Shown here piece after piece: positions 1 through 64,000 of a stretch of DNA of 64,000 bases. The stretch's first letter is position 1. Each line of letters begins with the position of its first letter. The notes beneath the pieces are model-generated. The model was not told where the DNA came from. It searched no databases and saw only the letters and a list, made by a program, of their open reading frames with translations. The position numbers were made by a program, and so were the translations under genes. The DNA comes from Armatimonadota bacterium (GTDB taxonomy: Bacteria; Sysuimicrobiota; Sysuimicrobiia; Sysuimicrobiales; Sysuimicrobiaceae), in the NCBI GenBank assembly GCA_025059775.1, contig JANXCW010000001.1, positions 65,588 to 129,587 of the forward strand. Direction: 5' to 3'.

Positions 1-736
1 CGATGGTCCAGAGATCGTAGCCAGTGGAGGGCTGTCCTACCCCCACGGTGTACACCGTGACTTCCTGAGCCCGTGCAATGCCGGCGGCTTCCAGGGGATC
101 GATTCCGGTATTGCTGCGCCCGTCCGAGAGGAGGACGACCACCCCGGGCGGCCACCCACCTAGAGGCCTCCGGGGCAGGGATCCGCTCGGACTCGGACGG
201 CCCCTCCCGGGAAGAGCTGCCACGGCCTCCAGCAGCCCCTCCCCGATGGCGGTACGGGGCAGGAACTCCAGCCGGTCGATGGCGTCCAGGAGTTCCTCTC
301 GATCCGTAGTGGGTCGGACGAGCAACAGGGCGTAGCCGCCGAATGCCACGAGCCCCACCGGAATTTGAGGGGGAAGCGTTCGCACGAAGGATTTCGCGGC
401 CTCCTTGGCGGCCTCGAGCCGGGAAGGGAGGATATCCCGGGAGCGCATGCTCCCGCTTACATCCAGGCTGAGCATGATGGTGGAACGGTCCGCGGGGACC
501 GGAAGAGGGACCACGGGGCGACCAAGGGCCAGAAGGGAACCCGTCAGGGCTGCGAGGTACAGCCCCGCCGGCAGGTGCCGCCCCCTGCGTACCCTCCCCT
601 CCGCGGCGGCCAACCCGGGGAGAAGTGGGTGGGCGATGGCGCGCCGGGCGCGCCTCCGAACGGCCCACACGTACCCCCACCCCCCCAACGGAACCAGGAG
701 CATTCCCCACAGGAGCGCGGGCCACAGGAACCGCAC
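1..736 (-). CDS. VWA domain-containing membrane protein (BatA-like); 3' end runs off the window
   Basis: Manual minus-strand translation: VRFLWPALLWGMLLVPLGGWGY...TIMLSLDVSGSMRSRDILPSRLEAAKEAA (DxSxS MIDAS motif). Paralogue of 4206..5234. GTG start at 736 or 745. Confidence 0.85.
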   Translation of the reverse strand, partial: MRFLWPALLWGMLLVPLGGWGYVWAVRRRARRAIAHPLLPGLAAAEGRVRRGRHLPAGLYLAALTGSLLALGRPVVPLPVPADRSTIMLSLDVSGSMRSRDILPSRLEAAKEAAKSFVRTLPPQIPVGLVAFGGYALLLVRPTTDREELLDAIDRLEFLPRTAIGEGLLEAVAALPGRGRPSPSGSLPRRPLGGWPPGVVVLLSDGRSNTGIDPLEAAGIARAQEVTVYTVGVGQPSTGYDLWTI

Positions 737-755
737 GGTTAGCACCAGGGTATCA

Positions 756-1739
756 CTAGGGACGGGGGGCCAGCACCACCTCCACCTGCAGCCGCTCCAC
801 GGCCCGCACCACCCCGAGCCGCAGCCTCTGTCCGGGCTCGCGATCCCCCAGGACCAGGAGCAGGTCCTCCCACTGGGTGATCTCGCGGCCATCCGCGGAG
901 ACGATCACGTCCCCGACGGGCCCCTCCGGCCGGTCGGCCCGCAGCCCCACGGCCTCCGCGGGGCTGTTGGGGACCACGTCCAGGATCAGCACGCCGCGGC
1001 GCACGAAGAACCCTCTCCGCCGAGCCAGTTCCGGATCCAGCGTCATCCCCACGATCCCGATCCATGCCCGCTCCCGCCGGGCCCCTACCAGGAGGTCCGG
1101 AAGCACCTGTCGGATCACCGCGCTCGCCACCGCGAGCCCTCCTTCTTCCCCGGGCCGGTTGGAGACGGCGATGACGAGCCCCACCACCTGTCCGTGTAGG
1201 TTCACCAGCGGGCTTCCGGAATGGCCGGGCACGACCGTGGCGCTGCTCCGGACGAGGATCCCCGGCACCAGTCCGGGCAGCGTGGTGCCCGTGGCCAGCA
1301 CGTGGCCCGTCGTCATGGTGACCGGGCGGCCCCGGGGAGATCCGATCACCGCCACGGGATCCCCGGGCCGTAAACCGGCGGAGTCTGCGAGCTCCAGGGT
1401 GGGAAGCGGGGCACCGTTCGTCCGCACCACCGCCACGTCCCGCCGCGCATCGTAGCCCACCAGCTGAGCCTCCCGCTCGCTTCCTGACCAGGGATCCAGG
1501 AAGATCCGCTCCCGACCCCGTACCACATGGGCCGCGGTCAGGGCCACGTGCGGCTGAATGAAGAAGGCGGTACCCGTGGAGCGGCGGCCTTCGGAGAAGG
1601 TTCGCACGATGGCCACCGGGGGCCGTACCCGCTCGAACAGGGCCTGCAGATCCCCGGCCTGCGCCCGTAAGGGGGTAAGGTGTGCACCGAGCCCCGCACA
1701 GAGGATCAGGAGAGCGATCAGGGAACGACGGCTCCCCAT
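756..1739 (-). CDS. htrA: HtrA/DegP-family trypsin-like serine protease with PDZ domain
   Basis: Signal peptide, TAAHVV (His), DVAVV (Asp), GHSGSPL (Ser) and a C-terminal PDZ domain (WIGIVG...GDVIVSADG). Confidence 0.9.
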   Translation of the reverse strand: MGSRRSLIALLILCAGLGAHLTPLRAQAGDLQALFERVRPPVAIVRTFSEGRRSTGTAFFIQPHVALTAAHVVRGRERIFLDPWSGSEREAQLVGYDARRDVAVVRTNGAPLPTLELADSAGLRPGDPVAVIGSPRGRPVTMTTGHVLATGTTLPGLVPGILVRSSATVVPGHSGSPLVNLHGQVVGLVIAVSNRPGEEGGLAVASAVIRQVLPDLLVGARRERAWIGIVGMTLDPELARRRGFFVRRGVLILDVVPNSPAEAVGLRADRPEGPVGDVIVSADGREITQWEDLLLVLGDREPGQRLRLGVVRAVERLQVEVVLAPRP

Positions 1740-1742
1740 GCG

Positions 1743-2369
1743 TTACCGACTCTCCCGCCGCGCCACCAGATCCAGCTCCAGCTTCGCCTGGTTCTCCGCC
1801 CGCACGAACCCGAAGATCGTGGGCGGATCAAATCCGAAATCCGTCATGCGGATGGTGGTGGTCGCCTCCGCCCGCAGCTCCTGCCCGAGGAGCCGCACCC
1901 GGGCCTCCCACGTCACCGGCCGGGTCACCTCCCGGATGGTCAGCTCTCCCACCACCCGCAGCGCCACCCACTGCCCCTCCTGGTAGGCGCTGGGAGCGCC
2001 CCGGATCTCCGTAGAGACGAATCGGGCCTTGGGATACCGGGCCGACTCCAGCCAGCGCTGGCGGATGGCGTTGTCCCGGCGAGGGCTATCGGACTGCAGG
2101 GTGCTGATGTCCACCTCGATGGGGCCCACCCGGCTTGCGGCGGGGTTGCGCCGGTGGATCAGGATCTCGCCGCGGATCTCCCGCGTCCGTCCCACGGCTT
2201 CGTTGAACCGGTTCTCGCCCAGGAACGTCTCTCCGACCCGGTAGCGGGCTTCCGACTCCGAGGAGACCACCACGTACCGCTCCAGGCCTGCCTGCGGTGC
2301 CGTCAGGGCGTGGGCCGGCAGGCTCAGGAATACAGCCAGCGCGACAAGCCAAAGGGACAGCCGCTTCAT
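1743..2369 (-). CDS. YceI-family secreted lipid/polyisoprenoid-binding protein
   Basis: Signal peptide; SEARYRVGE...STLQSDSPRRDN...GELTIREVTRPV...MTDFGFDPP pattern of YceI. Start at 2369 or 2375. Confidence 0.85.
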   Translation of the reverse strand: MKRLSLWLVALAVFLSLPAHALTAPQAGLERYVVVSSESEARYRVGETFLGENRFNEAVGRTREIRGEILIHRRNPAASRVGPIEVDISTLQSDSPRRDNAIRQRWLESARYPKARFVSTEIRGAPSAYQEGQWVALRVVGELTIREVTRPVTWEARVRLLGQELRAEATTTIRMTDFGFDPPTIFGFVRAENQAKLELDLVARRESR

Positions 2370-2385
2370 GGACACCTCCTCCTGG

Positions 2386-2856
2386 CTAGGGTTCGGGCTC
2401 CAGGATCAGGTCGAACCGGGCCTCGGTGATCCCAGGACGCGGGTAGTGCTGGGTCACCAGCACCCGATACCGAGGCGCGGAAACCCGCACGTGGATGTGG
2501 GGAGGTCGCCCCCCGTATGCGGGCGGGAAGTGGCTCTCGAATCGATACATCCCCTCGAAATCCGCAAGCACCGTAGCCCGGTAGGCATCCCCGTAGCGCC
2601 CGTCCGGGCCGGCCAGCCAGAACTCCAACCGGGCGCCCGGTACCGGTCGACAGCTGGGCGCCCCCAGTACGCGTCCGGTGAGCACGTAGCCGCGGCCCAC
2701 CGACGTCCGCACCGGCGCACCCGGGCGGTAGAATGGGCCGAGCGCATCGGGAGGGGTAGGGGTGCACGTCTCCACCCTCGCGGCTGCCGTGGCCGCACCG
2801 TGGAGGGCGAGGCTCACGCCCGCGATACCGGCGAGAACCCAGGCGACCGACCGCAC
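2386..2856 (-). CDS. Secreted intradiol ring-cleavage dioxygenase-like protein
   Basis: GPFYRPGAP, LTGRV, LEFW..GPDGRY, PPAYGGRPPHIH motifs; N-terminal signal peptide. Confidence 0.8.
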   Translation of the reverse strand: MRSVAWVLAGIAGVSLALHGAATAAARVETCTPTPPDALGPFYRPGAPVRTSVGRGYVLTGRVLGAPSCRPVPGARLEFWLAGPDGRYGDAYRATVLADFEGMYRFESHFPPAYGGRPPHIHVRVSAPRYRVLVTQHYPRPGITEARFDLILEPEP

Positions 2857-2905
2857 GGATCGTCCCCTCCCACGAAGGCTCCCCGTGCTTTAGGCTACCG
2901 GCGAG

Positions 2906-2922
2906 TGTGAAGAGCCGATGAA
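2906..2922 (-). promoter_or_regulatory. Candidate OmpR-family direct-repeat box TTCA-N7-TTCACA, upstream of the dioxygenase-yceI-htrA-VWA operon
   Basis: Plus strand TGTGAAGAGCCGATGAA, 14/17 identical to 8033..8049. A -10-like TAGCCT (plus strand 2892-2897) lies 8 nt downstream. Confidence 0.55.
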
Positions 2923-2937
2923 TTTCCGGTGGGTCCC

Positions 2938-3285
2938 TTACTCCTTCCTGGGAGGGCTCGGATGCAGAGGGATGAGGCCCACCTGCCGGGGACCGGAGGG
3001 TTTACGCTGGGGGATGCGAGGGTGAAGGGAGAGGTCCAGGTTCAGGTCCTTCCCGCAGCCGCAGGTGATCCGCTGGACCTCCCCGGCGTTCACCCATACC
3101 TTTCCCTGGGACTCCGCCCGGGCGCGGAGGATATCCAAAGCCCCACTGCGGGCCTCCTCCTCGTCCTCCCGGGCCCCTTGCTCCCGGGTTCCATGGCCGT
3201 AAAGGGGGTACACCACCGCCTTCGGATAGTACACCGCGTACTCCTGACCGCACCGGCCGCATTGGAAGCTCAGCACAAGGGCCAT
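2938..3285 (-). CDS. Hypothetical zinc-ribbon-like protein (115 aa)
   Basis: MALVLSFQCGRCGQEY...ITCGCGKDL (CxxC...CxC), with a GGAGGG RBS upstream. Confidence 0.65.
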   Translation of the reverse strand: MALVLSFQCGRCGQEYAVYYPKAVVYPLYGHGTREQGAREDEEEARSGALDILRARAESQGKVWVNAGEVQRITCGCGKDLNLDLSLHPRIPQRKPSGPRQVGLIPLHPSPPRKE

Positions 3286-3321
3286 TCCGCACCCTCCCCC
3301 TGAATTGTATTGTAAGGCGGG

Positions 3322-4287
3322 ATGGCGCGCGTGGTTCCCGCAACCCCACAGACCATCGAGGAGGCCGCGGGGATCCTGAGGCGTGGGGGACTCGTGGCGT
3401 TCCCCACGGAGACGGTGTACGGGCTGGGGGCCAACGCCCTGGATCCCGTGGCCGCGGCCCGCATCTTTGAAGTGAAGCGGCGCCCTACCTTCGACCCTCT
3501 CATCGTGCACGTGTGCGATCGCGCTATGCTGGCACGGGTCGTCCTGGAGGTTGTGCCGGTGGCAGAAGTCCTGATCCGTCGGTTCTGGCCTGGCCCCCTC
3601 ACGCTCGTGCTGCGCCGGCGGCCTGAACTTCCCGGGATCGTGACGGCAGGACTCGACACCGTGGCGGTGCGCGAGCCCTCGCACCCAGTGGCCCTGGAGC
3701 TCATCCGGCGCGCCGAAACCCCGGTGGCCGCGCCCAGTGCCAACCCCTTTGGACGACTGAGCCCCACACGGGCGGAGCACGTGGCAAGGCACCTGACCGA
3801 AGGCGTGGATCTCATCCTCGACGCAGGTCCCACGCCGTACGGCATCGAGTCCACCATCGTCTCCGTCCTGCAGGACCCTCCGCAGGTTCTGCGGGTGGGT
3901 GCGATTCCCGTGGAGGAACTAGAGGCGGTGCTGGGATCGGTGGAGGTGGCCACCGTATCCCGCCGTCCCCGCGCCCCGGGACAGCTCCCCTCCCATTACG
4001 CCCCGCGCACGGGCCTTTCCATCGCCCGGGCCGAGGAGGTTCCCGCCCTGGCACGTCCTCGGAGTGCCTACCTCGCCTTCCGGCAGCCCCCGGAGGACGG
4101 ATTCGCCGCGGTGCGGGTGCTCTCCCCGCGGGGAGACCTGCGGGAAGCGGCCGCGCGCCTCTTCGACCTGCTCCACGAACTAGACGCCCTGGGGCTGGAG
4201 CGGATCTACGCGGAGCCCGTGCCCGAGGTGGGCCTGGGCCGGGCCATCATGGACCGGCTGCGCCGGGCCTCCGCGGCCAGAGAGTGA
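3322..4287 (+). CDS. sua5: L-threonylcarbamoyladenylate synthase (Sua5/TsaC with Sua5 C-terminal domain)
   Basis: VAFPTETVYGLGA, KRRP..DPLIVH, AAPSAN, GIESTIV and APGQL.SHYAP motifs. Confidence 0.95.
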   Translation: MARVVPATPQTIEEAAGILRRGGLVAFPTETVYGLGANALDPVAAARIFEVKRRPTFDPLIVHVCDRAMLARVVLEVVPVAEVLIRRFWPGPLTLVLRRRPELPGIVTAGLDTVAVREPSHPVALELIRRAETPVAAPSANPFGRLSPTRAEHVARHLTEGVDLILDAGPTPYGIESTIVSVLQDPPQVLRVGAIPVEELEAVLGSVEVATVSRRPRAPGQLPSHYAPRTGLSIARAEEVPALARPRSAYLAFRQPPEDGFAAVRVLSPRGDLREAAARLFDLLHELDALGLERIYAEPVPEVGLGRAIMDRLRRASAARE

Positions 4288-5234
4288 GCGGAAAACTGCC
4301 CCTCCAGGGGGGTGCGGCGCGCGTGCACGACCACCGCGCTCAAGAGGAGGAGGGCCGTCAGCAGGGCTCCCAGACCCGTCACCTCCTCCGGCCGGTGAGT
4401 CCATCCCACGGTCCGGGCGAGGTCTCGATACGCGGCCCGGAGCTCCCGCGCAGAGGCGGTGTGGTAGTAGCGCCCGCCCGTGTATGCGGCGATAGCCCGG
4501 AGCGTCTCCTCATCCAGCACTCCCCAGTATCCGCTCCGCAGCTGCGAGGCATCCGCCCGGGTGGCGATGCCTACCGTGTACACCCGCACCCCACGTTCGC
4601 GGGCGAACCGGGCTGCCTCCAGAGGGGGAATCCCGTCGCTGGCTCGTCCGTCCGAGAGCAGGATGGCAACGGCCTGAGGTGCACCGGATAGCAAACGGGC
4701 GTTCTCCCCCGGGGCCACGGCCCGGACGCCCTCCACGAGGCCGTTGCCCAGCTGCGTTCGCAGCTGGGTGGTGATCCCTGCGATCCCCTCCAGAATGCGT
4801 CCCCGGTCCGCGGTGAGGGGCACCACCACGCTCGCGTAGTTCCCGAAGGTCACCACGGCCACCCGCACACTTCCCGGCAGGGCTCGCACGAACTCCTGGG
4901 CCGCCCGCTTCGCCGCCTCGATGCGGCTTGGCGGGATGTCCGTCTCCTCCATGCTGCGGCTCACGTCCAGGATGAGAACCACGGGCCGGTGGGCAGGAGC
5001 CGGCCATGGAAGGTGCGGGCGCGCGAGGGCCAGGACCACGGTGGAGAGGGCAAGGAGGTACAGCCCCGCGGAGAGGTGGGCATCCCGGCGGAGCCCCGGG
5101 AGAGCAAGGAGGTATGGGAGGGAAGGGTGAGCGATGGCGTGGGCGGATCGGGCGCGCACCGCCCGGAGATACCACGCACCCCCTATGAGCACCAGGAGCA
5201 GGCCCCAGAGGGCCTCCGGCCATAGAAACCGCAT
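4206..5234 (-). CDS. VWA domain-containing membrane protein (BatA-like)
   Basis: LILDVSRSME MIDAS motif, LLSDG, VYTVG and DEETLRAIA..TGG.Y. Overlaps the convergent sua5 3' end by 82 nt. Confidence 0.9.
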   Translation of the reverse strand: MRFLWPEALWGLLLVLIGGAWYLRAVRARSAHAIAHPSLPYLLALPGLRRDAHLSAGLYLLALSTVVLALARPHLPWPAPAHRPVVLILDVSRSMEETDIPPSRIEAAKRAAQEFVRALPGSVRVAVVTFGNYASVVVPLTADRGRILEGIAGITTQLRTQLGNGLVEGVRAVAPGENARLLSGAPQAVAILLSDGRASDGIPPLEAARFARERGVRVYTVGIATRADASQLRSGYWGVLDEETLRAIAAYTGGRYYHTASARELRAAYRDLARTVGWTHRPEEVTGLGALLTALLLLSAVVVHARRTPLEGQFSAHSLAAEARRSRSMMARPRPTSGTGSA

Positions 5235-5242
5235 CCTCCCCC

Positions 5243-6415
5243 TCAGGACGGGAGTTCCACCACGAACCGGGCTCCCCGTGGCACCCGGTTCTCCGCCCGC
5301 ACCTCCCCGCCGTGGGATTCCACGAGCCTCCGCACCACCGCGAGCCCCAGTCCACTCCCCCCCGTCTCCCGGGATCGGGACCGATCCGCCCGGTAGAAGG
5401 GCTCAAAGATGTAGGGAAGGTCCCCGGGCGGGACCCCAGGTCCCTCGTCCTCAAGCTCAATCCGTATCCCCTGCGCGGTCCGCGAGACCCGGAACCGCAC
5501 GGCTCCCCCGGGCGGGGTGAAGCGAATCGCGTTGTGCAGGAGGTTCTGCAGCACCTGCCGCATGCGGTCGGGATCCACCTCTACCTCCAAGCCCGGCGAA
5601 GCCTCCAAGATCACCTGGACTCCACGTTCCTCGGCCCAGGGCTGCAGACCCTCCACGCAGGAAGCAGCCAGGTCTCCGAGATCCGTGGGGGTCCGCTGCA
5701 ATTGGAGTCGTCCAGCCTCCGCCAGGCTGAGATCCCGAAGGTCGCTGATGAGGCGAGCGAGGAGCGCGCACTGGGTGTGCAGGGTCGCGATGCGCTCCGG
5801 GGTGGGTTCCGCCACACCGTCCAGGAAACTTTCCAGGTTCGCCTGGATAATGGAAAGGGGAGTGCGCAGCTCGTGGGCCACCGCGGCCAGGAACTCCCGC
5901 CGTAGCCGTTCGTTGGTTTCCAGCCGCGCCGCCATGGCATTGAAGGCCTGAGCGAGTTCCCCGATCTCCCCGGGCCCGGGCTCCACGTGCTGTCGCAGAT
6001 CCCCTGCCGCGATGCGACCCGTCGCCTGCCGCAGATCCCTGAGGGGTCGGGTGAGCCGGTGCGCAAGCCAAACGCCCGCCAGCACGGCCACCGCGGCTGC
6101 CGTGGCGCCGCCCAGCCACAGGGACGCGTTGAAGGCCCGCAGGAACTTCCGCCGGGAGGCGTGGAAGAGCCGGTGGGTCCAGTTCGGCTGCCCGGTGCTG
6201 TAGAAGAGCTCGCGGATGTGCGGGGGTTGCTCCGTGATCCAGCCCACTTCTCCCCTCCGCACCCGCTCCAGGAAGCGCGTGAACTGTCGATCCATGATGT
6301 GCTGCGCCCAAAGGCCCACCAGGGCCACCGAGACCACGGCCACCAGCACGAAGGCCAGGCTAAGCTGTGCCCGAAGGGTCCATCCCCGCCCGCGGATCCT
6401 CCCGTCATCCGCCAT
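5243..6415 (-). CDS. HAMP-domain sensor histidine kinase (BaeS/CssS-like)
   Basis: Two TM segments, HAMP, H-box AHELRTPL, N-box NLLHNA, G1 DEGPG and G2 GSGLGL. Confidence 0.93.
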   Translation of the reverse strand: MADDGRIRGRGWTLRAQLSLAFVLVAVVSVALVGLWAQHIMDRQFTRFLERVRRGEVGWITEQPPHIRELFYSTGQPNWTHRLFHASRRKFLRAFNASLWLGGATAAAVAVLAGVWLAHRLTRPLRDLRQATGRIAAGDLRQHVEPGPGEIGELAQAFNAMAARLETNERLRREFLAAVAHELRTPLSIIQANLESFLDGVAEPTPERIATLHTQCALLARLISDLRDLSLAEAGRLQLQRTPTDLGDLAASCVEGLQPWAEERGVQVILEASPGLEVEVDPDRMRQVLQNLLHNAIRFTPPGGAVRFRVSRTAQGIRIELEDEGPGVPPGDLPYIFEPFYRADRSRSRETGGSGLGLAVVRRLVESHGGEVRAENRVPRGARFVVELPS

Positions 6416-7106
6416 CCGGCTGCCTCGCGAACTTGTACCCCACCCCGTAGACGGTGAGCACGTACCGGGGCTCTTTGGGATCCGGCTCGATCTTCTGTCG
6501 CAGGTTCTTGATGTGGGCGTCGATGGTGCGTTCCAGGCCCTCGTAGGAGTACCCGTAGACCCGCTCGATGAGCTGTACCCGGGTGAACACCTGTCCGGGA
6601 TGCGTGCTCAGAACCTCCAGCAGCCGCCACTCCGTGGGCGTGAGGCCGACGGTCCGGTCCTTCCACCGGACCTCCCGGGTGAGGTAGTTGATGTGGAGGT
6701 CGCCGAAGTGCGCCTCCTCCCGGCCGCCCCACCGGTTGCGGCGCAGCACCGCCCGCACCCGCGCCACCACCTCCCGGGGGCTGAAGGGCTTCGTGACGTA
6801 GTCGTCTGCCCCCAGCTCCAGCCCCGCCACCTTGTCCTCCACCCCGTCCCGGGCTGTGAGCATGATCACGGGCACCCGGGAAAGCTCCCGGATGGCCCGC
6901 ATCACCTGCCAGCCATCGAGGCGCGGAAGCATCAGGTCCAGCACCACGAGATCCGGGCTCGCCTCCTCGAAGGCCCGGAGGGCGGCCTCGCCGTCCCTGG
7001 CCAGCACCACCGCATACCCCTCCCGCTCCAGGTACGACCGCAGGAGCCGGGCGATCTCCGGTTCATCCTCCACCACCAGGATCCTGAGCATCCCCGGACC
7101 TTCCAC
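6405..7106 (-). CDS. OmpR/PhoB-family response regulator
   Basis: VVEDE, LDLMLP, MLTARD, DYVTKPF and winged helix RTIDAHIKNLRQK...TVYGVGY. Confidence 0.95.
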   Translation of the reverse strand: MEGPGMLRILVVEDEPEIARLLRSYLEREGYAVVLARDGEAALRAFEEASPDLVVLDLMLPRLDGWQVMRAIRELSRVPVIMLTARDGVEDKVAGLELGADDYVTKPFSPREVVARVRAVLRRNRWGGREEAHFGDLHINYLTREVRWKDRTVGLTPTEWRLLEVLSTHPGQVFTRVQLIERVYGYSYEGLERTIDAHIKNLRQKIEPDPKEPRYVLTVYGVGYKFARQPDGG

Positions 7107-7159
7107 GCGAGCCCCGCTCCCCTAGCAGCCTCCCACAGGCCCGGGCATCCGGTCAACGG

Positions 7160-7651
7160 TTACAGGTACGCGAGTAGCCGGCCGCAGACCACCACCCCGC
7201 CCCACAGGAGGAGGGAGAGGGCTCCGCTCGCCCGGGCAGCCCGCGGGACAGGCACGTCCCGGTCCCACGATTCCACGGTCCGGTAGACGCCGTGGTGGAA
7301 GACCGCACGATTCAGGCCCGCGGCCACGAGGAGCCCCATCTTCACCGGAAAGGCGGGACTCGCCAACCACTCCGACGCATGCGCCGTGAACATCCCAAGA
7401 CCACTCACCACCACCAGGGCAAACCCCCACCACGCCCAGGGGAGGAGATGGTGGGCCAGAAGGGAGACGGGGAGGTGCCGGGAGAGCCCCAGAAGCCGCA
7501 GATCGAAGAGCGCCACAGAGCCCACCAGAAGCGCGATCCCAACGAGATGCAGGATCTCCGCGGCCGGATACGCCCACAGAGCCTGCCGCATCCACGCCCC
7601 GAAGGCGCTGCGCTCCAGGGCAACGGCCCAGCCGGGGCCGGGATGGGTCAT
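7160..7651 (-). CDS. DUF6644-like four-helix membrane protein
   Basis: EILHLVGIALLVGS..LFDLRLLG...F.VKMGLL...N...F pattern. ATGA overlap with the upstream gene; start is internal to the 7160..8749 ORF. Confidence 0.7.
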   Translation of the reverse strand: MTHPGPGWAVALERSAFGAWMRQALWAYPAAEILHLVGIALLVGSVALFDLRLLGLSRHLPVSLLAHHLLPWAWWGFALVVVSGLGMFTAHASEWLASPAFPVKMGLLVAAGLNRAVFHHGVYRTVESWDRDVPVPRAARASGALSLLLWGGVVVCGRLLAYL

Positions 7652-8001
7652 CGCAGGGGAAGGGTCTGGCCCTCCAGAACGATCCGCAGGGCCCGCACCT
7701 CGTCCGGGCGGGTCCGGTGTGGGTAGGCGACCACTGTGGCCCGCGTTCCCGGCCGAAGGGCCTGCGGGGTCAACCCCATCCGTTCCGCCCGGGTGGGCGG
7801 CGGGAGCACCACCACCCATACCCTCTGCGGCGTCTCCAGCCGAATGATGACGTGCGGATGCTCGAAGGCTGCTTCCCGCACCAGACCCGTGAGCTCCACG
7901 GGCCGGTTCGCATCGTACTGGCTCCACCCATGGTGGGCGGAAGCTCCGGAACCCAGAAGCAGCACACCCACGAGAATCCACACTCCCCTGTGCAGGCGCA
8001 T
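7648..8001 (-). CDS. DUF6152-like secreted protein
   Basis: Signal peptide ending ASA, then HHGWSQYD...LTG.V....FEHPH. Confidence 0.7.
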   Translation of the reverse strand: MRLHRGVWILVGVLLLGSGASAHHGWSQYDANRPVELTGLVREAAFEHPHVIIRLETPQRVWVVVLPPPTRAERMGLTPQALRPGTRATVVAYPHRTRPDEVRALRIVLEGQTLPLR

Positions 8002-8032
8002 AACTCCCCTCGGGTTGATCCTCTCCCCCGTT

Positions 8033-8049
8033 TGTGAAGATCCCTTGAA
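8033..8049 (-). promoter_or_regulatory. Candidate OmpR-family box TTCA-N7-TTCACA, upstream of the DUF6152-DUF6644-RR-HK-VWA operon
   Basis: Plus strand TGTGAAGATCCCTTGAA; matches 2906..2922 at 14/17 positions. Confidence 0.55.
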
Positions 8050-8055
8050 GCCGGA

Positions 8056-8700
8056 CTACCGGTCCCGATTCCAAAGCCGCCGGAACTCCCGTCGGCGGCG
8101 CCACCGCCGGTATGCCTCGAGGGGGCTCGAGGCATATCGGCCTCCCCGGGCATACCACCACGCCACCCCGCATCCCGTGAGGGCGAAGACCCCGAGGGGG
8201 AACCGGAAGGAGAAGAAGACGATCACCACAGCGAGCAGCCCCAGCCATCGCCCTTCCACCGGAATGGCAAAGTACACCAGCAGCCGCTCGTAGGGGTTCA
8301 GAGTCGCCCACGCCACGGTGGCCGCGGCCACGGGCATCCACAGGCCTGCGAGCACCGCCACCCGGTCGAGGAGCGTAGCCCCGATCCACAGGCCCAGGGC
8401 GGTGGCGAGGGTAGTGAGGCCCAGAAAGATCAGGTAGTCTCGGCCTCCCCACGCCCGCTCGAGGCTTCCGCCCAGCAGCCAGAACACGTAGGCGCCCAGC
8501 AGCAGCCCCACGATGGCATCCGCGCCCGCGAGGGGGTACGTCAGAAAGCTCCAGGGGCGAGAGAAGGGGACCAAGGTCGTGAAGGCAAAGGCCTCGGGAA
8601 GCGGAAAGCCCAGGAAGTCCAGCAGGAAGGTGACGAGGTTTGTGAGGATGAGGGCCCAGGTAACAGGGCAGTCGCCGGGAAGGGATCTGCGGCCGTACAT
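8056..8700 (-). CDS. Rhomboid-superfamily-like membrane protein
   Basis: VTWALILTNL, PWSFLTYP, FWLLGGSLERAWG..YL.F pattern with multiple TM helices. No clear GxSG catalytic motif. Confidence 0.6.
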   Translation of the reverse strand: MYGRRSLPGDCPVTWALILTNLVTFLLDFLGFPLPEAFAFTTLVPFSRPWSFLTYPLAGADAIVGLLLGAYVFWLLGGSLERAWGGRDYLIFLGLTTLATALGLWIGATLLDRVAVLAGLWMPVAAATVAWATLNPYERLLVYFAIPVEGRWLGLLAVVIVFFSFRFPLGVFALTGCGVAWWYARGGRYASSPLEAYRRWRRRREFRRLWNRDR

Positions 8701-8702
8701 GA

Positions 8703-9722
8703 CTAGCCCACCGCGAGGCCTTCCACGCGCTGGGATCCATACCGGGCATCCCACGGGATCTCCAGCCGCTCCCAGTGCAGGCCGAAGTCCTCCGACCGGT
8801 AGACCCCGCGGTTGTTGGCCGCGTAGACCACGCCGGGCCGCCGGGGGTCCGCCAGGAGCGTACTCACCGTGGTCCCCTTCGGGTGCGGGAGGCCCCGCGT
8901 CGCAGGATGCCAGAGGCCGCCTCCAGCCCTGCGGTAGATGAAGGACTCGCCGCCCCGCGCGTGGTGCGCCGCGTACGGACCTGCGGCCGCAGAGACAAGG
9001 ACGGTGTCCGGATCCCCCGGATGCACCGCAACGCTCCACAGGTAACGGTGCCGAAGGCCCTCTTCCGGCCGGACCCAGCCCCCTCCGCGGTCCCGACTCT
9101 CGAAGTACCCGTCCCCCGCAGCCAAGTAGACCCGTCCAGGGGCGCGGGGGTGGAGGAGGACGGTATGGGCGTCGTAGGGCCCACCCGCCACCCGGTCAAG
9201 CCACGTGCGGCCGGCATCCGGGCTCCGCACGAGCGCCCCGGCCTCGATGGCCACGAAGAGGAAGTCAGGCATGTACGGATCCGTCGCGATCCAGCGCACG
9301 TGGTGGGTATGGGGCCTCGGGGGAAAGCTCCAGGTGGCGCAGCTGGGCAGCCCCATGAGGCCCGGGAGCGCCCGCCAGGTCACGCCGCCGTCCTCAGATC
9401 GGAACACCGCACTGGGCTCCGTGCCTGCATAGAGCACACCCGCGTGCGCCGCTAGGGCGGTCACCGACTTCCCCACCACACCCTCTCCCACCCGCGCCCA
9501 GGAGGCTCCCCCGTCCTGACTGCGCCATAGGCCCTCGCCGGAGGTTCCACATACGACCAGCCCGGACCTCGCCGCGTCTGCGGCCACGCACGTAACCCTC
9601 TTGCCCCGCAGGCGCTCTTCGACCCGCCCGCCATCCCCGTGCTCCCGCACGATCAGCACCGTGTCTTCCATCCCCACCACCAGCGTGGCCACCGTCCTCC
9701 CCCCGATTAGCCCGGCAACCAT
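8703..9722 (-). CDS. BNR/Asp-box repeat beta-propeller protein (WD40/YVTN-like)
   Basis: Repeated S.DGG.(S/T)W Asp-boxes and the WSFPPRPHTHHVRWI motif. Start codon uncertain (possibly MEDTV...). Confidence 0.8.
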   Translation of the reverse strand: MVAGLIGGRTVATLVVGMEDTVLIVREHGDGGRVEERLRGKRVTCVAADAARSGLVVCGTSGEGLWRSQDGGASWARVGEGVVGKSVTALAAHAGVLYAGTEPSAVFRSEDGGVTWRALPGLMGLPSCATWSFPPRPHTHHVRWIATDPYMPDFLFVAIEAGALVRSPDAGRTWLDRVAGGPYDAHTVLLHPRAPGRVYLAAGDGYFESRDRGGGWVRPEEGLRHRYLWSVAVHPGDPDTVLVSAAAGPYAAHHARGGESFIYRRAGGGLWHPATRGLPHPKGTTVSTLLADPRRPGVVYAANNRGVYRSEDFGLHWERLEIPWDARYGSQRVEGLAVG

Positions 9723-9731
9723 CCAACGTCC

Positions 9732-10139
9732 TTAGTCGAGCCCCCAGGAGGCCACGTGCGTGGGGGTGAGCTCCACGATCACGGACTCCCCCTCCTCCAA
9801 AGCCGCCTCCTCCGGGTACTGGGGATACTTCTCATACAGCAGCTGGCGGATCCGGCGGAACTCCGGCCCCCGCTCGAGAATCCGGGCCCTCCCCTGGATC
9901 AAGGCCCCCACCAGCCGGCTCCAGTCCTCCGTGTAGAGGTCCACCGCCACCGCGGCGTGTGGGTTCCGGCGCAGGTTGTGGATCTTGCGGGATGCGGCCT
10001 CTGAGGCGAAGTAGATCCGGCCCTGGTGGACCACGTGGCACACGGGCACCACATGCGGCATCCCCTCCGGGTCGGCGGTGGCCACCCGACACACCCGCTC
10101 CCGCTCCAGGAACTGCGCGATCCGCTTGCGCAGACGCAT
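9732..10139 (-). CDS. Pyridoxamine 5'-phosphate oxidase-family (PPOX-class, FMN/F420 split barrel) protein
   Basis: RVATADPEGMPHVVPV...KIHNLRRNP...LYEKYPQY. Confidence 0.85.
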   Translation of the reverse strand: MRLRKRIAQFLERERVCRVATADPEGMPHVVPVCHVVHQGRIYFASEAASRKIHNLRRNPHAAVAVDLYTEDWSRLVGALIQGRARILERGPEFRRIRQLLYEKYPQYPEEAALEEGESVIVELTPTHVASWGLD

Positions 10140-10207
10140 CCCCCACCTCCCTCTCAGGATACGCCATTCAATTCCCTGCAACACGCCCGGGATACATAGG
10201 GCTTGCG

Positions 10208-10858
10208 ATGCGTGCCCGAGAAAGTGCGCTTCTCCTCGTGGTTTCCCTGCTGTTGCTGCACGGGACGGCCACGGCATCCCCGTGTTCGTTCCGACGGATG
10301 CGCATCGCCCCTCAAACGTGGCTCGTACGCTTCGATTTCCGGTGCCACCTCCTCTGGCCCCGGTACTGGCCGGGCGGGGTCACCCTAAGCACCGCCCGGG
10401 CCCGTACCCCCGGGGCTCTCTACGCGACCACGGGCCCCTACCACTGGCGGGGAGAGCCCATCGAGCAGGTGCGGATCGGCTCCCGCATCATCCCGCCGCA
10501 GACCCTACACCCCGATTGGCCGTACCTCGCGTGGCGCGATGGCCGCCTGTGGGCGAACCGGAGGCCGGATCCCCGCGCCGAGTGGGAGCTGCGGGGTGGG
10601 CCGTTGCTCGTGGGGCGGCGCACGATCGGAAGAATCTACGACCGACGGGTGCTTCGGGCCAGGACCCAGCGGCGCGCGGTGCTGTGGGTGGAGGGTGGGA
10701 CCCGGTTCGCGGTGCTGGAGGGGGTGCAGACCCTGGCGGGCGTGCGGGCCGTTATGCACCGGATGGGGTACACGCACGCCTTCCTGCTGGACGGCGGGAG
10801 TAGCACCGCCCGGTGGGCCCGGAACCCCGTGTACCTATTCGTGTTCCCGAGGCGGTGA
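10208..10858 (+). CDS. Secreted phosphodiester glycosidase (NAGPA)-like protein
   Basis: Signal peptide; GGPLL, QRRAV and AFLLDGGSST motifs. Confidence 0.65.
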   Translation: MRARESALLLVVSLLLLHGTATASPCSFRRMRIAPQTWLVRFDFRCHLLWPRYWPGGVTLSTARARTPGALYATTGPYHWRGEPIEQVRIGSRIIPPQTLHPDWPYLAWRDGRLWANRRPDPRAEWELRGGPLLVGRRTIGRIYDRRVLRARTQRRAVLWVEGGTRFAVLEGVQTLAGVRAVMHRMGYTHAFLLDGGSSTARWARNPVYLFVFPRR

Positions 10859-11533
10859 GGCCGCCCGCGCGGCCCGGGCCGCGGCCCGGGCCTGCCGTAG
10901 GGGTTCCGGGGTCCGCCACCTCTCTGTAAGCTGAAGCAGCACCTCCGCCGCGGTCTCGGGGTCCGTGCGCCATGCCGCGTGTGCCACCAGCGGTGCGGTC
11001 CCCGATCGGGTACGCACCCAGTAGGCCACCACCTCCCCTTCGAGCAGGAGCGGGCTCACAGAGCCCCGAACCTGTCGGGGGAGTGCTCCCTGGGCCATCA
11101 TGGGACGCCGGGTCACACCGACCGTGGGAATCCCGAGCCGGAACCCCAGGTGTAGGGCGAGCCCGGCCCGGCGCGGATGATCTCGGCCCGTGGCGTTCAC
11201 CACCAGGAGCTCCGGCCGCTCCGGAAGTGCACAGACCGCGGCTTCCAGCAGCGGCCCTTCCCGCAGGGCTAGGAGCCCGGGCTCGTACGACCAACCCGCC
11301 TTTCCCCGCACGGTGGCCGTCGCCACAAGCCGCCCCCGCTGCATCAACGCCGCCGCGGCCCATCCCAAATCCCCCGCCTGGCCTCGCCCCTCCTGGCCCC
11401 GCGGGAAGCACACGAAGCAGGCGGCCACGGACCGCAGATCTCCGGAAAACCGCCAGGGCTCTGGGTGCAGACGTGCCAGCACCAGCTGTTGTGCCACCAG
11501 CGCCTCCGGTGTTAAGGGCCAGGGATGGGACAT
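10835..11533 (-). CDS. nfi: Endonuclease V homologue lacking catalytic acidic residues
   Basis: YEPGLLALREGP, HPRRAGLA.HLG, IPTVGV and R.PEPLR motifs present; the catalytic Asp, Asp and His positions are substituted. Confidence 0.8.
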   Translation of the reverse strand: MSHPWPLTPEALVAQQLVLARLHPEPWRFSGDLRSVAACFVCFPRGQEGRGQAGDLGWAAAALMQRGRLVATATVRGKAGWSYEPGLLALREGPLLEAAVCALPERPELLVVNATGRDHPRRAGLALHLGFRLGIPTVGVTRRPMMAQGALPRQVRGSVSPLLLEGEVVAYWVRTRSGTAPLVAHAAWRTDPETAAEVLLQLTERWRTPEPLRQARAAARAARAASPPREHE

Positions 11534-12051
11534 CGCCGGTGGATCCACTGTAAGGCGTCTCGGAAGACCTCCTCCCGGTTGGCGGGCGTGAGCGGCAGTT
11601 CCGTGCACCCAGGCCTTCTCCGGATGGCATCCACCAAGGGGTGTGGGGTGGCGAGGGCGGTGGCGACGACGACGGAGGGGCTTCGGATCGCTTCCTCGAG
11701 CGCGGTCCGGAACGCGGCACTTTCCAGCTCCATTTTGCCGATCTCGTCTATCAGCACCACCTTCCCGGCCTTGACGGCCCGGCGGATGGCCACCACCCCC
11801 AACCGATCGAGGACCTCCAGGTCCACCCCGTACCGGCCTACCCGGTGAGGCCGATTGCGCCATCGGACGTGGGCGAAGACCTCGGCCGATCCGTCCAGGG
11901 TCACGAGTCGGAAGCCCACGCGGCCCCCGTGTTCCCGGATCTCCTCCGTGTAGAACCCGTCCACGCGATCCTGCAGCTCCTGGGCAAGGCGACGCAGGAG
12001 GGTGGTCTTCCCGACCCCTGGCCGTCCGGAGATGAGCAGGAGATCTCCCAT
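11512..12051 (-). CDS. NTPase, THEP1/NTPase_1 family
   Basis: GRPGVGKTT, GFYTEEIRE.G.RVGF, VGRYGVD and IDEIGKMEL motifs. Confidence 0.9.
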   Translation of the reverse strand: MGDLLLISGRPGVGKTTLLRRLAQELQDRVDGFYTEEIREHGGRVGFRLVTLDGSAEVFAHVRWRNRPHRVGRYGVDLEVLDRLGVVAIRRAVKAGKVVLIDEIGKMELESAAFRTALEEAIRSPSVVVATALATPHPLVDAIRRRPGCTELPLTPANREEVFRDALQWIHRRCPIPGP

Positions 12052-12080
12052 CCGATTCGTATGGTAGGATGGTGCGGGGA

Positions 12081-12486
12081 ATGCGGCTGTATCTCGTGCA
12101 GCACGGGGAAGCTAAACCCGAATCCGAGGATCCCGCCCGCCCCCTCACGGAGCAAGGCCGGCGGGAGGTGGAGCGGGTGGCGCGGTTTGTGGCGGAACGA
12201 GGTATGGTCCGGGTTCTTCCCCCAGGCCCGGGTGGAAGTCCACCAGGGACTCAACCCCCACGACGACCCCGCCCACTGGGCAAGCCGGATTCGGGAGACC
12301 ACGGAGGACCTCCTCCTGGTCGGTCACCTCCCCCACCTGCGCCGCCTCACCGACCTCCTCCTGTGCGGGGATCTGGAGCGGGGGTTGGTGCGCTTCCGTA
12401 TGGGCGGGGTGGTCTGCCTGGAACGGGAGGCTTCGCAGGGGGTGTGGTCGGTGTCCTGGGTCCTGCCGCCGGAGCTCGTCCCCTGA
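12081..12486 (+). pseudogene. sixA: SixA phosphohistidine phosphatase, frameshifted with an internal deletion
   Basis: MRLYLVQHGEAKPE..DP.RPL in one frame and LLVGHLPHL...FRMGGVVCL in another. The intervening HSGK.RA.QTA segment is absent. Confidence 0.75.
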
Positions 12487-12489
12487 GGC

Positions 12490-12750
12490 CTACCGTTTCC
12501 GGGCGGGGCGGAGGGGGATCCACCGATCTGCCCGCCGCTCCACCATCTCCTCTGCCTCCAGCTCCCGCGGGCGCTCGGAGAGCAGGCGATCATGAAGTCC
12601 CGGTACCGCTTCCAACAGCTCCGTAAACCGACGGGAGCCCTCCATGAGGGTCTGCACGATGGCACCCGTCCACCGCTTGCCGATGAGCTCGATGGCCCGG
12701 TGAAACCGGGGACATACATGGGCTGTGGGCCGATCCCGAACCGTCCGCAC
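12490..12750 (-). pseudogene. HxlR-family winged-helix regulator, C-terminally truncated
   Basis: CPRFHRAIELIGKRWTGAI...RRFTEL...LSERPRELE (Leu replaced by Pro). The usual P.RVEY.LT wing is lost. Confidence 0.65.
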
Positions 12751-12941
12751 CTTTTCCCCTTCCCGAATTCCCTTTCACCCTTCCGGGGCCTCGCCAGGGG
12801 ATCGCCGCTGTGAAGGGTCGGTTCAAGGGTGTGTCGGGCACGGTGCAAAGCACAGAGGACGGCCGCCTGCACCGCATCGAGGCCACCATCGATAAGGGAT
12901 GGGGCAAGGAGGGCCTCTTTGACCGAATCCCAGCGGGCGTC

Positions 12942-14216
12942 TCAGACCACCACGCCTTCCGGCCCCGCCACCGCCACGGCATAGCCGCCGGGGAAACGGC
13001 GCCGGAAAGCTTCCACGATGGCCTCCCGGGTTACGTTCCGGACCAGGTCCGCAAACCGTACCCAGTAGTCGAGTCCCAGACCGTGGAACTCCGTACTGGC
13101 CAGCAGCTGTGCCTTGGCGGGAGCACCGGAGAGGGAGACCTGGAGCCACCCGATCCGGTTCTGAACCGCATCCGCAAGCTCCTGGGCCGTAGGGCCTTCC
13201 TCCCGCATCCGCTCAAACTCCGCCGCCATGGCCTCTACGGCCTCCCGGACCTTTTGGGGCGGGACGCCCGCCACCGCGAACCACGGCCCGCCCCACTTCC
13301 CCGCGGTGAGATGGCTCAGGGCGTAGTACGCGAGTCCCTTCTGCTCCCGTACCACGTCCCCGATGCGCCCCATGAGCCCCATCTCCCCCAAAATGAGGTT
13401 CCCCAGCCGCAGGGGCAAGTAGTCCGGATCCGCTCTCCGAACCCCGGGGACGCCAAGGGCCACGTCCGCCTGCACCTTCCCCTCGATGGGCACCACTTCC
13501 CGGATCACCTCCGCGGGCGGTGCGGGATCGGGAGGCCCCGGTAACGGCTTCACCGGCGCCTGCCAATCTCCAAAGCCGCCGCAGACCAGGTCTACAGCCC
13601 GCTGCGGATCCAGATCCCCAACCACGGCGAAGACCGCGTCCAGCGGCCCGTAGTGCCGGCGCCAGAACGCCACGAGTACCTCTCGCCCCAGTCCGCGCAC
13701 CACCTCCTCCACCCCCTCCGCGGGGAACCTGAAGGGGTGCGGCGGAGGGTAGAGCAGCCGGCAGAGGGTCCACTGGGCCACGGTCCTGGGATCCTTGGCG
13801 AGCAGCCGGAGGGAGGTGACGATCTCGCCCCGCACCCGCTCGATCTCCTCGGAGGGAAACGTGGGGTTCCGCAGGATCTCCGCGCACACCCCCACCAGCC
13901 GCTCCGCATCCTCCGCCAGGGCCCGGGCGGTGAGCTCCGTGGCTTCCCGCCCTGCAGTAACCTGCACGGAGGCACCCATCCCATCCAGCAGCTCCGCGAG
14001 CGCCTCCGCCTCGTAGCATCCGGTCCCCCGCACCAGCAGGGCGGCCACGAACCGCGCCGTGCCCGCTCCCGTTTCCCCGTCCGCCATGGCCCCCGCATGG
14101 GGCAGCAGCACCCGCAGGGAGACCGTGGGCGAAGAGGGATCCCGGAGCGCCAGCACCACGCTGCCATTGGGCAGCCTTTGTCGGAGGACGACTTCAGGCC
14201 GGATGGGGATCTCCAT
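12942..14216 (-). CDS. M16 (pitrilysin) family peptidase, non-catalytic partner subunit
   Basis: RQRLPNG start, no HxxEH motif, and GRIGDVVREQKGLAYY. TGATG-coupled to the upstream gene. Confidence 0.85.
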   Translation of the reverse strand: MEIPIRPEVVLRQRLPNGSVVLALRDPSSPTVSLRVLLPHAGAMADGETGAGTARFVAALLVRGTGCYEAEALAELLDGMGASVQVTAGREATELTARALAEDAERLVGVCAEILRNPTFPSEEIERVRGEIVTSLRLLAKDPRTVAQWTLCRLLYPPPHPFRFPAEGVEEVVRGLGREVLVAFWRRHYGPLDAVFAVVGDLDPQRAVDLVCGGFGDWQAPVKPLPGPPDPAPPAEVIREVVPIEGKVQADVALGVPGVRRADPDYLPLRLGNLILGEMGLMGRIGDVVREQKGLAYYALSHLTAGKWGGPWFAVAGVPPQKVREAVEAMAAEFERMREEGPTAQELADAVQNRIGWLQVSLSGAPAKAQLLASTEFHGLGLDYWVRFADLVRNVTREAIVEAFRRRFPGGYAVAVAGPEGVVV

Positions 14217-15490
14217 CACGCGGCCTCCGGGAGGTACCAGCCTACGGTACGCGTCTTTTTCTGGAGATAGATTTGGGCCACCCGCCGTACCTCCTCCGGT
14301 GTTACCCGCTCCAGTTGTTGGGGGAGATCCGTAAACCACGCGCGGAGCCCCAGCATCTCCACAAATCCCAGCCACAGGGCGCGGCCGGACGCATCGTCCG
14401 TGCCGTACGCCAGCTGGGCCCGCAGCTGCTTGGTGGCTCTGCGCAGCTCCTCCTCCGACACCGTCTCCTCCCGCAACCGGGCGAGCTCTGCCTCCACCGC
14501 GGACTCCAGGACTTCAGGCTTTACCCCGGGCTGGGCGGTGACGGAGACCCACAGCAGCCCGGGATCCAGGGAGGGGGTGATGCGGCTGGTGGCCGCGGCC
14601 GCGAGTCGGGTGCGAACCAGAGCCCGGTACAGCCGCGAGGATCGGCCCATCCCACCCGCCCCGCCCCAGCTGAGGGGCTTTCCTCCCGAAAGCACCGCGT
14701 CCAGCACGAGAAGCGGCACCGTGTCCGGATGCGTGGCCGCAGGGATCCGGTAGGCCATCTGCACCAGGGGCACGGCTCCCCCCGGCCTTTCCACCACCAC
14801 CCGGCGCTCCCCTTCCTGGGGCGGTTCTTCGATCCGAACCTCCGGAGGCCGCTCCCCAGGTTCAAGCCCGCCGAAGGAGGTCTCGATGGTTCGCAAGGCC
14901 TCCTCCGGGGCAACGGCGCCCACCAGGATCACGGTGGCGTTGTTGGGCCGGTAGTAAGTCCGGTAGTGGGCCACCAGCTCCTCCCGGGTGATCCGCTGCA
15001 GGTCTGTTCGCCAGCCGATCACGGGCTGCCGGTAGGGATGCACGGTGAAGGCCAGGGCCGCCACCTCCTCGTGCAGCATACTACTGGGGTCGTTCTCGTA
15101 CATCCCCCGCTCCGAGAGGATCACCGTGCGCTCCCGCTCCACCTCCTCGGGATCGAATACGGTGTTGCACATGCGGTCCACCTCCACCTCCGCAGCCACC
15201 TGCCAGGTGGTATGGGGGAGGGTCTCCAGGTAGACGGTGAAGTCCGAAGTGGTGAACCCGTTCCAGTGGGCGCCCAGGCGAGCGAACAGTCGATCGAGCC
15301 CTCCTCGCCCGAGCCGAGGGGTTCCCTTAAAGAGCATGTGCTCCACCCAGTGGGAGATCCCCGTCTGTCCCGGCCGCTCGTCCCGCGCGCCCACCCGGTA
15401 CCACACCCAGAAGCTCACCACCGGGGCGGAGCGGTCGGACAACATCACCACCCGGAGCCCGTTCGGGAGCGTCGTGCGAACCATCTCCAT
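14216..15490 (-). CDS. M16 family zinc peptidase, catalytic subunit
   Basis: GISHWVEHMLFKGT (HxxEH), NGFT..D.T.Y, ER.VILSER and HPYRQPVIG motifs. Confidence 0.92.
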   Translation of the reverse strand: MEMVRTTLPNGLRVVMLSDRSAPVVSFWVWYRVGARDERPGQTGISHWVEHMLFKGTPRLGRGGLDRLFARLGAHWNGFTTSDFTVYLETLPHTTWQVAAEVEVDRMCNTVFDPEEVERERTVILSERGMYENDPSSMLHEEVAALAFTVHPYRQPVIGWRTDLQRITREELVAHYRTYYRPNNATVILVGAVAPEEALRTIETSFGGLEPGERPPEVRIEEPPQEGERRVVVERPGGAVPLVQMAYRIPAATHPDTVPLLVLDAVLSGGKPLSWGGAGGMGRSSRLYRALVRTRLAAAATSRITPSLDPGLLWVSVTAQPGVKPEVLESAVEAELARLREETVSEEELRRATKQLRAQLAYGTDDASGRALWLGFVEMLGLRAWFTDLPQQLERVTPEEVRRVAQIYLQKKTRTVGWYLPEAA

Positions 15491-15564
15491 CCCGAAGCCC
15501 CTCCCTCGACCCGCGAATTCCCCTCAGGCGCGGAGGCGCCTATAGCGCAGCGGCCAGCGAACCC

Positions 15565-15849
15565 TTACCGGAACAGCCGGACGAACTCCTCCATCGGGAC
15601 CGCGGCCAGGGTCTCGATGCGCACGCTCCCTCGGGAGCTGAGCTCCACGGAGGCCCGCATCACGGTCCCCACATCCGGGGCCTCCACGATGTTCACGAAG
15701 TCATAGGGCCCCAGGACCGCGTACTGCTGGAGCACCCGCACGCCCATGGCTTCCAGCTCCCGGTTGACCTCCTGGATGCGGCCGGGGTTCTGACGGATGG
15801 TCTCCGCCCCGGATTCCGTGAGCCGGCTCAACATGATATACGTAGGCAT
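15565..15849 (-). CDS. GYD domain-containing protein
   Basis: YAVLGPYDFVNIVEAPD...GSVRIETL. Confidence 0.85.
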   Translation of the reverse strand: MPTYIMLSRLTESGAETIRQNPGRIQEVNRELEAMGVRVLQQYAVLGPYDFVNIVEAPDVGTVMRASVELSSRGSVRIETLAAVPMEEFVRLFR

Positions 15850-15955
15850 CGCGCACCCCCTGTCGACCCGGTTCGCAGGGCGCGATCATTATAGGGGAGC
15901 GGGGATGGCGGCGCAAAGCCGGGGGCAAAGTCCGTGGGCATCTGAAGGCGCAGCC

Positions 15956-17068
15956 ATGCGGATAGAGGCCGTGGAGCTCCGGGTGGTGGAGCTCCCGCTG
16001 CGGTTCCCCTTCGAGACGAGCTTCGGCCGTCAGACCGCCAAGCGCTGCATCCTCGTCACCGCCTACGCGGACGGGCTTGCGGGCTGGGGAGAGGTGCCGG
16101 TTTTTGCCGCCCCTCTCTACAACGAGGAGACCGTGGAAACCGCCTGGCACGTGCTGCGTGACTTCCTGATTCCCCTCCTCCAGGAACCCCTCCCGCACCC
16201 GGGGGAGTTTGCCCGCCGGGCGGCCCACGTCCGTCGGCACCACATGGCCAAGGCAGGCCTGGAGGCAGCCCTGTGGGACCTTTACTGCCAGGCGCAGAAC
16301 CTCTCCCTCAAACAGGCCCTGGGCGGAGTGCGGGACCGGATAGAGGTGGGAGTAAGCCTCGGGCTCGAGCCCACGGTCCCCGGCCTTTTGCGCCGCATCG
16401 AGGCCTTCGTGGATCAGGGCTATCGGAGGGTGAAGCTCAAGATCAGGCCCGGGTGGGACGTGGAAGTGGTACAGGCGGTGCGCCGGGCGTTTCCGGAGCT
16501 CCCCCTCCAGGTGGACGCCAACGCCGCGTACACCCTGGAGCAGACACCGATCTTTGAAGCCATGGACGGGCTCGGCCTCCTCATGATCGAACAGCCCCTG
16601 GGCGAGGCCGACCTCCTCGGCCACGCCCATCTGCAGCGCCGGCTGCGCACGCCCCTGTGCCTGGACGAGTCCATCGTGTATCCGCAGGATGCCCACCAAG
16701 CCATCGCGTTGGAGGCCTGTCGGGTGGTGAACATTAAGCCCGTGCGCCTGGGCGGGCTTGATGCCGCCCGAAGGACCCACGACCTCTGCGCGCGGCAGGG
16801 AGTCCCCGTATGGTGCGGCGGCATGCTGGAAACAGGGATCGGCCGGCTTACAAACCTCGCCCTCGCCTCTCTCCCGAACTTCCAGCTGCCCGCGGACCTC
16901 TCCACGAGCGACCGCTACTTCGAGGAGGACCTCATCGATCCGCCCGTGGTGCTCGGTCCCGACGGTACTATAGAGGTCCCTACGGAGGCGGGCGTCGCCC
17001 CCCGCGTGGACCTTCGCCGGGTGGAACGGATCACCCTGCGGAGGGAACGGTTTTCGCCGCGCGGCTAG
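15956..17068 (+). CDS. menC: o-succinylbenzoate synthase / N-acylamino acid racemase (enolase superfamily)
   Basis: FETSFG, KLKIRPG, VDANAAY, IEQPL, LDESI and WCGGMLETGIGR motifs. No other men genes are nearby, so racemase function is equally plausible. Confidence 0.85.
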   Translation: MRIEAVELRVVELPLRFPFETSFGRQTAKRCILVTAYADGLAGWGEVPVFAAPLYNEETVETAWHVLRDFLIPLLQEPLPHPGEFARRAAHVRRHHMAKAGLEAALWDLYCQAQNLSLKQALGGVRDRIEVGVSLGLEPTVPGLLRRIEAFVDQGYRRVKLKIRPGWDVEVVQAVRRAFPELPLQVDANAAYTLEQTPIFEAMDGLGLLMIEQPLGEADLLGHAHLQRRLRTPLCLDESIVYPQDAHQAIALEACRVVNIKPVRLGGLDAARRTHDLCARQGVPVWCGGMLETGIGRLTNLALASLPNFQLPADLSTSDRYFEEDLIDPPVVLGPDGTIEVPTEAGVAPRVDLRRVERITLRRERFSPRG

Positions 17069-17446
17069 CTACTGCACCACCAGGGTGCCCGTCATCCCGG
17101 CTTCCCTGTGCCCGGGCACGCTGCAGTAGAACACGCTGCAGTAGAAGGGGAAGGTTCCCTTGGCGGTGGGCGTAAAGGTCACCTTTCCGGACTGGCCGGG
17201 CTTGAGAAGCCCCATCTTCACCTTGAATTTCTCCAGCACGAAGTCGTGCTCGATGACGCCCTTGTTCTCCATGAGGAGCTCCACGGGCTGGCCGGCTTTC
17301 ACTGGGATCCTGTTGGGGGTGTAGGAGAACTCCTTGGCCTCCACCCTGATCCTCTGCGGGGCCGCGCCCGCATGGAGGGCCGTCCAGACCCCCAACACCG
17401 CACCCAGAATCCCCACCACCCCCAGGGCCGTCACCTTCCGCCACAT
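17069..17446 (-). CDS. Secreted type-1 copper cupredoxin
   Basis: Signal peptide, EHDF, and FYCSV-FYCSVPGHREAGM.G.L.V (His/Cys/His/Met ligands). Confidence 0.85.
   Translation of the reverse strand: MWRKVTALGVVGILGAVLGVWTALHAGAAPQRIRVEAKEFSYTPNRIPVKAGQPVELLMENKGVIEHDFVLEKFKVKMGLLKPGQSGKVTFTPTAKGTFPFYCSVFYCSVPGHREAGMTGTLVVQ
17117..17146. repeat. Perfect 15-bp tandem duplication inside the cupredoxin gene
   Basis: CACGCTGCAGTAGAA occurs at 17117-17131 and 17132-17146. Confidence 0.95.
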
Positions 17447-17531
17447 CTCCTCTCACCTCCCCAGGTGGAGTCTTCCCCGCCACCCTCTGCCACGCATCGG
17501 GCCGAGGCAGGATTTCGCGCCGGATTTTCGC

Positions 17532-18614
17532 CTATGGAGGCTGGTACGGACAGAGGGGATCGCTTTCGAGGGGATCGCCCGTGTGCGCATGGGCTCTGGC
17601 CCGGGAGCCTCCGCAGATCTCCCGGAAGGGACACCGGCCGCACTTGCCCCGCAGAAGGCCCGTATCCCGGATCCGCACGAACAGGTCCGCGTGCCGGTAC
17701 AGTTCCACGAGGCTATGCTCCCGCACGTTCCCCGCCCGAAGGGGCAGAAACCCCGAAGGGTACACCTCACCCGTGTGGGAGACGAAGACGATCCCGTTTC
17801 CGTCCCGGACCCCAAATCCCCGGCCCACGGGGGTCGAGGCGATGGCGGCCTCGCTGAGACCCCGGGTGCGCATGCGCAGAAACGCCACCCTCCGGTAGTG
17901 GGGGGCCTCCGTGGTCTTGATGGCAAAGGGCGCACGTGCGCCCAGGTCCAGGAGCCAGTGGCACAGCCGCTCTGCCTGCAGGGGCGTCACCTCCTCCAGT
18001 GCCTGCCCCCGGCCCACCCGGACCAGGAAGAAGAGACTCCAGCGGACAATGCCCAGTTCCCAGATCCGCTCATAGATAGCCGGAAGGTCCTCCAGGGTAG
18101 AGGCGGTGACGAGGGTGTTGACCTGGAGTTGAATTCCCTCCTCTCGGATTCGGTGCGCGAGGCGCAGGGTCCGTTCGAAGCATCCGGGAATGCCCCGCAG
18201 GGCATCGTGCCGCTCCGGGGTCGAGCCGTCCAGGCTGAGGGAGATGGCCTGCACGCCCGAACGTGCGAGGCGGCGGATGGCCGCATCCGTGACGAGGGGG
18301 GTTGCGCTGGGGGCAAGGGAAACGCCAAACCCCAGGGCCCGGGCCTCCTCCACGAGCTCCGCGAGGTCCGGCCGTTTGAAGGGATCCCCGCCCGTAAAGA
18401 CCCAGTGCGGAAGCGGGGGCCCGAAGGCTAGGGCGTCCCGGAGCATCCGGCGGCCTTCCTGGGTGGAGAGTTCGAGGGGGTGCCGCTCCGGAATGGCCTC
18501 CGCCCGGCAGTGGCGGCAGGCGAGGTCGCACGCCCGGGTGAGCTCCCAGTAGACGAGCAGCGGGGCCCGGTTGTAGACGTACCGGCGCTGGAGGATCGCC
18601 TCGGAGACGGCCAC
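17532..18614 (-). CDS. Radical SAM/SPASM protein (TIGR04053-like; AhbC/AhbD/NirJ-related)
   Basis: WELTRACDLACRHC (CxxxCxxC), TGGDP, YPSGFLP and CGRCPFREICGGSRARA. Confidence 0.85.
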   Translation of the reverse strand: MAVSEAILQRRYVYNRAPLLVYWELTRACDLACRHCRAEAIPERHPLELSTQEGRRMLRDALAFGPPLPHWVFTGGDPFKRPDLAELVEEARALGFGVSLAPSATPLVTDAAIRRLARSGVQAISLSLDGSTPERHDALRGIPGCFERTLRLAHRIREEGIQLQVNTLVTASTLEDLPAIYERIWELGIVRWSLFFLVRVGRGQALEEVTPLQAERLCHWLLDLGARAPFAIKTTEAPHYRRVAFLRMRTRGLSEAAIASTPVGRGFGVRDGNGIVFVSHTGEVYPSGFLPLRAGNVREHSLVELYRHADLFVRIRDTGLLRGKCGRCPFREICGGSRARAHAHTGDPLESDPLCPYQPP

Positions 18615-19334
18615 CTACCGACCCTCCCGCGTGAGCCCCTGCTCCCGCGCCCACACCCATACCTCCGGGGACCGCCGGAACCGGACCCCGAGCTTGCGCC
18701 GCACCCGGCGTACGTACTCCCGCACGGAGCCCTCCGTGAGTCCCAGGGTCCGGCCCACCGTGGTCCGAACCCGCTGGTCCGGCCCGTGGGCGGTGAGGTA
18801 GTACAGCACCAGCACCTCCACCTCCCGCCACGAAAGGCGGTAGCGGGTCCGCAGGCGCCGCAGGCCCTCTGGGGTGAGGCGGCCGTCCGCCAGGGCCTGC
18901 CGCACCACCCGGCTCGGCACCTCCTCCACCAGGACCCGCGCCTCCGGTGTGCGGGCGGGCAGGGCCTTCTGCACGAGCGCCGCAGCCAGACGCGCCATCT
19001 GCTCTGCCCGGGGTCGGGCCGTGCGGGGATTCCGGGCCAGCCACAGCTCCGCCAGCACCACCGCCTGGCGTGATCCGTTGCCCACAGGCACCACCAGGTG
19101 CGGCTTCGCATTCCTCGGACACACCCGCACGCCCGTGGTTTCCGGAGGCCCGCCGGCAAACGCCTGGGCCCCCTGACAGATCCCTCTCCACTCCGGCGCC
19201 TGCAGGCACGGGATGGTGTGCTGCCGCGGCGCCGCGAGGGGGGTGCCGTCCGAGGCGGCCACGAGGAGCGGGCAACCCGCTTCCTCGCTCAAGGCATCCA
19301 GGACTTGCGAGAAGGCCACTACGGGTTCCGCCAT
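18615..19334 (-). CDS. Putative one-component regulator: PocR-like sensor plus LuxR-like HTH
   Basis: N-terminal PC.....R.IC...VRVCP...HLVVPV pattern. C-terminal LSWREVEVL...LGLTEGSVREYVRRVRRKLG. Confidence 0.6.
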   Translation of the reverse strand: MAEPVVAFSQVLDALSEEAGCPLLVAASDGTPLAAPRQHTIPCLQAPEWRGICQGAQAFAGGPPETTGVRVCPRNAKPHLVVPVGNGSRQAVVLAELWLARNPRTARPRAEQMARLAAALVQKALPARTPEARVLVEEVPSRVVRQALADGRLTPEGLRRLRTRYRLSWREVEVLVLYYLTAHGPDQRVRTTVGRTLGLTEGSVREYVRRVRRKLGVRFRRSPEVWVWAREQGLTREGR

Positions 19335-19338
19335 GGTC

Positions 19339-19902
19339 TCACCCCACCAGGTACAGCGTGGGATAGATGAACACCCACGCCACGTCCACGAAGTGCCAGT
19401 ACTTCACCACCCCTTCCACGAGCCAGTAGTCGTCCGGCCCGTACCGGCCGCGACGGCCGTGCAGGTAGACGCCCAGCAGGAGCACCGCTCCGCTCAGCAC
19501 GTGCAGGCCGTGCAGCCCCGTGAGGGAGAAGAAGCTGGTGCCGTAGCGGGTCCCAGGCGGGAAGAAGTGGAAGCCCTCCACCCACTCCACCACCACGCCC
19601 ACCAGGAACACGCCCGCCAGCAGGATCGTCCACAGGGTGTTCCGCAGGAACCCTGCCCGGTCCCCGTGCGCGATGCAGGTCTCCGCCCGGTAGGCGGTGA
19701 GGCTGCTCAGGAGCAGCACCCCGGTGATGGCCAGTCCCAGAGGCTGATTCAGCTCCGGGGGCCGCTGGGTCCCCAGGTTCAGGTAGCGGGCCGCCACGAA
19801 GGCGCTGAAGAGCGCCGCCTCTGAGACGATGAAGAGCCACAGGCCCAGGCGCGCGTTCTGGAGTTCCTCCCGGGTGAGGCGAAGGGCGGCTTCGTGGCGC
19901 AT
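19339..19902 (-). CDS. ctaE: Heme-copper oxidase subunit III (short form)
   Basis: LWLFIVSE, T..LL.SS, FF.LTGLHGLHV and YWHFVDV.W motifs. Confidence 0.92.
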   Translation of the reverse strand: MRHEAALRLTREELQNARLGLWLFIVSEAALFSAFVAARYLNLGTQRPPELNQPLGLAITGVLLLSSLTAYRAETCIAHGDRAGFLRNTLWTILLAGVFLVGVVVEWVEGFHFFPPGTRYGTSFFSLTGLHGLHVLSGAVLLLGVYLHGRRGRYGPDDYWLVEGVVKYWHFVDVAWVFIYPTLYLVG

Positions 19903-19903
19903 G

Positions 19904-20098
19904 CTAGCCCTCCTCCCGTAACAGCTGCGAGGCGTGCATGAAGTACTCCGCGATGAGGGCGGTCTTTCCCAGGGCGATGAGCCCCAGCCACAGGAGGGAA
20001 CCGGGCCAGCGGGCCGCGAACCACTCCACCGCGGTGAGGGCCGCCAGTCCCGCGAACACCTGAACCCCCAGCCGGAACTTACGTGGCAACGGGCTCAT
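19904..20098 (-). CDS. ctaF: Heme-copper oxidase subunit IV
   Basis: Small two-TM protein with the K..LI..YFMH motif, lying between subunits I and III. Confidence 0.8.
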   Translation of the reverse strand: MSPLPRKFRLGVQVFAGLAALTAVEWFAARWPGSLLWLGLIALGKTALIAEYFMHASQLLREEG

Positions 20099-21923
20099 CC
20101 TCGCTCCCCCCCGTCACGCCGAGGACCGCATGCCGGATTCCGGGGATCCCGTACACGTAGGGCGGGCCCACCACCGCGGGCGGAGCGGGGAAGTTCTCCA
20201 CCGGTGGCGGGCTCGGCACCTGCCACTCCAGGGTGGAGGCCTCCCAAGGATTGGCCTCCGCCTGCGGCCCCCGGACCCAGCTCATGACGAAGTTGTACAG
20301 GAACACAAGGAAACTCATGCCCAGCAGGAAGGCCGCGATGCTGGTCCAGAAGTTCGTTCCACTCAAGGCCGTGGGGTAGTCCGCGATCCGCCGGTTCATC
20401 CCGTGCAGCCCCGCCCAGAACATGGGGAAGAAGGTCGCGTTGAAGGCCAGGAAGGTCCACCAGAAGTGCGCCCGGCCCAGCCGTTCGTCGTACATCCGGC
20501 CCGTGATCTTCGGGTACCAGTAGTACAGGGCCGCCAGAAGCGCGAAGATCTCCCCCCCCATGATGGTGTAGTGGAAGTGCCCCACCACGAAGTACGTGTC
20601 GTGCAGGTGCAGGTCCGTGGCCACGTCCGCGTTGAAGATCCCCGTGAGCCCGCCGATGAGGAAGTTCCACACCCATCCCAGGGCGAACAGCATGGGCGTA
20701 CGCAGCCACAACCTCCCCCGCACCAGGGTTCCCAACGCTCCCAGGAACACCAGGCCCGTGGGCACGGAGATGGCCTCCGTGGTGGCCATCATGGGCGCGT
20801 GCATCCAGTCGGGCATGCCGCTGGTGAAGTTGTGGTGGGCCCACACGATCCCGCTGAGCCCTACGATGCCCAGGAACCCTCCCACCACCCACCGGTAGGC
20901 GTACAGGGGCGTGCGGGCGAAGTGGGTGATGACCTCCAGAGCGGCGCCGAAGGCGGGCAGGATCATGATGTACACCGCGGGGTGGGAGTAGAACCAGAAC
21001 AGCTGCTGGTACACCACGGGAGTGCCTCCGCGGGCGAAGTGGAAGTAGCTCATCCCCGCCACCCGGTCCAGGAGCACCATGAGGAGGCTCGCGGCCAGGT
21101 ACTGGGTGAAGATGAAGCTCAGCAGGGATGCCGCGAACACGGACCAGACGAACACGGGGAGCCGGCTCCACGTCATGCCCGGCGCCCGCATGCGGGCGAT
21201 GGTCACGAGGAAGTTGATCCCGCCGAGGATGCTGGAGAGTCCGAACACGACCACGGCCACGATCATGAGAACCTGGCCCGGTGCGTTCACCGCGCTCAGC
21301 GGTGGGTAGGCGGTCCACCCGGAGTCCCACCCGCCCACGAAGAGGCTCGCCAGCAGCATGACGGCCACGGGCGGGGTGAGCCAGTAGCTGAGGGCGTTCA
21401 CCCGGGGGAAGGCCATGTCGTGGGCGCCGATCATCAAGGGCACCAGGTAGTTCCCCAAGCCCCCCAGGAAGATGGCCACGGCCACCGCGATCATGACAAT
21501 ACCGTGCAGACTCATCACCTGGTTGTAGCCGTTGAGGGTCAACAGCTGCATTCCCGGGCGCATGAGTTCCCAGCGCATGAGCATGGCCAGCAGCCCGCCC
21601 AGGAAAAAGAGTCCCAGGAAGGTCACCAGGTACTGGATCCCGATCACCTTGTGGTCCGTGGTGAACCGGAAGTAGCGGGCCACGCTCTTGTCCTCGGGCC
21701 ACGGACGCAGCGGAAGGCCGAACCAGCCCCGGGCCCACACCTCCCACATGCCTACCCCCGCCAGCCAGCCCACCGTGCCCAGGACGGCGCCGGTGGCGAG
21801 CTCCAGATCGAAGGAGAACGTCGCCCCTGTTGCGCGCACCAGTCCCGCGAGCACCGGGCCGCCCGCCACGTAGCCGACCGCGCCGTACAGGAGTCCTCTC
21901 AGGATAGGAGCCACCACCTGCAT
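20079..21923 (-). CDS. ctaD: Heme-copper oxidase subunit I, A2-type (YSHPxVY), with an atypical K-channel
   Basis: DHKVIG, SLHG, DMAFPRVN, FWFYSHPAVY, WAHH, HDTYFVVGHFHY and GMNRR. All six His ligands and the cross-link Tyr are present. Confidence 0.95.
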   Translation of the reverse strand: MQVVAPILRGLLYGAVGYVAGGPVLAGLVRATGATFSFDLELATGAVLGTVGWLAGVGMWEVWARGWFGLPLRPWPEDKSVARYFRFTTDHKVIGIQYLVTFLGLFFLGGLLAMLMRWELMRPGMQLLTLNGYNQVMSLHGIVMIAVAVAIFLGGLGNYLVPLMIGAHDMAFPRVNALSYWLTPPVAVMLLASLFVGGWDSGWTAYPPLSAVNAPGQVLMIVAVVVFGLSSILGGINFLVTIARMRAPGMTWSRLPVFVWSVFAASLLSFIFTQYLAASLLMVLLDRVAGMSYFHFARGGTPVVYQQLFWFYSHPAVYIMILPAFGAALEVITHFARTPLYAYRWVVGGFLGIVGLSGIVWAHHNFTSGMPDWMHAPMMATTEAISVPTGLVFLGALGTLVRGRLWLRTPMLFALGWVWNFLIGGLTGIFNADVATDLHLHDTYFVVGHFHYTIMGGEIFALLAALYYWYPKITGRMYDERLGRAHFWWTFLAFNATFFPMFWAGLHGMNRRIADYPTALSGTNFWTSIAAFLLGMSFLVFLYNFVMSWVRGPQAEANPWEASTLEWQVPSPPPVENFPAPPAVVGPPYVYGIPGIRHAVLGVTGGSEDEPVAT

Positions 21924-21927
21924 GCGC

Positions 21928-22722
21928 CTACCTCCGTGCCTGCTGCGCCACCCAGGCCTCAAACGCTTCCGGCTCCACCACCCGCACGGGGGCCGCCATG
22001 ATGCCATGGCCCACGCCGCACAGCTCCGCGCACTGCACCCGCAGGTCCGCGCTCTGTTCGAACGAACCCACGCGGGTCGGCGTCACGCGCAGGTAGGTGG
22101 TCAGGTTCGGCACCGCGTCGATCTTGGTGCGGAAGGCAGGCACCCAGAAGCTGTGCACGATGTCCACGGAGGTCACCTCGAAGCGCACCCGGCGGCCGGC
22201 AGGCAGAACCAGCTCCCGCGCGGTGACGTTGTGCTCCGGGTACTCGAACTGCCACAGCCACCGGCTGGCCCGGACCCGGACCACCAGCTCCCCGCCCGGG
22301 GGGAGCGACGGGAGTCCCACCGCCGCGTACCGGCCTCGGGCCAACAATCCCCCAAGGGGCACTCCCCGCATCTCCGCGAGCCCCACAAGTCCAGGGTTGT
22401 AGACCACGTAGACGCACAGGGCCGCGGTGAGGACGAACCATGTGCGGGGGATGGCGGGGTGCTCGGGGGTGTACGGGGGAGCTTCCGGTGGATCTCCCCG
22501 GCCACGCCGGGCCAGGAGCACGTACACGAGCACGGAGACCACCGCGGCGAACACAGGGCCGGCGAGCAGCATGAGGAGGCGGAAAGCGTGATCCGCCACC
22601 TCCGCCTCCCGTGCCGCGCTCAGAGGAAAGGCGTCGAATCGGGATGCCGCAAGCAGGAACAACGCACTGAACACCGCCCACAGGGCCACCAGGACTCCCG
22701 CGCGCATACCTTCCGGCTCCAC
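21928..22722 (-). CDS. ctaC: Heme-copper oxidase subunit II with CuA site
   Basis: Two TM helices, WLWQFEYP, DIVHSFWVP and CAELCGVGHGIM. No fused cytochrome c. Confidence 0.93.
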   Translation of the reverse strand: MEPEGMRAGVLVALWAVFSALFLLAASRFDAFPLSAAREAEVADHAFRLLMLLAGPVFAAVVSVLVYVLLARRGRGDPPEAPPYTPEHPAIPRTWFVLTAALCVYVVYNPGLVGLAEMRGVPLGGLLARGRYAAVGLPSLPPGGELVVRVRASRWLWQFEYPEHNVTARELVLPAGRRVRFEVTSVDIVHSFWVPAFRTKIDAVPNLTTYLRVTPTRVGSFEQSADLRVQCAELCGVGHGIMAAPVRVVEPEAFEAWVAQQARR

Positions 22723-22975
22723 GGGGTTTGGTTGACTCTACGTGAACACACGAAGTGCACGTGGGACATCAGTCCAGGACCTGATTTTGAGGGGAGCTGA
22801 GGTCGGGTCCGGGCCCGATGCGCCTGGGAACGTTTGTACTCCGAAGCACCCCCAGGAGGAATTTCCGGACGGAAGGGCGAACCTCACGGGTACTTGCAGG
22901 GTCGCGTGGATCCCCTCCCCAGCCGATGCACACTGTGCCCGCGACCTCCCTATCTTCAGGGTGGGAGGTGAGAAC

Positions 22976-23473
22976 ATGACGGGCCGGCCCGCGGACGCGA
23001 GGAGGCACCGCCGGGTGGTGCAGGAGTTCGAGGTGGATGCCCGCGTGAATCCCGAGCGCGTGCAGGCCCGCGTGGAGAACGGGGTGGCCATTCTCACCGG
23101 ACGCGTGAGCGGAGCAGTGGAGAAGTTCGCGGCTCAGGAAGCCGCCCACCGGGTCCCCGGAGTTCTGGACGTGGTGAACCACCTGAGCACGCAGGGGTTT
23201 CATCCCGCCCCTGCAAGCGACCTGGAGCTCGTGCGGGCCGTCCGGCGCGTCCTGCGCCGTCACCTCCCTACCCATCAGCGGGTGCGGTCCGCGGTGGAGT
23301 GCGGGTGGGTCACCCTCACGGGTTCGGTACCCTCCCGAGAGGATCGGGAGCGGGTGGAGCAGCTCGTGCAGGCGATCCCGCAGGTTCGGGGAGTGGTGAA
23401 CATGCTGGCCATCGAGGGCTCCTGTGCACCGGCTAGTCCTGCACGCGGGGCTAGGGCCCCACGTGCAGGGTGA
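22976..23473 (+). CDS. Dual BON-domain protein
   Basis: Two V..G.V.LTG.V...E...A......VPGV..V.N.L repeats. GGAGG RBS before the ATG at 22976; no signal peptide from that start. Confidence 0.8.
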   Translation: MTGRPADARRHRRVVQEFEVDARVNPERVQARVENGVAILTGRVSGAVEKFAAQEAAHRVPGVLDVVNHLSTQGFHPAPASDLELVRAVRRVLRRHLPTHQRVRSAVECGWVTLTGSVPSREDRERVEQLVQAIPQVRGVVNMLAIEGSCAPASPARGARAPRAG

Positions 23474-23828
23474 AGGTGGCGAGGATCCGCACGCCCTCCG
23501 CCTCCCCCGCTACTTTTATCTCCCACCGGCCGTCCATGGAGAAGGTGTGTTGGGCTTCGTAGCGCCCAGGGCCCGTCTGCCGGAAGAGGATCTCCTCCGG
23601 CTCGTGGGTCATCTCGGGCATGGAGGCCCGGACCTGGAGGTTCGTGACCGCGAGAGGGCGGCCGGAGTCGTCCCCGATCCGCAGTCGCAGGGTGGCGGGC
23701 TGGAGTGCCCGAGGTCGGGTGGGAGCCCATTCCAGGGAGGCCCTCCACCCCTCTCCACCGACCCGGGCTGTGGGGTTCGGGGTGCACGCCCCGAGGAGCA
23801 GGGTAAGGAGCAGGAGAGCCCACCTCAC
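23451..23828 (-). CDS. YtkA/FixH-like lipoprotein
   Basis: Lipobox LLGAC, SMPEMTH, GRYEA...FSMDGRWEI. GTGA overlap with the nosY stop codon. Confidence 0.7.
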   Translation of the reverse strand: MRWALLLLTLLLGACTPNPTARVGGEGWRASLEWAPTRPRALQPATLRLRIGDDSGRPLAVTNLQVRASMPEMTHEPEEILFRQTGPGRYEAQHTFSMDGRWEIKVAGEAEGVRILATFTLHVGP

Positions 23829-24649
23829 GGGCGCACGACTCGGGTAAACCTCAGGTGGCCCACCGCGTAGCTCACCCCGCTCCACCCGCCGAGTATCGCC
23901 AGCAGGGCCAATAGGGCGCCCGTCTGCCCCAGCCGGTCTACCGCGAGCAGGGCCAGGGGGCCCAGGAGCTCGGGGCTGTGGGTCACGAGCAGGATCCCGC
24001 TCATGCGGAAGGCGGAGAGGGGGTTCAGGGCGGCCAGCAGGAGCACCGCCCAGGACGGAAGCCGCAGGCTCAGCGCGGCCCCCAGCACCCCGAGATCCCC
24101 TAGCACCCCGAACCCCAGCCACGCCAGCAGGGCCCAGCCCAGGGCCCTCCCTCGGGTGGGCGCGAAGGCGGAGATCAGGAGCCCCACGGAGAGCATGGAA
24201 AGCGCCAGCAGGCTCGAAAGGCCCACTAGGGCCAAAAAGGTGCCCCCGTGCTCCGCGCCCGCGCCCCAGGCGAGCACAATCCCCGCACCCCCGTATCCGA
24301 GCCAGATGGCCGACAGCACCGAGGCCGCCAGTCCCACGTACCGTCCCGCGTACAGGGCACCGCGGGAGATGGGCTGGGCCAGCAGGAACTCCAGGGATCC
24401 GGTTTCCCGATCCCCTGCCAGCCACCCCGCGCCCAAGGTAAGGCCCAAAAGGGGGATGAAGAGCTGCGCGAGGTGCAACAGGGCCGCCGCGGCCCGGTCA
24501 AAGGAGGAGAGTCCGACCACCCGGAGACCTGCCAGGGCGGTGAAGGCGGCTCCGAGGGTGAGGGCCCAGAAGGCGAAGGCCAGGGAGAGAAACCACCGGT
24601 CCCTCAGGCTCGCCCGCGCGTCCCATCGGGCCAGGATGAGGGCGGTCAT
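23825..24649 (-). CDS. nosY: NosY ABC transporter permease
   Basis: LRDRW, PLLGL.LG...LAGDRETGSLEFLLAQPISR and NPLSAFR motifs; nos context. Confidence 0.88.
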   Translation of the reverse strand: MTALILARWDARASLRDRWFLSLAFAFWALTLGAAFTALAGLRVVGLSSFDRAAAALLHLAQLFIPLLGLTLGAGWLAGDRETGSLEFLLAQPISRGALYAGRYVGLAASVLSAIWLGYGGAGIVLAWGAGAEHGGTFLALVGLSSLLALSMLSVGLLISAFAPTRGRALGWALLAWLGFGVLGDLGVLGAALSLRLPSWAVLLLAALNPLSAFRMSGILLVTHSPELLGPLALLAVDRLGQTGALLALLAILGGWSGVSYAVGHLRFTRVVRP

Positions 24650-25488
24650 GCGCGTACCCCCCGCATAAAGTCCTCCACCTCGGGCTCGTGCACCCGGAAG
24701 GGCAGACCCCGGAGGAGCGGCAGGAGCTCGGGGAGAGCGGCATTCGGTACCCGCAGGCGCACGGTGCCGTTGCGGCTCGCGATCACCTCCACCCCCGCGG
24801 GCAGATGCTCCGGCTGCGCCCCTTGCACCACCACCTCCACCCAGTACAGACGCCACAGTTCGCCGGCGGGGACGTCCGCCACCACCTTTCCACCTTCCAG
24901 CACCACCACCCGATCCACGAGCTGCTCCAGGCGCCGCAGGTGGTGGCTCGCCACCACCACCGTCTTCCCCGTCGCCGCCTCCAGCCAGCTCGCCAGCCAC
25001 TCCTCCCCTCCCCGGTCCAGGTAGCTGGTGGGCTCGTCCAGTGCCAGCACCGGTGGATCCCCCACGAGGGCCACCGCGATCCCCAGCCGGCGGAGCATGC
25101 CGCCAGAGAGGCACACCACGGGCTTGCCCCCGTGCCCTTGAAGACCTGCCCGTTCCAGCAAGGGCCAGGGGTTTGGCACTTCTCCCCGCAGCTCCTGGAC
25201 CAGGGCCACCACCTCCGCGGCCGTGAGGTGGAGAGGAAAGGCAGGAAGCTGCGGGACGTAGCCCACGAGCCGCCGGGCCACGGCCCCCTGACGCCGGACG
25301 TCGTAGCCGCCTACGGTCACCTTACCCTCGTACGGCACCAGATCCAGCAGACAACGCAGCAGGGTGGTCTTGCCCGCACCGTTCGGGCCCAGGAGGGCTA
25401 CCCGCTGCCCCGGAGACACCTCCAGGCTCACCTCCTCCAATACCGCCCGGTTCCCAAACCGCACCGTGACTCCCTCCCAGCGGATCAT
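24646..25488 (-). CDS. nosF: NosF ABC transporter ATPase
   Basis: GPNGAGKTT, LSGGMLRR and LDEPT motifs; ATGA overlaps on both sides. Confidence 0.9.
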   Translation of the reverse strand: MIRWEGVTVRFGNRAVLEEVSLEVSPGQRVALLGPNGAGKTTLLRCLLDLVPYEGKVTVGGYDVRRQGAVARRLVGYVPQLPAFPLHLTAAEVVALVQELRGEVPNPWPLLERAGLQGHGGKPVVCLSGGMLRRLGIAVALVGDPPVLALDEPTSYLDRGGEEWLASWLEAATGKTVVVASHHLRRLEQLVDRVVVLEGGKVVADVPAGELWRLYWVEVVVQGAQPEHLPAGVEVIASRNGTVRLRVPNAALPELLPLLRGLPFRVHEPEVEDFMRGVRA

Positions 25489-26813
25489 CCCCCCACCTCC
25501 CACCGCCGCGACCTCCGTACCCACCACACCACACCGAGACCCAACAGGGCGACCCCCAGGCCGTGGACGGCGAAGGCGGCCGAGCGCTTCTCCTCGAGGA
25601 ACTCCGGGGGTACCGTGGGGTGCACGAGCGGCTTGGGATCCACCAGCACCTGGTGGGGAGCGAACAGGGGGAATGCGCGGGAGGCCAGTTCCACCGCCTG
25701 CAGGCCGGGACTCGCGTGGAGCAGGCCCGCGGCGGGCACGTTCTCCGATGCGGACTCGAACCACCGTCGCAGGCGGAAGGGGAGTTCTCCAACCCCATCC
25801 CCGTCCAGATCCACCCCCGCGTACTCGTCCCAGGAGTTCCTCTCCCACCGGTTGCGAGCACTCGCCCCGCCCTCCACGCGCAACGTCTCCCGGTTCACCG
25901 CAAAGGTGTTCTGGGTGAAGATGTTGCCCGAGGCGTTGGTGAGGAGGAGCAGGCCGACCGCGTTCCCGGCCACCACGTTCCCCTCGAATCGTCCGCGCCC
26001 TTCTCCTCCCATGGGGGTGGCGTCCAGGTACAGCCCCACGTGGTTCCCCACCAGCGCGTTGGCGCGCACCTGTACCTCGTCCGACTCCTTGAAGGCCAGG
26101 CCCACCCCCGGCACGTCCCGGTTGTGGAGGAAGCGGTTCCCCTCCACCCGGACGCCCGCGCTGTACATGACGTACGCGCCCACGGCGTTCCCCTCCAGGG
26201 TGCTGTCCAGCAGAGGCGTGCGGTGCGCGTACATGTAGTGCACGCCGTACCGGGAGTTGCGGACGCGCAGCCGGTGCAGCACCGACCCCTCCGTGAACCA
26301 CAGCAGGACGTCCCGCATGCTCTCCACGTCAAGATCCGTGAGGACGACCCGCTGGCTGTACCACAGCCGCACCGCGTCCCCCCGCCGGTTCAGCGGCAGG
26401 GGCTTTCCGGAGAGCCGCACCCGCCGCACCACGGCCCCGTCCGCCTGCTTGAGGTTCAGGCCGAACAGCACGTCCTCCAGCACCAGGTCTTCCAGCACCA
26501 CCCCAGCAGCGCCCACGAACACCCCCGCGTCCTCCGTGTTCAGCTCGGAGCCGCTGGCTCGGATGCGCAGCCGGCCCAGGTACACACCCGGTGCTTCGAT
26601 CCGCACCACGGTCCCCTCTCCGCCCCCGTCCACCACCGCTCCGGGCTCTCCCACGATCCGCAGCGGCTTGCGCACCACCACCGGACCCCGCACCACCCCC
26701 CGGACCACCACCTCCGAGCCCGCGGGAGCCGCGTCCACCAGAACCTGCAGGCTCGGCACAGACCCCGCCGCGGGCAGCACGGCCAACGGCAGAACCACCC
26801 ACAGCCAGCTCAA
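25485..26813 (-). CDS. nosD: NosD periplasmic copper-insertion protein
   Basis: Beta-helix repeats, RGDAVRLWYS, RYGVHYMY, N.WDEY.G.DLDGDGVG and LVDPKPL. TTG start. Confidence 0.92.
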   Translation of the reverse strand: MSWLWVVLPLAVLPAAGSVPSLQVLVDAAPAGSEVVVRGVVRGPVVVRKPLRIVGEPGAVVDGGGEGTVVRIEAPGVYLGRLRIRASGSELNTEDAGVFVGAAGVVLEDLVLEDVLFGLNLKQADGAVVRRVRLSGKPLPLNRRGDAVRLWYSQRVVLTDLDVESMRDVLLWFTEGSVLHRLRVRNSRYGVHYMYAHRTPLLDSTLEGNAVGAYVMYSAGVRVEGNRFLHNRDVPGVGLAFKESDEVQVRANALVGNHVGLYLDATPMGGEGRGRFEGNVVAGNAVGLLLLTNASGNIFTQNTFAVNRETLRVEGGASARNRWERNSWDEYAGVDLDGDGVGELPFRLRRWFESASENVPAAGLLHASPGLQAVELASRAFPLFAPHQVLVDPKPLVHPTVPPEFLEEKRSAAFAVHGLGVALLGLGVVWWVRRSRRWEVGG

Positions 26814-27424
26814 CGGGCCGCCACCTCCGCGGGCCCCGCTACAGGTCGCGCCCGCTCCGCCCGCGGCTGCCTACAGTACAGGTCGCACAGCGCCACCAGA
26901 CTTGCCAGCAGCGCCAAGTAGAAGCCCACGTGGAAGGTGGCCACGGTCCGGAACTGGGCGATCACGCCGCTGCCCAGGACCACTGGCATGAAGGGCTCCA
27001 GGCGGATCGGGGCTGCGGGATCCATGGAGTGGCCGTAGTACCACAGCCAGGCGCTCAGGTCCGCGAAAAAGCCCAGGGGGAACAGCACGAGGGGCAACCG
27101 CAGCAGCCAGCGCCAGGGTTCTCGCTGGGTGCCCGAGGCCACCGCCAGCGCTCCGAACAGCAGTACCAAGGGCACCGCCATCGCCCGCTCCACGGGCGCT
27201 GCGTCCTCCAGGGGCTTCATGCCGATGTAGTGGTTCAGAGTGCTGATCTCCTCCGCGTCCCCCGCCACGTGGGTCAGGTAGACCATCGCCCGCAGACCCC
27301 CGGGGTACTGGGGCGCGTACAGGCTCAGCTGCCAGTACGGAAAGAACAAGGAGGCCGCCAGCAGCCCGGCCGCCACCAGCAGCCACCGGACCCCACCTCC
27401 GCGTCTCCCTCTCTCACCGTTCAA
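26810..27424 (-). CDS. nosB: NosB-like membrane protein of clade II nos clusters
   Basis: W.L.L.APQYP.GL...GD..EI..LNHYIGM motif, directly downstream of nosZ. GGAGGT RBS before a TTG start. Confidence 0.8.
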   Translation of the reverse strand: MNGERGRRGGGVRWLLVAAGLLAASLFFPYWQLSLYAPQYPGGLRAMVYLTHVAGDAEEISTLNHYIGMKPLEDAAPVERAMAVPLVLLFGALAVASGTQREPWRWLLRLPLVLFPLGFFADLSAWLWYYGHSMDPAAPIRLEPFMPVVLGSGVIAQFRTVATFHVGFYLALLASLVALCDLYCRQPRAERARPVAGPAEVAAR

Positions 27425-27443
27425 CTGCGTACCTCCCAGAACC

Positions 27444-27473
27444 GCTGGGGGCGGGCAAAAGCCCGCCCCCAGC
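27444..27473 (-). repeat. Perfect 13-bp stem-loop between nosZ and nosB, with no U-tract in the sense direction
   Basis: GCTGGGGGCGGGC-AAAA-GCCCGCCCCCAGC. Confidence 0.85.
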
Positions 27474-27481
27474 TTCCTCCC

Positions 27482-29458
27482 CTACGGCTCGATCTCCAGG
27501 TAGCCCATCATCTCCAGGTGCAGCGCGGAGCAGAACTCCGTGCAGTAGAAGGGGTACACGCCCGGCCGCTCTGCCCGCAGAACCACCGTCTCCGTCTTCC
27601 CGGGTTCCAGGCTCAGGTTCACGTTGTGCCGGTCGATGGCGAACCCGTGGATCGCGTCCTTCGTCCGTTCCACATTCGTCAGATGGAAGATCACCGTGTC
27701 GCCCCGCTTCACCCGCACCCGATCCGGTACGAAGTGGCTCCTGAGGACGGTCATATACACCCGTACCGTCCGCCCCTCCCGCACGATCCGGGACTGTCCG
27801 GGCTTCGTCGCGTGTGGGTCGGGCCGCATGGTCCGCGGGTTGGTGCCCGTCGGGTACACCTCCCACGGCCGCAGCCGGTCCATCCGGATGATCTGCGCCA
27901 GGTGCGGCTCCCCGATCCCGATGGGCATGTTGTACAGCAGCTTCATCTCGTCCCCGCTGATGTCGATCAGCTGGAAGTTCTGCGGCAGTAGCGGTCCGAC
28001 GTTCTTGTACTGGTCCACGGACCACTTGTTGAGAGCCACCAGGTACTTGCCGCCCGGCTTCACCGTGTCACCCTCCACTGCGGTCAGGTGGCCGATGTTG
28101 TACTGGACCGGCAGCTTCTGCACCAGCTTCCACCCACGGTCTGCCGGGTTGTATGGCGGCCCCAAGGTCCACTTGGCGACCGCGCTGTCCAGGAACAGGC
28201 TGGTGTACGCGTTCCCCTTGTCGTCGAACATCGTGTGGAGCGGCCCCAAGCCCAGCTTCACCTGAGCCGCCACAACCGCGTCGAACTTCAGGATGGGTAC
28301 CCCGTAGTCGTCCCGACCAGCGAACGCCTTGTTGCGGATGGCTTCCTGGATCTTCCGGAAGCTGTAGACGGTGACGTTGGGGTCCAACTTGCCGCCCACC
28401 ACGATGTAGTCGCCCCGTGGGGCCACATCCAGCCCATGGGGGCTCTTCGGCTCCGGCGCCAGGTACAGGATGCCTGCTTCCACCGCGTCCCGCAGCCGGA
28501 TCACCTTCATCCCGTTGACCACGGTGTACCGGCCCTGGGCCACGAGCTGCTCGGCCCGCCTCCAGTTCACGATGTGCAGGTAGTCCATGTCCCGGGCCGA
28601 CGCACCCACCTCGATGGGCGGCCTCTTCTCGAGGGTACCCCCGATCGCCCGCTCACTGTTGAAGGAGTTCCAGAACGCCCACCCGTCGCTCTCGAGCTTG
28701 CCGAAGTCCGCCAGGTCCTGCCAGTAGGGCGGGAGTTCAATCTGGAAAGACTTACCGACGTCGATGCGCCCGGTCCCCCGGTCGAACTTCCAGAAGGTCG
28801 CGAGTCCCCGGTAGTGCCGGTTGTAGTTCTCCTGCGTGAGCGGCACGTACCGGAAGGGGAAGGGCGCCGCGTACTGGGTCACCTCCAGCACGTACTCCGT
28901 GTTGGGGCTCACCACGGCACCGTGGTTGCTCACCGCATTGGGGTTGGTGACGATCTGCTTGGTGGCGAAGTCCCGGAGGTCGATGACCGCGATGCGGCTA
29001 CCCGCCTTGTCGTTGATGAACAGCCACTTGCCGTCGTACTCCCCGTTGGTCTCGCTCAGGGCCGGGTGGTGGGTGTCCCCCCACGCCAACCGTGGATCCT
29101 TGCTCCTCCACCCGAGGATGGTCTCGGTTTCCTCGGAGCCCACCCCGTACCCCTGCCAGGGTTCCGGGGCGAACACGCCGATCACCCGCAACAGCCGCAT
29201 GGAGGGGATTCCGATTACCAGGACCTGTCCGCCCTGCCCGGCCGACGAGAACATCAGGTACTCGTCGTGCTTGCCGGGAGGCACGTACGTCTGGATAGCC
29301 GCCCGGACCTGGTCCGGGGTCAACCCCTTGGCCTCGATGAGGCTCTGCACGTCTTGGGGCAGGGTTCCTGCCCGCTGGGCCTGCCCTGCCAGGGAGACCC
29401 CCAGCACCACCGCCGTGGTCACCGCCACGAGCCCGATGAGAGTCCTCTCCCACTTCAT
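27482..29458 (-). CDS. nosZ: Nitrous-oxide reductase, clade II (Sec-dependent)
   Basis: Sec-type signal with no twin Arg. CuZ His motifs DTHH, NHG, PHG, GPLH, IGH and EPH. CuA motifs IHGF and CTEFCSALHLEM. Confidence 0.96.
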   Translation of the reverse strand: MKWERTLIGLVAVTTAVVLGVSLAGQAQRAGTLPQDVQSLIEAKGLTPDQVRAAIQTYVPPGKHDEYLMFSSAGQGGQVLVIGIPSMRLLRVIGVFAPEPWQGYGVGSEETETILGWRSKDPRLAWGDTHHPALSETNGEYDGKWLFINDKAGSRIAVIDLRDFATKQIVTNPNAVSNHGAVVSPNTEYVLEVTQYAAPFPFRYVPLTQENYNRHYRGLATFWKFDRGTGRIDVGKSFQIELPPYWQDLADFGKLESDGWAFWNSFNSERAIGGTLEKRPPIEVGASARDMDYLHIVNWRRAEQLVAQGRYTVVNGMKVIRLRDAVEAGILYLAPEPKSPHGLDVAPRGDYIVVGGKLDPNVTVYSFRKIQEAIRNKAFAGRDDYGVPILKFDAVVAAQVKLGLGPLHTMFDDKGNAYTSLFLDSAVAKWTLGPPYNPADRGWKLVQKLPVQYNIGHLTAVEGDTVKPGGKYLVALNKWSVDQYKNVGPLLPQNFQLIDISGDEMKLLYNMPIGIGEPHLAQIIRMDRLRPWEVYPTGTNPRTMRPDPHATKPGQSRIVREGRTVRVYMTVLRSHFVPDRVRVKRGDTVIFHLTNVERTKDAIHGFAIDRHNVNLSLEPGKTETVVLRAERPGVYPFYCTEFCSALHLEMMGYLEIEP

Positions 29459-29943
29459 CTCCCTTCACCTCCCTTGCGTTCGTTCGTTTCGGACCCGGGA
29501 AGCCAGAAGGGACTCCGAAGCTCCGGGGGATCCCGGGCCCACCAGGGTTCCAGAAGGGCGTCCAGGGTGATCCGACCCAGGGCCTCTACCAGCTGCGGCC
29601 GCACGCCCGCCCACACCGGGTGCAGCACGCACGGCCGGTCCTCCGAACAGCGGCTATCCCAGAACACGCACCGCCGGAAATAGTCCGGGCCCTCCACCGC
29701 CTCCAGAACCTCCCGAACGGAGATCTCGCGGGGAGAGCGGGTGAGGGCGTATCCGCGGCTGCGGCCCCGGGAGGAGCGCAGCAGCCCCAAGCGCACCAAC
29801 CGTCGCAGGGTCTTGCTCAGGAACTCCCGGGGAAGCCCGCAGGCCTGCGCTACCCGCGAGGCCGGGGCCGCTTCTCCTCCCGAAAGCCCCGCGAGGTAGC
29901 TGAGAGCCCGCAGCGCGTACTCCGTCTCCCGGGTCAGACGCAC
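29455..29943 (-). CDS. Rrf2-family regulator with a three-Cys Fe-S motif
   Basis: TEYALRAL, L.K.LRRL, S.RGR..GY.L and C-x6-C-x5-C-x2-H. Stop codon overlaps the nosZ ATG (ATGA). Confidence 0.88.
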   Translation of the reverse strand: MRLTRETEYALRALSYLAGLSGGEAAPASRVAQACGLPREFLSKTLRRLVRLGLLRSSRGRSRGYALTRSPREISVREVLEAVEGPDYFRRCVFWDSRCSEDRPCVLHPVWAGVRPQLVEALGRITLDALLEPWWARDPPELRSPFWLPGSETNERKGGEGR

Positions 29944-30287
29944 GACGCACTCCGAAAACGACTCCGCCGGTCCAAGGCCTCCCGGGGCCACAGGTCCAGC
30001 GGATCTTTTGGATCCGATGCCACGGTAAGGGCTGACGGGCCCCACCGCCATCCGACGGGGAACCGATTTCCCAAGGGAGCGAGAATCCGACGCGGGACCG
30101 ATCCTCCATGCCCGCGGGATCTCATGGACCTTCCCGGATCCGGCATAAGGCGGACAGATCCATCCTCCACCCGAGGGGGAAATCGGGTCCGCACCGGATG
30201 CCCGAATTCCGGAGCCCATGAGAGAAGTGGTGCGTAAGCCCGCGCCTGAAGGGGGGGCGCGGGCTAGTGTGCTTGCCGGAGGAAGGT

Positions 30288-30947
30288 ATGCTCGTCCAAG
30301 ATGTGATGACCGCGAACCCGGTGACCACGGCCCCGCAGGCACCCCTACAGGAGGCCCTGGAGCAGATGCAGAGCCTTCGGGTTCGTCATCTCCCCGTGGT
30401 CTGGGGCAACCGGCTGGTGGGCGTGGTGACGTGGACGGACATCCTGCGGGCAGCCCTTCCGCCCCTGGCGTCCGGGGAAGCGGACCGCCCTCCTGTCCTT
30501 CCGCACAATCTCACGGTTTCCGAGGTGATGACCCGCGAGGTGATCACCATCTCCCCGCAAGCCACGGTGGAGGAGGCGGCGACCCTCCTGCGCCGGCACC
30601 GAATCGGTTGCCTTCCCGTGCTGGATCGGGAACAGCTGGTGGGAATCGTTACCAAGAGCGATCTCTTCGACGCCCTGGTCTACCTGCGGGGCGGAGATCT
30701 GGACGGCGTCCGGCTGTCCGTGGCCCTGCCGGGAGGGCTGGAGGATCTCCATCGCCTGGTGCAGGCCCTCCGGACCCTGCAGCCGAACCGCTGGGGACTT
30801 GTCCTTTCCGTGCGCCTGGATGGGATGATTAAGCGGGCGGATCTGTGCGCTACAAATGTCCCACCCCTGGTGCTCGCGGAACACCTGGCTGCGGCGGGGC
30901 TCCACCCCTTCCATCTCCGGTTCCGGGTACCCACCAAGTCCCGGTGA
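30288..30947 (+). CDS. CBS-domain pair protein with an ACT-like C-terminus (AcuB-like)
   Basis: V.DVMT.NP, RHLPVV, IGCLPV and GIVTKSD motifs. Confidence 0.85.
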   Translation: MLVQDVMTANPVTTAPQAPLQEALEQMQSLRVRHLPVVWGNRLVGVVTWTDILRAALPPLASGEADRPPVLPHNLTVSEVMTREVITISPQATVEEAATLLRRHRIGCLPVLDREQLVGIVTKSDLFDALVYLRGGDLDGVRLSVALPGGLEDLHRLVQALRTLQPNRWGLVLSVRLDGMIKRADLCATNVPPLVLAEHLAAAGLHPFHLRFRVPTKSR

Positions 30948-31081
30948 GGTCCTCCACCGGGACGGGCTGTGAAACAGGCAGGGGTCCTTCCTGGATCAAC
31001 CCAATGGCTGAGGAAATATGAGATGCCTGGCGCATTTCCCGTCCGAGGGCTGCCCGGGGAATTCGGGACGGACCAGACCTC

Positions 31082-31369
31082 ATGACCCCGTCCGCGCGCC
31101 CCGTGCCCTTCGTCCGCACTCCGCTGAACGCCCGTGGCGTGCGGATCCCGAAGGGTCGGGTGTACACCCTTCCGGAACGGTGCAAGGGCTGCCGATCCTG
31201 CATTGAGTTCTGTCCCAGGGAGGCCCTCATGGAATCCTCTTCCATGAACTCCAAGGGCTACCACTACCCTGTGGTGCAGCCGGGCAGGGAAGAGGATTGG
31301 GTGCACTGCGGGTTCTGCACCGTCATCTGCCCGGAGTTCGCCATCTACACCGTGGAGGTGTCTGCTTGA
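31082..31369 (+). pseudogene. korD: 2-oxoacid:ferredoxin oxidoreductase delta (ferredoxin) subunit, probably damaged
   Basis: CKGCRSCIEFCP is intact. The second cluster reads WVHCGFC..ICP, so the first Cys is replaced by Trp. Confidence 0.7.
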
Positions 31370-32549
31370 AGGGCAGGCGCGTCCTCACGGGCCGACACTT
31401 CATGATGGGAGATGTAGCCTGCGCGGAAGGGGCCCTGGCTGCCGGCTGCACCTTCTTCGCAGGGTATCCCATCACCCCCTCCACGGAGATCGCGGAGCGC
31501 CTGGCCCTGCGCCTTCCGGAGGTAGGGGGACACTACATCCAGATGGAGGACGAGCTTGCCGGCATGGCGGCCGTCGTCGGCGCATCCTGGGCCGGGACTA
31601 AGGCCATGACCGCTACTTCCTGCCCAGGGTTCAGCCTGATGATGGAGAACCTGGGGCTTGCCGTGATGATGGAGGCACCCTGCGTGGTGGTGAATATCCA
31701 GCGCGGCAGCCCGTCCACCGGCCTGCCGACCCTGACCGGGCAGGGCGACGTGATGCAAGCCAAGTGGGGCTCCCACGGGGACTACGAGATCGTTGCCTAC
31801 GCGCCGTCTACCTGCCAGGAGATGTTCGACCTCACCGTCCGGGCGTTCAACGTGGCGGAGCGGTTCCGCAACCCTGTGATACTCCTGGCAGATGAGGTGG
31901 TGGGGCACATGACGGATCGGGTGGTGATCCCCCGGAAGAGGCTATCGAACGGTGGGAGCGGCCCCGCCCCACGGTGCCTCCGGGCGAGCTGTGGTTCCCC
32001 TTCGCGGCCGACGGGGACCTGGTCCCGCCCATGCCGCGCGCGGGGGAAGGCTACCGGGTCTACGTAGAGAGCCTCGCCCACGACGAGCGCGGGTACCCCG
32101 TGATGAGTCCCGAGGCACACGGTCGGCTCGTGCGCCGGCTCAACGAGAGGCTCCGCCGGGCCTACCACCAGCTCGTGGACTACGAACTCCTGGCGGCGGA
32201 GGACGCGGAGGTGGTGGTCGCCTATGGATCCACCGCCCGCTCCGCGCGCCACGCGGTGCGTCTCGCCAGGAAGGACGGGATGCGGGTGGGGCTGCTGCGA
32301 CCCATCACCCTTTGGCCCTTCTCCGGCCACGTGGTGGAGGAGCTGTCGGCTCGCGTGCGGGCCTTCGTGGTGGCCGAGCTGAACCTCGGCCAGGTGATCC
32401 GGGAGGTGGAGCGGTTTACGGACCGGCCCGTCTACGGGGCCGACCACGCGGGCGGGATGATGATGCCACCGGAACTCATCCTGCCCTCGATCGAGGAGGC
32501 CTACCGGGATGCCCAGGGAAGCCGTCGCCGATACACACCCGCTCGATGA
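31366..32549 (+). pseudogene. korA: 2-oxoacid:ferredoxin oxidoreductase alpha subunit, frameshifted
   Basis: AGYPITPSTEI, QMEDE and QRGSPSTG motifs. A -1 frameshift in the C-run at about 31929-31933 splits the protein across two ORFs. Confidence 0.88.
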
Positions 32550-33240
32550 GGTCCTCCGGTCAGACCGCCTTCCGCACATCTGGTGCCCGGGGTGCGGCCT
32601 AGGGACGGTGCTCGGTTGCTTCGCCCGGGCCATGGTGGCCTCGGGCATCCCCCTGGACCGGCACGTGGTGGTCTCGGGCATCGGCTGCACCGGCCGGGCC
32701 GCGGGCTACCTCAACGTGGATGGCTTCCACACCCGCAACATGGATCTGAACGTGATCTGCGTCAACAACTTCAACTACGGGATGACCGGGGGCCAGCTCG
32801 GCCCCACCACCCCGCAGGGCGCCATCACCACCACCTCCCCCTACGGCTTTCCCGAGGAGCCTTTCAACCTCCCCCGGCTGCTGACCGCTTGCGGGGCCGT
32901 GTTCGTGGCCCGGTGGACGTGCCTCCACGTGCGCCAGCTGGAGGCCACCATGGTCCGCGCCCTGCGGAAGCGGGGATTCCGCTTCATCGAGGTCCTCGCC
33001 CCGTGTCCTGTGGGATTCGGACGGCCCAACGACCTGGGCGAGGGCATCGACGAGCTGTGGTTCTACCGGCGCCAGGCGGACTACGACCCCCAGGCGGCCC
33101 TGGAGAGGCTGGAGATCCGCATGCGCAAGGACTCGAAGATCGTGTGGGGGGTGTTCGTGGACACTGAGCGCCCCACTTACATGGATCGGTACCGGGAGTA
33201 CGTGCTCCGCAAGGTCCAGGAAGGTCCCGGTGCGGCGTGA
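32509..33240 (+). pseudogene. korB: 2-oxoacid:ferredoxin oxidoreductase beta subunit with an in-frame deletion of the TPP-binding GDGD segment
   Basis: WCPGCG, SGIGC, then FHT joined directly to RNMD...NN..YGMTGGQ at about 32733. Confidence 0.85.
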
Positions 33241-33754
33241 GGTGCGCCTCAGCGGGTTCGGCGGCCAGGGCATCGTGCTGGCGAGGTATATCCTCGGCAA
33301 GGCCGCGGCGGTCTACGAGGGTCTGAAGGCAACCCTGGTCCAGTCGTACGGCCCAGAGGCCCGGGGCTGAGCTGCCAGCGCGGCGGTGATCATCGCGGAC
33401 GAGCCCATCGAGTACCCCCACATCGAGCAACCGGACATCCTCGTGCTCATGTCCGCGGAGGCCTACCACACCTACCGGCGTTCCCTGCGACCTGGCGGCA
33501 TTCTGCTGGCGGATCGGGATCTGGTCCCCCTGCAGGCCGAGGACCGGGCCCTCGCGGTCCCCGCCACGCGCCTTGCGGAGTCCCTGGGCCGCCGCATCGT
33601 GGCCAACATGGTGATGCTGGGCGCCCTGGTGGCCGCCACCGGCATCGTGCGCAAGGAATCCCTGGAGGAGGCGGTACGGACGTCGGTGCGGGCCCACACG
33701 GTGGCGTTGAACCTGCAGGCCGTAGAGGTGGGATACCGGTCCGTGCGGGAGTGA
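33230..33754 (+). pseudogene. korC: 2-oxoacid:ferredoxin oxidoreductase gamma subunit with a premature stop
   Basis: SGFGGQG...QSYGPEARG-TGA (33368-33370, at a conserved Gly), continuing in frame as AASAAVII...RIVANMVMLG. Confidence 0.85.
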
Positions 33755-33762
33755 GTGGCGCC

Positions 33763-36700
33763 ATGAGCGATCGGGTCCTGGTCATCGGAGACGGCATCGC
33801 GGGCATCCAGGCGGCCCTGGACTTGGCCCGGGCCGGCGCTCGGGTGACCTTGGTGGAGCGGGCCCCCACCATCGGGGGCAAGATGTCCGTGCTGGACAAG
33901 AACTTTCCCACCTTGGACTGCTCCATCTGCATCGAGGCCCCCAAGATGTCCGAGGTGGAGCAACACCCCAACATCGAGGTCCTGGCGCCGGCGGAGGTGG
34001 AGCAGGTGGAAGGGCAGGCGGGGGCCTTCCGGGTCACCATCCGCCAGAGGTCCCGGTTCGTCACGGACGAGTGCACCCGCTGTGACCTGTGCACCCAGGT
34101 ATGCCCCATGGTGCTGCCCAACGAGTTCACCGCCTCCATGGGGGTCCGCCGGGCCATCTACACCCCCATTCCGCAGGCGGTGCCCGGCGCGTACCTCGTG
34201 GACATCGAGAACTGCCTCAACGACCCGCCCAACTATCTCCTCTGCCAGCGATGCGTGGAGGCCTGCCCTCCCAAGTGCATCGACTTCCTCATGCCCCGCA
34301 CCCGCTCCACGGTCCGGGAAGTCGGCGCCATCCTCGTGGCCACGGGCTATGAACTGTTTCACCCCGCGGCCCTGCGCGCCTACGGCTACGGGACCCACCC
34401 CGACATCCTCACCTCCCTGGAGTTCGAGCGCCTCCTGACCTCCGCAGGACCCACGGGCGGAGAGATCCTCCGGCCCTCGGACGGCAGGCCCCCCGCAACC
34501 TGCTGTTCGTCCTGTGTGGGCTCCCGGGACCGGCGCTTCTATCCGTACTGCTCGCGGTTCTGCTGCATGTACTCCATCAAGCACGCGTTCCAGGCCCTGG
34601 ACCACGGCATCCGGGACGTGACGGTGCTGTACATGGACGTGCGGGCCTACGGGAAGGGCTTCGATGCCTTCTGGGACCGTGCGCGCCGCGAGGGTGCGAG
34701 GTTCGTCCGCGGGCGCTCCGCCTCGATCCGGCCCAACGGCCAGGGTCTGCGGGTCCGGTACGAGGACACCCTGGCCGGGCAGATTCGGGAGGAGGACTAC
34801 GACATGGTGGTTCTAGCCCCCGCGGTGCGTCCGCCGCAGGGGCTTGCGGAGCTGGCCCGGATCCTGGGGTGTGGAGCTGGACCAAGACGGGTTCATCAAG
34901 GCGGCGGAGGAGCGCGGAGGCCTGCTGTACACCACCCGCCCCGGCATCTACGTGGCCGGGTGCGCCGCGGGTCCCAAGGACATCCCGGATAGCGTGGCGG
35001 AAGCGGGGGCGGCCGCCGCGGCAAGCCTCGTCCACCTCACGGGGCGCAGCTGGCCCGAGGAGCCCCTGCTAGAGCCCGTCCGGGACGTGGACAAGCCCCG
35101 GGTGGGGGTGTTCGTGTGCCACTGCGGGAGCAACATCGCGGGCGTGGTGGACGTCCCGCAGGTGGTGGAGTTCGCCCGCACCCTGCCGGACGTGGTGTGG
35201 GCTCAGGACCAGATGTTCAGCTGCGCGGGTGTGCCCCAGCAGGAGATCGCCCAGGCCATCCGCGAGAAGGGGATCAACCGGGTGGTGGTGGCCGCCTGCT
35301 CTCCCAATACCCACGAAGGGACCTTCCGGGGGGTCCTGGTGCGGGCCGGCCTGAACCCCTACCTGCTGGAGATGGTGAACCTCCGGAACCAGGACTCCTG
35401 GGTGCACAAGGGCTCCCGGGAGGAGGCCACGGAGAAGGCCAAGGACATGGTGCGCATGGGGGGTGGAAAAGGCGCGCCGGCTTCAGCCCCTGGAGCCCCG
35501 CACCCAGCCCGTGGTGCAGCGCGCCCTGGTGATCGGGGGCGGGATTGCGGGCATGGCCGCGGCCGCCAACCTGGCCCGTCAGGGGTCCGAGACGCACCTG
35601 GTGGAGCGAGAGCCGGAACTGGGAGGCACCCTGCGCCATCTTGACACCCTGTGGCCCTCGGGGCTTCCCGCCCGGGAGGTTCTCCGGGGTGCACGGGAAG
35701 ACCTTCTGCAGGCGGGCGTGCACGTCCACCTGAACACGGAGGTGGAGGTCATCGGGGGATACGTGGGGAACTTCTCCGTCCGCCTGCGGAACGGGGAGGA
35801 GCTCCAGGTGGGCGCGGTGATCCTCGCCACGGGTGCGCAGCCCTACACGCCCACGGAGTTCCGCTATGGCCAGGATCCCCGGGTCATCACCAACCTGGAG
35901 CTGGAGCGGGTTCTCCACCAGGTGGACGCCCACCCCATCACCTTCGTGTCCTGTGTGGGCTCCCGCCAGGGCCCCATGGGGTGCTCCCGGTACTGCTGCG
36001 CCTCCATGATCGGTCAGGCGCTCGCATTGCGCCGGCGCGGCAAGCACGTGCGCGTCCTCTCCAAGTACATCCGCACCTACAGCCGGCAGGCGGAGGAACT
36101 GTACGAGCAGGCCATGCGGGAGGGCGTGTTCTTCCTGCGTTATGCCAGCGACCTCCCGCCGCAGGAGGCGATCCACTTCGAGGACGGCGTGGTGCGCTTC
36201 CGCGACGAGCTCTCCGGAGCCACCGTGCACCTGCCCACGGACCTGCTGGTCCTGGTGGTGGGCCTGCGGCCTGAAACCCTCACGGACCAGCTGAAGCTGG
36301 CCCACAGCGAGGACGGCTTCTTCCTGGAGCTGCACCCCAAGCTGGGACCCGCGGAGACCGCGGTCCAGGGTGTCTACCTGGCCGGGGCAGCGCAGGCACC
36401 CAAGGACGTACGGGATACGGTCTCGCAGGCCCTGGCGGCCGCAGCGAAGGCGGGAGGGCTCCTCTCCCGGGGCTCCATCGGGAAGGAGCCTCTCACCGCG
36501 GTGGTCGACCCCGACCGGTGCATTGGGTGCATGCTCTGTGTCCCTGCCTGTCCCTTCGGCGCCATCGAGATGCCCTACTTCACCAAGGAGCAGATCCTGG
36601 CACAGATCGACGCGGCCCTGGCGGACCGTCCACAGGAGAAGGTCCTGGTGTTCGCCTGCAACTGGTGCTCCTATGCCGGCGCGGACCAGGCGGGCATCGA

Positions 36701-37058
36701 GAAGTTGCAGTACCCGCCCTCGGCCCGCATCATCCGCACCATGTGCTCGGTCCGGGTGGAGCACGACTTCGTGGTCCGGGCCTTCGAACGGGGGGCGGGT
36801 GCGGTGCTGATCACGGGATGCCGGCTCACGGAGCAGGGATCTGACTGCCACTACAACTATGCCAACCGGCACACCGCGAAGCGGTTCGAGCTGTGGAAGA
36901 AGAAGTTCGTGCGGCAGGGGGTCGCGCCGGAGCGGTTCCAGCTCCAGTGGATCTCCGCCTCGGAGGGCAAGCTGTTCGCCAGCAAGATGGCGGAGATGCA
37001 CCGGGTGGTGCAGGAGTACTGTCGCCAGCTTGCCGCCGCTCGGGGAAGCCAGCCATGA
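33763..37058 (+). pseudogene. hdrA: Heterodisulfide reductase subunit A-like flavoprotein fused to a C-terminal MvhD domain, with multiple frameshifts
   Basis: LDKNFPTLDCSIC, CVGSRD, VFVCHCG.NI, VAACSP and MvhD F.CNWCSY.GAD. Frameshifts in G-runs at about 34866 and 35460, compensating indels at about 34490-34520, and one ferredoxin motif missing near 36573. Confidence 0.88.
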
Positions 37059-38208
37059 GCACGGCCGTGCCCGTGGAGGTCACCTTCGACGACGCCACCT
37101 GGGAACGCCTCTTCCGGATCACGGGCGGTGCGTTCGCTCCCTGCTTCAGCTGCGGGGTGTGCACCGCCGCCTGTCCCTGGGGCTTCGTGGGCGGTGGCCG
37201 GCTCAATATCCGGGAGGTGGTCCGAAAGATTCAGCTGGGGCTGGAACTGGACCCCACAGACACCCTCTGGCGCTGCACTACCTGCGCCGCGTGCGTGGCG
37301 GGATGTCCCCTGGGGTGGACACCCCGGAGGGCATGGTGCGGCTCCGCGCCAAGGCCTGGCGGGAGGGCCGCGTTCCCCGGAACCTGCACGGGGTGCTGTG
37401 GGCGGTGCACTGGGACGGCAGTCCTTACCGCCGCCCACCCACCCACCGGGCCCGGTGGGCGAAGGACTTGGACGTGCCGCGGTTCGCCCCGGACCATGAG
37501 GTTCTGTATTACGTGGGCTGCACCCCCTCGTACGACCGCCGCATCCAGAAGGTGGCCCGGAGCTTGGTGGAGATCCTGCGGCGCAGCGGGGTCTCCTTCG
37601 GCATCCTGGGGGAGCGGTGCTGCGGGGAGAGCGTCTACGTGCTGGGGCACGACACGTACCTGCGCCGGTACGTGGAGGAACACGCGAAGCTGCTCGCGGA
37701 GGCGGGGGTGTGGACTCTGGTGACCACCTCCCCGCACTGCTTTGACATGTTCCGCCGCTTCTACCCAGACCTCAGCGGGCGCTTCCGCCCCCTGCACCAC
37801 ACCCAGTACCTGGCCGCCTTGGTGGAGGACGGGCGGCTGCGGTTCACCCGGGAGCTGCACGTACGGGTGACCTACCACGATCCCTGCTACCTGGGCCGAC
37901 GACACGGGATCTACGACGAGCCACGGAGACTCCTGACGGCCATCCCGGGCGTGGAGCTGGTGGAGATGCGGGACCACCAGGAGGAGGCCCTGTGCTGCGG
38001 CGGCGGAGGCGGGAGGATGTGGATGGAGACGCCGGCCGAGGAGCGGTTCAGCAACCTGCGGGTTCAGCAGGCCGTGGAGGCCGGAGCCGAGGTGCTGGCC
38101 ACCGCCTGCCCGCACTGCGTCCTGTGCCTGGAAGACAGCGTCAAGGTCCTGGGCGTGCAGGGGCTGCAGGTGATGGACGTGGTGGAGGTGATGGCGCAGG
38201 CCCTGTAG
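37055..38208 (+). pseudogene. HdrC/HdrD-like (GlpC/CCG-domain) Fe-S oxidoreductase, frameshifted
   Basis: CFSCGVCTAACP, CTTCAAC...CP, CCGES, YHDPCYLGR and CCGGGGG motifs. Frameshift in the G-run at about 37312-37316. Confidence 0.85.
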
Positions 38209-38219
38209 GAGGGATCGCC

Positions 38220-39258
38220 GTGGTGGAGTCCCTCTACCCACCCCGAGGAGGCGAAGGGGCTCTGGATCTACCTGGAGCAGACGGGCGGAAGCCTCGCGGG
38301 AGTGGGGCTGGAACTGTTGGGGAAGAGCCGGAGCCTTGCGGACGAACTCGGGGTGGAGCTGGTGGGCGTCCTGCTGGTCCACGGAGTGAACCCCCTCGCG
38401 GAGCAGGCCACCCGCTACGGCGCCGACGAGGTCCTGGTGGTGGACCATCCGCACTTGAGATCCTACCGGTTCGATCTGCACACGGACGTGCTCTTCCACC
38501 TCGCGTGCATCTACCGGCCCAGTATCCTGCTCCTGGGTGCCACCCCGAACGGCCGGGATCTCGCCGCCCGCCTGGCCGCCCGGCTGCGCACGGGGCTTGT
38601 GGCGGACTGTGTAGACCTGCGCATCGATCCACAGACCGGACTCCTGCTCGGGATCACCGCGGGCTTCGGAGGAGGGATCCTGGCCACCATCCAGTGTCCC
38701 CGCCATCGCCCTCAGATGGCCACGGTGCGACCCGGCGTGTTTCCGCAGCCCGCGCCACAGTCGCGTACGGGTACGGTCCGGCGGGTAGAGGCCCCCGTGG
38801 GCACCAGCTGCGTCGAAATCCTGGAGCGGAAGACGGGAACGGAGGAGGACCTCACCACCGCCAGAGTCCTGGTCGTCGGCGGTGGCGGCACGCGGGGCGA
38901 TTTCCGGCTTCTGCGGGAACTGGCGGACTTGATGGGAGGGCGGTTGGGCGCCACCTGGGTGGCGGTGGACGCCGCATGGGCACCCCGGGAGTGGCAGATC
39001 GGACAGACGGGATGCACCACGAGGCCGCAGCTGGCCGTGGTGTGCGGCGCGAGCGGTGCCACGCAGTTCACCGTGGGGATCGAGGCCGCCCAGGTTGTGG
39101 TGGCGGTGAACGTGGACGAGGAAGCTCCCATCTTCGAGCATGCAGACTACGGCATCCCCGACGACCGGTTCACGTTCCTGCCCGCCCTCATCGACCGGCT
39201 GCGCCGCATGAAACAGGAGGGAGATCCGTGCAGGGAATTCGCGTCCTCGTCTGCCTAA
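38220..39258 (+). pseudogene. etfA: Electron transfer flavoprotein alpha subunit with a 5' frameshift
   Basis: GRDLAARLAARL.TGL.ADC, PQMATVRPG, QIGQTG and APIFEHADYG motifs. The start region is out of frame with the gene body. Confidence 0.8.
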
Positions 39259-40023
39259 AGGTGGTTCCCAAGCCGGAGGAGGTGCGCATCAATCCGGATG
39301 GATCGGGCGCGGGCCCGCTCCGAAATCAACCCCCCGGACCTCAACGCCCTGGAGCTGGCCCTGCAGCTCAAAGACGAGTGGGACGGGTGGGTGGGGGTGG
39401 TCTCCATGGGTCCCCCCTTCTTCGAACCCTACCTCCGTACGGCGCTCGCCATGGGTGCGGACGCGGCGTTCCTGCTCAGCGATCGGCTCTTCGCGGGAGC
39501 GGATACGCTGGCCACCTCCTACACCCTGGCCCGCGGCATCGCCCGCATCGGGACCTACGACCTGGTGCTGTGCGGGGAGGAGTCCAGCGACGGGGCCACG
39601 GGGCAGGTGTCCGCTCAGATCGGGGAGTGGCTCGGAATTCCGCACGTCACGTATGCCTCCAGCGTCGACTTCCTCCCGGGAGCCCGCAAGGCAAGGATCC
39701 GCCGGGAGCTCGGAGGTGGCTACGAGGTGGTGGCGGTGCCCCTGCCCGCGGTGGTGTCCGTGCGGGTGGGTTCGAACGAGCCTCGATTCCTGGATCCCGT
39801 CCGAATGGCCTGGGCGGAGGATGCTCCGCTCACCGTATGGAGCGCCCGGGACCTGGAGGTGGATCTCGACCTCGTGGGGACCGCGGGATCTCCTACCGTG
39901 GTGGCCGCGGTTTGCGAGGCGCCCGCCCGCGAGCACAGGCGCGAGATCCTCCTGGGCACCCCCGAGGAGAAGGCGGACCTCCTCGTGGACCGCCTGCGAA
40001 ATCTGCTGCGCGAGCTCCTGTAA
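39228..40023 (+). pseudogene. etfB: Electron transfer flavoprotein beta subunit with a 5' deletion and frameshift
   Basis: VLVCLKVVP in one frame; INP.DLNALE, GADTLATS and DGATGQV in another. Junction at about 39299. Confidence 0.83.
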
Positions 40024-40100
40024 AGCTTTCCCCCTGCTGAACTCCACGCGTTCGCTTTCCCCCGGACACGCTCCGAGAAGACCCCAGCCATCGGGGTACC

Positions 40101-41714
40101 ATGGCAGAAGAGATCCGCGTGGGAGGAGGCGAAATGCCCGGTAGACCGAAGGAAGCCGTAGTGCGGCGTATGCGGGTGGCGCAAGGGCTGGAGCCCGCAG
40201 ATCTCGTGGTCCGCGGCGCCGTGGTGGTGAACGTATACACGGGGGAACTCCATCCCGACTCCGTGATCGCCACCAGCGGGGATCGCATCGCATACGTGGG
40301 GCCGCCCATCCAGGGTCTGACAGGGGAGAACACCCAGGTGCTGGACGCCAAAGGGCGGTACGCCATACCCGGTCTCATTGATGGCCACACGCACCTCCTG
40401 GGCGCCCGCTACTGCCCGGAGGAAGCGCTTCCCCGCATCTTAGCCTCCGGTACCACCTCCGTGGTCACGGAGCTCGCGGAGCCCGCTTCCGTGGTGGGCC
40501 TGGCGGGCATCCGGGCAGGGATGGAGGCGGTGCGGGACCAGCCCGTGAAGGTCTTCGTGACCCTCCCGCCCCTTGCCTGTGCCGCTTCCTTCATGGAGGA
40601 CGTGGCGCTCGAGCTGGAAGGGGTACCGGGAGCTCCTGCAGCGCCCAGAAGTCGTGGGACTCGGGGAGGTGTACTGGGGGAACCTCGTGCTGCGGGAGGA
40701 CCCGCGGATCCTGGACCTTGTGTCACGGCCCTGGAGGCCGGAAAGGTGGTGGAGGGACACGGAGCGGGAGCCCGGGGAGGCCGGCTGAGCGCGTACGCGG
40801 CCGCGGGGATCACCTCCTGCCACGAGCCCATCACCCCGGAGGAGGTCCTAGAGCGGCTGCGGATGGGCTACCACACCATGGTGCGAGAGGGAAAGGTCCG
40901 GCAGGAGATGGAGGCGGTGGCTTCCGAGTGGCGGGAAAGCGGCGTGGATCTGCGGCGGTTGTGCCTGGTAACCGACAGCGTAGCCGCGGATCAGCTGTTG
41001 GAACTGGGATACATGGACCACCTTCTGCGGAAAGCCATCCGTCTAGGCATGGACCCTGTCCGGGCCGTGCAGGCGGTCACCCTGAATGTGGCGGAGCACT
41101 CCCGGCTGGACCACCTGATCGGAGGACTTGCCCCCGGCCGGTACGCGGACCTTGTCCTCACCCCGGACCTGCGGGACTTCCGCGCGGAGGTGGTGGTGGC
41201 AAACGGCCGGGTGGTGGCGGAAGACGGTAAGGTTCTGGTGTCGTTCCGTCCTCCCCGGTATCTGGAGGCACTTTGCCGCACCGTGCCTCCTGCGTGCCTG
41301 GTTTCTCCGGACGCCCTGCGGGTCCCGGCCCCAGGCCGAAAGGGGTCCGTGCGGGTGCGGACGGGAGGCTATGCCACCACCATGGCCTGGGATGCGCATT
41401 GTCTGGTAGCTGTAGGGTGCTCCCCTGAGAACACGGCCCTGGCCATCCGGCTGGCGGTGGCGCTGGGGGGCGGATGCGCGGTGGTCAGTAGGGGAGAGAT
41501 CCGGGCGGAGCTCCCGGCCCCCGTGGCGGGGGTGGTCTCCACCCTCCCCCTGGAGGAGGTGGCGCGGCGGGAACGGGCGGTGGACCAGGTGCTGCGGGAG
41601 TTGGGAGCCGGTAGCCCTCGTCCTTCCCTCACGGTGGACGTCCTTACCGCGACCGCTATCCCGCATTTCAAGATCAGCGCGGGTACGTCCGGGTGCGGGA
41701 CGGAAGCGTGGTAG
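40101..41714 (+). pseudogene. ade: Adenine deaminase-like amidohydrolase, with frameshifts and deletions
   Basis: PGLIDGHTH, CHE, VTD and G.APGRYAD motifs. The 40620-40722 segment reads correctly only in another frame (GLGEVYW); the C-domain is shortened. Confidence 0.8.
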
Positions 41715-41842
41715 GGGTGTGGATAGAGGAGGCGGAAGCGAACGGAGGCCGGGGGCCTCCCGGTTCCAGGGGGTAAAGAAACCCCTCTCTTCGACCCAGG
41801 CACTCAGGGGCGAAGAGGCGAGTCTGGGGGCTCGAATTCCCG

Positions 41843-41918
41843 TGGTGCCTGGGGAGGGAGTCGAACCCCCGACACGGGGATTTTCAGTCCCCTGCTCTAC
41901 CACCTGAGCTACCCAGGC
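41843..41918 (-). tRNA. tRNA-Phe (GAA)
   Basis: Reverse complement GCCTGGGTAGCTCAGGTGGTAGAGCAGGGGACTGAAAATCCCCGTGTCGGGGGTTCGACTCCCTCCCCAGGCACCA; cloverleaf with encoded CCA. Confidence 0.97.
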
Positions 41919-41921
41919 CCA

Positions 41922-41999
41922 TGGCGGGGACGACGGGATTTGAACCCGCGATCTCCGGCGTGACAGGCCGGTGTGTTGACCAGGCTACACCACGCCCCC
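41922..41999 (-). tRNA. tRNA-Asp (GTC)
   Basis: Reverse complement GGGGGCGTGGTGTAGCCTGGTCAACACACCGGCCTGTCACGCCGGAGATCGCGGGTTCAAATCCCGTCGTCCCCGCCA. Confidence 0.97.
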
Positions 42000-42033
42000 G
42001 CCACCCGTAGTTTACGGAGTCCACTCCGAGAAG

Positions 42034-44289
42034 TCAAAAGCCCCGCAGGGCCCGCAGCACCCGCTCCGGGGTGATGGGAAGTTCCAGGACGCGCGCCCCC
42101 ACCGCGTCCCGGATGGCATTCGCCACAGCCCCCGCCCCGGGCACCACCGGCGGCTCACCCACGCCCCGCGCTCCAAACGGGCCATGAGGGCTAGGGACCT
42201 CCACCAGCACGCCCTGCATGGACGGGATGGTGGTCGCCCGGGGGAGCGCGTAATCCAGAAACGAGGTGGTGCGTGGGATCCCGCTGCGGTCGTAGAAGAT
42301 GGCCTCCCATAATCCCCATCCCAGGCCCTGCACCATCCCTCCGTACACCTGCCCCTCGATGAGCAGCGGATTGATGGCGCAGCCCACGTCCTGCGCGAGC
42401 ACTGCGTCCAGAACCCTGACCTGACCGGTCTCCGGATCTACCCGCACCCGCACCAGCTGCGCGGCGAAAGCGGGCGCCTGCTCTGTCTGCGCGGAGGTTC
42501 CCACCGCCCAAATGGGCTCGAACCTTCCCCCAAACCGCTGGGCGAGCCCCGCCAGCTCCGCAAGGCTCACCCGAGGCTCAGAGACCCCTCGCACGAAGAC
42601 GTACCCGTCCCGCAGTTCCAGATCCTCCACCGCGGCCTCCAGGACCTGGGCGGCCATGCGCAGGATCCGAGCCCGGGCCTCCTCCGCGGCGTACTGCACC
42701 GCCCGCCCCACGGTGTAGAGCACCTTGCTCCCCGCGCTGGCACCCGCGTACGGCGCGTGGTCCGTATCTCCCTGCACGATCCGGACCCGCTCCGGCGGAA
42801 CCCCGAGGATCTCGGCCACCAGCTGTCCGAGGGCCGTGTGGGTCCCTTGTAGGTCCACCGCGCCCACGTGCACCCGCACGCTCCCGTCCCGGTCCACGGA
42901 GCATGCGGCAGCCGCGGGCTCCAATCCCCCGGGCCATCCGCCCACCGCAAGCCCCAGTCCCTCTCCCGGCGTCCTCCGTCCCTCCCGCCACAGGGGATGC
43001 TCCTGAATCGCCAGCAGGCACGCGCGAAGCCCGATGCGGGGGTACCGTCGGCCATCGGGAAGCGCGTCCCCTTCCTGCAGGAGGTTCTGCAGGCGGAACT
43101 CCAGAGGGTCCAGCCCGAGCTGCCGGCTCATCTCGTCCATCTGGGACTCCAGGGCGAAGGCCGCTTGCGGGGATCCGGGTGCCCGGTACGCGCCGGTTCC
43201 GGGCTTGTGGGTGAGGACCTCGAACGCCTCGATCTCCAGGTGCGGGAACCGGTAGATCGCGCCCAGCAGGAAGGCCGCGATCCGGGCGGGAGAGCCGGGA
43301 AAGGCGCCCGCGTCGAACACCAGACGGGCCTGCAAGGCGGTCAGGGATCCGTCCCGGCGCACGCCGGTCCGGAGGGTGAGGATGGCACCGTGCACGGGGT
43401 TGCTCAGGAGGAACTCCTCGTGGCGGGTGAGCACGATCCGCACGGGCCTGCGGGTGTGGACCGCCAGGGCAGCCGCGAGGGTCTCCAGCAGGAGGAACTT
43501 CCCCCCGAACCCACCCCCCACTGGGGCGGGCACCACCCGTACCCGATGCTCGGGCCAGCCCAGAAACCGCGCTACCTCCTGCCGGACCCCGAAGGGGCTC
43601 TGGGTTCCGGTCCAGAGCGTCAGCGCCTCCCCTCCCGGATCCGGGATCGCCACGGTCGCGTGGGGTTCCAGGTATCCCTGATGCACCGAAGCGGTGCGGT
43701 ACGTGCGCTCGAGCACCAGATCCGCCTCCCCGAGTCCCCTCGCCACATCGCCCCGCGCGAACCGGACCCGGGCGGCCACGTTCGGAGAGCCCCTGGGGGT
43801 CTGCGCGGCGGGCTCTTCCGCCCCCGCCGCATGGGCTCCCGCATCCGCCCGCAGTCCCGGAATCCCCTCGGGCCAGACCGGAGGGGCCTCCTCCGCCAGG
43901 GCCTCCAGGGGATCCACCACCGCGGGCAGGGGATCCACCTCTACCTCCACCAGGGCCGCGGCATCCTCCGCGGCAACCTCTCGCTCTCCGAGGACCACGG
44001 CCACGGGCTGCCCCGCGTACACCACCCGTTCCCGGGCCAACAGGCCCGTGGCGTGGCTGTAGGGGGTTCCCTGGAACCACGGAAGATCCCGGGCGGTGAG
44101 CACCGCCACCACCCCCGGGACCGCCAGGGCCCGGTCCGTGCCGATGCGTCGGATGCGGCCGTGGGCCACCGGACTCAGGACGAGCCGGGCGTGCAGGAGA
44201 TCCGGGACCCCGAGATCCGCCGCAAACCGGAGGCGCCCCGAGACCTTTTCCCGCCCCTCCCGAAGCGGGATCCGGCGTCCGATCCACAT
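42034..44289 (-). CDS. Xanthine dehydrogenase/aldehyde oxidoreductase-family molybdopterin-binding large subunit
   Basis: EKVSGRLRFAAD, VGGGFGGK, AYRAPG, G..S.GS, D.G.AINP..IEGQ.YGG and GVGEPP motifs. Confidence 0.92.
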   Translation of the reverse strand: MWIGRRIPLREGREKVSGRLRFAADLGVPDLLHARLVLSPVAHGRIRRIGTDRALAVPGVVAVLTARDLPWFQGTPYSHATGLLARERVVYAGQPVAVVLGEREVAAEDAAALVEVEVDPLPAVVDPLEALAEEAPPVWPEGIPGLRADAGAHAAGAEEPAAQTPRGSPNVAARVRFARGDVARGLGEADLVLERTYRTASVHQGYLEPHATVAIPDPGGEALTLWTGTQSPFGVRQEVARFLGWPEHRVRVVPAPVGGGFGGKFLLLETLAAALAVHTRRPVRIVLTRHEEFLLSNPVHGAILTLRTGVRRDGSLTALQARLVFDAGAFPGSPARIAAFLLGAIYRFPHLEIEAFEVLTHKPGTGAYRAPGSPQAAFALESQMDEMSRQLGLDPLEFRLQNLLQEGDALPDGRRYPRIGLRACLLAIQEHPLWREGRRTPGEGLGLAVGGWPGGLEPAAAACSVDRDGSVRVHVGAVDLQGTHTALGQLVAEILGVPPERVRIVQGDTDHAPYAGASAGSKVLYTVGRAVQYAAEEARARILRMAAQVLEAAVEDLELRDGYVFVRGVSEPRVSLAELAGLAQRFGGRFEPIWAVGTSAQTEQAPAFAAQLVRVRVDPETGQVRVLDAVLAQDVGCAINPLLIEGQVYGGMVQGLGWGLWEAIFYDRSGIPRTTSFLDYALPRATTIPSMQGVLVEVPSPHGPFGARGVGEPPVVPGAGAVANAIRDAVGARVLELPITPERVLRALRGF

Positions 44290-44435
44290 CGCTTCCCTCC
44301 CTGCCGAGGATCTGCATGCTCCTCTAGGGTACCGCCCGCTCCCAGGGGCCGGGGAGGCTCCGCTTTCCCGTGGGAGCGCGTATCCTAGTGGGCAGAAAGC
44401 CGGCGGAAGTGGAGGGCGGGATGGAGGAAGGGCCG

Positions 44436-45779
44436 ATGGCGTTCGTCACCGAGCGGAACATGGCACTACTGGTGGACCTCTATGAGCTCACCATGGCGCA
44501 GAGCTACTTCCGGGAGGGCCGCAACGAGCTGGCCACCTTCGACCTCTTCGTGCGCAACCTCCCGCCCCGCCGCGGGTTCCTGGTGAGCGCGGGACTGGAT
44601 ACCGTGCTGGACTATCTGGAGCGGCTGCGCTTCCCGGAGGAGGGAATCGCCTACCTGCGCGGGCTTGGGCTCTTCGACGAGGACTTCCTCCGGTACCTCC
44701 GGGAGTTCCATTTCACGGGGGACGTGCGGGCCATCCCCGAAGGCGAGGTCTTCTTTCCGCCGGAGCCCGTACTGCAGATCACCGCGCCCCGCATCGAGGG
44801 GCAGATCGTGGAGACCTTCCTCCTCAACCAGATCAACCTGCAGTCCCTGATCGCCACCAAGGCCGCCCGGGTGGTGCTGGCAGCCCGGGGCCGTCCCGTC
44901 ATCGATTTCTCGCCCCGCCGGGACCACGGCACGGACGCGGCCCTGAAAGTGGCCCGCAGCAGCTACCTCGCGGGGTGCGCGGGCACCAGCAATGTACTGG
45001 CGGGGATGCTCTATGGCATCCCCGTCTACGGGACCATGGCCCACAGCTACGTTATGTCCTTCGAGGATGAACTGGAAGCTTTCCGCGCCTACGCCCGCCA
45101 GTTCCCGGACCGATGCATCCTGCTCATCGATACCTACGACACCCTTCAGGGTGCTCGCAACGCGGTGGTGGTGGCCCGGGAGCTGCGGGAGCGGGGGTAT
45201 CAGCTGCGTGGGGTGCGGATCGACAGCGGGGACCTCGTGACCCTCAGCCGGCAGGTGCGGACCATCCTGGACGGAGCTGGATTCCCGGAGGTGCAGATCC
45301 TCGCGAGCGGCGACCTCAACGAGGAGAAAATCTCGGCCCTGTTGGAGGCGGGAGCTCCCATCGACGCTTTCGGGGTAGGAACGGAGATGGGGGTTTCCTA
45401 CGACGCGCCAGCCCTGGGCGGAGTCTACAAGCTGGTGGAGGACACCGCGGGATACCGCATCAAGCGCAGTACGGGAAAGGTGACGCTCCCGGGCCGCAAG
45501 CAGGTGTGGCGGGTATACCGGAAGGGGCAGATGCAGGAGGACATCATCGCCCTCGCGGACGAGCCCCCCCCCGCAGGTGGAGAGCCCCTCCTGGTGGAGG
45601 TCATGCGCCAGGGGCGACGGGTCCACCATGAGACCCTAGAGGATGCCCGGCGCCGCTGTCGCGAGCGTTTCCAAGCACTCCCGGATCACCTCCGCCGGTT
45701 GGACGGCGGAAGCTACCCCGTCCGCCTCAGCCCGCAGCTGGAGGCCGTACTCCAGGCGATGGCGGGAGCCGCCTTCTAG
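44436..45779 (+). CDS. pncB: Nicotinate phosphoribosyltransferase
   Basis: LLVDLYELTM, DFSPRRDHG, GTMAHSYV, LIDTYDT, GVRIDSGD and GGVYKLVE motifs. Confidence 0.95.
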   Translation: MAFVTERNMALLVDLYELTMAQSYFREGRNELATFDLFVRNLPPRRGFLVSAGLDTVLDYLERLRFPEEGIAYLRGLGLFDEDFLRYLREFHFTGDVRAIPEGEVFFPPEPVLQITAPRIEGQIVETFLLNQINLQSLIATKAARVVLAARGRPVIDFSPRRDHGTDAALKVARSSYLAGCAGTSNVLAGMLYGIPVYGTMAHSYVMSFEDELEAFRAYARQFPDRCILLIDTYDTLQGARNAVVVARELRERGYQLRGVRIDSGDLVTLSRQVRTILDGAGFPEVQILASGDLNEEKISALLEAGAPIDAFGVGTEMGVSYDAPALGGVYKLVEDTAGYRIKRSTGKVTLPGRKQVWRVYRKGQMQEDIIALADEPPPAGGEPLLVEVMRQGRRVHHETLEDARRRCRERFQALPDHLRRLDGGSYPVRLSPQLEAVLQAMAGAAF

Positions 45780-46301
45780 TTACTCCGGCCCGAACACGAA
45801 CCGGACCCGGTCCCCATCCCGGGGATAGTAGTCCTGCCAGCTCTCCAGCCGCCTGCCGTTCACGAGCACGGACCACCGCCCCGGTCTTCCATCCGGGCAC
45901 CGATCGCCGTCCCGGTAGGTCCGGCCGTCCGGAAGGGTGAGGGCGTTCTGCCTTGGGAGAACTCCCACGGAGAGGAGGAAGGTCCGCAGGGTAGCCTGCC
46001 TGCCCTCCTCGTTGGTCTCCGGGTGTACATGGATCACCCCGTCCCCATGGGTGTGGGTGTTGCCGGGACTGGGAGGAAAGGGGGGAAGCCGTCTCCCGCA
46101 GATCTCCACCGTGTAGGGCGCGTGCCAGTGCACTCCGGCCCGAGGGTAGTCAGGACGGGACCGGAGCCCGTAGGCCACCACCGCTACCCCCAGCACCACC
46201 ACTCCCCCGAACACCCAGGGCCAAAGCCGATCAAAGGCCCTCCGCGGTGCGGGGCGCGGGGCCGCTTTCCGAGCCGTCTGCTTTCCGCCGCGCGCCGGCA
46301 T
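45780..46301 (-). CDS. Hypothetical membrane-anchored protein with clustered His/Cys residues
   Basis: Basic N-terminus, one TM helix, then HWH...CG...HTHGDGVIHVHP...CPDG. Confidence 0.7.
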   Translation of the reverse strand: MPARGGKQTARKAAPRPAPRRAFDRLWPWVFGGVVVLGVAVVAYGLRSRPDYPRAGVHWHAPYTVEICGRRLPPFPPSPGNTHTHGDGVIHVHPETNEEGRQATLRTFLLSVGVLPRQNALTLPDGRTYRDGDRCPDGRPGRWSVLVNGRRLESWQDYYPRDGDRVRFVFGPE

Positions 46302-46307
46302 ACGACC

Positions 46308-46619
46308 CTACACCGGGAAGCCCATGCTCTGCAGCACGAGCCGCCCCTCCTCCGTGAGGCGCTCGGGTGTCCACGGTGGCGAGAAGACGATCTCCACCTC
46401 CACCTCCTCCACCCCCGGGAGCTCCAGCAACTTCGTGCGGATCTCCTCCGCCAGGATGGGACCGATGGGGCAGCCCATGGCTGTGAGGGTCATCCGGATG
46501 AAGATCCGGCCGTTGTCCTGCTGGATGTCGTAGATGAGCCCCAGGTCCCAGACGTTCACCGGGATCTCCGGGTCGTAGCAGGTCTTCAGGACCTCGATGA
46601 TCTCCTCCCGCGTGGGCAT
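46308..46619 (-). CDS. DUF59/MIP18 (SufT/PaaD-like) Fe-S cluster assembly factor
   Basis: CYDPEIPVNVWDLGLIY, MTLTAMGCP and PPWTPERL motifs. Confidence 0.92.
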   Translation of the reverse strand: MPTREEIIEVLKTCYDPEIPVNVWDLGLIYDIQQDNGRIFIRMTLTAMGCPIGPILAEEIRTKLLELPGVEEVEVEIVFSPPWTPERLTEEGRLVLQSMGFPV

Positions 46620-46716
46620 CACACACTCCCATCCAGGGATTCCGGGCACCAGCTCCCCTCGCCCATCATACACGAACCCGCCAGGCCCTGTGCGGAGATG
46701 TTAGGATGAAGGCGGG

Positions 46717-47025
46717 ATGGAGGAGGTTATGTCGCAGACCCTTTCCCTCCCGCACCACGTGGAGTTCACCTGTCCGGTCTGTCGGGGTCCCGTGCGGTTC
46801 GTGATCGGGATCCGGGAAGGGGTGCCCTCTGACAGGCCGGGTGGACTCGACTACTTCCCCACCTGCCCCCACTGCGGGACGGAAGTGCGGATCACCGTCT
46901 ACCCGCTCCCCCACCTGTCCCTCCGACTCCCCCGCATGGCCGCCCTCGCGGGCCTCACCCTCCTCGCCCTGAGCTGGATGTGGGGCCGCAGGCGTCCTCC
47001 CCAGGGGCAGGAGAAGGCGCGGTGA
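46717..47025 (+). CDS. Small zinc-finger protein with a C-terminal TM helix
   Basis: CPVC...CPHC plus a hydrophobic tail; GGAGG RBS; GTGA overlap with UPF0182. Confidence 0.6.
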   Translation: MEEVMSQTLSLPHHVEFTCPVCRGPVRFVIGIREGVPSDRPGGLDYFPTCPHCGTEVRITVYPLPHLSLRLPRMAALAGLTLLALSWMWGRRRPPQGQEKAR

Positions 47026-49724
47026 GGATTCCCCTGCGGCTGCTGCTCGCGCTTCTGCTCGTGCTCTCGCTGGTGCTCTGGCCAGCCGTGGCCTACTGGT
47101 ACACGGAGTGGCTGTGGTTCGTGGAGCTCGGGTATCCCCGGGTGTTCTGGATTCCCTTCCTGTCCAGACTCCTGGTAGGAGGGTCTGTCTTCGCCTTCGT
47201 ATTCGTACTCCTCTACCTCAACGCGCGGCCCTTTCTGCGGCGGTGGGCTCGCCCGGAGGTCATCGAGTTGTACCGGGACGGTGGGCGTTTCCGCCCCCGG
47301 GTACCATCCCCGTGGCCCCGCCGCACCGTCCTCGCCATCTGCTCGGGGATCGCGTTCCTCGCGGCCCTGGCGAGCACGGGGCAATGGGTGAGCTTCCAGC
47401 AGTTCCTGCACGCCCAGCCCGCGGGCACCCAAGACCCCATCTTCGGACTCGACCTCTCCACCTACCTGCTGCGGCTGCCCTTCTGGCGGTTCCTGGTAGA
47501 CCTGGCGTGGGGGTGGCTGCTGTTCGCCTTCGTGGGGGTGACCGTCGGGTACCTGCTGGACACCGCGGCCTTCGCGGTCCGGGGCGTGTGGGCCCTCTCG
47601 CCCGGGGCCCGGACCCACCTCTCCGTGCTCCTGGCGTTGCTGTTCCTGGTGCGGGCCGCGGGCTTCCGGCTCGACGCCCTGGAGCTGATGACCTCCCAGC
47701 GAGGGCTGTTCTTCGGGATGACGTATGCGGACCTGCACGCCCGCCTGCCCGCCCTGAACCTCCTCTTTTTCCTCTCCCTGGTGGCCGCGGGCCTCCTGTT
47801 TGCGAACGTGTGGTTGCGCACGGTGCGGTTCGCCGCGGGCGTGGTGGCGGTCCAGCTCCTGGCGTGGTTTGTAGGCGTGGGGCTGCTGCCCGGCCTCGTG
47901 CAGCAGTTGGTGGTGGCCCCCAGCGAGCTCACCCGGGAGACCCCCTATCTCGCCCACCACATCCGGGCCACCCGGGCCGCCTTCGGGCTGGAGGGGGTGC
48001 GTGCGCAGGTTTTTCCCGCGGCGGAGCGGCTCCCCCCGGAAGCCCTCGAACGAAACCGGGATACCCTGGAGAACGTGCGGCTTTGGGACTACCGGCCGCT
48101 GCTGGAAACCTACCGGCAGCTGCAGGCCCTGCGGGCCTACTACACCTTCCACGACGTGGACATCGACCGCTACCGCATCGGGGGCCGGTCGCGCCAGCTC
48201 ATGCTGGCGGCCCGGGAACTGGATCTCTCCCGGCTCCCGCCGCAGGCCCGCACCTGGGTGAACGAGCACCTGGTCTATACCCACGGATATGGGGTGGTGG
48301 CAAGCCCCGTGAACCAGGCCTCCGCGGAGGGACTGCCGGAGCTGTGGATCCGGGATCTGCCGCCGCAGGCACGGTTTGCGGAGCTTCGGATCACCCGGCC
48401 CGAGATCTACTTCGGGGAACGCACCCACCACTACGTGATCGTGCGCACCCGGGTGCCGGAGTTCGACTACCCCCGGGGGGAGGAGAACGTCACCACCCGG
48501 TACGAGGGCCGGGGGGGGATTCCCCTCTCCCACCCCCTCCGGCGGTTAGCTTTCGCCACCCGGTTCGGGAATCTGCGGATCCTTCTCTCCACGGAAATCA
48601 CCCGGGAGAGCCGGGTGCTCTTCGCCCGCACGGTGGGGGAACGGGCGCGGCGGCTCGCGCCGTTCCTGCGGTACGACGCAGATCCCTACATCGTGATCGC
48701 CCAGGGCCGTCTGTATTGGATCCTGGACGCTTACACCACCAGCAACCGGTACCCGTACGCGCAGCCCGTGGGGGACATCAACTACATCCGCAACGCGGTG
48801 AAGGTGGTGGTGGACGCCTACCACGGTACCACGGACTTCTACGTGGTGGACCCCTCGGATCCCCTCATCCGTACCTGGGCCCGCATCTTTCCGGGACTGT
48901 TCCAGCCCGCAGACCACATCCCTCCCGAGTTGCGGGAGCACCTCCGGTACCCCGTGGACCTCTTCGAGCTGCAGGCCCAGGTGTACGCCACCTACCACAT
49001 GCGGGATCCCCGGGTGTTCTATAACCGGGAGGACGTGTGGTCCTGGCCCACGGAGATCTTCGCGGGACAGCAGCAGCGCATGGAGCCGTACTACGTGACC
49101 CTGCGGTTGCCCGGGGAGCCGGGGCCCGAGTTTGTCCTCATTCTTCCCATGACCGCCCAGCGCCGGGAGAACATGACGGCCTGGCTTGCGGCCCGCAACG
49201 ATCCTCCCCACCTGGGAGAGCTGCGGGTGTTCCTCTTCCCCAAGGAGCGGGTGGTGTTCGGGCCCATGCAGGTGGAATCCCGGATCGACCAGGATCCCCA
49301 GATCAGCGCCCAGCTCACCCTGTGGAACCAGCAGGGTTCCCGAGTGATCCGGGGGAACCTGCTGGTGGTCCCCCTGGAGGATTCCCTCCTGTACGTGGAA
49401 CCCATCTTCCTGCGGGCGGAGACGAGCCAACTCCCCGAGCTCAAGCGGGTGATCGTGGCCCACGGGCCCCGCATCGCCATGGAGGATACCCTGGAGGCAG
49501 CCCTCGCCCGGGTCTTCGGACCCCTTCCCGCCGTGGAGAGGGCCGCTCCGGCGGGGTCCACGGGAGATCTGGACGCCCGCTCCGCGGAGCTGGTTGCCCG
49601 AGCCCTGGCACACTACGAGCGGGCCCAGCGCCTGCTGCGCGCTGGGGATCTCGGAGGATACCAACGGGAGATGGAGGCCGTAGGCCGCCTCCTGCGGGAG
49701 CTCAGTCGCCGGCTGCAGCGTTAG
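47022..49724 (+). CDS. UPF0182-family membrane protein
   Basis: YTEWLWF, DPIFGLD, NVRLWD, YTHGYG, YIRNAVK, LRYPVDLF and GNLLV.P motifs. Confidence 0.93.
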   Translation: MRIPLRLLLALLLVLSLVLWPAVAYWYTEWLWFVELGYPRVFWIPFLSRLLVGGSVFAFVFVLLYLNARPFLRRWARPEVIELYRDGGRFRPRVPSPWPRRTVLAICSGIAFLAALASTGQWVSFQQFLHAQPAGTQDPIFGLDLSTYLLRLPFWRFLVDLAWGWLLFAFVGVTVGYLLDTAAFAVRGVWALSPGARTHLSVLLALLFLVRAAGFRLDALELMTSQRGLFFGMTYADLHARLPALNLLFFLSLVAAGLLFANVWLRTVRFAAGVVAVQLLAWFVGVGLLPGLVQQLVVAPSELTRETPYLAHHIRATRAAFGLEGVRAQVFPAAERLPPEALERNRDTLENVRLWDYRPLLETYRQLQALRAYYTFHDVDIDRYRIGGRSRQLMLAARELDLSRLPPQARTWVNEHLVYTHGYGVVASPVNQASAEGLPELWIRDLPPQARFAELRITRPEIYFGERTHHYVIVRTRVPEFDYPRGEENVTTRYEGRGGIPLSHPLRRLAFATRFGNLRILLSTEITRESRVLFARTVGERARRLAPFLRYDADPYIVIAQGRLYWILDAYTTSNRYPYAQPVGDINYIRNAVKVVVDAYHGTTDFYVVDPSDPLIRTWARIFPGLFQPADHIPPELREHLRYPVDLFELQAQVYATYHMRDPRVFYNREDVWSWPTEIFAGQQQRMEPYYVTLRLPGEPGPEFVLILPMTAQRRENMTAWLAARNDPPHLGELRVFLFPKERVVFGPMQVESRIDQDPQISAQLTLWNQQGSRVIRGNLLVVPLEDSLLYVEPIFLRAETSQLPELKRVIVAHGPRIAMEDTLEAALARVFGPLPAVERAAPAGSTGDLDARSAELVARALAHYERAQRLLRAGDLGGYQREMEAVGRLLRELSRRLQR

Positions 49725-51007
49725 GAAGCCTTCGGGCGTACCAACAGCTTGTCGATGCGCCGACCGTCCAGGTCCACCACCTCGATCTCGTACCTCCCGA
49801 ACCCTACCTTCTCCCCCACGGAGGGGATGCGGCCCGTGAGGTGGAGCACGAGACCCGCCGCGGTGGTGGCCTCTCCGGTGTCCACGGTTTCCTCCTCCAA
49901 GCCCAGACGGGAGAGGAGCTGGTAAAGGGGGGTGAGACCGTCCACCAGCAGGGATCCATCTTCTCGCACCACGATCTCCGGCTCCTCCGCGCCATACTCC
50001 GAGGGGATCTCCCCCACGATCTCCTCCAGGATGTCCTCCAGGGTGACCCAGCCTGCGGTTCCCCCATACTCATCCAGCACCACCGCCGCATGAGTCCGGT
50101 GCTCCTGGAGCACCCGGAGGGCCTCCAGGACCCGCACGGTCTCCGGGAGGCTCGGAACGCTCCGGACCAGGTTCCGCCAGTCCTCCCCCTCGGGGCATCC
50201 CACCAAGTCCCGGGCGTACAGCACCCCTACGATGTGGTCGAGATCCCCCTCGTAGACGGGGAAGCGGGAGTAGGTGGAGCCGCGGACGGTGCGGAGCACC
50301 TCCGGCCAGGTGGCGTGCACGGGGAGGCCCACCAGCTCCGTGCGCGGGGTCATGATCTCCTCCAGGCGCCGGTTCGCTACGCGTGCCACGTCCGCCAGCA
50401 CCTTGGCCGTGGTCTCCCGCAGCAACCCCGTCCGTGCGCTCTCCTCCACCAGCACGCCGAAGTCCTCCAGGGTCATGCGCTGGGCCGGGAGCCGCCCCAG
50501 TCCCACCAACCACAGCACCGCGTTCGTGGCCGCAGTCAACAGCCCCACCGCGGGTGCCACGAGGCGCGTGAAGCTCCGCATGGCGGGCGCGAGGGCTACG
50601 GCCACCTCCTCCGCCCGCTCCAGGCTCACCCGCTTGGGCACAAGCTCCCCCACCACGAGGAAGAGGAACGTCAGGAACACCACCACGAGGCCCAGGGCCA
50701 CGGGCTCCGCGTAGGGGGCGAGAGGAGGCCAGCCCTGGAGGAGCACGGCGAGGGGCTGTGCGATGCGGACCCCCGAATACGCGGAGGCTAAGGTCCCCAC
50801 CAGGGTGATCCCGACCTGGACCGCGGCCAGGAACCGATCCCGGTGACGTACCAGATATAGAGCTGCTTCCGCCCCCCGCTCCCCCGTCCTCTGCAGGCGC
50901 TCCAGCCGGACTGTCCGGGCCGTGAGCACCGCGGTCTCCAACGCGGCGAAGGCCGCGTTGGCCAGAAGCAGCAGGAGGATGACGAGGGTTTCCTCCAGCC
51001 ACGCCAT
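49721..51007 (-). CDS. Hemolysin/CNNM-CBS-CorC_HlyC family protein
   Basis: FAALETA, VQVGITL, GELVPK, IMTPR, SRFPVY and DEYGGTAG.VT.EDILEEIVG motifs. Confidence 0.92.
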   Translation of the reverse strand: MAWLEETLVILLLLLANAAFAALETAVLTARTVRLERLQRTGERGAEAALYLVRHRDRFLAAVQVGITLVGTLASAYSGVRIAQPLAVLLQGWPPLAPYAEPVALGLVVVFLTFLFLVVGELVPKRVSLERAEEVAVALAPAMRSFTRLVAPAVGLLTAATNAVLWLVGLGRLPAQRMTLEDFGVLVEESARTGLLRETTAKVLADVARVANRRLEEIMTPRTELVGLPVHATWPEVLRTVRGSTYSRFPVYEGDLDHIVGVLYARDLVGCPEGEDWRNLVRSVPSLPETVRVLEALRVLQEHRTHAAVVLDEYGGTAGWVTLEDILEEIVGEIPSEYGAEEPEIVVREDGSLLVDGLTPLYQLLSRLGLEEETVDTGEATTAAGLVLHLTGRIPSVGEKVGFGRYEIEVVDLDGRRIDKLLVRPKAS

Positions 51008-51083
51008 CCGGGGTGGATTTTCTCCCCCTCCTAGGTCCCTCCCTGCCGCGGTCGCCCGAGGAGTCCGGGCAAGCCGGCTGCGG

Positions 51084-51647
51084 TCATCGGGGCGGACGGC
51101 GCTGGGAGATCAGGGCGTCGGAGTCGAGGATGGCCTGGGCCACCTCCCGCATGGTCCTGCGCTGGTTGCGGGCTCGCCGCTGGATCAGACGGTACGCCTC
51201 CTCCTCGTCCAGGCCCAGCCGTTTCATCAGGATGCCCTTCGCCCGCTCGACCAGCTTCCGTGTCTCCAGGGCCTCCCGGGCTTTCCGCACCTCCTGGAAC
51301 CGCTGGTAGCTCAGGGTCACCGTCGCCAGCAGCTCCGACTCCACCAACGGTTTGGTGATGTACGCGTAGGCACCCACCTCCTCGGCCGCCAACAGGAGCT
51401 CCCGGTCGCCGTAGGCGGTGAGGAAGACCACGGGCAGCCTTCCCGCCACCCGTCGGGCTACCTCGATCCCGTCCGTGGGCTCCATGCGGATGTCCAGCAC
51501 GAGGAGATCGGGCTGCAGTCGATCCACCAGTTCCAGGGCCTCCCGTCCCGAGGCCGCCTCCCCTACCACCTCGTGCCCGGCCTCCTCCAGGATCCGGCGC
51601 ACACCCATCCGGATGAGGGGTTCGTCGTCCGCGATGAGGATCCGCAT
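51084..51647 (-). CDS. ANTAR-domain response regulator (PdtaR/EutV/NitR-like)
   Basis: REC domain ADDE...LDIRM...LTAY...TKP, followed by ANTAR RKLVERAKGILM...LDEEEAY..IQR.ARNQRR.M.EVA. Confidence 0.93.
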   Translation of the reverse strand: MRILIADDEPLIRMGVRRILEEAGHEVVGEAASGREALELVDRLQPDLLVLDIRMEPTDGIEVARRVAGRLPVVFLTAYGDRELLLAAEEVGAYAYITKPLVESELLATVTLSYQRFQEVRKAREALETRKLVERAKGILMKRLGLDEEEAYRLIQRRARNQRRTMREVAQAILDSDALISQRRPPR

Positions 51648-51659
51648 ACCCACCTCCTG

Positions 51660-51694
51660 AAAGGAAAACGCCCCCGGCTGAAAACCGGGGGCGT
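51660..51694 (-). terminator. Intrinsic terminator between glnA and the ANTAR gene
   Basis: mRNA ACGCCCCCGG-UUUUCAG-CCGGGGGCGU followed by UUUCCUUU. Confidence 0.8.
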
Positions 51695-51702
51695 CCTGGC
51701 CC
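51689..51702 (-). promoter_or_regulatory. Candidate antiterminator hairpin GGGC-CAGGAC-GCCC overlapping the terminator 5' arm
   Basis: Identical 14-mer to 54795..54808. Confidence 0.7.
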
Positions 51703-51721
51703 GTGTGCGCGGACGCCGCGG

Positions 51722-53161
51722 TCACACGTCGAAGTACAGGTAGAACTCGTAGGGATGCGGCCGGATGTTCACCTCGTGCAGCTCCTTCTCCCGCTTGTAG
51801 CCGATCCAGGTCTCAATCAGGTCCCGAGTGAACACGTCTCCCTCCAGGAGGAACTCGTGATCCCGCTTCAGGGCGTCGAGGACCTCCCCGAGCGAGCCCG
51901 GCACACTCTTCACCCGGGCCGCCTCCTCCGGCGGGAGTTCATAGGTGTTCACGTCCAGGGGGCCGAAGGGGGAGGCATCCAGCTTACGCCGGATTCCGTC
52001 CAGTCCTGCCATGAGCATAGCCGCAAACGCCAGGTACGGGTTGCAGCTGGGATCCGGGGGCCGGAACTCGATGCGCTTGCTGGGTGCCGCTTCCGGCCCC
52101 GTGTAGTACATGGGGATGCGGATGCAGGCGCTGCGGTTCCGCTTGCTGAAGGCCACGTTCACCGGAGCCTCGTAGTGGGGCACCAGGCGCTTGTAGGAGT
52201 TCGTGGTGGGACTGGTGAAGGCCAGCACCGCGTCCACGTGGGTCAGCAGGCCCGCGATGTAGTGAAGGGCCAGGTCGCTGAGCTCCGCGTACCGCCCTTC
52301 CGCGTAGAAGAGGTTGCGGCCGTCCTTCCACAGGCTCTGGTGGGTGTGCATGCCGCTCCCATTATCCCCGAACAGGGGCTTGGGCATGAAGGTGACGGTG
52401 CAGCCGTGCCGACGGGCCACGTTGCGCATCACGTACTTGTAGATCATCACCTTGTCCGCCATCCGGATCAGGCTGTCCCGCTCCATGTCGATCTCCGCCT
52501 GGCCTGCGGTGGCCACCTCGTGGTGGTGCATCTCCACGGGAATGCCGATCTGCTCCAGGATCATGGCCGCCTCGCTGCGGATGTCCTGGAAGGTGTCGCT
52601 GGGGGGAGTGGGGAAGTAGCCCTCCTTGGGCCGGATCTTGTACCCCAGGTTCTTCCCCTCGTCGTTCCCCGTGTTCCAGATCCCCTCCCGGCTGTCGATG
52701 CAGTAGCCCATGCGGTGCGGGAGCACCTCGTAGGTCACGTGGTCGAAGATGAAGAACTCGATCTCCGGTCCCCAGTAGCTTACCTCCGCGATCCCCGTTT
52801 CCCTGAGGTACGCCTCCGCCTTCCTGGCCACGTACCGGGGATCCCGGCTGTAGGGGGCCCGGGTTTCGGGATCCACCACGTCGCAGATCATCACCAGGGT
52901 CGGGATCTGCAGGAAGGGGTCCACGAAGGCCGTGGAGGGGTCCGGCAGGAGCAGCATGTCGCTCTCCTGAATGGCCTGGAAGCCCCGGATGCTGCTACCG
53001 TCAAATCCCACTCCCTTCTTGAAGGTAGATTCGTCCAGGGCCGAGGCGGGAATGGTGGCGTGCTGCCACACCCCGGGCACGTCCGTGAAGCGGAGGTCCA
53101 CCATCTGGATGTTCTTCTCCTTCACCAATCTCAACACGTCCTGTACCGTCTTTCCCATCAT
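51722..53161 (-). CDS. glnA: Glutamine synthetase type I
   Basis: VDLRFTD, FDGSSIRGF, HHEVA, PKPLFGDNGSGMH, NSYKRLVP, NRSACIRIP and RIEFR.PDP motifs. The adenylylation Tyr is kept (NTYEL). Confidence 0.97.
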   Translation of the reverse strand: MMGKTVQDVLRLVKEKNIQMVDLRFTDVPGVWQHATIPASALDESTFKKGVGFDGSSIRGFQAIQESDMLLLPDPSTAFVDPFLQIPTLVMICDVVDPETRAPYSRDPRYVARKAEAYLRETGIAEVSYWGPEIEFFIFDHVTYEVLPHRMGYCIDSREGIWNTGNDEGKNLGYKIRPKEGYFPTPPSDTFQDIRSEAAMILEQIGIPVEMHHHEVATAGQAEIDMERDSLIRMADKVMIYKYVMRNVARRHGCTVTFMPKPLFGDNGSGMHTHQSLWKDGRNLFYAEGRYAELSDLALHYIAGLLTHVDAVLAFTSPTTNSYKRLVPHYEAPVNVAFSKRNRSACIRIPMYYTGPEAAPSKRIEFRPPDPSCNPYLAFAAMLMAGLDGIRRKLDASPFGPLDVNTYELPPEEAARVKSVPGSLGEVLDALKRDHEFLLEGDVFTRDLIETWIGYKREKELHEVNIRPHPYEFYLYFDV

Positions 53162-53203
53162 GTCGCTTCCCTCCCTCTGTTCATGTCGCTTCCCTCCCTC
53201 TGT
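53158..53203. repeat. Perfect 23-bp tandem duplication of the glnA RBS and start codon
   Basis: TCATGTCGCTTCCCTCCCTCTGT occurs at 53158-53180 and 53181-53203. Confidence 0.95.
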
Positions 53204-53223
53204 GGTCTGCAGGAGTTCGGACG

Positions 53224-53334
53224 CTATCCACCATCCTCCTCCGTGGGGCGGCGGCCCCGGAGGATGCGGCTGGGGAGAACCACCCAGGCGCAGAACAGGG
53301 CAATGAAGGTTCCCAGAGCGAGCCATGCCTCCAT
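53224..53334 (-). CDS. Small single-TM protein (36 aa), not in the ORF track
   Basis: MEAWLALGTFIALFCAWVVLPSRILRGRRPTEEDGG*. GGGAGGG RBS upstream of the ATG; co-directional between amtB and glnA. Confidence 0.7.
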   Translation of the reverse strand: MEAWLALGTFIALFCAWVVLPSRILRGRRPTEEDGG

Positions 53335-53362
53335 GGTGGTGTTCCCTCCCGATCCGTGGATT

Positions 53363-54736
53363 TCATGCTCCCCCCGCGGGCACCAGGGTGGACTCCAGGA
53401 CGTACGCGGGCGTGCCGTGCTCCGGCAGGTCGAGCCCCTGCAGCTCCTCCTCCCGCGAGGCCCGGAGACCGATGGTGCTGCGGATCAGAGCGAACATCAG
53501 GTATCCCGTGATCAGCGACCATGCGGTGACCACCCCCATGCTGATCAGTTGGGCTATGAGCTGCCCCACTTCCCCGACGATGAGGCCCCGTACGCCTCCG
53601 TACGTGCCGTCCGCGAAGATCCCCACGGCCAGCAGCCCCCACAGACCTCCGGCCGCGTGCACGGAGACCGCGCCCACGGGGTCGTCCACCTTGAGGGTCC
53701 GCTCCACGAACCCGAGACTCCACATCATCACGAGGGCCGCGATGGCCCCGATCACCACCGCCGCCCAGGTGGGCACGTAGGCACACGGCGCGGTGATCCC
53801 CACGAGCCCTGCCAGCGCGCCGTTGCACGCCATGGTGATGTCCGCCTTCCCTGTGCGCACCAGGCTCGCGTACAGGGCCACCACCGCACCCGCGGCGCCC
53901 GCCAGGAAGGTGTTCACCGCGATGACGGAGATGCGCAGGTCCGTGGCGGCCAGGGTGCTGCCGGGATTAAAGCCGAACCACCCGAAGAACAGGATGAAGG
54001 TTCCGATCACCACGTAGGTCATGTTGTGGCCAGGGATGGGATTCGGGGTGCCATCCGGGTTGTACTTGCCGAGGCGGGGGCCAACCATGGCAGCGCCCAC
54101 GAGCCCCAGCAGCCCCCCGACCGCGTGGACTACCCCAGAACCCGCGAAGTCCCGGGCTCCCACCCCGAACGGCAGGTTCGCCAGCCACCCGCCCCCCCAC
54201 ACCCAGTGCCCGTAGATGGGGTAGATCACCGCGGACACGATGAAGCTGTAGGCCAGGTAGGCGGTGATCTTCGTCCGCTCCGCCATGGCCCCGGCCACGA
54301 TGGTGGCCGCGGTGGCCGCGAAGACCATCTGGAAGAACCAGTACAGGATGGTGGTGACGTCGTAGGCTGCCCCGCTCAGGAAGAACCCGGAGAGTCCGAT
54401 CCACGCATTCCCGTGTTCCAGGCCGCTGCTGAGCTGGCTACCTCCGAACATGAGGGCAAATCCGAACGCCCAGTAGGAGAGGGCGGCGATGCTGAAGTCC
54501 ATGTAACTCTTCGTCAGGTAGTTCACGGTGTTCTTGGATCGGATGAGCCCAGCGCCCAGCAGGGCGAATCCCGCCTGCATGAAGAACACCAGGAACGCCG
54601 CCACGAGGGTCCAGGCGAAGTTCACCGCGGCTTCCGGCTTCTGCTTGATGGTCTCTGCCCCGCTGGGATCCGCGCCCCACGCAGGCAGGACCGCACACAG
54701 CATCAGGAGGACCAGGATCCCCACAACCCGTCGCAT
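53363..54736 (-). CDS. amtB: Ammonium transporter
   Basis: FFMQAGFA.L, DFAGSGVVH, WFGWFGFN and DDPVGAVSVH (twin His) motifs; cleavable N-terminal signal-like segment. Confidence 0.97.
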   Translation of the reverse strand: MRRVVGILVLLMLCAVLPAWGADPSGAETIKQKPEAAVNFAWTLVAAFLVFFMQAGFALLGAGLIRSKNTVNYLTKSYMDFSIAALSYWAFGFALMFGGSQLSSGLEHGNAWIGLSGFFLSGAAYDVTTILYWFFQMVFAATAATIVAGAMAERTKITAYLAYSFIVSAVIYPIYGHWVWGGGWLANLPFGVGARDFAGSGVVHAVGGLLGLVGAAMVGPRLGKYNPDGTPNPIPGHNMTYVVIGTFILFFGWFGFNPGSTLAATDLRISVIAVNTFLAGAAGAVVALYASLVRTGKADITMACNGALAGLVGITAPCAYVPTWAAVVIGAIAALVMMWSLGFVERTLKVDDPVGAVSVHAAGGLWGLLAVGIFADGTYGGVRGLIVGEVGQLIAQLISMGVVTAWSLITGYLMFALIRSTIGLRASREEELQGLDLPEHGTPAYVLESTLVPAGGA

Positions 54737-54763
54737 GAAACGCCTCCTGCTCCGGACGGATCT

Positions 54764-54803
54764 AAAAAAGAAGGACGCCCACACCAAGTGGTGTGGGCGT
54801 CCT
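54764..54803 (-). terminator. Intrinsic terminator (attenuator) in the amtB 5' leader
   Basis: mRNA AGGACGCCCACACC-ACUU-GGUGUGGGCGUCCU followed by UCUUUUUU, between the promoter and the amtB RBS. Confidence 0.88.
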
Positions 54804-54808
54804 GGCCC
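54795..54808 (-). promoter_or_regulatory. Candidate antiterminator hairpin GGGC-CAGGAC-GCCC
   Basis: Overlaps the 5' arm of the leader terminator; identical to 51689..51702. Confidence 0.7.
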
Positions 54809-54843
54809 ACGGACAAAACTCCTTATGGGAATTTCAAGTCCCT

Positions 54844-54890
54844 ATGTATCACGCCCGCGGGGCACCTGTCAATGACCTTCTTCGAGGTCA
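54844..54890 (-). promoter_or_regulatory. amtB promoter (-35 TTGACA) with an abutting palindrome TGACCT-N6-AGGTCA
   Basis: TGTCAA at 54867-54872, palindrome at 54873-54890, and a weak -10-like TGaTACAT downstream. Confidence 0.6.
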
Positions 54891-54924
54891 GGCAAAATTT
54901 TTGGGGGGGGGAACCCACGGGCCC

Positions 54925-55986
54925 CTATGCCAGGCCCCGGATGCGCAGGCGCAGATCGTTGGGGGAATCCGCGGCCCGGAGGGCGTCCTCCAGGGAGATC
55001 AGCCCCTTGCGGTAGAGCGTGTACAGGGCCTGGTCAAAGGTCTGCATTCCCTCCCCGCTCCCCGCCTGGATGGCCGCCCTGATCCCCGCGAAGTCCCCAC
55101 GCCGGATGAGCTCCCGGATGCGGGGCGTGGCCACCATCACCTCCACGGCCACCACCCGACCCTGCCCATCCGATCGGGGCACCAGGCGCTGGCTGACGAT
55201 GCCCTCCAGGGTGAGGGAGATGCGGTGCAGCACCTCCTGCGCTTGGTCCATGGGGAAGAAGGCCAGGAGTCGCTCCAGGGTTTGGCTCGCATTGATGGAG
55301 TGCAAGGTGCTGAGCACCAGGTGCCCGGTTTCCGCGAAGTACAGGGCCGCGTCCGCGGATTCCCGGTCCCGCATCTCCCCGATGAGGAGGACGTCGGGGG
55401 CCTGGCGTAGGGCTCCCCGCAGGGCGTGGTGGAAGCTCGGGGTGTCCGTAGCGACTTCCCGCTGGCTCACCAGGCTGCGCCTGTCGGGGTGCAGGAACTC
55501 GATGGGATCCTCGATGGTGATGATGTGGCCGGAGGCGTGACGGTTCCGGTAATCGATCATGGCCGCGAGGGTGGTGCTCTTCCCGGAGCCCGTGGGGCCG
55601 GTGACGAACACGAGTCCCCTCGGTCGCATCACGAGCTCCGCCAGGATCTCCGGGAGACCCAGCTGCTGGAAGGAGGGGATGTCCATGCGCACCCGGCGTG
55701 CCACGAAGGCGATGGACCCCCGCTGCTGGTAGACGTTGATCCGGAACCGACCCACCCCGGGGAAACTGTAGGCTAGGTCCACGTTCTGCTCCGTGCGCAG
55801 CTGCCGGCGCTGCTCCTCGTCCAACAGTTGATCCGCCAGGGCCCGGCTCATCTCCGGAGTCACCCGATCCCACGACCCCGGCTGGAGCTCCCCGTGCACC
55901 CGGAAGGTGGGCGGGGAACCCACCTTTACGTAGAGGTCGCTGGCGTCCCGCTCCACCATCTCCCGCAGGAGGTCATGCACGTCCAT
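54925..55986 (-). CDS. pilU: Type IV pilus retraction ATPase, PilU-like
   Basis: ASDLY.KVG.PP, GPTGSGKSTT, TIEDPIE, LRQAPDV and LSTLH motifs. Confidence 0.88.
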   Translation of the reverse strand: MDVHDLLREMVERDASDLYVKVGSPPTFRVHGELQPGSWDRVTPEMSRALADQLLDEEQRRQLRTEQNVDLAYSFPGVGRFRINVYQQRGSIAFVARRVRMDIPSFQQLGLPEILAELVMRPRGLVFVTGPTGSGKSTTLAAMIDYRNRHASGHIITIEDPIEFLHPDRRSLVSQREVATDTPSFHHALRGALRQAPDVLLIGEMRDRESADAALYFAETGHLVLSTLHSINASQTLERLLAFFPMDQAQEVLHRISLTLEGIVSQRLVPRSDGQGRVVAVEVMVATPRIRELIRRGDFAGIRAAIQAGSGEGMQTFDQALYTLYRKGLISLEDALRAADSPNDLRLRIRGLA

Positions 55987-55998
55987 GGCCGCCTTCCG

Positions 55999-57087
55999 CT
56001 ACTTCCAGGCGCTCTGGACCGAACCCGCTCCGCCCAGGCCCGGCCGGGCGAAGGCCTGCTTTTCCGTGGCCCACCGCACGGCCACCTCGGGCGTGATCTT
56101 TCCGGTCTTCACCAGGTGCCGCAGGCTCTGGTCCATGCTCTGCATCCCGTCCTTGAGGCCCGTCTGGATCACGGAGGGGATTTGGTGCACCTTGCTCTCC
56201 CGGATGAGGTTGCGGACCGCGGGGGTCGCCACCATCACCTCCACCGCGGGAACTCGACCGAGGCCGTCCGCGGTGGGGAGCAGGATCTGGGCGATGACCG
56301 CCACCAGGGTCTCCGCCAGCTGTACCCGGATCTGCTCTTGCTGATGACTGGGGAAGACGTCGATGATCCGATTGATGGTCTGGGCCGCGCTGCTGGTGTG
56401 GAGGGTGGCCAGGACCAGGTGTCCGGTCTCCGCCGCGGTGAGGGCCAGGGCGATGGTCTCCAGATCCCGCATCTCGCCCACCAGGATCACGTCCGGGTCC
56501 TCCCGCAGGGCCGCACGGAGTGCCGCGCTGAAGGACTTCGCGTGCACCCCCACCTCCCGCTGGTTGATGAGGGCCTTCTTGTGGAGGTGCACGAACTCGA
56601 TGGGGTCCTCGATGGTGATGATGTGCACCCGGCGGGTTGCGTTGATGAGGTCCACCATGGCCGCCAGGGTAGTGCTCTTGCCACTGCCCGCGGGCCCGGT
56701 GACCACGATGAGGCCGTGCTCCCGCAGCGCGAGATCGCGCAGCACCGGAGGAAGCCCCAGCTCCTCCAGGGATCGAATCCGGGAGGGGATCACCCGGAAG
56801 GCCGCCCCCTCGCCCGTGCGTTGGCGGAAGACGTTCACCCGGAACCGGCCGAGATTCTGCAGCTCCAGGGCGAAATCCAGGTCCAGGTGCTCCTCAAATC
56901 TGGCCTTCTGGGCGTCCGTGAGGACGTCGTAGAGCATGGCGTGGAGGTCCTCCTGGGTGAGGGGCGGCCACCCCTCCACGTCCACCAGCTCCCCCCGCAC
57001 CCGCAGGCGCGGGGGACTCCCCACCGTGAGGTGGAGGTCGGAGGCGTCCCGTTCCCGTGCCAGGATCAGAAGATCCGTAATGTCCAC
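55999..57087 (-). CDS. pilT: Type IV pilus retraction ATPase PilT
   Basis: ASDLHL, GPAGSGKSTT, ALREDPDV, ATLHTSSA and AVRNLIRE (AIRNLIRE motif). GTG start with GGAG RBS. Confidence 0.93.
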   Translation of the reverse strand: MDITDLLILARERDASDLHLTVGSPPRLRVRGELVDVEGWPPLTQEDLHAMLYDVLTDAQKARFEEHLDLDFALELQNLGRFRVNVFRQRTGEGAAFRVIPSRIRSLEELGLPPVLRDLALREHGLIVVTGPAGSGKSTTLAAMVDLINATRRVHIITIEDPIEFVHLHKKALINQREVGVHAKSFSAALRAALREDPDVILVGEMRDLETIALALTAAETGHLVLATLHTSSAAQTINRIIDVFPSHQQEQIRVQLAETLVAVIAQILLPTADGLGRVPAVEVMVATPAVRNLIRESKVHQIPSVIQTGLKDGMQSMDQSLRHLVKTGKITPEVAVRWATEKQAFARPGLGGAGSVQSAWK

Positions 57088-57097
57088 GGTTTTCTCC

Positions 57098-58592
57098 TCA
57101 CGCACGGGTCTGTAGGAGGGGCGCCACCGCCTGGGGGTCCACCCGCAGGTGCTCCACCGCAGCCCGGGCGCAGGCCTCCGAGGGAAGGGGAGAGCGCCGG
57201 GGCCAGCAGCTCCGGAACAGCGTGGATCGAGGCCCGAAGCACCGCGGCCAAGTCCGGGCCGGCTCGGTACCACTCGTAGATGGGGATCTGTCCCTCGTAC
57301 CCCGTGTTCCGGCACCGCTCGCAGCCCAGCGCGGAGCCCCACCGGGTCGGGGCAGGCGTAGCTGGCCAATCCGGCGGCGGGGATGGGTGTACCTCTGCAC
57401 AGGAGCAGAGCGCCACCACGGGCATCCCACACAGCGCCCCCGTGAAAAAGCGCTCCACCAAGAGGCGACCCAGGGAGAGCAGCCCCTCCAGGGCCCAGCT
57501 CACCCGCAGGTACGGGAGGCCCAACACGAGGGTACTGCCCGGCCTCAGGGTCCGGCACAGCCGCCCCGCGATCCCCAGGTCCCAGCCCGCGTCCACGACC
57601 ACGCACTCCGCATGGGTCTCCGCAAGGGCTTCCCAGGATTCCAGTTCCAGCACCTCCTCCAGAGGGTGGGGGGACCGGAGGCCCGCGGCCACGGTTCGGG
57701 AGCCTGCGTAGCGGGCAGTCCGCTGGGCCAACGCCCGCAAAAGCCGGCGGCGGAAGAGGTCATCTGGAGAACCCACCACCAGGAGTCCCCCGGACCGCAG
57801 AATCCTTTCCACCTCCTCTCGGATCGCGGGATCGAGACCCATGGTGGCTAGAGCGGGAGGGGTTTCCGGCTCCAGAATCCCCACCAGCGCGTGGCCGCCG
57901 GTTACCGGGAGCGCTCGGAGGACCGCGATCACCGTGCGGTCCACCAGGGGGACCCGAAAGCGGAGGGGACCGGGGTCCTCCGCGAGTCGGGCAAGGGTCC
58001 CCGGGTCCACCCGGGGACCCCGGCTCTCCACCAATCCCGCCCGGGTACGGTAGCGAATCCAAACCCCGGAACCGGAAGGCTCGAAGTAGACCTCGTGGGC
58101 CCCGGCCTGCGCGGCCACGCTCAGATGGAACTGGACCTCCGCCAGCTCCGGGCTCCCCCTGGACCTGCGGCCCCGGGTGAATGACCGGATGAGCCGGCGG
58201 ATGTTGCTCGGGAGGTCCACCGCGGGTACGACCCTGAGACCGGTGGCCCGCTCCACCTCCGCGATGGCTTCCGCATCCGTGGGATCCCCCATCACCAGGG
58301 TCAGCTCGTCCCCGGAGACGAGGAGCGGAAAGACCTCGAACCGCTCCATCAGGTGGGCGGGCAGGAGCTGGACGGCCGCAGGATCCACCATCTCCGGTGA
58401 GGCGTGGACGTAAGGGGTCTGCAGCTGGGTGGCGAGCGCCCACGCCACGTCGTCCTCGGAGGCGTACCCCAGCTGGATGAGGGCCGCGCCGATCCGGAGT
58501 CCCGTCTGCCGCTGGAGGCATACAGCCTCCTCCAGCTGTTCAGGGGTGATGAGGTTGGCCCGCAGAAGGATCTCGCCGAGCCGGGGGCGCAT
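57098..58592 (-). CDS. PilB/GspE-like protein with MshEN repeats, a degenerate ATPase site and a probable 3' frameshift
   Basis: RLGEILL...LITPEQLEEA..LQ and RIGAALIQLG repeats; GSPDDLF in place of Walker A; CSC...GCERC zinc motif. An alternative frame ends at TGA 57098, next to the pilT RBS. Confidence 0.75.
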
Positions 58593-58665
58593 TCCGGAAT
58601 CCTCCCAGGTGGCTCCCACCGACGGAACATGCAAGATCCGTGCCGCCTAGGGGAGATCGGAGAGA

Positions 58666-58740
58666 TGGCTCCGCGGGCAGGATTCGAACCTGCAACCCCC
58701 CGGTTAACAGCCGGGCGCTCTACCGTTGAGCTACCGCGGA
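58666..58740 (-). tRNA. tRNA-Asn (GTT)
   Basis: Reverse complement TCCGCGGTAGCTCAACGGTAGAGCGCCCGGCTGTTAACCGGGGGGTTGCAGGTTCGAATCCTGCCCGCGGAGCCA. Confidence 0.97.
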
Positions 58741-58797
58741 ACGCAAACTGCCACGAGGATCATAGGCCGGAACCCCGTATCCTGTCAAAGGGGCCCC

Positions 58798-59970
58798 ATG
58801 CAGCGAGCCGAGGTCGCCGTCCACGCCCTCATCGTCACCCTGGTGGTGGCCGCCACCTACGGGGTGCTGTGGCTGCTGGTGCGTCTTGCGGACATCCTCG
58901 TGCTCTTCCTCGTCTCCGCCATCCTGGCCGCGGGCCTCGCGCCCACGGTGGGCACCCTGGAGCGGACCCGGCTCCCGGGCGGCCGACCTCTGGGCAAGGG
59001 GCCCGCCCTCCTCCTGGTGGTGGTGCTCATCCTCGCGGCCCTGGTGCTCATGCTCACCATCCTCCTCACGCCCGTGGTGCAGCAATTCAGCGCTCTCCTG
59101 GCCCACCTGCCGGAGTACGTGCAGGAGGCGGAGGAGTGGCTCGCGCAGCTGCGGGCACGGTTTCCATGGGTGCCGGACGCGAGCCGGTGGCTCAGCCGGC
59201 TCCCCCAGGAGCTGCAGAACTTCGTTCAGTACTTCGGCACCGCGGCTCAGGTCTTCGGCCGGTTCGTAAGCGGGCTCTTCACCGTCACCACAGTCCTGGT
59301 GATCGTGATCTACATGCTCCTCGAGGGGCCCCGGCTGAAGCGGGGGTTTCTGCGCCTGTGGCCCGTAGAGCGCCGGCCGCTTGTGACCCTGGTCCTGGAC
59401 CGCATCGCCCAGAGGTTCAGCGGGTGGCTGCGTGGGACCTTCGTGCTGGCCCTTTCCATCTTCGCCATCGACACGGTGGGTCTCATCCTCATCGGGATCC
59501 CCTACCCGTTTCTTCTGGGGCTCGTGGCAGGACTCACGGAGCTCATCCCGGTGGTGGGCCCGTTCCTGGGTGCCATCCCCGCGGTGGTGGTGGCTCTGTT
59601 CCAGCCCACGTGGAAGCTGGTGGCGGTGATCGTCCTCTACGTTCTCGCCCAGCAGATCGAACAGAACGTCCTCGTGCCGCGGGTGATGAGCCGGGCAGTG
59701 GGATTGTCCCCTATCCTGGCCATCTTCGCGGTGCTCGTGGGCGGGGCACTCATGGGGATCGTGGGCGTGTTGCTCTCCATCCCCGTGGCGGCGGCCCTCC
59801 AGGTGATCCTGGGGGAGCTGGTGCCCGCGGTCCTCCCGCACGCGCGGTCGGACATCCACCTCTCCCCGGAGACCCCCGTCCCGGAGGTACCGGTTCCGGA
59901 AAATCCCGCAGGGTGTAGGGAACTCCCGCAGACCCCTACGGTAGAGGGGCGGCGGGACCCCTGCCCCTGA
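58798..59970 (+). CDS. AI-2E family transporter
   Basis: WLRG..V, L.LIG.PY, ELIPVVGP and QQIEQNVLVPRVM...VGLSP motifs. Confidence 0.92.
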   Translation: MQRAEVAVHALIVTLVVAATYGVLWLLVRLADILVLFLVSAILAAGLAPTVGTLERTRLPGGRPLGKGPALLLVVVLILAALVLMLTILLTPVVQQFSALLAHLPEYVQEAEEWLAQLRARFPWVPDASRWLSRLPQELQNFVQYFGTAAQVFGRFVSGLFTVTTVLVIVIYMLLEGPRLKRGFLRLWPVERRPLVTLVLDRIAQRFSGWLRGTFVLALSIFAIDTVGLILIGIPYPFLLGLVAGLTELIPVVGPFLGAIPAVVVALFQPTWKLVAVIVLYVLAQQIEQNVLVPRVMSRAVGLSPILAIFAVLVGGALMGIVGVLLSIPVAAALQVILGELVPAVLPHARSDIHLSPETPVPEVPVPENPAGCRELPQTPTVEGRRDPCP

Positions 59971-59974
59971 GCCC

Positions 59975-60236
59975 ATCGCTTCCCCCGGATCCGCCGGACC
60001 ACTTCCTCCGTGAACTCCGGGTGATGGTGGCGGCCTTGAGACCCGCGCCGTACACTTTGAGGGCTTCCGCGGCCTCGTACACCACGCGGTTACAGCTAGC
60101 CCGTGGGGTCTCAAGGCTCAGTCGAAGCGCAGGAACTCCAGCTCGAGGCCCGTCACGTCCGGGGAAAGCACCCGCAGGGCCTCGGGGGCAACTCCTCTCC
60201 CGCCTGGTCCCCGTACAGCACCACCAGGGTGGGCAA
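59975..60236 (-). pseudogene. icd: Remnant of an isocitrate/isopropylmalate-family dehydrogenase
   Basis: Manual translation: (GGAGG-TTG) PTLVVLYGDQAGEEL..EALRVLSPDVTGLELEFLRFD..NRVVYEAAEALKVYGAGLKAATIT(PE), joined to a C-terminal EFTEEVVRRIR. Confidence 0.7.
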
Positions 60237-60250
60237 GGAGTCCTCCGGGA

Positions 60251-62881
60251 TCAGCCGTCCTTCTGCTCCAGGACCTCCCGCACCTTGGCGGTGAGTTCCG
60301 GAATGAGGTAAGGCTTCTGCAGGAATCCCCTAGCTCCCTTCCGCAGGAGCTCTCCCGCAGCCCCTTCCTGGGTGTAGCCGCTGCTGAGGAGCACGCGGGC
60401 CTGAGGGTTGAGGCTCAGAAGGGCCTCGAAGACCTCCTGTCCGCTCATCCCGGGCATGATCATGTCCAGGATCACAAGGTCCACCTCGTCCCGCCACTGC
60501 TGGTAGAGCTCCAGGGCCTCCTCCCCGCTGCGGGCCACCAGGACCCGGTAGCCGCGGCGGGTGAGGACCTCCCGCAGCAGGTTGCACAGGGGCTCTTCAT
60601 CGTCCACCACGAGGATGAGTTCTCCGGATCCTTCCGCCACGCCCGTTGCTTCCTCCTCCTGGGGTTGGGGTTGCCATTCCACCGGTACGGGCAGGTACAC
60701 CTGAACCGTGGTCCCCTTGCCCACCTGGCTCTGGAGGTCTACGAACCCACCGTGGTTGCGCACGATCCCGTACACCATGGCCATGCCGAGTCCCGTGCCC
60801 TTCCCGGGCTCCTTGGTGGTGAAGAAGGGCTCGAAGACCCGGCTCTTCACGTAGTCGTCCATGCCCACCCCGGTGTCCCGGACGGTGAGCACCACGTAGC
60901 GTCGGAGGTTCGGAGGCCCCTGGGAGGTGGGATCGTCCGCGAGGGCCTCCCCGAGCTCCAGCGTTAGGATCCCGCCTTGCGGCATGGCGTCCTTGGCGTT
61001 CATGCACAGGTTCAGGATCACCTGCTGCAGCTGCCCAGGGTCTCCCTCCACCTCGGGCAAATCCTCCGGGAAGCGGGTCTGGATCTCGATCCGCTCGTGG
61101 AGGGTGCTCCGGAACAGGCTCAGCACCTCCTCGCAGAGGGTCCTGAGTTGCACCCGCTGGACCGTGAACTTCCCCCTGCGGGCGAATCCCAGGAGCTGGC
61201 GGGTGAGCTCACTGGCCCGCAGGGCGCTGCGCTCCACCACCTCGAGGTACTGACGGAAGGTGGCTTCCGGAGGAAGGTCCTCCTTGATGAGGCCGAGGTA
61301 GCCCACGATGGATCCGAGGATGTTGTTGAAGTCGTGGGCGATTCCGCCCGCCAGGGTCCCCAGGCTTTCCATCTTCTGGGCCTGGATGAGCTGCTCCTCC
61401 AGGCGCTTCTGCTCCGTCACGTCCCGGTACACGCCCACGATCCCCACCGTCTCCCCCACCTCGTTTCGGTGCACGGAGAGGGTGGCCGAAAGCCAGAGCA
61501 GCCGTCCGTCCTCCCGGCGGTGCTGCAGCTCCCCCCGCCACCGCCCCGCCCGCTGGAGAATGGCCCGGATCCGGTCCAGGTCAAAGGGACGGCCCTCCGG
61601 TCTGAGCAGATCCTGGAGCCGGCGGCCCACCACCTGCTCCGCCCGCCACGCATAGAGCGTCTCGCAGGCCCGGTTGCAGTACAGAATGCGTCCCTCCCAG
61701 TCCGTGGCGATGATGGCGTCGTGCACGCACTCCAACAGTTCCGCCTGGAACCGGAGGGCCTCTTCCATGCGACGCTCATGGGTGATGTCCCGGAGGATCC
61801 CCATGAGGACAGGTTTCCCCTCGAGCAGCACCCGGTTCGCCCGCAGCTCGCACGTGATCATGCCCCCGTCTGACCGCCTGCCCCGGAACACCACCGCCTC
61901 CTCCCGGCCCCTCTGCGCCAGACGATCCGCGAGGTACTGGGCCAGCCGGGGTCGATCTTCCTCCACGCACAGGGCCAGCAGCCCCATCCGGTGTACCGCC
62001 TCCACGGAGGAGACGCCGAACATGTGGACAAAGGACCGATTCACGAACCGGAAGAGCCCATCTTCCAGCAGGAACATGGCGTCCGGAGACCCCTCGATGA
62101 GCACCCGGTACCGGGTCTCGGACTCCCGCAGGCTCTCCTCGATCCGCCAGCGGCCGGTGACGTCGTAGGCGAAGGCGGCGAGGTGGTGTATCATCCCCCG
62201 GGGGTCCCGGAGTGGCGCCAGGACCACCTCCACCATGCGCGGGGTGCTTCCGTCGGAGGGAGTCCACTTCCGGGGGGGGAGGCGCACCACGTGCCCCCGC
62301 AGCGCCGCTTCCAGCAGCGGCCGGTCCACTGGACCGAAGACCGTGCCGTCCTGGAGCAGATGCCCCGGCGCCTGCTCGCGGGGGATGCCGAACAGCCGAT
62401 GCCACGCGGGATTGGTGACGACCGCGTTGCCCTCTGGGTCGTAGATCCCTACCGCCACGGGCAGATCCGCGATGGCACCCCGGATCCACTCCACCGGGAC
62501 CGGTCCGTAGAGCCCCGGAGGTTCGGAGAGCACCAGGTACGCGGAGCCGTCCGGGGCCCTCCTCGCCCGGGCCTCCACCTCCACCACCTCTCCGCTGATC
62601 CGCCGCAAGCGGAGGCGGCCCCCCCGCGGGTGCGGGGGAAGGCCCTGGAAGAACCTCCTGGAATCGCTGGAGCGCTCCACCAGATCCCGGAACGCAAACC
62701 CCACCAGGGAAGGAGCCCGGAGGCCTACCAGGCGGCCGGCCGCCTCGTTCGCCCGCAGGATCCGCCCATCCGCCCCTACGTGCAGGAGGGGAACGGGTAC
62801 GAGATCCCACAGGAGGTCCAGTGGATTGTGGAGCTCCTCTGTACGTCCCTGCGGACCGGGCTTTTTCCAGAACATGCCCAC
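60251..62881 (-). CDS. Hybrid sensor histidine kinase (about four PAS/PAC domains, HisKA, HATPase, REC)
   Basis: QKMESLGTLAGGIAHDFNN, NLCMNAKDAM, DTGVGM, FFTTK..GKGTGLG and a C-terminal REC domain (VVDDE...LDMIMP). Confidence 0.93.
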   Translation of the reverse strand: MGMFWKKPGPQGRTEELHNPLDLLWDLVPVPLLHVGADGRILRANEAAGRLVGLRAPSLVGFAFRDLVERSSDSRRFFQGLPPHPRGGRLRLRRISGEVVEVEARARRAPDGSAYLVLSEPPGLYGPVPVEWIRGAIADLPVAVGIYDPEGNAVVTNPAWHRLFGIPREQAPGHLLQDGTVFGPVDRPLLEAALRGHVVRLPPRKWTPSDGSTPRMVEVVLAPLRDPRGMIHHLAAFAYDVTGRWRIEESLRESETRYRVLIEGSPDAMFLLEDGLFRFVNRSFVHMFGVSSVEAVHRMGLLALCVEEDRPRLAQYLADRLAQRGREEAVVFRGRRSDGGMITCELRANRVLLEGKPVLMGILRDITHERRMEEALRFQAELLECVHDAIIATDWEGRILYCNRACETLYAWRAEQVVGRRLQDLLRPEGRPFDLDRIRAILQRAGRWRGELQHRREDGRLLWLSATLSVHRNEVGETVGIVGVYRDVTEQKRLEEQLIQAQKMESLGTLAGGIAHDFNNILGSIVGYLGLIKEDLPPEATFRQYLEVVERSALRASELTRQLLGFARRGKFTVQRVQLRTLCEEVLSLFRSTLHERIEIQTRFPEDLPEVEGDPGQLQQVILNLCMNAKDAMPQGGILTLELGEALADDPTSQGPPNLRRYVVLTVRDTGVGMDDYVKSRVFEPFFTTKEPGKGTGLGMAMVYGIVRNHGGFVDLQSQVGKGTTVQVYLPVPVEWQPQPQEEEATGVAEGSGELILVVDDEEPLCNLLREVLTRRGYRVLVARSGEEALELYQQWRDEVDLVILDMIMPGMSGQEVFEALLSLNPQARVLLSSGYTQEGAAGELLRKGARGFLQKPYLIPELTAKVREVLEQKDG

Positions 62882-62924
62882 GCAGCCTCAGGGATAAAGC
62901 AATTTCTGTGCCGTGCTTCGCGTA

Positions 62925-63923
62925 CTAGCCGTGCAGTTCGAGGATGTCTCCGTCCTCCAGCGGGTGATCCCGGCGCACCATCTGCCCCTGGTACGTCCGG
63001 CCCCACAGCCGGGCGTACTTCAGCTGCTCCGCGAGCTCCTTGTGGATGGCCTCCGCGGCGTCCAGCACCGTAGCACCCCGCGGGAGGACAAAGGGAGCAG
63101 AGAGGTCCGGTTTGCGGCCCGGGGGCTTGCTGTAGACCCGGATCACGCCCAGCATCCGAAAGATCCTGCCAGGCAGCTGCTCTAGGCCATAGCCCGTGAC
63201 CGCGGAGACGGGGATGGGAGAGCCGGGAAGGCGATCGCCCACCAACTCCTCCAAAACCCGGAGGTTCTCCTCCGCCCGAGGGAGATCCCACTTATTGGCC
63301 ACCACCAGGGTGCGCTTGCGGGCTCCCCGGGGGAGGGAGGGGTCCTCCTTCGCGGGCGCGTCCTCCGGCTCTAGGAACACCCGGCCGGCAGGGAGCAACC
63401 TCAGCGCGTCCTCCAGGTACAGGATGCCGTCGTCGCTGCAGTCCAGCACGAAGAGGGCCGCGTCCGCGGCCCGGATGAGGGCGTACAGCCACCCCTCGTC
63501 CATCTCCGGGCAGACGGGTGGGGTGTCCACCAGTTGGATCTGGACGTCCTCGAACCGCATCATGCCGGGGACCGGGGCCCGGGTGGAGATGGGATAGGGG
63601 GCGATCTCGGGTTGGGCGTTCGTGAGGGCCGCCACCAAGCTCGACTTGCCCGCGTTTGGGGGTCCGATGACGACCACCTGCCCCGCGCCCTCCCGCTCCA
63701 CGTGGTAGAAGGGCTGGGCGCGGGCAGTCCCCCGGCGGACCTGCAGCTCTTGCCGCAATCGGGCGATGCGGCGCTTGATGTCCGCCTGGAGCTTCTCCGT
63801 CCCCTTGTGCTTGGGGACGGTGCGCAGCATCTCCTCCAGGGCCTCCAGCTTCTCCTGGGGCGTGGAGGCTTCCCGGAACCGCTGCTCCGCGGCCAGGTAC
63901 TCCGGGGTCAGGTTGGCCGGCAT
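62925..63923 (-). CDS. DRG/OBG-family GTPase with TGS domain
   Basis: MPANLTPEY, PKHKGTEK, GPPNAGKSS, DTP, NKWD and TGS domain RVYSK...A..IH motifs. Confidence 0.88.
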   Translation of the reverse strand: MPANLTPEYLAAEQRFREASTPQEKLEALEEMLRTVPKHKGTEKLQADIKRRIARLRQELQVRRGTARAQPFYHVEREGAGQVVVIGPPNAGKSSLVAALTNAQPEIAPYPISTRAPVPGMMRFEDVQIQLVDTPPVCPEMDEGWLYALIRAADAALFVLDCSDDGILYLEDALRLLPAGRVFLEPEDAPAKEDPSLPRGARKRTLVVANKWDLPRAEENLRVLEELVGDRLPGSPIPVSAVTGYGLEQLPGRIFRMLGVIRVYSKPPGRKPDLSAPFVLPRGATVLDAAEAIHKELAEQLKYARLWGRTYQGQMVRRDHPLEDGDILELHG

Positions 63924-64000
63924 CCCGCTATTTAGATTACATGCGTATCATGGAAGGGATGCGGACGCGAACGCGAAAATCCGGTGTCCATCCGGCCCTC

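Follow-up and report, generated by a model that had tools for sequence, protein, structure and literature searches.

Adjacent nitrous oxide reductase, A-family oxidase and cupredoxin units of an Armatimonadota bacterium share an operator and are predicted to form one regulon

A heat-loving Armatimonadota bacterium carries, at positions 17069-29943 of the 64 kb stretch of DNA that was analysed (the window; Table 1), three neighbouring, separately promoted units of respiratory genes that appear to form one regulon. Unit 1 (rrf2-nosZ-nosB-nosDFY-ytkA) would be a minimal N2O reductase system of clade II, its NosL replaced by a copper-binding YtkA-like lipoprotein, unit 2 (cox2-cox1-cox4-cox3-regulator-radical SAM) a CuA oxygen reductase lacking a cytochrome c domain, and unit 3 a secreted type-1 cupredoxin. 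One dimeric transcription factor probably switches on all three via a palindrome, the likely trigger being the oxic/anoxic transition, and electrons would pass from a quinol-oxidising complex to the cupredoxin and on to the CuA centre of NosZ, in the role of the NosC cytochrome, and possibly also to the CuA centre of the oxidase. As a whole, with three separately promoted units, one regulon, the cupredoxin as donor and an AhbD-type haem synthase, we hold this explanation to be slightly better than an even bet (probability about 0.55).

Table 1. Features of the cluster and its flank, with window coordinates
Feature	Coordinates	Strand	Evidence
Small type-1 cupredoxin	17069-17446	-	PF13473 53 bits, PF00127 36 bits; signal peptide
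Operator box, radical SAM/cupredoxin gap	17492-17517		PWM 16.9, outside training set
Radical SAM/SPASM enzyme	17532-18614	-	TIGR04053 462 bits (cut-off 395)
Regulator, NarL/DosR-type C-terminal HTH	18615-19334	-	weak GerE and PDB profile matches
cox3	19339-19902	-	PF00510
cox4	19904-20098	-	PF03626
cox1	20079-21923	-	PF00115 465 bits
cox2	21928-22707	-	PF00116; CuA motif CAELCGVGHGIM
Operator boxes upstream of cox2	22764-22823		PWM 27.1 and 10.6
BON-domain protein	22976-23473	+	PF04972 85 bits; separates nos from cox unit
YtkA/FixH-like lipoprotein	23451-23828	-	PF13115 40 bits; lipobox Cys
nosY	23825-24649	-	PF12679 ABC2_membrane_2
nosF	24646-25488	-	PF00005 ABC_tran
nosD	25485-26813	-	PF05048 NosD
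nosB-like polytopic membrane protein	26810-27424	-	place after nosZ, hydrophobic segments
nosZ, clade II (Sec-dependent)	27482-29458	-	TIGR04246 840 bits (cut-off 625)
Rrf2-family regulator, first nos-unit gene	29455-29943	-	PF02082 107 bits; GTG start
Three operator copies, rrf2/CBS divergent intergenic region	30046-30203		strict matches; PWM 20-28
CBS-domain protein	30267-30947	+	PF00571 122 bits; divergent from rrf2, common operator region

The segment runs from the stop of the cupredoxin gene (17069) to the GTG start of rrf2 (29943), and every gene that an earlier note had named there was recovered with its limits by profile matches and translations, save that the PocR domain given to the regulator was not detected even at E ≤ 5. 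ORFs 23275-23823 (ytkA region) and 19779-20024 (ctaF region) were rejected as spurious, the real gene lying in another frame in each case. The block consists of at least three transcription units and is not a single operon, because the opposite-strand BON gene interrupts nos and cox (convergent on ytkA with a 23-nt overlap, divergent from cox2 with 268 nt between them) and an 85-nt gap separates the radical SAM gene from the cupredoxin gene. Within units the genes are tightly packed: the nos junctions are 4-nt overlaps, save that nosZ and nosB stand 57 nt apart, the rrf2 stop overlaps the nosZ ATG (ATGA), and from cox to radical SAM neighbouring genes overlap by up to 20 nt or are separated by no more than 4 nt. 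A consensus scan for sigma-70-like promoters found none. Most close relatives also have a BON gene in the neighbourhood of nos, with cox present or absent. The lack of nosL, nosR, nosG/H, cytochrome c, SCO and ctaA/B genes in the cluster, as claimed earlier, was borne out: profile scans of the cluster and the other scanned window ORFs gave no match to nosL, nosR, nosG/H, SCO or ctaA/B, and no credible CXXCH gene occurs anywhere in the 64 kb.

The prediction of a common regulon is carried by an 18-bp palindrome, ATCSG-N8-CSGAT, upstream of rrf2-nos, cox2 and the cupredoxin gene. Strict matches in the window number three, all upstream of rrf2 (cores 30050-30067, 30085-30102 and 30182-30199); upstream of cox2 lie a strong box (core 22768-22785) and a degenerate second one (22798-22823). 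Because the rrf2 and cox2 sites served to train the PWM, their own scores are circular, and the operator evidence consists of the specificity scan and held-out sites only. High scores in the window are confined to the upstream regions of rrf2, cox2 and the cupredoxin gene, with the next best site at 12.9; maxima in 20 shuffled sequences were 10-17.6, the background at or above 16.5 is about 2.7 sites per Mb, and within 2.19 Mb of unrelated loci three sites reach 18 and none reaches 22. Boxes upstream of rrf2 are conserved in the relatives' loci L081, L096, L098-L105 and L108, and those upstream of cox2 in L094, L104 and L091 (all in the training set). Among held-out sites, the cox2 boxes score 26.0 and 29.6 in L176/177 and 23.2 in L178-180, the latter without adjacent nos; the cupredoxin box is kept in L176/177 (16.7), and stand-alone cupredoxin orthologues carry strong boxes in L099 (27.7) and L101 (27.1). 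Since the operator is common to nos, cox and cupredoxin and no comparable site exists elsewhere in the window, we predict that the three are co-regulated as one regulon and would be co-expressed. The CBS-domain protein probably belongs to this regulon as well. In L081 strong held-out boxes stand just upstream of the nos-neighbouring CBS gene, L083 and L086 have held-out operator sites in intergenic regions beside CBS and regulator genes, and in L100, L101 and L105 equivalent boxes lie upstream of rrf2 at a distance of about 3.3 kb.

The physical linkage of nos and oxidase is confined to one narrow lineage, comprising the window and the independent assemblies L094, L104, L176 and L177, which share the layout at 88-93% Cox1 identity. 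The idea of one conserved island is not borne out, and the synteny check suggested with it went largely against it: oxidase orthologues are usually unlinked to nos, which lies within 10 kb of 0 of 80 oxidase loci of other genomes, and sister lineages with 88-90% identical Cox1 (L091-93, L178-180) keep cox-regulator-radical SAM without nos or a nearby cupredoxin, with IS elements adjoining in L091. Of the NosZ relatives at 88-93% identity, most lack the oxidase downstream, the downstream border varies (the window and L176/177 have an MR/MLE gene that L094 lacks), and cupredoxins recur far more often with nos than with this oxidase. All this would suit a neutral rearrangement accident, with nos and oxidase working independently and a cupredoxin that acts for just one of the two, most likely NosZ. 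Such an accident is possible, and we consider it rather unlikely: within the 64 kb the operator stands before all three units and nowhere else, and relatives retain it on nos, cox and cupredoxin even where these modules are unlinked, which speaks for common control however the units came to be neighbours.

The factor binding the operator may be a NarL/DosR-type protein, such as the unit 2 regulator, or the Rrf2 protein. In the former, once described as PocR/LuxR, a weak NarL/LuxR-type HTH is the part that stands (GerE 16 bits, E = 0.008, below cut-off; PDB profile matches to the NarL DNA-binding domain, E = 0.003, and to DosR, 0.07). Its N-terminal domain has invariant C43, C53 and H79, and its gene is kept after cox3 in L094, L104, L176-180 and L095, and as a remnant only in L091. 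The Rrf2 translation contains three cysteines (C-x6-C-x5-C), and an Rrf2 gene also precedes nosZ in close relatives. The DosR/DevR hypoxia regulon of Mycobacterium tuberculosis is governed by a NarL-type HTH regulator with the half-site TSGGGAC. Parallels with the window are the NarL-type HTH regulator, the GAF-HisKA_3 kinases, Usp and CBS proteins that adjoin nos in relatives, and a box half-site, TCGGGTC, that presumably resembles that of DosR; the window differs in a box spacing 2 bp shorter, in a cox-operon regulator without receiver domain, and in a regulon that would take in terminal reductases for both O2 and N2O.

In unit 1, NosZ scores 409 bits against the TAT-type model, has a signal peptide without RR or a twin-arginine signal, and carries the CuA motif CTEFCSALHLEM; its closest relatives (72-93% identity) include proteins named as coming from Armatimonadota MAGs. 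The nosB-like protein gave no match in Pfam and NCBIfam searches; in nearly all loci that extend far enough a homologue directly follows nosZ, and about four hydrophobic segments are visible in its translation, as described for NosB (bioRxiv 10.1101/2024.05.17.594689). NosD, NosF and NosY form an ABC-type maturation module. The unit ends with ytkA, as it does in every relative of at least 66% NosZ identity whose locus passes nosY. The motif MPEMxH...YEAxHxFSMxGxW is invariant in 7 YtkA-like orthologues and a profile search hit PDB 9ll2 ('Copper resistance protein', E = 1.9e-8); we regard this lipoprotein, at the usual NosL position, as a candidate copper chaperone.

The Gram-positive clade II clusters of Geobacillus thermodenitrificans NG80-2 and Bacillus azotoformans, nosC-nosZ-ORF-nosDYF-ORF with NosC preceding nosZ in Bacillota (PMC3475470), resemble unit 1 in a Sec-type NosZ with a conserved membrane ORF (nosB) behind it, a NosDFY module with a trailing small ORF, and the lack of nosR or nosX. 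The window differs from them in having no NosC cytochrome c lipoprotein (relatives have a cupredoxin in that slot, whereas the window's own lies 10 kb away behind the oxidase), in the Rrf2 gene heading the operon, in a trailing gene that encodes a YtkA-like copper-binding lipoprotein, and in the order D-F-Y. In Wolinella succinogenes (Hein et al. 2017, cited via bioRxiv 10.1101/2024.05.17.594689), the clade II nos system includes NosGH, NosC1/C2 and NosB; the window shares with it clade II NosZ, NosB and NosDFY, and lacks the NosG/H menaquinol dehydrogenase module, the NosC cytochromes and a cytochrome c domain on NosZ. With these three missing, the cluster itself does not specify how electrons get from quinol to NosZ.

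The cupredoxin is probably the electron donor of NosZ, because homologues take the cytochrome c slot beside nosZ in relatives. Homologues of 35-42% identity directly adjoin nosZ in L083, L084/85/106 and L089/90, another of this group follows ytkA in L107, and a different plastocyanin/azurin-family cupredoxin adjoins nosZ upstream in L115, which makes the donor role proposed earlier plausible; in most of the more distant (54-62%) clade II clusters sampled the nosZ-adjacent slot holds a cytochrome c gene. The window protein has the same ligands, H...C-x4-H-x4-M, as the nosZ-adjacent cupredoxins of relatives, and a 5-residue duplication within its copper-ligand loop that could impair it. No cupredoxin lies within about 10 kb at the closest NosZ relatives L081/82, L097, L100, L105 and L108; donor genes can therefore lie far from nos. 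Clade I denitrifiers use pseudoazurin or azurin as cupredoxin donor to NosZ, likewise a small type-1 copper protein of the kind proposed here to reduce the NosZ CuA. The present case departs from these in a clade II, Sec-exported NosZ, in a PF13473/plastocyanin-like cupredoxin that is lipoprotein-anchored in some relatives, and in a donor assignment drawn only from synteny and the shared operator.

We infer both electron-transfer steps from the cupredoxin, donation to the oxidase CuA as well being plausible. Rusticyanin and the rus operon are a case of a cupredoxin linked to an aa3 oxidase. AcoP in Acidithiobacillus is likewise linked to an aa3 oxidase (PMC10804444), and in Chloroflexus auracyanin acts with cytochrome oxidase and alternative complex III (PMC3150298). 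These blue-copper proteins, encoded with or acting on CuA A-family oxidases, are a precedent for an oxygen route needing little cytochrome c; unlike the window, those systems retain c-type cytochromes, serve iron oxidation or phototrophy, and in no case are tied to N2O reduction or a common nos/cox operator. The cupredoxin-free loci L091-93 and L178-180 indicate that the oxidase needs no adjacent cupredoxin gene, and among the 80 oxidase loci only L009 has a cupredoxin match away from cox2.

The cox2-cox1-cox4-cox3 genes (19339-22707) encode what is, judged from its sequence, an A-family haem-copper oxidase, whose Cox2 has neither CXXCH nor a cytochrome c domain. Cox1 has about 90 additional N-terminal residues and carries YSHPAVY (A2-type D channel), and its K-channel Lys is replaced, with PTGLVF against PTGVK in Thermus caa3 (PDB 2yev); the canonical lysine is missing in 120 of 120 closest homologues too. 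The HPAVY element is the His-Tyr cross-link pair, and such Cox1 motifs typify proton-pumping oxygen reductases. A-family oxidases are usually of low affinity, a poor fit to a low-oxygen regulon. Could the enzyme instead be an A-family-derived nitric-oxide reductase, or an oxygen scavenger protecting NosZ, and for that reason share a regulon with nos? The lost lysine, a TIGR02891 score of 611 (cut-off 670), the Rrf2 gene heading the nos unit together with rrf2 upstream of cox2 in L008 and L010, and a nos cluster in L083 after which come divergent COX1-family genes plus a small CuA-like subunit, possibly an NO reductase, all lean that way. We nevertheless think it improbable, given that Cox1 retains HPAVY, the histidines for CuB and haem, the Asp/Asn of the D channel and the A2-type Tyr-Ser, and that loci of this family without nearby nos are widespread in Chloroflexota, Actinomycetota and Armatimonadota.

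The radical SAM gene had been counted as part of a copper-respiration island; its haem-operon homologues lead us to assign it instead to haem supply for the oxidase. Homologues of 65% and 60% identity sit inside hemC/D/B/(A)/L-hemE-hemH-hemY operons of two lineages, with no ChdC-like gene in the stretch seen, and so occupy the slot of the missing coproheme decarboxylase, which points to a haem b synthase, a coproheme decarboxylase of the AhbD type that works without oxygen. It is very doubtful that the enzyme is a peptide or protein maturase for the neighbouring cupredoxin or an oxidase subunit: many SPASM-domain enzymes are peptide maturases, NCBIfam gives weaker matches to PqqE, MftC and sactipeptide maturases, and the gene lies directly upstream of the cupredoxin gene, but those relatives that are best characterised, AhbD, NirJ and AhbC, are tetrapyrrole enzymes, the homologues fill the decarboxylase place in coproporphyrin-pathway haem operons, and cox and radical SAM are kept together where any cupredoxin is lacking (L091-93, L178-180). 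A haem synthase within unit 2 could provide the oxidase with haem when oxygen is scarce. AhbD itself is the anaerobic coproheme decarboxylase of coproporphyrin-pathway bacteria (PMC13564367), and the parallel is a radical SAM/SPASM enzyme in the hemE-hemH-hemY operons described above; the window protein, however, is a member of the sister family TIGR04053, its second-best model being AhbD TIGR04545 (296 bits, cut-off 500), and its gene is part of an oxidase operon, not of a haem operon.

Genes were called from codon-position GC and then confirmed against Pfam and NCBIfam models; at a window GC content of ~69% most long ORFs are spurious, and two such ORFs within the cluster were discarded on codon-position GC and translation, the true ytkA-like and cox4 genes lying in different frames. 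The resulting map (see the table) reproduces exactly the gene list and the limits 17069–29943 of the earlier note, with every named gene recovered save for the PocR label of the regulator. By its gene spacing the block is not one operon. Within the nos genes the junctions are 4-nt overlaps, except for a 57-nt gap after nosZ, and from cox2 to the radical SAM gene they lie between an overlap of 20 nt and a gap of 4 nt; the BON gene converges on ytkA, lies 268 nt from the divergent cox2, and a gap of 85 nt precedes the cupredoxin gene. The absences claimed in the same note hold, with no match to nosL, nosR, nosG/H, SCO or ctaA/B either within the cluster or in the further window ORFs that were scanned, and no credible CXXCH-containing gene was found in the entire 64 kb. 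A consensus scan for promoters and terminators, uninformative for a high-GC organism, returned zero sigma-70-like sites and terminator-like matches at chance level. An Rfam scan gave three tRNAs only, all distant from the cluster, with nothing matched in the long leader of rrf2. Armatimonadota MAGs are named as the origin of several of the closest NosZ, Cox1 and radical SAM proteins.

Coordinates of the cluster, its flanks and features of compared loci (positions refer to the window unless a locus is named)
Feature	Position	Strand	Description
Unit 1	29943 downward	−	rrf2, nosZ, nosB-like membrane protein, nosD, nosF, nosY, YtkA/FixH-like lipoprotein
nosZ	27482–29458	−	N2O reductase
BON gene	between ytkA and cox2	+	sole plus-strand gene inside the cluster
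cox2	21928–22707	−	CuA, no haem c motif
cox1	20079–21923	−	oxidase subunit I
cox4		−	64 residues
cox3		−	short
Regulator		−	239 residues
Radical SAM/SPASM enzyme	17532–18614	−	follows the regulator
Cupredoxin	17069–17446	−	125 residues; cluster ends at 17069
Tandem duplication	17117–17146	−	15 nt, inside the cupredoxin gene
MR/MLE (enolase superfamily) gene	15797–17068	+	abuts the cupredoxin stop
Second palindrome	30001–30016		upstream of rrf2
Redox gene run	31082–40023	+	beside the cluster
Discarded ORF	23275–23823		ytkA-like region
Discarded ORF	19779–20024		cox4 region
L083, downstream of nos	17152–21253		CuA-like and COX1-family genes
L086 multicopper gene	8472–9611		directly upstream of nosZ
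L091 radical SAM ORF	8902–10137		with regulator remnant
L152 palindrome	9769–9794		upstream of nosZ
L155 palindrome	8719–8744		upstream of nosZ
L177 nosY	1253–2304		broken into two ORFs

A Cox1 search of 185,579 species genomes returned 80 loci with a best identity of 68%, the 16 closest (52–68%, with the N-terminal extension in common) coming from Chloroflexota, Actinomycetota and Acidimicrobiia MAGs. The full nos-cox layout recurs in four relatives found via the protein database (L094, L104, L176 and L177; Cox1 identity 88–93%). The sister lineages L091–L093 and L178–L180 (Cox1 88–90%) have cox2-1-4-3-(regulator)-radical SAM without nos or cupredoxin, and in one Armatimonadota genome of 72% identity cox stands by itself. 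As seen from the nos side, this oxidase occurs in none of about 65 nos loci at 54–76% identity. Separate occurrence of the two thus defines rrf2-nosZBDFY-ytkA and cox2-1-4-3-regulator-radical SAM as the conserved units, which only one narrow clade has side by side. A conserved physical linkage is not supported from either side: none of the 80 oxidase loci has nosZ, nosB, nosD or nosY within 10 kb, and most loci with 88–93% NosZ identity (L081/82, L097, L098/99, L100, L105, L108) show no oxidase after ytkA. An oxidase located 7 kb from nos in locus L083 was ruled out as an orthologue on account of its 41% identity and missing N-terminal extension.

The functional tie of the oxidase to N2O respiration that had been proposed finds in silico support as co-regulation, by way of a shared predicted operator. 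Upstream regions compared for rrf2 in ten relatives and for cox2 in three brought out a recurring 18-bp palindrome, ATCSG-N8-CSGAT (shared-box sequence CATCGGGTCCGGACCCGATT; best copies CATCGGGTCCGGACCCGAT), which occurs mostly as a pair of boxes with AAAA preceding the proximal one. The strict pattern matches three times in the 64-kb window, each time within the rrf2/CBS intergenic region. With a weight matrix trained on 25 rrf2 and cox2 sites, three sites upstream of rrf2 score 20.0–28.4 on their best strand, the cox2 upstream region 27.1 and the cupredoxin upstream region, which is outside the training set, 16.9, the next best site anywhere in the window reaching 12.9. Boxes of the three units lie at about 30050, 22768 and 17496. 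Shuffled windows gave maxima of 10–17.6, and 2.19 Mb of unrelated loci contained six sites of at least 16.5, three of at least 18 and none of at least 22. Among held-out sites, the cupredoxin box is kept in L176/177 (16.7), stand-alone cupredoxin orthologues located 9 kb from nos score 27.7 (L099) and 27.1 (L101), and cox2 boxes score 26.0 and 29.6 in L176/177 and 23.2 in L178–L180, which are without nos; further held-out boxes lie at the CBS gene of L081 and in intergenic regions beside CBS/regulator genes of L083 and L086. Because these specific boxes, held-out ones included, accompany nos, cox and cupredoxin, the three units appear to share one predicted regulon, adjacent or not. In L008/L010, where cox2 has an rrf2 gene upstream, neither the palindrome nor a matrix site was found. 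Two of the three control sites scoring at least 18 are identical copies of a similar palindrome, CCATCCGGCCCTTACCGGATG, situated ~210–230 nt upstream of nosZ in L152 and L155 (NosZ identity 56%), which may hint at an older link between the box regulator and nos.

Candidates for the protein that reads the box are the cluster regulator and Rrf2. No PocR domain was found in the cluster regulator even at E ≤ 5. Its C-terminus gives a weak GerE match (16.2 bits, below the cut-off of 23.5), and a five-sequence profile matches the NarL DNA-binding domain (E=0.003) and DosR (E=0.07). GAF-HisKA_3 kinases, Usp and CBS genes adjoin nos in relatives, and the shared-box half-site presumably resembles that of DosR. 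Given this putative NarL/DosR-type HTH in the cox operon, the neighbouring genes and the half-site likeness, the most attractive reading is that the box would mark a hypoxia or NO regulon of the DosR kind. A second palindrome in the nos promoter, GGAYCC-N4-GGRTCC (GGATCCAAAAGATCC), stands ~70 nt before rrf2; it recurs ~65–72 nt upstream of rrf2 in L081, L096, L100 and L103–L105, between the shared boxes and the start, and was not found in cox2 or cupredoxin promoters. The pattern is of low specificity, with four further matches in the window, and could represent a candidate Rrf2 autoregulatory operator that adds a layer of control on nos. In the cox-only locus L091, a regulator remnant, THYRLSWRALEVQVLYDV, is seen in the N-terminal part of the radical SAM ORF, which argues that this locus lost its regulator by deletion and retained the cox2 operator boxes; upstream are IS21 and rve transposase genes.

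The nos unit itself belongs to clade II. NosZ scores 840 bits with the Sec-dependent model TIGR04246 (cut-off 625) and 409 bits with the TAT-type model TIGR04244, and its N-terminus, MKWERTLIGLVAVTTAVVLGVSLAGQAQ, lacks RR and was judged by eye to be a Sec-type signal and not a twin-arginine one. The following nosB-like gene, for which Pfam and NCBIfam hold no curated model, has a homologue in the same slot in nearly all sufficiently long loci, and its translation shows about four hydrophobic segments. No NosL-family match was found among the cluster ORFs; a YtkA-like lipoprotein gene stands at the operon end instead, and is the last nos gene in every relative of at least 66% NosZ identity whose locus extends past nosY. 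The lipoprotein has the invariant signature MPEMxH...YEAxHxFSMxGxW, and its profile matches a solved 'Copper resistance protein' (9ll2, E=1.9e-8) and, weakly, the cbb3 biogenesis protein CcoH, making it a reasonable candidate for a copper chaperone in place of NosL. In L177, a MAG with the window-type layout, nosY is broken into ORFs of 196 and 121 aa, either by a frameshift (pseudogene) or by an assembly error. L086–L088 have a two-domain multicopper protein (Cu-oxidase_3 + Cu-oxidase_2, 379 aa) directly upstream of nosZ, taking the place of rrf2 and cupredoxin. The protein may be a nitrite reductase of the NirK type, and its gene follows a CBS-BON gene that has operator boxes.

In clade I, cupredoxins are known to donate electrons to NosZ. 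The cupredoxin of the window (PF13473, 53 bits; PF00127, 36 bits) has the ligand pattern His...Cys-x4-His-x4-Met, and the motif IEHDF...C-SVPG-H-REAG-M is conserved in the cupredoxins of L094, L176, L083, L084 and L089. Read by eye, an N-terminal hydrophobic signal in the window protein and a lipobox (AACGG) in the L083 and L089 homologues indicate export to the periplasmic side. In several independent lineages homologues at 35–42% identity adjoin nosZ, in the order rrf2-cupredoxin-nosZ in L083 and L089/90 and cupredoxin-rrf2-nosZ in L084/85/106, and another is placed after ytkA in L107; in L115 a different plastocyanin-family protein precedes nosZ. In most relatives of 54–62% identity the gene directly upstream of nosZ encodes a c-type cytochrome, in the place reported for NosC in Bacillota (PMC3475470; bioRxiv 10.1101/2024.05.17.594689). 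On the oxidase side only one of the 80 loci (L009) gave a cupredoxin match outside cox2. Cupredoxins being found beside nosZ and rarely with the oxidase, the protein tracks nos, and the transfer to NosZ proposed in the earlier note gains in silico support from the homologues in the NosC slot: the cupredoxin is best read as a putative donor to NosZ that replaces NosC. Compared to the atypical Gram-positive clade II cluster, the nos unit of the window is a variant in which the cupredoxin would stand in for NosC and YtkA for NosL. In the window gene two identical 15-nt copies of TTCTACTGCAGCGTG stand in tandem and repeat FYCSV, turning FYCSVPGH into FYCSVFYCSVPGH and doubling the strand of the ligand Cys (C-x4-C-x4-H-x4-M). 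The duplication is not present in the L094, L176 and L177 orthologues; it may have arisen recently in this strain, perhaps to the detriment of the protein, or stem from a faulty assembly.

Cox1 matches PF00115 with 465 bits and has all metal ligands (six His) as well as the His-Tyr pair; its HPAVY, AHH and HFHY motifs show both in the translated gene and when aligned with PDB 2yev. Against the CtaD/CoxA equivalog TIGR02891 it scores 611.5 bits, under the cut-off of 670.75. Like its counterparts in the closest genome loci, the window protein has an N-terminal extension of ~90 residues. In helix VIII it reads PTGLVF and so misses the K-channel lysine of PTGVK (Thermus caa3) and PTGIK (mycobacterial aa3). 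The same holds for all 120 nearest Cox1 homologues (P0121–P0240), in which PTG[LVIM][VI]F replaces PTGxK and several of which are named as Chloroflexota, Actinomycetota or Armatimonadota. The D-channel has HDMAFPRVN (Asp/Asn) and an A2-type YSHPAVY motif, whose Tyr-Ser replaces the helix VI Glu and which is kept in 120/120 homologues. We treat the enzyme as a putative oxygen reductase from an unusual subgroup within the A family; that it acts in NO reduction is improbable. Subunit II (PF00116, 52 bits) holds the CuA site H...CAELCGVGHGIM and, being without CXXCH, no fused cytochrome c. Because this subunit has CuA and lacks a haem c domain, and because the neighbourhood is without a cytochrome c gene, donation by the cupredoxin to subunit II as well is plausible. 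Cupredoxins work with aa3 oxidases in Acidithiobacillus and Chloroflexus (PMC10804444, PMC3150298).

A copper-centred role for the radical SAM enzyme is not supported: the enzyme shows no special tie to copper or nos, and its homologues in haem operons point to haem supply. It belongs to TIGR04053 (462 bits, cut-off 395), with the haem b synthase AhbD (TIGR04545, 296 bits, below the cut-off of 500) as second-best model. The association with haem biosynthesis is scored on homologues, the window gene itself not lying in a haem operon: a 65% homologue (L181–L183) sits within hemC-hemD-hemB-hemA-hemL-[radical SAM]-hemE-ferrochelatase-hemY and a 60% homologue (L184) within hemCD-hemB-hemL-hemE-ferrochelatase-[radical SAM]-hemY. 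No ChdC-like gene was seen in the visible stretches of these coproporphyrin-pathway operons. AhbD is the oxygen-independent coproheme decarboxylase in coproporphyrin-pathway bacteria (PMC13564367). These scores, operon contexts and precedent make the window enzyme a likely oxygen-independent coproheme decarboxylase/haem synthase within the oxidase operon, a context which assigns a likely function to the uncharacterised family TIGR04053, for which a literature search gave no papers. A haem synthase gene in this operon in turn suggests that the oxidase is produced under O2 too low for the aerobic haem route.

Joining these parts would yield a cytochrome-c-free respiratory branch in which one cupredoxin would feed both NosZ and the K-less oxidase, with its own haem synthase and under a single DosR/NarL-like hypoxia operator; we give this reading roughly one chance in four. 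If true, O2 and N2O terminal reductases would be installed as one package at the oxic/anoxic boundary. What the earlier note observed is confirmed, and its interpretation is partly supported. New is the combination, a predicted shared operator joining clade II nos, a K-less A-family oxidase with anaerobic haem synthase, and cupredoxin; new as well is the comparative evidence that would place a cupredoxin in the NosC slot. The electron route of clade II reducers without NosGH/NosC and O2–N2O coordination both bear on which organisms serve as N2O sinks under fluctuating O2, and for these questions the locus offers handles in the form of the 18-bp operator common to nos, oxidase and cupredoxin, a candidate non-haem donor and a candidate NosL-replacing copper chaperone. 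It also flags a widespread A-family oxidase subfamily without K-channel lysine. A diel metatranscriptome of hot-spring Armatimonadota (PMC11788075) leaves nitrous oxide and denitrification unmentioned, describes a population without detected anaerobic respiration, and thus says nothing on nos.

At the downstream border of the cluster, the opposite-strand MR/MLE gene is also found in L176/177 and is missing in L094, where GYD directly follows the cupredoxin; this variation shows that DNA was inserted or deleted at the border recently. Downstream of the related nos cluster of L083, genes for a small CuA-like protein and for two divergent members of the COX1 family (563 and 454 aa) are joined by another rrf2, which is 55% identical to the window rrf2 (31% for the L083 rrf2 before nosZ); these genes may form a CuA-type nitric-oxide reductase module. 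On the other side of the cluster, the plus-strand run is of anaerobic redox type and encodes a ferredoxin, 2-oxoacid:ferredoxin oxidoreductase subunits, ETF alpha and beta, and FAD/Fe-S proteins with MvhD (FlpD) and CCG (HdrB-like) domains; PFOR genes likewise lie near the related nos loci L086 and L099.

Follow-up and report, generated by a model that had tools for sequence, protein, structure and literature searches.

An A2-type heme-copper oxidase without the K-channel lysine in a hot-spring Sysuimicrobiota bacterium: an unusual enzyme of a lineage already in the literature

The window, a stretch of DNA of 64,000 nucleotides, derives from a hot-spring Sysuimicrobiota bacterium and contains an intact aa3-type (A2) heme-copper oxidase operon with the gene order coxII-coxI-coxIII. 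The operon and its surroundings comprise:

17069..17446, minus strand: membrane-anchored cupredoxin (blue copper protein; Pfam Cupredoxin_1, Copper-bind), a candidate electron donor
17532..18614, minus strand: radical SAM/SPASM protein of the TIGR04053 family, AhbD/heme b synthase-like (462 bits, above the cut-off of 395)
18615..19334, minus strand: 239-aa protein, a possible regulator, with a weak, sub-threshold GerE/LuxR-type HTH (GerE E=0.008)
19339..19902, minus strand: coxIII, a short subunit III of 187 aa (PF00510 E=7e-24)
20079..21923 (ORF open to 22007), minus strand: coxI, 614 aa from M29, A-family, A2 (YS) type
21928..22722, minus strand: coxII, Pfam COX2, two TM helices and a CuA cupredoxin domain
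22742-23473, plus strand: BON-domain gene, between the cox genes and the nos cluster
23451..30342, minus strand: nos cluster (context, outside the oxidase) with an Rrf2 regulator, nosZ, a 204-aa membrane protein, nosD, nosF, nosY and a YtkA/FixH-like lipoprotein
27482-29458, minus strand: nosZ, Sec-type clade II, within the nos cluster

Translation of coxI probably begins at M29 (21923), just behind a GGAGG ribosome-binding site. The product matches PF00115 (E=3e-139), and both CoxI (611 bits against TIGR02891, the CtaD equivalog; cut-off 670.75) and CoxII (135 bits against TIGR02866, CoxB; cut-off 147.7) stay under the NCBIfam equivalog cut-offs. The coxII product is without a fused cytochrome c domain; it shares the CuA ligands H, C, E, C, H and M and a WxW entry motif with the clade of related oxidases described below. 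The reading frames of the cox genes are intact, with a GC3 of 0.92-0.93 like that of other genes in the window, and the order coxII-coxI-coxIII is kept in ~70 species of several phyla (coxIII follows coxI in 73 of 80 loci), which points to long-term purifying selection and not to decay.

Downstream of coxIII, the gene for the 239-aa protein is kept only in Sysuimicrobiota, and the linkage of the radical SAM protein (E=3e-88 to the AhbD model) to cox was likewise found only there, while cupredoxin genes lie beside the cox genes of the clade in 13 + 7 loci. No Caa3_CtaG assembly factor was seen among the part of the window ORFs that was scanned against Pfam. On the other side, the operon is separated by ~700 bp from a complete nosZ-DFY cluster. 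Among the 70 clade loci, nos genes stand beside cox only in the window and in a near-identical relative (L007), and nos linkage was not found in the other 69 loci, among them three further Sysuimicrobiota for which flanks of 10 kb were covered; apparent nosZ matches in two loci (L009 and L067) span cupredoxin domains only.

Both sequence and fold identify CoxI as an A-family oxidase, rather than a member of the B or C families or a nitric oxide reductase (NOR). In a HMMER comparison to the solved oxidases it matched caa3 (2yev_A, E=1.3e-127) and aa3 (E=1e-110) far better than ba3 (E=1e-10). The AF2 model (pTM 0.89) contains 14 long helices and retrieved with Foldseek the oxidases of R. sphaeroides (aa3) and P. 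denitrificans and the caa3 enzyme as top matches (query-normalised TM-score 0.75-0.78), the top 50 being A-family throughout. Membership of the NOR branches, whether B-derived (eNOR, sNOR, gNOR, nNOR, bNOR) or C-related (cNOR, qNOR), is at odds with this A-family placement, and the two NOR motifs described in PMC3084760 were not matched: where H-x-Arom-x-E has a Glu at His+4, CoxI reads H342-P-A-V-Y346, and where HH-x-Arom-Arom-x17-E is expected, it reads H391-H392-N-F-T, with a Glu 19 instead of 21 residues after the second His and no aromatic pair. Two parts of the protein are of relevance here:

21723..21911, minus strand: two extra TM helices before the canonical 12, motif GWLxGxGxWxxWxRxWFG
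20970..20990, minus strand: helix VI active-site motif WFYSHPAVY, with YS (the A2 motif), the CuB ligand His342 and Tyr346; invariant in the clade

The extra helices cover residues 5-31 and 38-67 of the AF2 model (614-aa numbering), and W53, G56, G58, W60, W63, W67 and G69 are invariant in 46 homologues. The N-terminal extension of ~100 residues to which they belong was found throughout the clade and also aligns with the CoxA of Acidiferrobacter. The catalytic core was compared in a MAFFT alignment to bovine COX1, the sequence of which was checked to be identical to 1occ_A. The six histidine ligands H168, H342, H391, H392, H477 and H479 correspond to bovine H61, H240, H290, H291, H376 and H378 and are invariant in 120 homologues; so is Y346 (H342+4, bovine Y244), the tyrosine of the cross-link, the covalent bond itself lying beyond what a sequence contains. 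The D-channel residues D197, N186, N204, S207, S258 and S259 are those of bovine D91, N80, N98, S101, S156 and S157, and bovine R438 and R439 are conserved as well. Bovine E242 is replaced by Ala344, and Y340-S341 form the YS pair at bovine 238/239. The histidines, Tyr244, R438/R439, D91/N80/N98 and YS, which together make up what O2 chemistry requires, are all invariant in the 120 closest 90%-identity clusters and in the 70 genomes. The by-eye alignment of an earlier note on this DNA, which held this core and the CuA site to be intact, is thus borne out by MAFFT and HMMER.

The canonical K-channel consists of Lys319, Thr316, Ser255 and Tyr244 together with an entry Glu in subunit II (PMC3084760, Table 2). 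The relevant positions in the operon are:

20748..20750, minus strand: Val420 (GTG codon, PTGLVF), the position of bovine K319
20937..20939, minus strand: Leu357, the position of bovine S255; Leu in 100% of the clade, Ser in 91/97 K-bearing relatives
22447..22449, minus strand: CoxII Pro92 (AIPRTW), where the K-channel normally has its entry Glu (bovine E62)
20736..20744, minus strand: Leu422 and Ala424 in place of Phe321 and Trp323, cytoplasmic end of helix VIII; 99% and 96% of the clade

Only Thr417 and Tyr346 were kept of the K-channel elements. V420 lies opposite K328 of caa3 in the HMMER alignment to 2yev_A, and MAFFT likewise places it at bovine K319, so that a proper alignment retains the valine reported before. 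The column is V94/I25/F1 in the 120 closest clusters (Lys 0/120). CoxII P92 lies opposite the E of 'LEVVW' in caa3 subunit II, albeit in a stretch that HMMER aligned weakly, with the Trp as its anchor, and also opposite bovine E62 in an alignment of 79 sequences. This entry column holds P49, T5, I5 and A3 in the clade and never Glu, against Glu in 10/10 K-bearing Caldilineae relatives. Positions 321 and 323 are F and W in 93/97 K-bearing relatives, so that small residues replace bulky aromatics in the clade. The losses of K319, S255 and the CoxII Glu are coordinated and conserved, which supports the coordinated loss proposed before for K319 and the CoxII Glu. The description of K319 as near-invariant did not hold: the lysine is absent in 57 of the 142 A-family representatives nearest to CoxI, and PMC8239418 lists several K-less A-type subclades, one of which matches the clade of the window.

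Several polar residues in the membrane part of CoxI stand at positions that are non-polar in the bovine enzyme:

20766..20777, minus strand: helix VIII motif T-E411-A-I-S414, the Glu at bovine M310 and the Ser at bovine A313
20775..20777, minus strand: codon of E411 (M310 to E)
20664..20666, minus strand: Asn448, at bovine L347 in helix IX, specific to the clade and present in 100% of its members
20550..20552, minus strand: Glu486, helix X (bovine A385), subclade-specific, E in 97/120 clusters
20829..20831, minus strand: Asn393 after the CuB His pair (HHNF; bovine M292), Sysuimicrobiota only

The codons for V420, E411, E486, N393 and CoxII P92 all translate as the earlier note had it, and the residues differ in their distribution. 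Glu310 was found in 120/120 clusters and, together with Ser313, in 100% of the clade, the two being rare outside it. Among the 142 representatives Glu310 never coincides with Lys319 (0/20, against 85/122 of those without Glu310; Fisher p=1e-9, uncorrected for shared ancestry) and is paired with Ser or Thr at 313 in 18/20; related K-less lineages have an Asp or Glu at 317 instead, on the same helix face. The helix VIII Glu always occurs with Ser414, Asn448 and Asp461, a set that recurs in the CoxA proteins of acidophiles, and Asn448 accompanies Glu310 in bacterial lineages with two extra helices. Thermoflexus and others have M, G or Q at the position of Glu486, acidophile CoxA has V or M, and the Asn of HHN is limited to the 6 closest of the 120 clusters, i.e. 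the Sysuimicrobiota (L001-L007). Where Glu411 would lie with respect to CuB and heme a3 was derived from helical periodicity, by which it is turned 100 degrees away from Thr309 and 180 degrees away from Lys319.

The signature was recovered in ~70 species-level genomes: Chloroflexota including Thermoflexus, Actinomycetota, Sysuimicrobiota and one Elusimicrobia MAG, with CoxI 58-90% identical over the 120 clusters. A rough NJ tree, made without bootstrap or ML, places the clade beside P0130 (the Acidiferrobacter cluster), P0133, P0123 and P0125. The combination of a missing Lys with Glu310 and Ser313 was also found in the CoxA of Acidiferrobacter, Acidithiobacillus ferriphilus, Sulfobacillus, Acidihalobacter and Ferroacidibacillus. 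The first four are cultured aerobes that oxidise iron, so the signature does exist in oxidases of such organisms, whereas the earlier note named no characterised enzyme with it. The suggestion of a conserved clade linked to nosZ stood in its first part (K loss and Glu310 in 120/120, Glu385 in 97/120) and failed in its second, given that only the window and L007 of the 70 loci have nos nearby; the signature is not confined to this oxidase, and it has no tie to nosZ. The oxidase is unusual by textbook standards, yet it is not new, since the literature already lists the large oxidase lineage of which it is a member and to which the O2-reducing oxidases of iron-oxidising acidophiles also belong. 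Only the Glu-Ser-Asn motif offers a fresh lead.

We consider it likely that the operon encodes a working A2-type heme-copper O2 reductase of a modified-K-channel lineage with two extra helices, probably fed by a cupredoxin, in which the K-pathway has been replaced. The recurrence of cupredoxin genes beside the operon parallels that of rusticyanin in the rus operon and was counted in favour of this reading. So was the finding that Thermoflexus MAGs carry an oxidase of this clade: cultured T. hugenholtzii, for which the reported terminal oxidase is 'cytochrome c oxidase', is grown at 1% O2 (PMC8129789). Electrons would pass from a periplasmic donor (a cytochrome c or, more likely, the membrane-anchored cupredoxin whose gene lies nearby) to CuA in subunit II and then via the low-spin heme to the heme a3-CuB-Tyr centre, where O2 would be reduced to water; that O2 is the substrate and a cupredoxin the donor, and that the proton route is a new one, we infer from this combination of features. 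The D-channel (D197, N186, N204, with Y340/S341 replacing the helix VI Glu) probably conducts the pumped and most of the chemical protons. In model A-type enzymes, mutants of the K-channel Lys are nearly inactive, so activity here would depend on a putative compensating route. The task of the K-pathway, i.e. proton uptake and charge compensation while the binuclear centre is reduced, would, with the canonical route gone, probably be taken over by Glu411/Ser414 (adjacent face of helix VIII), Asn448 (helix IX) and a cavity arising from Phe to Leu422 and Trp to Ala424, in the form of a carboxylate-terminated water path in place of a lysine-gated one. A rewired proton path, as raised before, can thus reasonably be inferred, and it may run along the other face of helix VIII and be based on carboxylates. 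More tentatively, it is possible that Glu411-Ser414, Asn448 and Asp461 with the two aromatic replacements form an undescribed, carboxylate-ended proton-input pathway that replaces the K-channel from the opposite side of helix VIII. [quoted passage not shown]

The proximity of nos, with its Rrf2-type regulator, in the window and likewise at the L007 homologue could suggest that the enzyme is instead a NOR, or another N-oxide or peroxide reductase, that works with the adjacent nos genes and uses its helix VIII Glu as NORs do. By sequence, E411/S414 can be likened to the functionally critical Glu280 and to Ser277 on helix VIII of cNOR, in a hydrophilic pocket atop the K-pathway region (PMC3431322), and relatives were enriched on nitrite under anoxia (the Sysuimicrobiota enrichment of PMC11604079 was anaerobic, on H2 and nitrite, and counts against the O2 reading). 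However, the cross-link Tyr is invariant here and absent from NOR families (PMC11214002), neither the Glu at His+4 nor the HH-x-Arom-Arom-x17-E motif is present, the protein is A-family and not B- or C-derived, the pumping D-channel is kept, the remaining 69 loci of the clade show no nos linkage and aerobic iron oxidisers carry the same signature; we therefore regard this as highly improbable. An NO or N2O reductase role is accordingly unlikely, and for the substrates proposed at the outset (NO, N2O or H2O2) no pointer was found, conservation being complete for the CuB histidines, the D-channel and the Tyr of the cross-link. The same adjacency to nos in the window and L007, together with the lowered turnover that follows K-channel loss in model enzymes, might speak for a slow, poorly coupled scavenger of O2 that shields the O2-sensitive NosZ rather than conserving energy. 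[quoted passage not shown]

A further explanation, unlikely but with some weight, is that the D-channel alone carries all protons and that Glu411, Ser414 and Asn448 are structural or tune the redox centre, e.g. by a hydrogen bond to a CuB histidine. It agrees with the full conservation of the D-channel in the clade and with Thr309, adjacent to Glu411, which is known to contact a CuB ligand region; moreover, the continuous path to Glu411 that the main reading needs is a putative one. Against it, the acidophile relatives keep Glu/Ser/Asn but have lost D91, N80 and N98, so that the D-channel cannot be their sole route, and at its cytoplasmic end helix VIII has exchanged Phe for Leu and Trp for Ala, which suggests an opened cavity. 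Finally, apart from the missing canonical residues nothing indicates that the genes are decaying remnants of an unused enzyme that lost its K-channel: the intact frames with a GC3 like that of the window genes, the 58-90% identity with invariant catalytic residues over 120 clusters and the operon order in ~70 genomes refute this, and its probability is practically nil.

Compared with known systems, the preferred reading of an O2 reductase with a replaced K-pathway has its closest solved relative in T. thermophilus caa3 (2YEV; 44% identity in the Foldseek alignment), the structural reference for the A2 type, which agrees with the window enzyme in YS motif, D-channel, CuA site and heme/CuB ligands but has K328 and the subunit II Glu, fused subunits I/III, a cytochrome c domain fused to subunit II, no extra N-terminal helices and no Glu at 310 or 385. 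NORs (cNOR/qNOR; eNOR, sNOR, gNOR, nNOR, bNOR) share the superfamily, the absence of the K-channel Lys and a conserved helix VIII Glu with a Ser near the binuclear centre (PMC3431322), but are without the cross-link Tyr; the new NOR families are B-derived (PMC11214002), and cNOR/qNOR have a Glu ligand for FeB.

A match to the clade of the window is the A2 'Chloroflexi hybrid/KC channel' subclade of Degli Esposti et al. 2021, Front Microbiol (PMC8239418, Suppl. Table S1, Fig. S7 table), with one or two extra N-terminal TM helices and Chloroflexi bacterium CSP1-4 KRT60364 as an example. It has the same taxa (unclassified Chloroflexi, Elusimicrobia, Actinobacteria), the same A2 type, extra helices and 'hybrid/KC/modified' K-channel, an often non-ionisable COX2 entry Glu (E78) and, in P. 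denitrificans numbering, Y280, S291 to L, K354 to V, T351 and E292, which equal Y346, L357, V420, T417 and E358 of the window; the likeness was drawn from this listed pattern and the taxa. That study associates Caa3_CtaG with the operon ('yes', Suppl. Table S1), does not list Sysuimicrobiota among the taxa and scores canonical and cbb3-type (KC) positions only, the helix VIII Glu/Ser, helix IX Asn and helix X Glu going unmentioned.

The CoxA of Acidiferrobacter appears there as an 'A2 rus operon, modified K-channel' entry (PMC8239418), and in A. ferrooxidans the rus-operon aa3 oxidase is reported to pass Fe(II) electrons to O2, with rusticyanin encoded in the operon (PMC2621215). Acidiferrobacter thiooxydans CoxA is 43% identical to CoxI over 595 residues, including the N-terminal extension, and Acidiferrobacter CoxA shares TExxSxPTGxVF, the absence of Lys319, L255, Glu310, Ser313, A323, N347, D360 and MNRR; among rus-type Acidithiobacillus and Acidiferrobacter oxidases the comparison covered those of A. 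ferriphilus and Acidiferrobacter, both of which carry the motif. The rus-type oxidases (CoxBACD) likewise have the COX2 entry Glu replaced (by V) and a cupredoxin in or next to the operon. They differ in HPEVY (Glu242 kept) and in having no D91, N80 or N98, against YS and an intact D-channel in the window, as well as in the absent helix X Glu and in serving Fe(II) oxidation at pH 2. The canonical D-channel residues are missing from the CoxA of Acidiferrobacter, Acidithiobacillus, Acidihalobacter, Sulfobacillus and Ferroacidibacillus alike, which makes the shared Glu/Ser/Asn set the obvious candidate for their proton route; if the tentative pathway outlined above exists, it would be the only such route in these enzymes.

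The window DNA (about 69% GC) holds the oxidase genes and their neighbours in the following arrangement:

Features of the oxidase locus and its surroundings
22722-21928, reverse strand: coxII (ORF)
22007-20079, reverse strand: coxI (ORF open from 22007; probable start M29 at 21923, preceded by a GGAGG ribosome-binding site; end at 20079)
19902-19339, reverse strand: coxIII (ORF)
downstream of coxIII, reverse strand: 239-aa protein with a weak GerE-type HTH
17532-18614, reverse strand: TIGR04053 radical SAM/SPASM protein (score above the curated cut-off)
17069-17446, reverse strand: membrane-anchored cupredoxin of 125 aa, after the radical SAM gene
23451-30342, reverse strand: nos cluster, upstream of cox (Rrf2 regulator, Sec-type clade II nosZ, 204-aa membrane protein, nosD, nosF, nosY, YtkA/FixH-like lipoprotein)
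22742-23473, forward strand: two-BON-domain gene that separates cox from the nos cluster

The nearest genomes are hot-spring MAGs of Candidatus Sysuimicrobiota (CSP1-3), and include Ca. Sysuimicrobium calidum (locus L007 of our species-level scan), whose CoxI has 93% amino-acid identity to that of the window, and Ca. Tepidifontimicrobium (L002). These genes make up the coxABC terminal oxidase of the organism, and their adjacency to nos is a local arrangement; the Sysuimicrobiota paper calls them a 'low-affinity terminal oxidase (coxABC)' (PMC11604079). The second-best model for the TIGR04053 protein was AhbD/heme b synthase, and the arrangement of cox with this radical SAM gene is kept in Sysuimicrobiota only (L002-L005 and L007); the protein may provide an O2-independent heme maturation step that is coupled to the oxidase. 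The cupredoxin carries a short internal duplication ('FYCSVFYCSV') around its putative Cys copper ligand. Within the nos cluster, the upstream Rrf2 ORF is open for 295 aa with the domain from residue 136 onward, the 204-aa membrane protein after nosZ lacks a Pfam match and sits in the place usual for nosB, and the YtkA/FixH-like lipoprotein occupies the place expected for nosL in a compact clade II cluster. The BON gene has a GC3 of 0.75, below the 0.88-0.93 of its neighbours, and is kept in L007 at 85% identity. The stretch 31974-40023 (forward strand) encodes 2-oxoacid:ferredoxin oxidoreductase subunits, two HdrA-like FAD/FeS proteins (one with an MvhD/FlpD domain) and EtfA/EtfB; this block, anaerobic in style and near aerobic and N2O respiratory genes, suggests flavin-based electron bifurcation.

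The window proteins and their homologues were aligned with the bovine COX1 and COX2 reference sequences, which are identical to 1occ_A and 1occ_B. In HMMER comparisons with solved structures, CoxI (numbered below from the ORF opening at 22007) matched caa3 (2yev_A, E=1.3e-127) and ba3 only at E=1e-10, which places it firmly in the A-family by sequence. The description in the earlier note proved accurate throughout at this level: all codons named there translate as claimed; the six His ligands, Tyr244, Arg438/439 and Asp91/Asn80/Asn98 are kept; Glu242 is replaced by Ala, with the Tyr-Ser of the A2 type preceding the CuB His by three and two residues; and bovine Lys319 corresponds to Val420, which also stands opposite caa3 Lys328 ('VPTGLVFLG' vs 'VPTGVKLFN'). 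The polar residues reported as new are likewise there (Met310 to Glu411, Ala385 to Glu486, Met292 to Asn393), as is the loss of the channel-entry Glu of CoxII (bovine E62 to Pro92) next to intact CuA ligands; the alignment further gave Leu357 for Ser255. The label 'cbb3-type cytochrome c oxidase subunit I', widespread at NCBI for these proteins (subunit I proteins P0009, P0012, P0020, P0022, P0026, P0030 and others), is wrong and a misannotation: they are A-family (caa3/aa3-like) and not C-family proteins.

These changes are shared by a large clade. In the 120 protein clusters nearest to CoxI (58-90% identity), residue 319 is Val in 94, Ile in 25 and Phe in one, and never Lys; Glu310 is found in all 120 and Glu385 in 97. 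The Asn of the HHN motif is confined to the six Sysuimicrobiota clusters; Asn393 is, on this alignment, a change limited to that phylum. The one-genome-per-species scan yielded 80 loci, 70 of which (54-93% identity) have the same pattern and belong to Chloroflexota (including Thermoflexus and Dehalococcoidia), Actinomycetota, one Elusimicrobia-labelled MAG and Sysuimicrobiota. Next in similarity come Caldilineae (43-47% identity), which carry the canonical Ser255 and Lys319 and whose residue 310 is hydrophobic. The CoxII entry position is Pro (49), Thr (5), Ile (5), Ala (3) or another residue within the clade but never Glu, against Glu in 10 of 10 Caldilineae. Because both subunits split in the same way between the clade and Caldilineae, the loss of the K-pathway was coordinated and ancient. 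Glu486, buried in helix X seven residues past the low-spin heme His, lies at a site that we take to be close to the bovine H-channel region (Ser382/Ala385); Thermoflexus and some other members have Met, Gly or Gln there, and Glu is absent from the acidophile relatives. In the AlphaFold model of CoxI (pTM 0.89) two long helices lie ahead of the canonical twelve, and in this extension (21723-21911, reverse strand) W53, G56, G58, W60, W63, W67 and G69 (614-aa numbering) are invariant over 46 homologues, which suggests for the predicted helices a function beyond membrane anchoring.

K-channel loss in this kind of oxidase is already described. Degli Esposti and co-workers surveyed the K-channel variation of family A (PMC8239418), and a 'Chloroflexi hybrid/KC channel' subclade of A2 (unclassified Chloroflexi, Elusimicrobia, Actinobacteria) appears in their Supplementary Table S1, with one or two additional TM helices at the N-terminus and the K-channel given as 'no, KC or hybrid'. 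The entry for Chloroflexi bacterium CSP1-4 in the table for their Fig. S7 (Y280 / S291->L / K354->V / T351) is the pattern of the window clade, and a 2026 Ferrigenium preprint also notes a K-less A-family COX, the physiological meaning of which it calls 'unclear' (10.64898/2026.01.22.701106). The database and literature check contradicts two premises of the earlier note, the near-invariance of Lys319 and the lack of any characterised enzyme known to have this signature; the window locus adds Sysuimicrobiota to a known K-channel-variant A-type lineage. Our literature searches recovered nothing specific on a helix VIII Glu in place of the K-channel Lys.

Set against 97 A-family sequences that have the Lys, the 71 sequences of the clade gave a list of clade-specific, nearly invariant residues that seems to be undescribed before:

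Clade-specific, near-invariant residues of CoxI (window numbering, with the bovine residue)
Leu357: Ser255
His362: Tyr260
Ala370: Gly269
Glu411: Met310
Ser414: Ala313
Leu422: Phe321
Ala424: Trp323
Asn448: Leu347 (helix IX)
Asp461: Asn360
Phe530: His429
Asn538: Pro437

The outgroups came from a search of representatives at 50% identity, which returned no member more than 50% identical to the query and hence gives no clade size. Among the 142 A-family representatives, Lys319 occurs in 0/20 with Glu310 and in 85/122 without it (Fisher p=1e-9, kinship ignored), and Ser or Thr at 313 accompanies Glu310 in 18 of the 20. Fused COX1-3 proteins of archaea (Marsarchaeota, Thermoplasmata, Hydrothermarchaeota) have the Glu-Ser pair too, and neighbouring K-less lineages have Asp or Glu at 317 together with Ser313. 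On a helical wheel, from which periodicity the geometry of Glu411 is read, 310, 313 and 317 group at 40-100 degrees from Thr309 and Lys319 lies at 280 degrees. The representatives P0128 and P0129 keep Ser255 and Trp323, have Glu310 and Ser313, and carry Leu or Phe for Lys319; P0128 falls beside a K-bearing Caldilineae group with two extra helices in the NJ tree. Judged by their residues, these intermediate-looking proteins could be useful for ordering the substitutions. In the same rough tree the window clade adjoins the acidophile-related sequences of HPEVY type that have two extra helices; the K-bearing Caldilineae with these two helices come next.

The signature extends to acidophiles. P0130, a representative that bears it, clusters at 90% identity with the CoxA of Acidiferrobacter thiooxydans (WP_065972084), which is listed as 'A2 rus operon, modified K-channel' by Degli Esposti (PMC8239418). 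This CoxA and the window CoxI share 43% identity over the whole length, N-terminal extension included ('TETVSIPTGFVF' vs 'TEAISVPTGLVF'). A search seeded with it recovered 115 proteins, all with Glu310 and Ser313 and without Lys, most of them also with Asn347, Asp360 and MNRR; among them were the CoxA of Acidithiobacillus ferriphilus, Acidihalobacter, Sulfobacillus thermosulfidooxidans, Ferroacidibacillus and Acidimangrovimonas. The window clade and Acidimangrovimonas retain Asp91, Asn80 and Asn98, whereas the CoxA of Acidiferrobacter, Acidithiobacillus, Acidihalobacter, Sulfobacillus and Ferroacidibacillus lack all three. In P0338, P0316, P0344 and P0349 (CoxA of Acidithiobacillus, Acidiferrobacter and Acidihalobacter), both the D-channel residues and the K-channel Lys are gone while Glu310, Ser313 and Asp360 are kept; Asn347 is kept in the first three and is Thr in P0349. 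In the older literature the rus aa3 oxidase of A. ferrooxidans is reported as purified and active as a cytochrome c oxidase. It is described as the enzyme that reduces O2 at the end of Fe(II) oxidation, and is encoded with the cupredoxin rusticyanin (PMC2621215).

The window enzyme is probably an O2 reductase, its CuA site, heme and CuB ligands, Tyr and D-channel being intact in a three-subunit A2-type oxidase. The earlier note had thought of a clade linked to nosZ and of N-oxides as substrate. We compared the nos and cox proteins of the window with the 80 loci by tblastn: coxII-coxI-coxIII were present throughout, but nosZ and nosD in L007 alone; no nos genes were found in the 10-kb flanks of three further Sysuimicrobiota loci (L002, L004 and L005). 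Matches to 'nosZ' in L009 and L067 covered residues 563-658 only, the C-terminal cupredoxin domain, and were rejected. Reduction of NO or another N-oxide, for which the local nos genes and a loose resemblance to the helix VIII Glu of NORs could be cited, is highly improbable: nos is not linked to cox across the clade, the Tyr and the D-channel are conserved, the protein belongs to the A-family, and the NOR motifs are not matched. Membership in sNOR, eNOR, gNOR, nNOR or bNOR is excluded, as those families are derived from the B-family and are without the Tyr cofactor (PMC11214002). An HMM search of six-frame ORFs found no second heme-copper enzyme or norB in the window or the 80 loci. Scavenging of O2 to protect NosZ is without support at the level of the clade and very unlikely. 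What does recur near the cox operon of the clade is a pair of genes for a HisKA_3 kinase and a NarL/GerE response regulator, in about 15 loci, and cupredoxin genes, in 13 + 7 loci; the clustering of neighbour families was noisy, stop-to-stop ORFs in 65-70% GC DNA including antisense artefacts, and Pfam-confirmed families alone were used.

Gene decay is excluded because of the conservation. The canonical K-pathway is gone in both subunits, a co-varying polar set is found on helices VIII and IX, and the cytoplasmic end of helix VIII has changed from aromatic to small residues. A cupredoxin or cytochrome c would supply the electrons for the reduction of O2 to water, and pumped protons and most chemical protons would enter via the D-channel. 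Proton uptake in the reductive phase, normally the task of Lys319, might run via a water path ending at Glu411-Ser414, a replacement route that we propose tentatively. Supply by the D-channel alone, with Glu411 as a tuning residue, would fit the window clade but conflicts with those acidophile relatives in which the D-channel is missing, and we consider it rather unlikely.

The K-channel Lys is indispensable in model A-type enzymes, and natural A-type oxidases without it are a test of current ideas on the need for two proton channels. All this has little consequence for the window itself, but the lineage is useful to bioenergetics: the remaining interest lies in a conserved motif, Glu-Ser-Asn, that may serve as the substitute proton path. 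The Glu-Ser motif with K-loss is common to lineages from hot-spring Chloroflexota through Acidithiobacillus, and its strict pairing on helix VIII with K-loss names concrete residues for mutation. Some of the carriers are already cultured (Thermoflexus hugenholtzii, Acidithiobacillus, Sulfobacillus), and the acidophile CoxA without D-channel and Lys would be the cleanest test systems for the proposed route. Among known systems, a hydrophilic pocket with a Glu sits at the top of the K-region in NORs, and a cytoplasmic water channel is reported for qNOR (PMC3431322); the proposed Glu411-Ser414 path would be like these two.

What the first reader, a model, noticed from the sequence alone, without database searches (positions are those of the whole stretch)
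51647..54840. ANTAR-type RNA antitermination circuit controlling amtB-glnA and the regulator itself
Seen: two intrinsic terminators, one in the amtB leader (54764-54803) and one between glnA and the ANTAR gene (51660-51694). The 5' arm of each is overlapped by the identical 14-mer GGGC-CAGGAC-GCCC, a 4-bp stem with a hexaloop (G at position 4) that is mutually exclusive with the terminator. Each is directly preceded by another hairpin (AAAUUCC-CAUAA-GGAGUUU and CGCGG-CGU-CCGCG). Established: ANTAR proteins bind tandem hairpins whose second member overlaps a terminator (canonical hexaloops have A1/G4), and a glnA-linked ANTAR regulator, NitR, is known in Clostridium. Differences here: C1 instead of A1, and non-canonical first hairpins. 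Inference: nitrogen assimilation is gated by a variant ANTAR RNA element with positive autoregulation.
Basis: partly seen in the sequence, partly recalled or inferred. Interest (0 to 1): 0.85.

Follow-up and report, generated by a model that had tools for sequence, protein, structure and literature searches.

The report
ANTAR-controlled terminators in nitrogen operon
An ammonium-transporter/glutamine-synthetase operon of an Armatimonadota bacterium carries two transcription stop signals, each overlapped by the same small RNA hairpin that the RNA-binding regulator encoded at the end of the operon most likely clamps to allow read-through; this is a known kind of nitrogen switch with a slightly unusual RNA signature.

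Summary
All genes are on the minus strand: amtB, a 36-aa ORF, glnA, then a REC-ANTAR response regulator (RR). Two strong intrinsic terminators sit in the amtB leader and in the 74-nt glnA-RR spacer. The 5' arm of each is overlapped by the exact 14-mer GGGC-CAGGAC-GCCC, which occurs only twice in the window (0.01 expected).

Across relatives with RRs 51-93% identical I found 20 further units. Each is a GG(G)C-CNNGAN-GCC(C) hairpin overlapping a terminator of unrelated sequence. All are sense-oriented in leaders of amtB, glnA, the RR gene itself and one other cluster. Loop positions C1, G4 and A5 are invariant.

The RR keeps its phospho-acceptor residues and the four EutV residues that contact loop G4. 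So ANTAR antitermination with positive autoregulation is well supported by comparison, but untested experimentally.

Several relatives have no room for one and instead carry two hairpin-terminator units in tandem.

ANTAR control of amtB, glnA and GOGAT genes is already known (GnfR, NitR, predictions of Ramesh 2012). The new points are the C1/A5 loop signature and the apparently single-hexaloop units. Interest is moderate.

The parts
54843..54872 (-). Promoter-like region of the amtB operon: TTGACA (54872-54867), 17-18 nt spacer, weak -10 (ATACAT/TACATA, 54849-54843)
   Evidence: Read directly. A perfect TTGACA with a 17-18 nt spacer and a TA-rich hexamer recurs at the same relative place in L083, L170, L161, L164, L169 and L086. 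The consensus scanner did not call it, so it is an inference.
54811..54841 (-).
   Evidence: Folds at -12.3 kcal/mol, z = -2.7. Close relatives L170 and L083 keep a hairpin here with a different sequence and register. It is not a hexaloop, has no G4, and is absent from more distant relatives. Its role is uncertain.
54795..54808 (-). Antiterminator hairpin P2 of the amtB leader: GGGC-CAGGAC-GCCC (extendable to GUGGGC...GCCCAC, 54810-54793)
   Evidence: The covariance model scores it 26.2 bits; the next best hit in the window scores 14.3.
54764..54803 (-). Intrinsic terminator of the amtB leader (14-bp stem, ACUU loop, U-tract)
53363..54736 (-). amtB (ammonium transporter, 457 aa)
   Evidence: PF00909, E = 2e-125.
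53224..53334 (-). Conserved 36-aa membrane ORF between amtB and glnA
   Evidence: No Pfam hit. It is 97% identical in L081-083. A homologous ORF sits at the same position in L169, sharing the WVVLP.R motif.
51722..53161 (-). glnA (type I glutamine synthetase, 479 aa)
   Evidence: PF03951 + PF00120.
51708..51720 (-).
   Evidence: L083 and L170 each differ by a single base. There is no equivalent in L161.
51689..51702 (-). Antiterminator hairpin P2 of the glnA-RR spacer: GGGC-CAGGAC-GCCC
   Evidence: The covariance model scores it 28.3 bits.
51660..51694 (-). Intrinsic terminator between glnA and the regulator gene. Only 12 nt, holding the RBS AGGAGG (51658-51653), separate its U-tract from the ATG.
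51084..51647 (-). REC-ANTAR response regulator (187 aa)
   Evidence: PF00072 (E = 2e-27) and PF03861 (E = 1e-22). Closest solved structures are Rv1626 and EutV. D7/D8, D52, T77 and K99 are present. The EutV residues that contact G4 are conserved as R130, K137, E148 and Y152 (with PMC8934654).

Best explanation
The operon amtB-(small ORF)-glnA-RR is transcribed from one promoter and is gated by two attenuators.

By default, RNA polymerase stops at the leader terminator (54803-54764). Any polymerase that gets through stops again at the terminator after glnA (51694-51660).

When the REC-ANTAR regulator is phosphorylated, presumably under nitrogen limitation, its dimer binds the nascent hairpin GGGC-CAGGAC-GCCC. 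That hairpin is transcribed before the terminator's 3' arm. Holding it folded withholds the 5' arm of the terminator, so polymerase reads through.

The regulator gene can only be reached by reading through both terminators. Active regulator therefore raises its own synthesis, which is positive feedback that depends on basal leak.

The sequence-specific determinant is the single hexaloop hairpin with C1, G4 and A5. The upstream hairpins are at most auxiliary.

Shown by sequence and comparison: the anatomy, the mutual exclusivity of the two folds, conservation of the motif, its linkage to this RR clade, and intact receiver and G4-binding residues.

Inferred: protein binding, dependence on phosphorylation, the direction of the nitrogen signal, and the identity of the kinase.
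For: 1. Two exact 14-mers, with 0.01 expected by chance. Each overlaps the 5' arm of a strong terminator.

2. There are 22 units in all, with invariant GGC / C1..G4A5 / GCC:
- L083/L170: RR 91-93% identical, same synteny.
- L161: 71% identical; two tandem units before amtB and one before the RR.
- L165: 66%.
- L085: 64%.
- L164: 61%; two units before the RR and two before amtB.
- L166/L167: 60-61%.
- L169: 55%; two units before amtB.
- L086: 51%; one unit before glnA.
The terminator arms differ entirely between loci, while the hairpin does not.

3. Specificity:
- Of 114 matches to GGCCNNGANGCC in 1.59 Mb of loci, only those in these leaders are followed by a terminator.
- The covariance model separates the two window sites (28.3 and 26.2 bits) from the next hit at 14.3.
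- In L169, which was not used for training, the model's top two hits in 20 kb are the two amtB-leader units. There are none in the Dictyoglomus locus.

4. All units are in the sense orientation relative to the downstream gene, including the divergent pair in L166. This points to an RNA signal, not a DNA site.

5. The RR has REC and ANTAR domains, intact acceptor residues, and the EutV residues that contact G4 (PMC8934654).

6. No promoter can fit between the glnA-RR terminator and the RR start codon.

7. Precedents: GnfR for amtB/glnK/nif (PMC2995071); NitR for GS/GOGAT genes (PMC6316151, citing Stutz 2007); predicted ANTAR sites before ammonium transporter, P-II and glutamine synthase genes (PMC3369931).
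Against: - There are no expression or binding data.
- The hairpin stem is sequence-invariant, so there is essentially no covariation: one G-C to A-U change, not above the shuffles.
- The loop has C, not the canonical A, at position 1. A1 mutations impair EutV and NasR (PMC3369931).
- The window has no canonical P1 hexaloop. In EutV, deleting P1 or changing the linker abolishes antitermination (PMC3369931, PMC8934654).
- No histidine kinase is linked to the RR.
- Genomes of this group also encode a second REC-ANTAR protein paired with a PdtaS-like kinase. That protein could be the actual binder.
- Rfam has no family that matches the element.
Confidence: 0.8

Rival explanations
1. This is a canonical dual-hairpin ANTAR site. 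The upstream hairpin (54841-54811; 51720-51708) is an obligatory P1 that recruits the regulator before P2 emerges, despite its non-hexaloop cap.
For: - Leaders with a single unit do tend to have a hairpin just upstream of P2. L085 has CGAC-CACGAC-GUCG with a 3-nt linker. L167 has a long helix capped by CGUGCU. L169 unit 2 has GUGGCC-GAAGAG-GGCCAC with a 3-nt linker. L086 has GGUAC-UGACAG-GUACC.
- The amtB-leader hairpin persists in L170 and L083 despite many substitutions.
- EutV needs P1 (PMC3369931).
Against: - The window's hairpins have penta- and tri-loops without G4.
- The L083 version is no better than shuffles (z = -0.8).
- L161 amtB unit 1, L164 amtB unit 1 and L169 amtB unit 1 start only 7-20 nt after the -10 hexamer, which leaves no room for a P1.
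- 3-bp hexaloop hairpins are common by chance in this G+C-rich DNA.
Confidence: 0.3
2. The hairpin is an antiterminator, but it is bound by a different protein than the linked RR. Candidates are the PdtaR-like REC-ANTAR paralogue or an unrelated RNA-binding protein. The glnA-linked RR would then have other targets.
For: - L164 and L165 encode a second REC-ANTAR gene next to a GAF-HisKA_2 kinase within 10 kb.
- In L086 the RR next to the glnA unit is itself kinase-linked and only 51% identical.
Against: The motif sits upstream of this RR clade's own gene in all but one orthologous locus examined at 60-100% identity, even where no nitrogen gene is linked, as in L085, L166 and L167. Such self-association is the usual signature of the cognate regulator.
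Confidence: 0.1
3. No regulated switch exists. These are ordinary, partly leaky terminators, and the conserved 12-14-mer is a DNA operator or another sequence-level signal, or a small metabolite-sensing RNA.
For: The stem shows no covariation. The motif is short. There is no Rfam match.
Against: - The orientation is strictly sense. The position is fixed relative to terminators of unrelated sequence. Tandem units each have their own terminator.
- A leader terminator before amtB has no purpose unless it is conditional.
- The RR gene has no other route to expression.
- A 14-nt hairpin is too small for a ligand pocket.
Confidence: 0.05

Closest known systems
EutV/EutW and the eut dual-hexaloop antiterminators of Enterococcus faecalis (Ramesh 2012, PMC3369931; Walshe 2022, PMC8934654)
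   Same: - The regulator is a REC-ANTAR response regulator (EutV E = 2e-37).
- A short hairpin with a hexaloop carrying G4 overlaps the 5' arm of an intrinsic terminator.
- The residues that contact G4 are conserved.
- Several attenuators lie within one operon.
- The regulator gene is embedded in the regulated operon (the last point is from my own knowledge of the eut locus).
   Different: - Loop position 1 is C, not A, and A5 is also invariant.
- There is no conserved P1 hexaloop at 5-12 nt.
- The Met172 equivalent is Arg160.
- The cargo is ammonium assimilation, not ethanolamine use.
- The kinase is unlinked.
GnfK/GnfR of Geobacter sulfurreducens (Ueki & Lovley 2010, PMC2995071)
   Same: - An ANTAR response regulator antiterminates at leader terminators of nitrogen genes, including amtB and glnK.
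- A conserved 14-nt RNA site (CAGGCAANGGCGCC) lies upstream of and overlapping the terminator.
- RNA binding depends on phosphorylation.
   Different: - The GnfR site reads as GGC-AANGGC-GCC, with a canonical A1/G4 loop (my parsing).
- GnfR is transcribed from a sigma-54/GnfM promoter rather than behind its own attenuator.
- It belongs to a different phylum and a nif-centred regulon.
NitR of Clostridium saccharobutylicum (Stutz 2007, as summarised in PMC6316151)
   Same: An ANTAR-family regulator tied to glnA that induces GS/GOGAT genes on nitrogen limitation by antitermination. Gene linkage of glnA and the regulator is from my own knowledge of the original paper, which I did not read here.
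   Different: The RNA site there was not compared, because the paper is not in the library. That organism is a low-G+C Firmicute, and antisense RNA is also involved.
PdtaS/PdtaR (Rv1626) of actinobacteria
   Same: Best structural relative by sequence (1s8n, E = 2e-41). It has the same REC-ANTAR architecture, and many database homologues are labelled PdtaR.
   Different: - PdtaR-type loci fetched from genomes lack linked nitrogen genes and the motif.
- PdtaR targets act mainly on translation, according to PMC8164766.
- PdtaR is linked to a GAF-HisKA_2 kinase.

Membership tests
ANTAR-target RNA (dual-hexaloop antiterminator as defined in PMC3369931 / PMC8164766) | An ANTAR-domain protein is encoded in the same genome or locus | tested here: met
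   PF03861, E = 1e-22, in the gene directly downstream.
ANTAR-target RNA (dual-hexaloop antiterminator as defined in PMC3369931 / PMC8164766) | A P2 hairpin of at least 3 bp with a hexanucleotide loop, mutually exclusive with an intrinsic terminator | tested here: met
   for the window. The same arrangement is seen in 20 further units in relatives.
ANTAR-target RNA (dual-hexaloop antiterminator as defined in PMC3369931 / PMC8164766) | G at loop position 4 | tested here: met
   G4 is invariant in the 16 aligned distinct units and in the L169/L170 units.
ANTAR-target RNA (dual-hexaloop antiterminator as defined in PMC3369931 / PMC8164766) | A at loop position 1 | tested here: not met
   Position 1 is C in every unit.
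ANTAR-target RNA (dual-hexaloop antiterminator as defined in PMC3369931 / PMC8164766) | A second hexaloop hairpin (P1, A1/G4) 2-25 nt upstream of P2 | tested here: not met
   In the window the upstream hairpins have a pentaloop (CAUAA) and a triloop (CGU). Across relatives the result is inconclusive: G4 hexaloops are present in L085, L167 and L169 unit 2, and a P1 is impossible in L161, L164 and L169 unit 1.
ANTAR-target RNA (dual-hexaloop antiterminator as defined in PMC3369931 / PMC8164766) | The ANTAR protein binds the RNA and causes read-through | not testable with these tools
   Needs EMSA, in vitro transcription or genetics.
REC-ANTAR response regulators (EutV / PdtaR / GnfR type) | An N-terminal receiver with acceptor Asp and catalytic residues, and a C-terminal ANTAR three-helix domain | tested here: met
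   PF00072 + PF03861. D7/D8, D52, T77 and K99 were read from the translation. Full-length alignment to 1s8n and 6wsh.
REC-ANTAR response regulators (EutV / PdtaR / GnfR type) | Residues that contact loop G4 in EutV (Arg142, Lys149, Glu160, Tyr164) | tested here: met
   They align to R130, K137, E148 and Y152 (residue roles from PMC8934654). Met172 becomes Arg160, Arg168 becomes Gln156, and Arg177 becomes Thr165.
REC-ANTAR response regulators (EutV / PdtaR / GnfR type) | A cognate histidine kinase | tested here: inconclusive
   No kinase is adjacent. The window holds a HAMP kinase paired with an OmpR-type RR (5243-7106) and a hybrid PAS kinase (60251-62881). Neither can be assigned.
Any Rfam family | A match to a curated covariance model | tested here: not met
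   Only tRNAs reach the gathering score. Around the element there are only sub-threshold chance hits.

The most novel reading that the evidence does not exclude
This RR clade, in Armatimonadota and neighbouring lineages, uses a distinct ANTAR recognition code. The code is a single GGC-C-N-N-G-A-N-GCC hexaloop hairpin that suffices for antitermination without a P1. It is deployed either singly or as two successive hairpin-terminator units. This would be a natural answer to the question left open by the EutV-RNA structure, namely whether single-hexaloop sites can drive ANTAR antitermination. It would also mean that covariance models built on A1/G4 dual hairpins systematically miss such regulons. 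The Met172-to-Arg160 change in the hexaloop-contacting helix could underlie the altered loop preference.
Probability: 0.35. Interest if true: 0.6.

Novelty: new variant of a known kind. Interest (0 to 1): 0.42.

Why it matters
The finding extends ANTAR antitermination of core ammonium assimilation (amtB, glnA and the regulator itself) to Armatimonadota, a phylum known mostly from metagenomes.

It also defines a compact, searchable RNA signature: GGC-CNNGAN-GCC overlapping a terminator. With it, the nitrogen regulon of these uncultured bacteria can be mapped from sequence alone.

The element departs from the canonical definition in two ways: C rather than A at loop position 1, and no conserved first hairpin. 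If these departures hold up, it is a natural test case for how little RNA an ANTAR dimer needs to block a terminator. It would also be a small, modular antitermination part. If they do not hold up, this is simply one more member of a well-described regulatory class.

Tried and rejected
- The Rfam scan of the window (gathering threshold), and a permissive scan of 51500-55000, found only tRNAs and chance sub-threshold hits.
- The 14-mer with up to 2 mismatches is not enriched, so that test is uninformative.
- The sigma-70 consensus scanner called no promoter in 50500-55500. The promoter assignment rests on conservation of TTGACA plus spacing in relatives.
It returned almost only PdtaR-like actinobacterial and Chloroflexi loci at 51% identity or less, without nitrogen genes. 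Only L011 had glnA nearby, and its spacer has no unit.
- Dictyoglomus (RR 50% identical) has no nitrogen linkage and no unit.
- The covariation test on the P2 stem shows essentially none, because the stem is sequence-invariant.
- The search for a canonical P1 (any hexaloop hairpin of 3 bp or more within 60 nt upstream) gives many chance candidates and no consistent one. UGUAC-UUCGAC-GUGUG at the glnA 3' end is present in the window and L083 but lost in L161, and its sequence is dictated by the codons.
- A tblastn search with PdtaS-like kinases found only a weak HATPase hit at 5246-5557, which belongs to an unrelated HAMP kinase/OmpR pair.
- The alternative pairing GGCGUCC with GGACGCC in the glnA-RR spacer is not conserved in L083 or L170, so I did not build on it.

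Full report
**1. What is in the window**

All relevant genes are on the minus strand:
- a PilT-like ATPase, 54925-55986
- a 188-nt intergenic leader
- amtB, 53363-54736
- a 36-aa hydrophobic ORF, 53224-53334
- glnA, 51722-53161
- a 74-nt spacer
- a REC-ANTAR response regulator (RR), 51084-51647
- a CNNM/CorC gene

The closest database proteins are from Armatimonadota MAGs. The contig of GCA_031459935.1 (L170, RR 91% identical) has the same gene order across 20 kb.

**2.

The exact 14-mer GGGCCAGGACGCCC occurs at 54808-54795 and 51702-51689 and nowhere else. Shuffles give a mean of 0.01 copies, and none gave two.

Each copy folds as GGGC-CAGGAC-GCCC (-5.7 kcal/mol). Each shares its loop and 3' arm with the 5' arm of a strong terminator:
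- 54803-54764: 14 bp, -29.7 kcal/mol
- 51694-51660: -23.6 kcal/mol

When the nascent RNA is folded only as far as the end of the 14-mer, the amtB leader shows the small hairpin already formed. So the hairpin can exist before the terminator's 3' arm is made.

After the second terminator only 12 nt remain before the RR start codon, and they hold the RBS. The RR can therefore be expressed only by read-through.

**3. Comparative evidence**

I collected loci through the RR protein.

| Locus | RR identity | Gene context | Units found |
|---|---|---|---|
| L083 / L170 | 91-93% | same as window | both units; one loop change in L083 (CGGGAC); new terminator loops |
| L161 | 71% | glnA-amtB-glnB-glnA-RR | two tandem units before amtB (CGGGAC, CGUGAA), each with its own terminator; the exact 14-mer with a third, unrelated terminator before the RR |
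| L165 | 66% | gltB-RR | two units before the RR (CAGGAC, CAAGAC) |
| L085 | 64% | no nitrogen gene linked | one unit before the RR (CGGGAU) |
| L164 | 61% | gltB-RR-amtB | RR has its own promoter and two units (GGC-CACGAC-GCC twice); amtB has two more with the exact 14-mer |
| L166 / L167 | 60-61% | no nitrogen gene linked | one unit each before the RR; L166 also has a divergent unit heading an MR_MLE/urate-oxidase cluster |
| L169 | 55% | amtB-small ORF-glnA-RR | two units before amtB (CGUGAU, CUUGAU) |
| L086 | 51% | kinase-linked RR | one unit in the glnA leader (CGUGAC) |

That makes 22 units in total. GGC / C1, G4, A5 / GCC are invariant. The terminators share nothing but their architecture.

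Specificity checks:
- Among 114 matches to the 12-mer pattern in 1.59 Mb, only those in these leaders are followed by terminators.
- A small covariance model puts the window's two sites at 28.3 and 26.2 bits, against 14.3 for the next hit.
- In L169, which was not in the training set, the model's two best hits in 20 kb are exactly the two leader units.
- Every unit is in the sense orientation relative to the gene it precedes. This argues for an RNA signal rather than a DNA signal.

**4. The protein**

- Pfam finds REC and ANTAR domains.
- The nearest solved structures are Rv1626/PdtaR and EutV.
- The receiver residues D7/D8, D52, T77 and K99 are present.
- In the EutV-RNA structure the only base-specific contact is to loop G4, through Tyr164, Arg142, Lys149 and Glu160 (PMC8934654). 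These align to Y152, R130, K137 and E148 here.
- The 'hydrophobic plug' Met172 is Arg160 here, conserved in at least 90% of the 41 aligned homologues.
- No kinase is adjacent. The window has an unrelated HAMP kinase/OmpR pair and a hybrid PAS kinase 5.5 kb upstream.

**5. Mechanism**

The best-supported reading is ANTAR antitermination:
1. The phosphorylated RR dimer binds the nascent hexaloop hairpin and keeps the terminator from forming.
2. It does so first in the amtB leader and then after glnA.
3. Read-through raises AmtB, GS and the RR itself.

Autoregulation is a conserved trait. In most orthologous loci the RR gene sits behind at least one unit of its own, whether it has its own promoter (L164, L165, L085, L166, L167) or lies at the end of the operon (window, L083, L161). 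In L169 it follows glnA directly, behind the attenuated amtB leader.

That activation occurs under nitrogen limitation is inferred from NitR and GnfR.

**6. The first hairpins**

They are not a conserved component.
- In three leaders the first unit begins 7-20 nt after the -10 hexamer, so there is no room for one. Those leaders instead carry a second complete unit 42-67 nt downstream.
- Single-unit leaders usually do have some hairpin just upstream, and in L085, L167 and L169 unit 2 it has a G4 hexaloop.
- In the window the caps are a pentaloop and a triloop.
- The amtB-leader hairpin survives many substitutions among the closest relatives, but it is not statistically distinguishable from chance in L083.

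I therefore treat a P1 requirement as open (rival 1, confidence 0.3).

**7. Comparison with what is known**

The class is well known.
- Dual-hexaloop ANTAR antiterminators were defined in E. faecalis, with A1/G4 loops and a 5-12 nt linker. They were predicted upstream of ammonium transporter, P-II and glutamine synthase genes in many phyla (PMC3369931).
- GnfK/GnfR antiterminates at amtB, glnK and nif leaders in Geobacter, through a conserved 14-nt site (PMC2995071).
- NitR controls GS/GOGAT genes in Clostridium saccharobutylicum (PMC6316151).

This element meets the P2, terminator-overlap, G4 and linked-protein criteria. It fails A1 (always C) and, in the window, the P1 hexaloop.

Walshe et al. 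redefined the minimal binding motif as a single hexaloop and explicitly asked whether single-hexaloop sites function (PMC8934654). This clade is a plausible natural example, but only experiments can tell.

**8. Verdict**

This is a real feature, correctly read by the first stage. It is a new variant (C1/A5 loop, weak or absent P1, tandem units in relatives) of a known kind of nitrogen attenuator. Interest is moderate at 0.42. Confidence in ANTAR antitermination by the linked RR is about 0.8.

Noticed in passing
window 53158-53203 (-): A 2 x 23-nt tandem duplication of the glnA ribosome-binding site and start codon. It is absent from L083 and L081, which show a 26-nt gap in the alignment. It creates an 8-codon upstream ORF (ATG at 53184) whose TGA stop (53160-53158) overlaps the glnA ATG-ATG. 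This could be a strain-specific change in glnA translation initiation or coupling.
   Followed up: partly
window 53224-53334 (-); L169 8386-8498: A small hydrophobic ORF (36 aa, no Pfam hit) lies between amtB and glnA. It is conserved in position, and partly in sequence (F..LF..WVVLP.R), in a relative whose RR is only 55% identical. In L161 a P-II gene (glnB) occupies this slot. The window's operon has no P-II gene at all.
   Followed up: partly
L165 5206-5313; homologous stretch L164 about 5250-5420: The gltB (glutamate synthase) leader next to the orthologous RR matches the Guanidine-I/ykkC riboswitch model (64.7 bits; gathering score 63) and ends in a strong terminator. Given the gltB context it may be a ykkC subtype-2 (ppGpp/PRPP-type) variant. 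So GOGAT and GS/AmtB appear to be gated by different RNA devices in the same locus.
   Followed up: no
L166 9673-9692 (-): A further unit (GGC-CAUGAC-GCC plus terminator) lies on the opposite strand, divergent from the RR leader. It heads a cluster with MR_MLE, urate-oxidase-N, amidohydrolase and creatininase genes. This suggests the regulon reaches into organic-nitrogen scavenging.
   Followed up: partly
window 51084-51647 (-), residue 160: The residue equivalent to EutV Met172, which plugs the RNA hexaloop, is Arg160 here and in at least 90% of 41 aligned homologues. The equivalents of Arg168 and Arg177 are Gln156 and Thr165, as in Rv1626. This may correlate with the C1/A5 loop preference.
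   Followed up: no
window 60251-62881 (-) and 5243-7106 (-): The first region holds a hybrid PAS-PAS-HisKA-HATPase-REC kinase, 5.5 kb upstream of the amtB leader and syntenic in L170. The second holds a HAMP-HisKA kinase with an OmpR-type regulator. Neither can be tied to the orphan ANTAR regulator.
   Followed up: partly
window 51710-51716 versus 51691-51697 (-): In the glnA-RR spacer, GGCGUCC inside the small upstream hairpin is complementary to GGACGCC of the 14-mer. In a prefix fold this gives an alternative pairing more stable than the two small hairpins. It carries one mismatch in L083 and one in L170, so it is probably incidental.
   Followed up: partly
window 27482-29458 (-), 20079-22007 (-), 40101-44289: Other genes seen while looking for kinases: a nosZ-like nitrous-oxide reductase, a cytochrome oxidase subunit I, and an adenine deaminase next to a molybdopterin xanthine-dehydrogenase-type subunit. 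None carries the hairpin-terminator unit.
   Followed up: no
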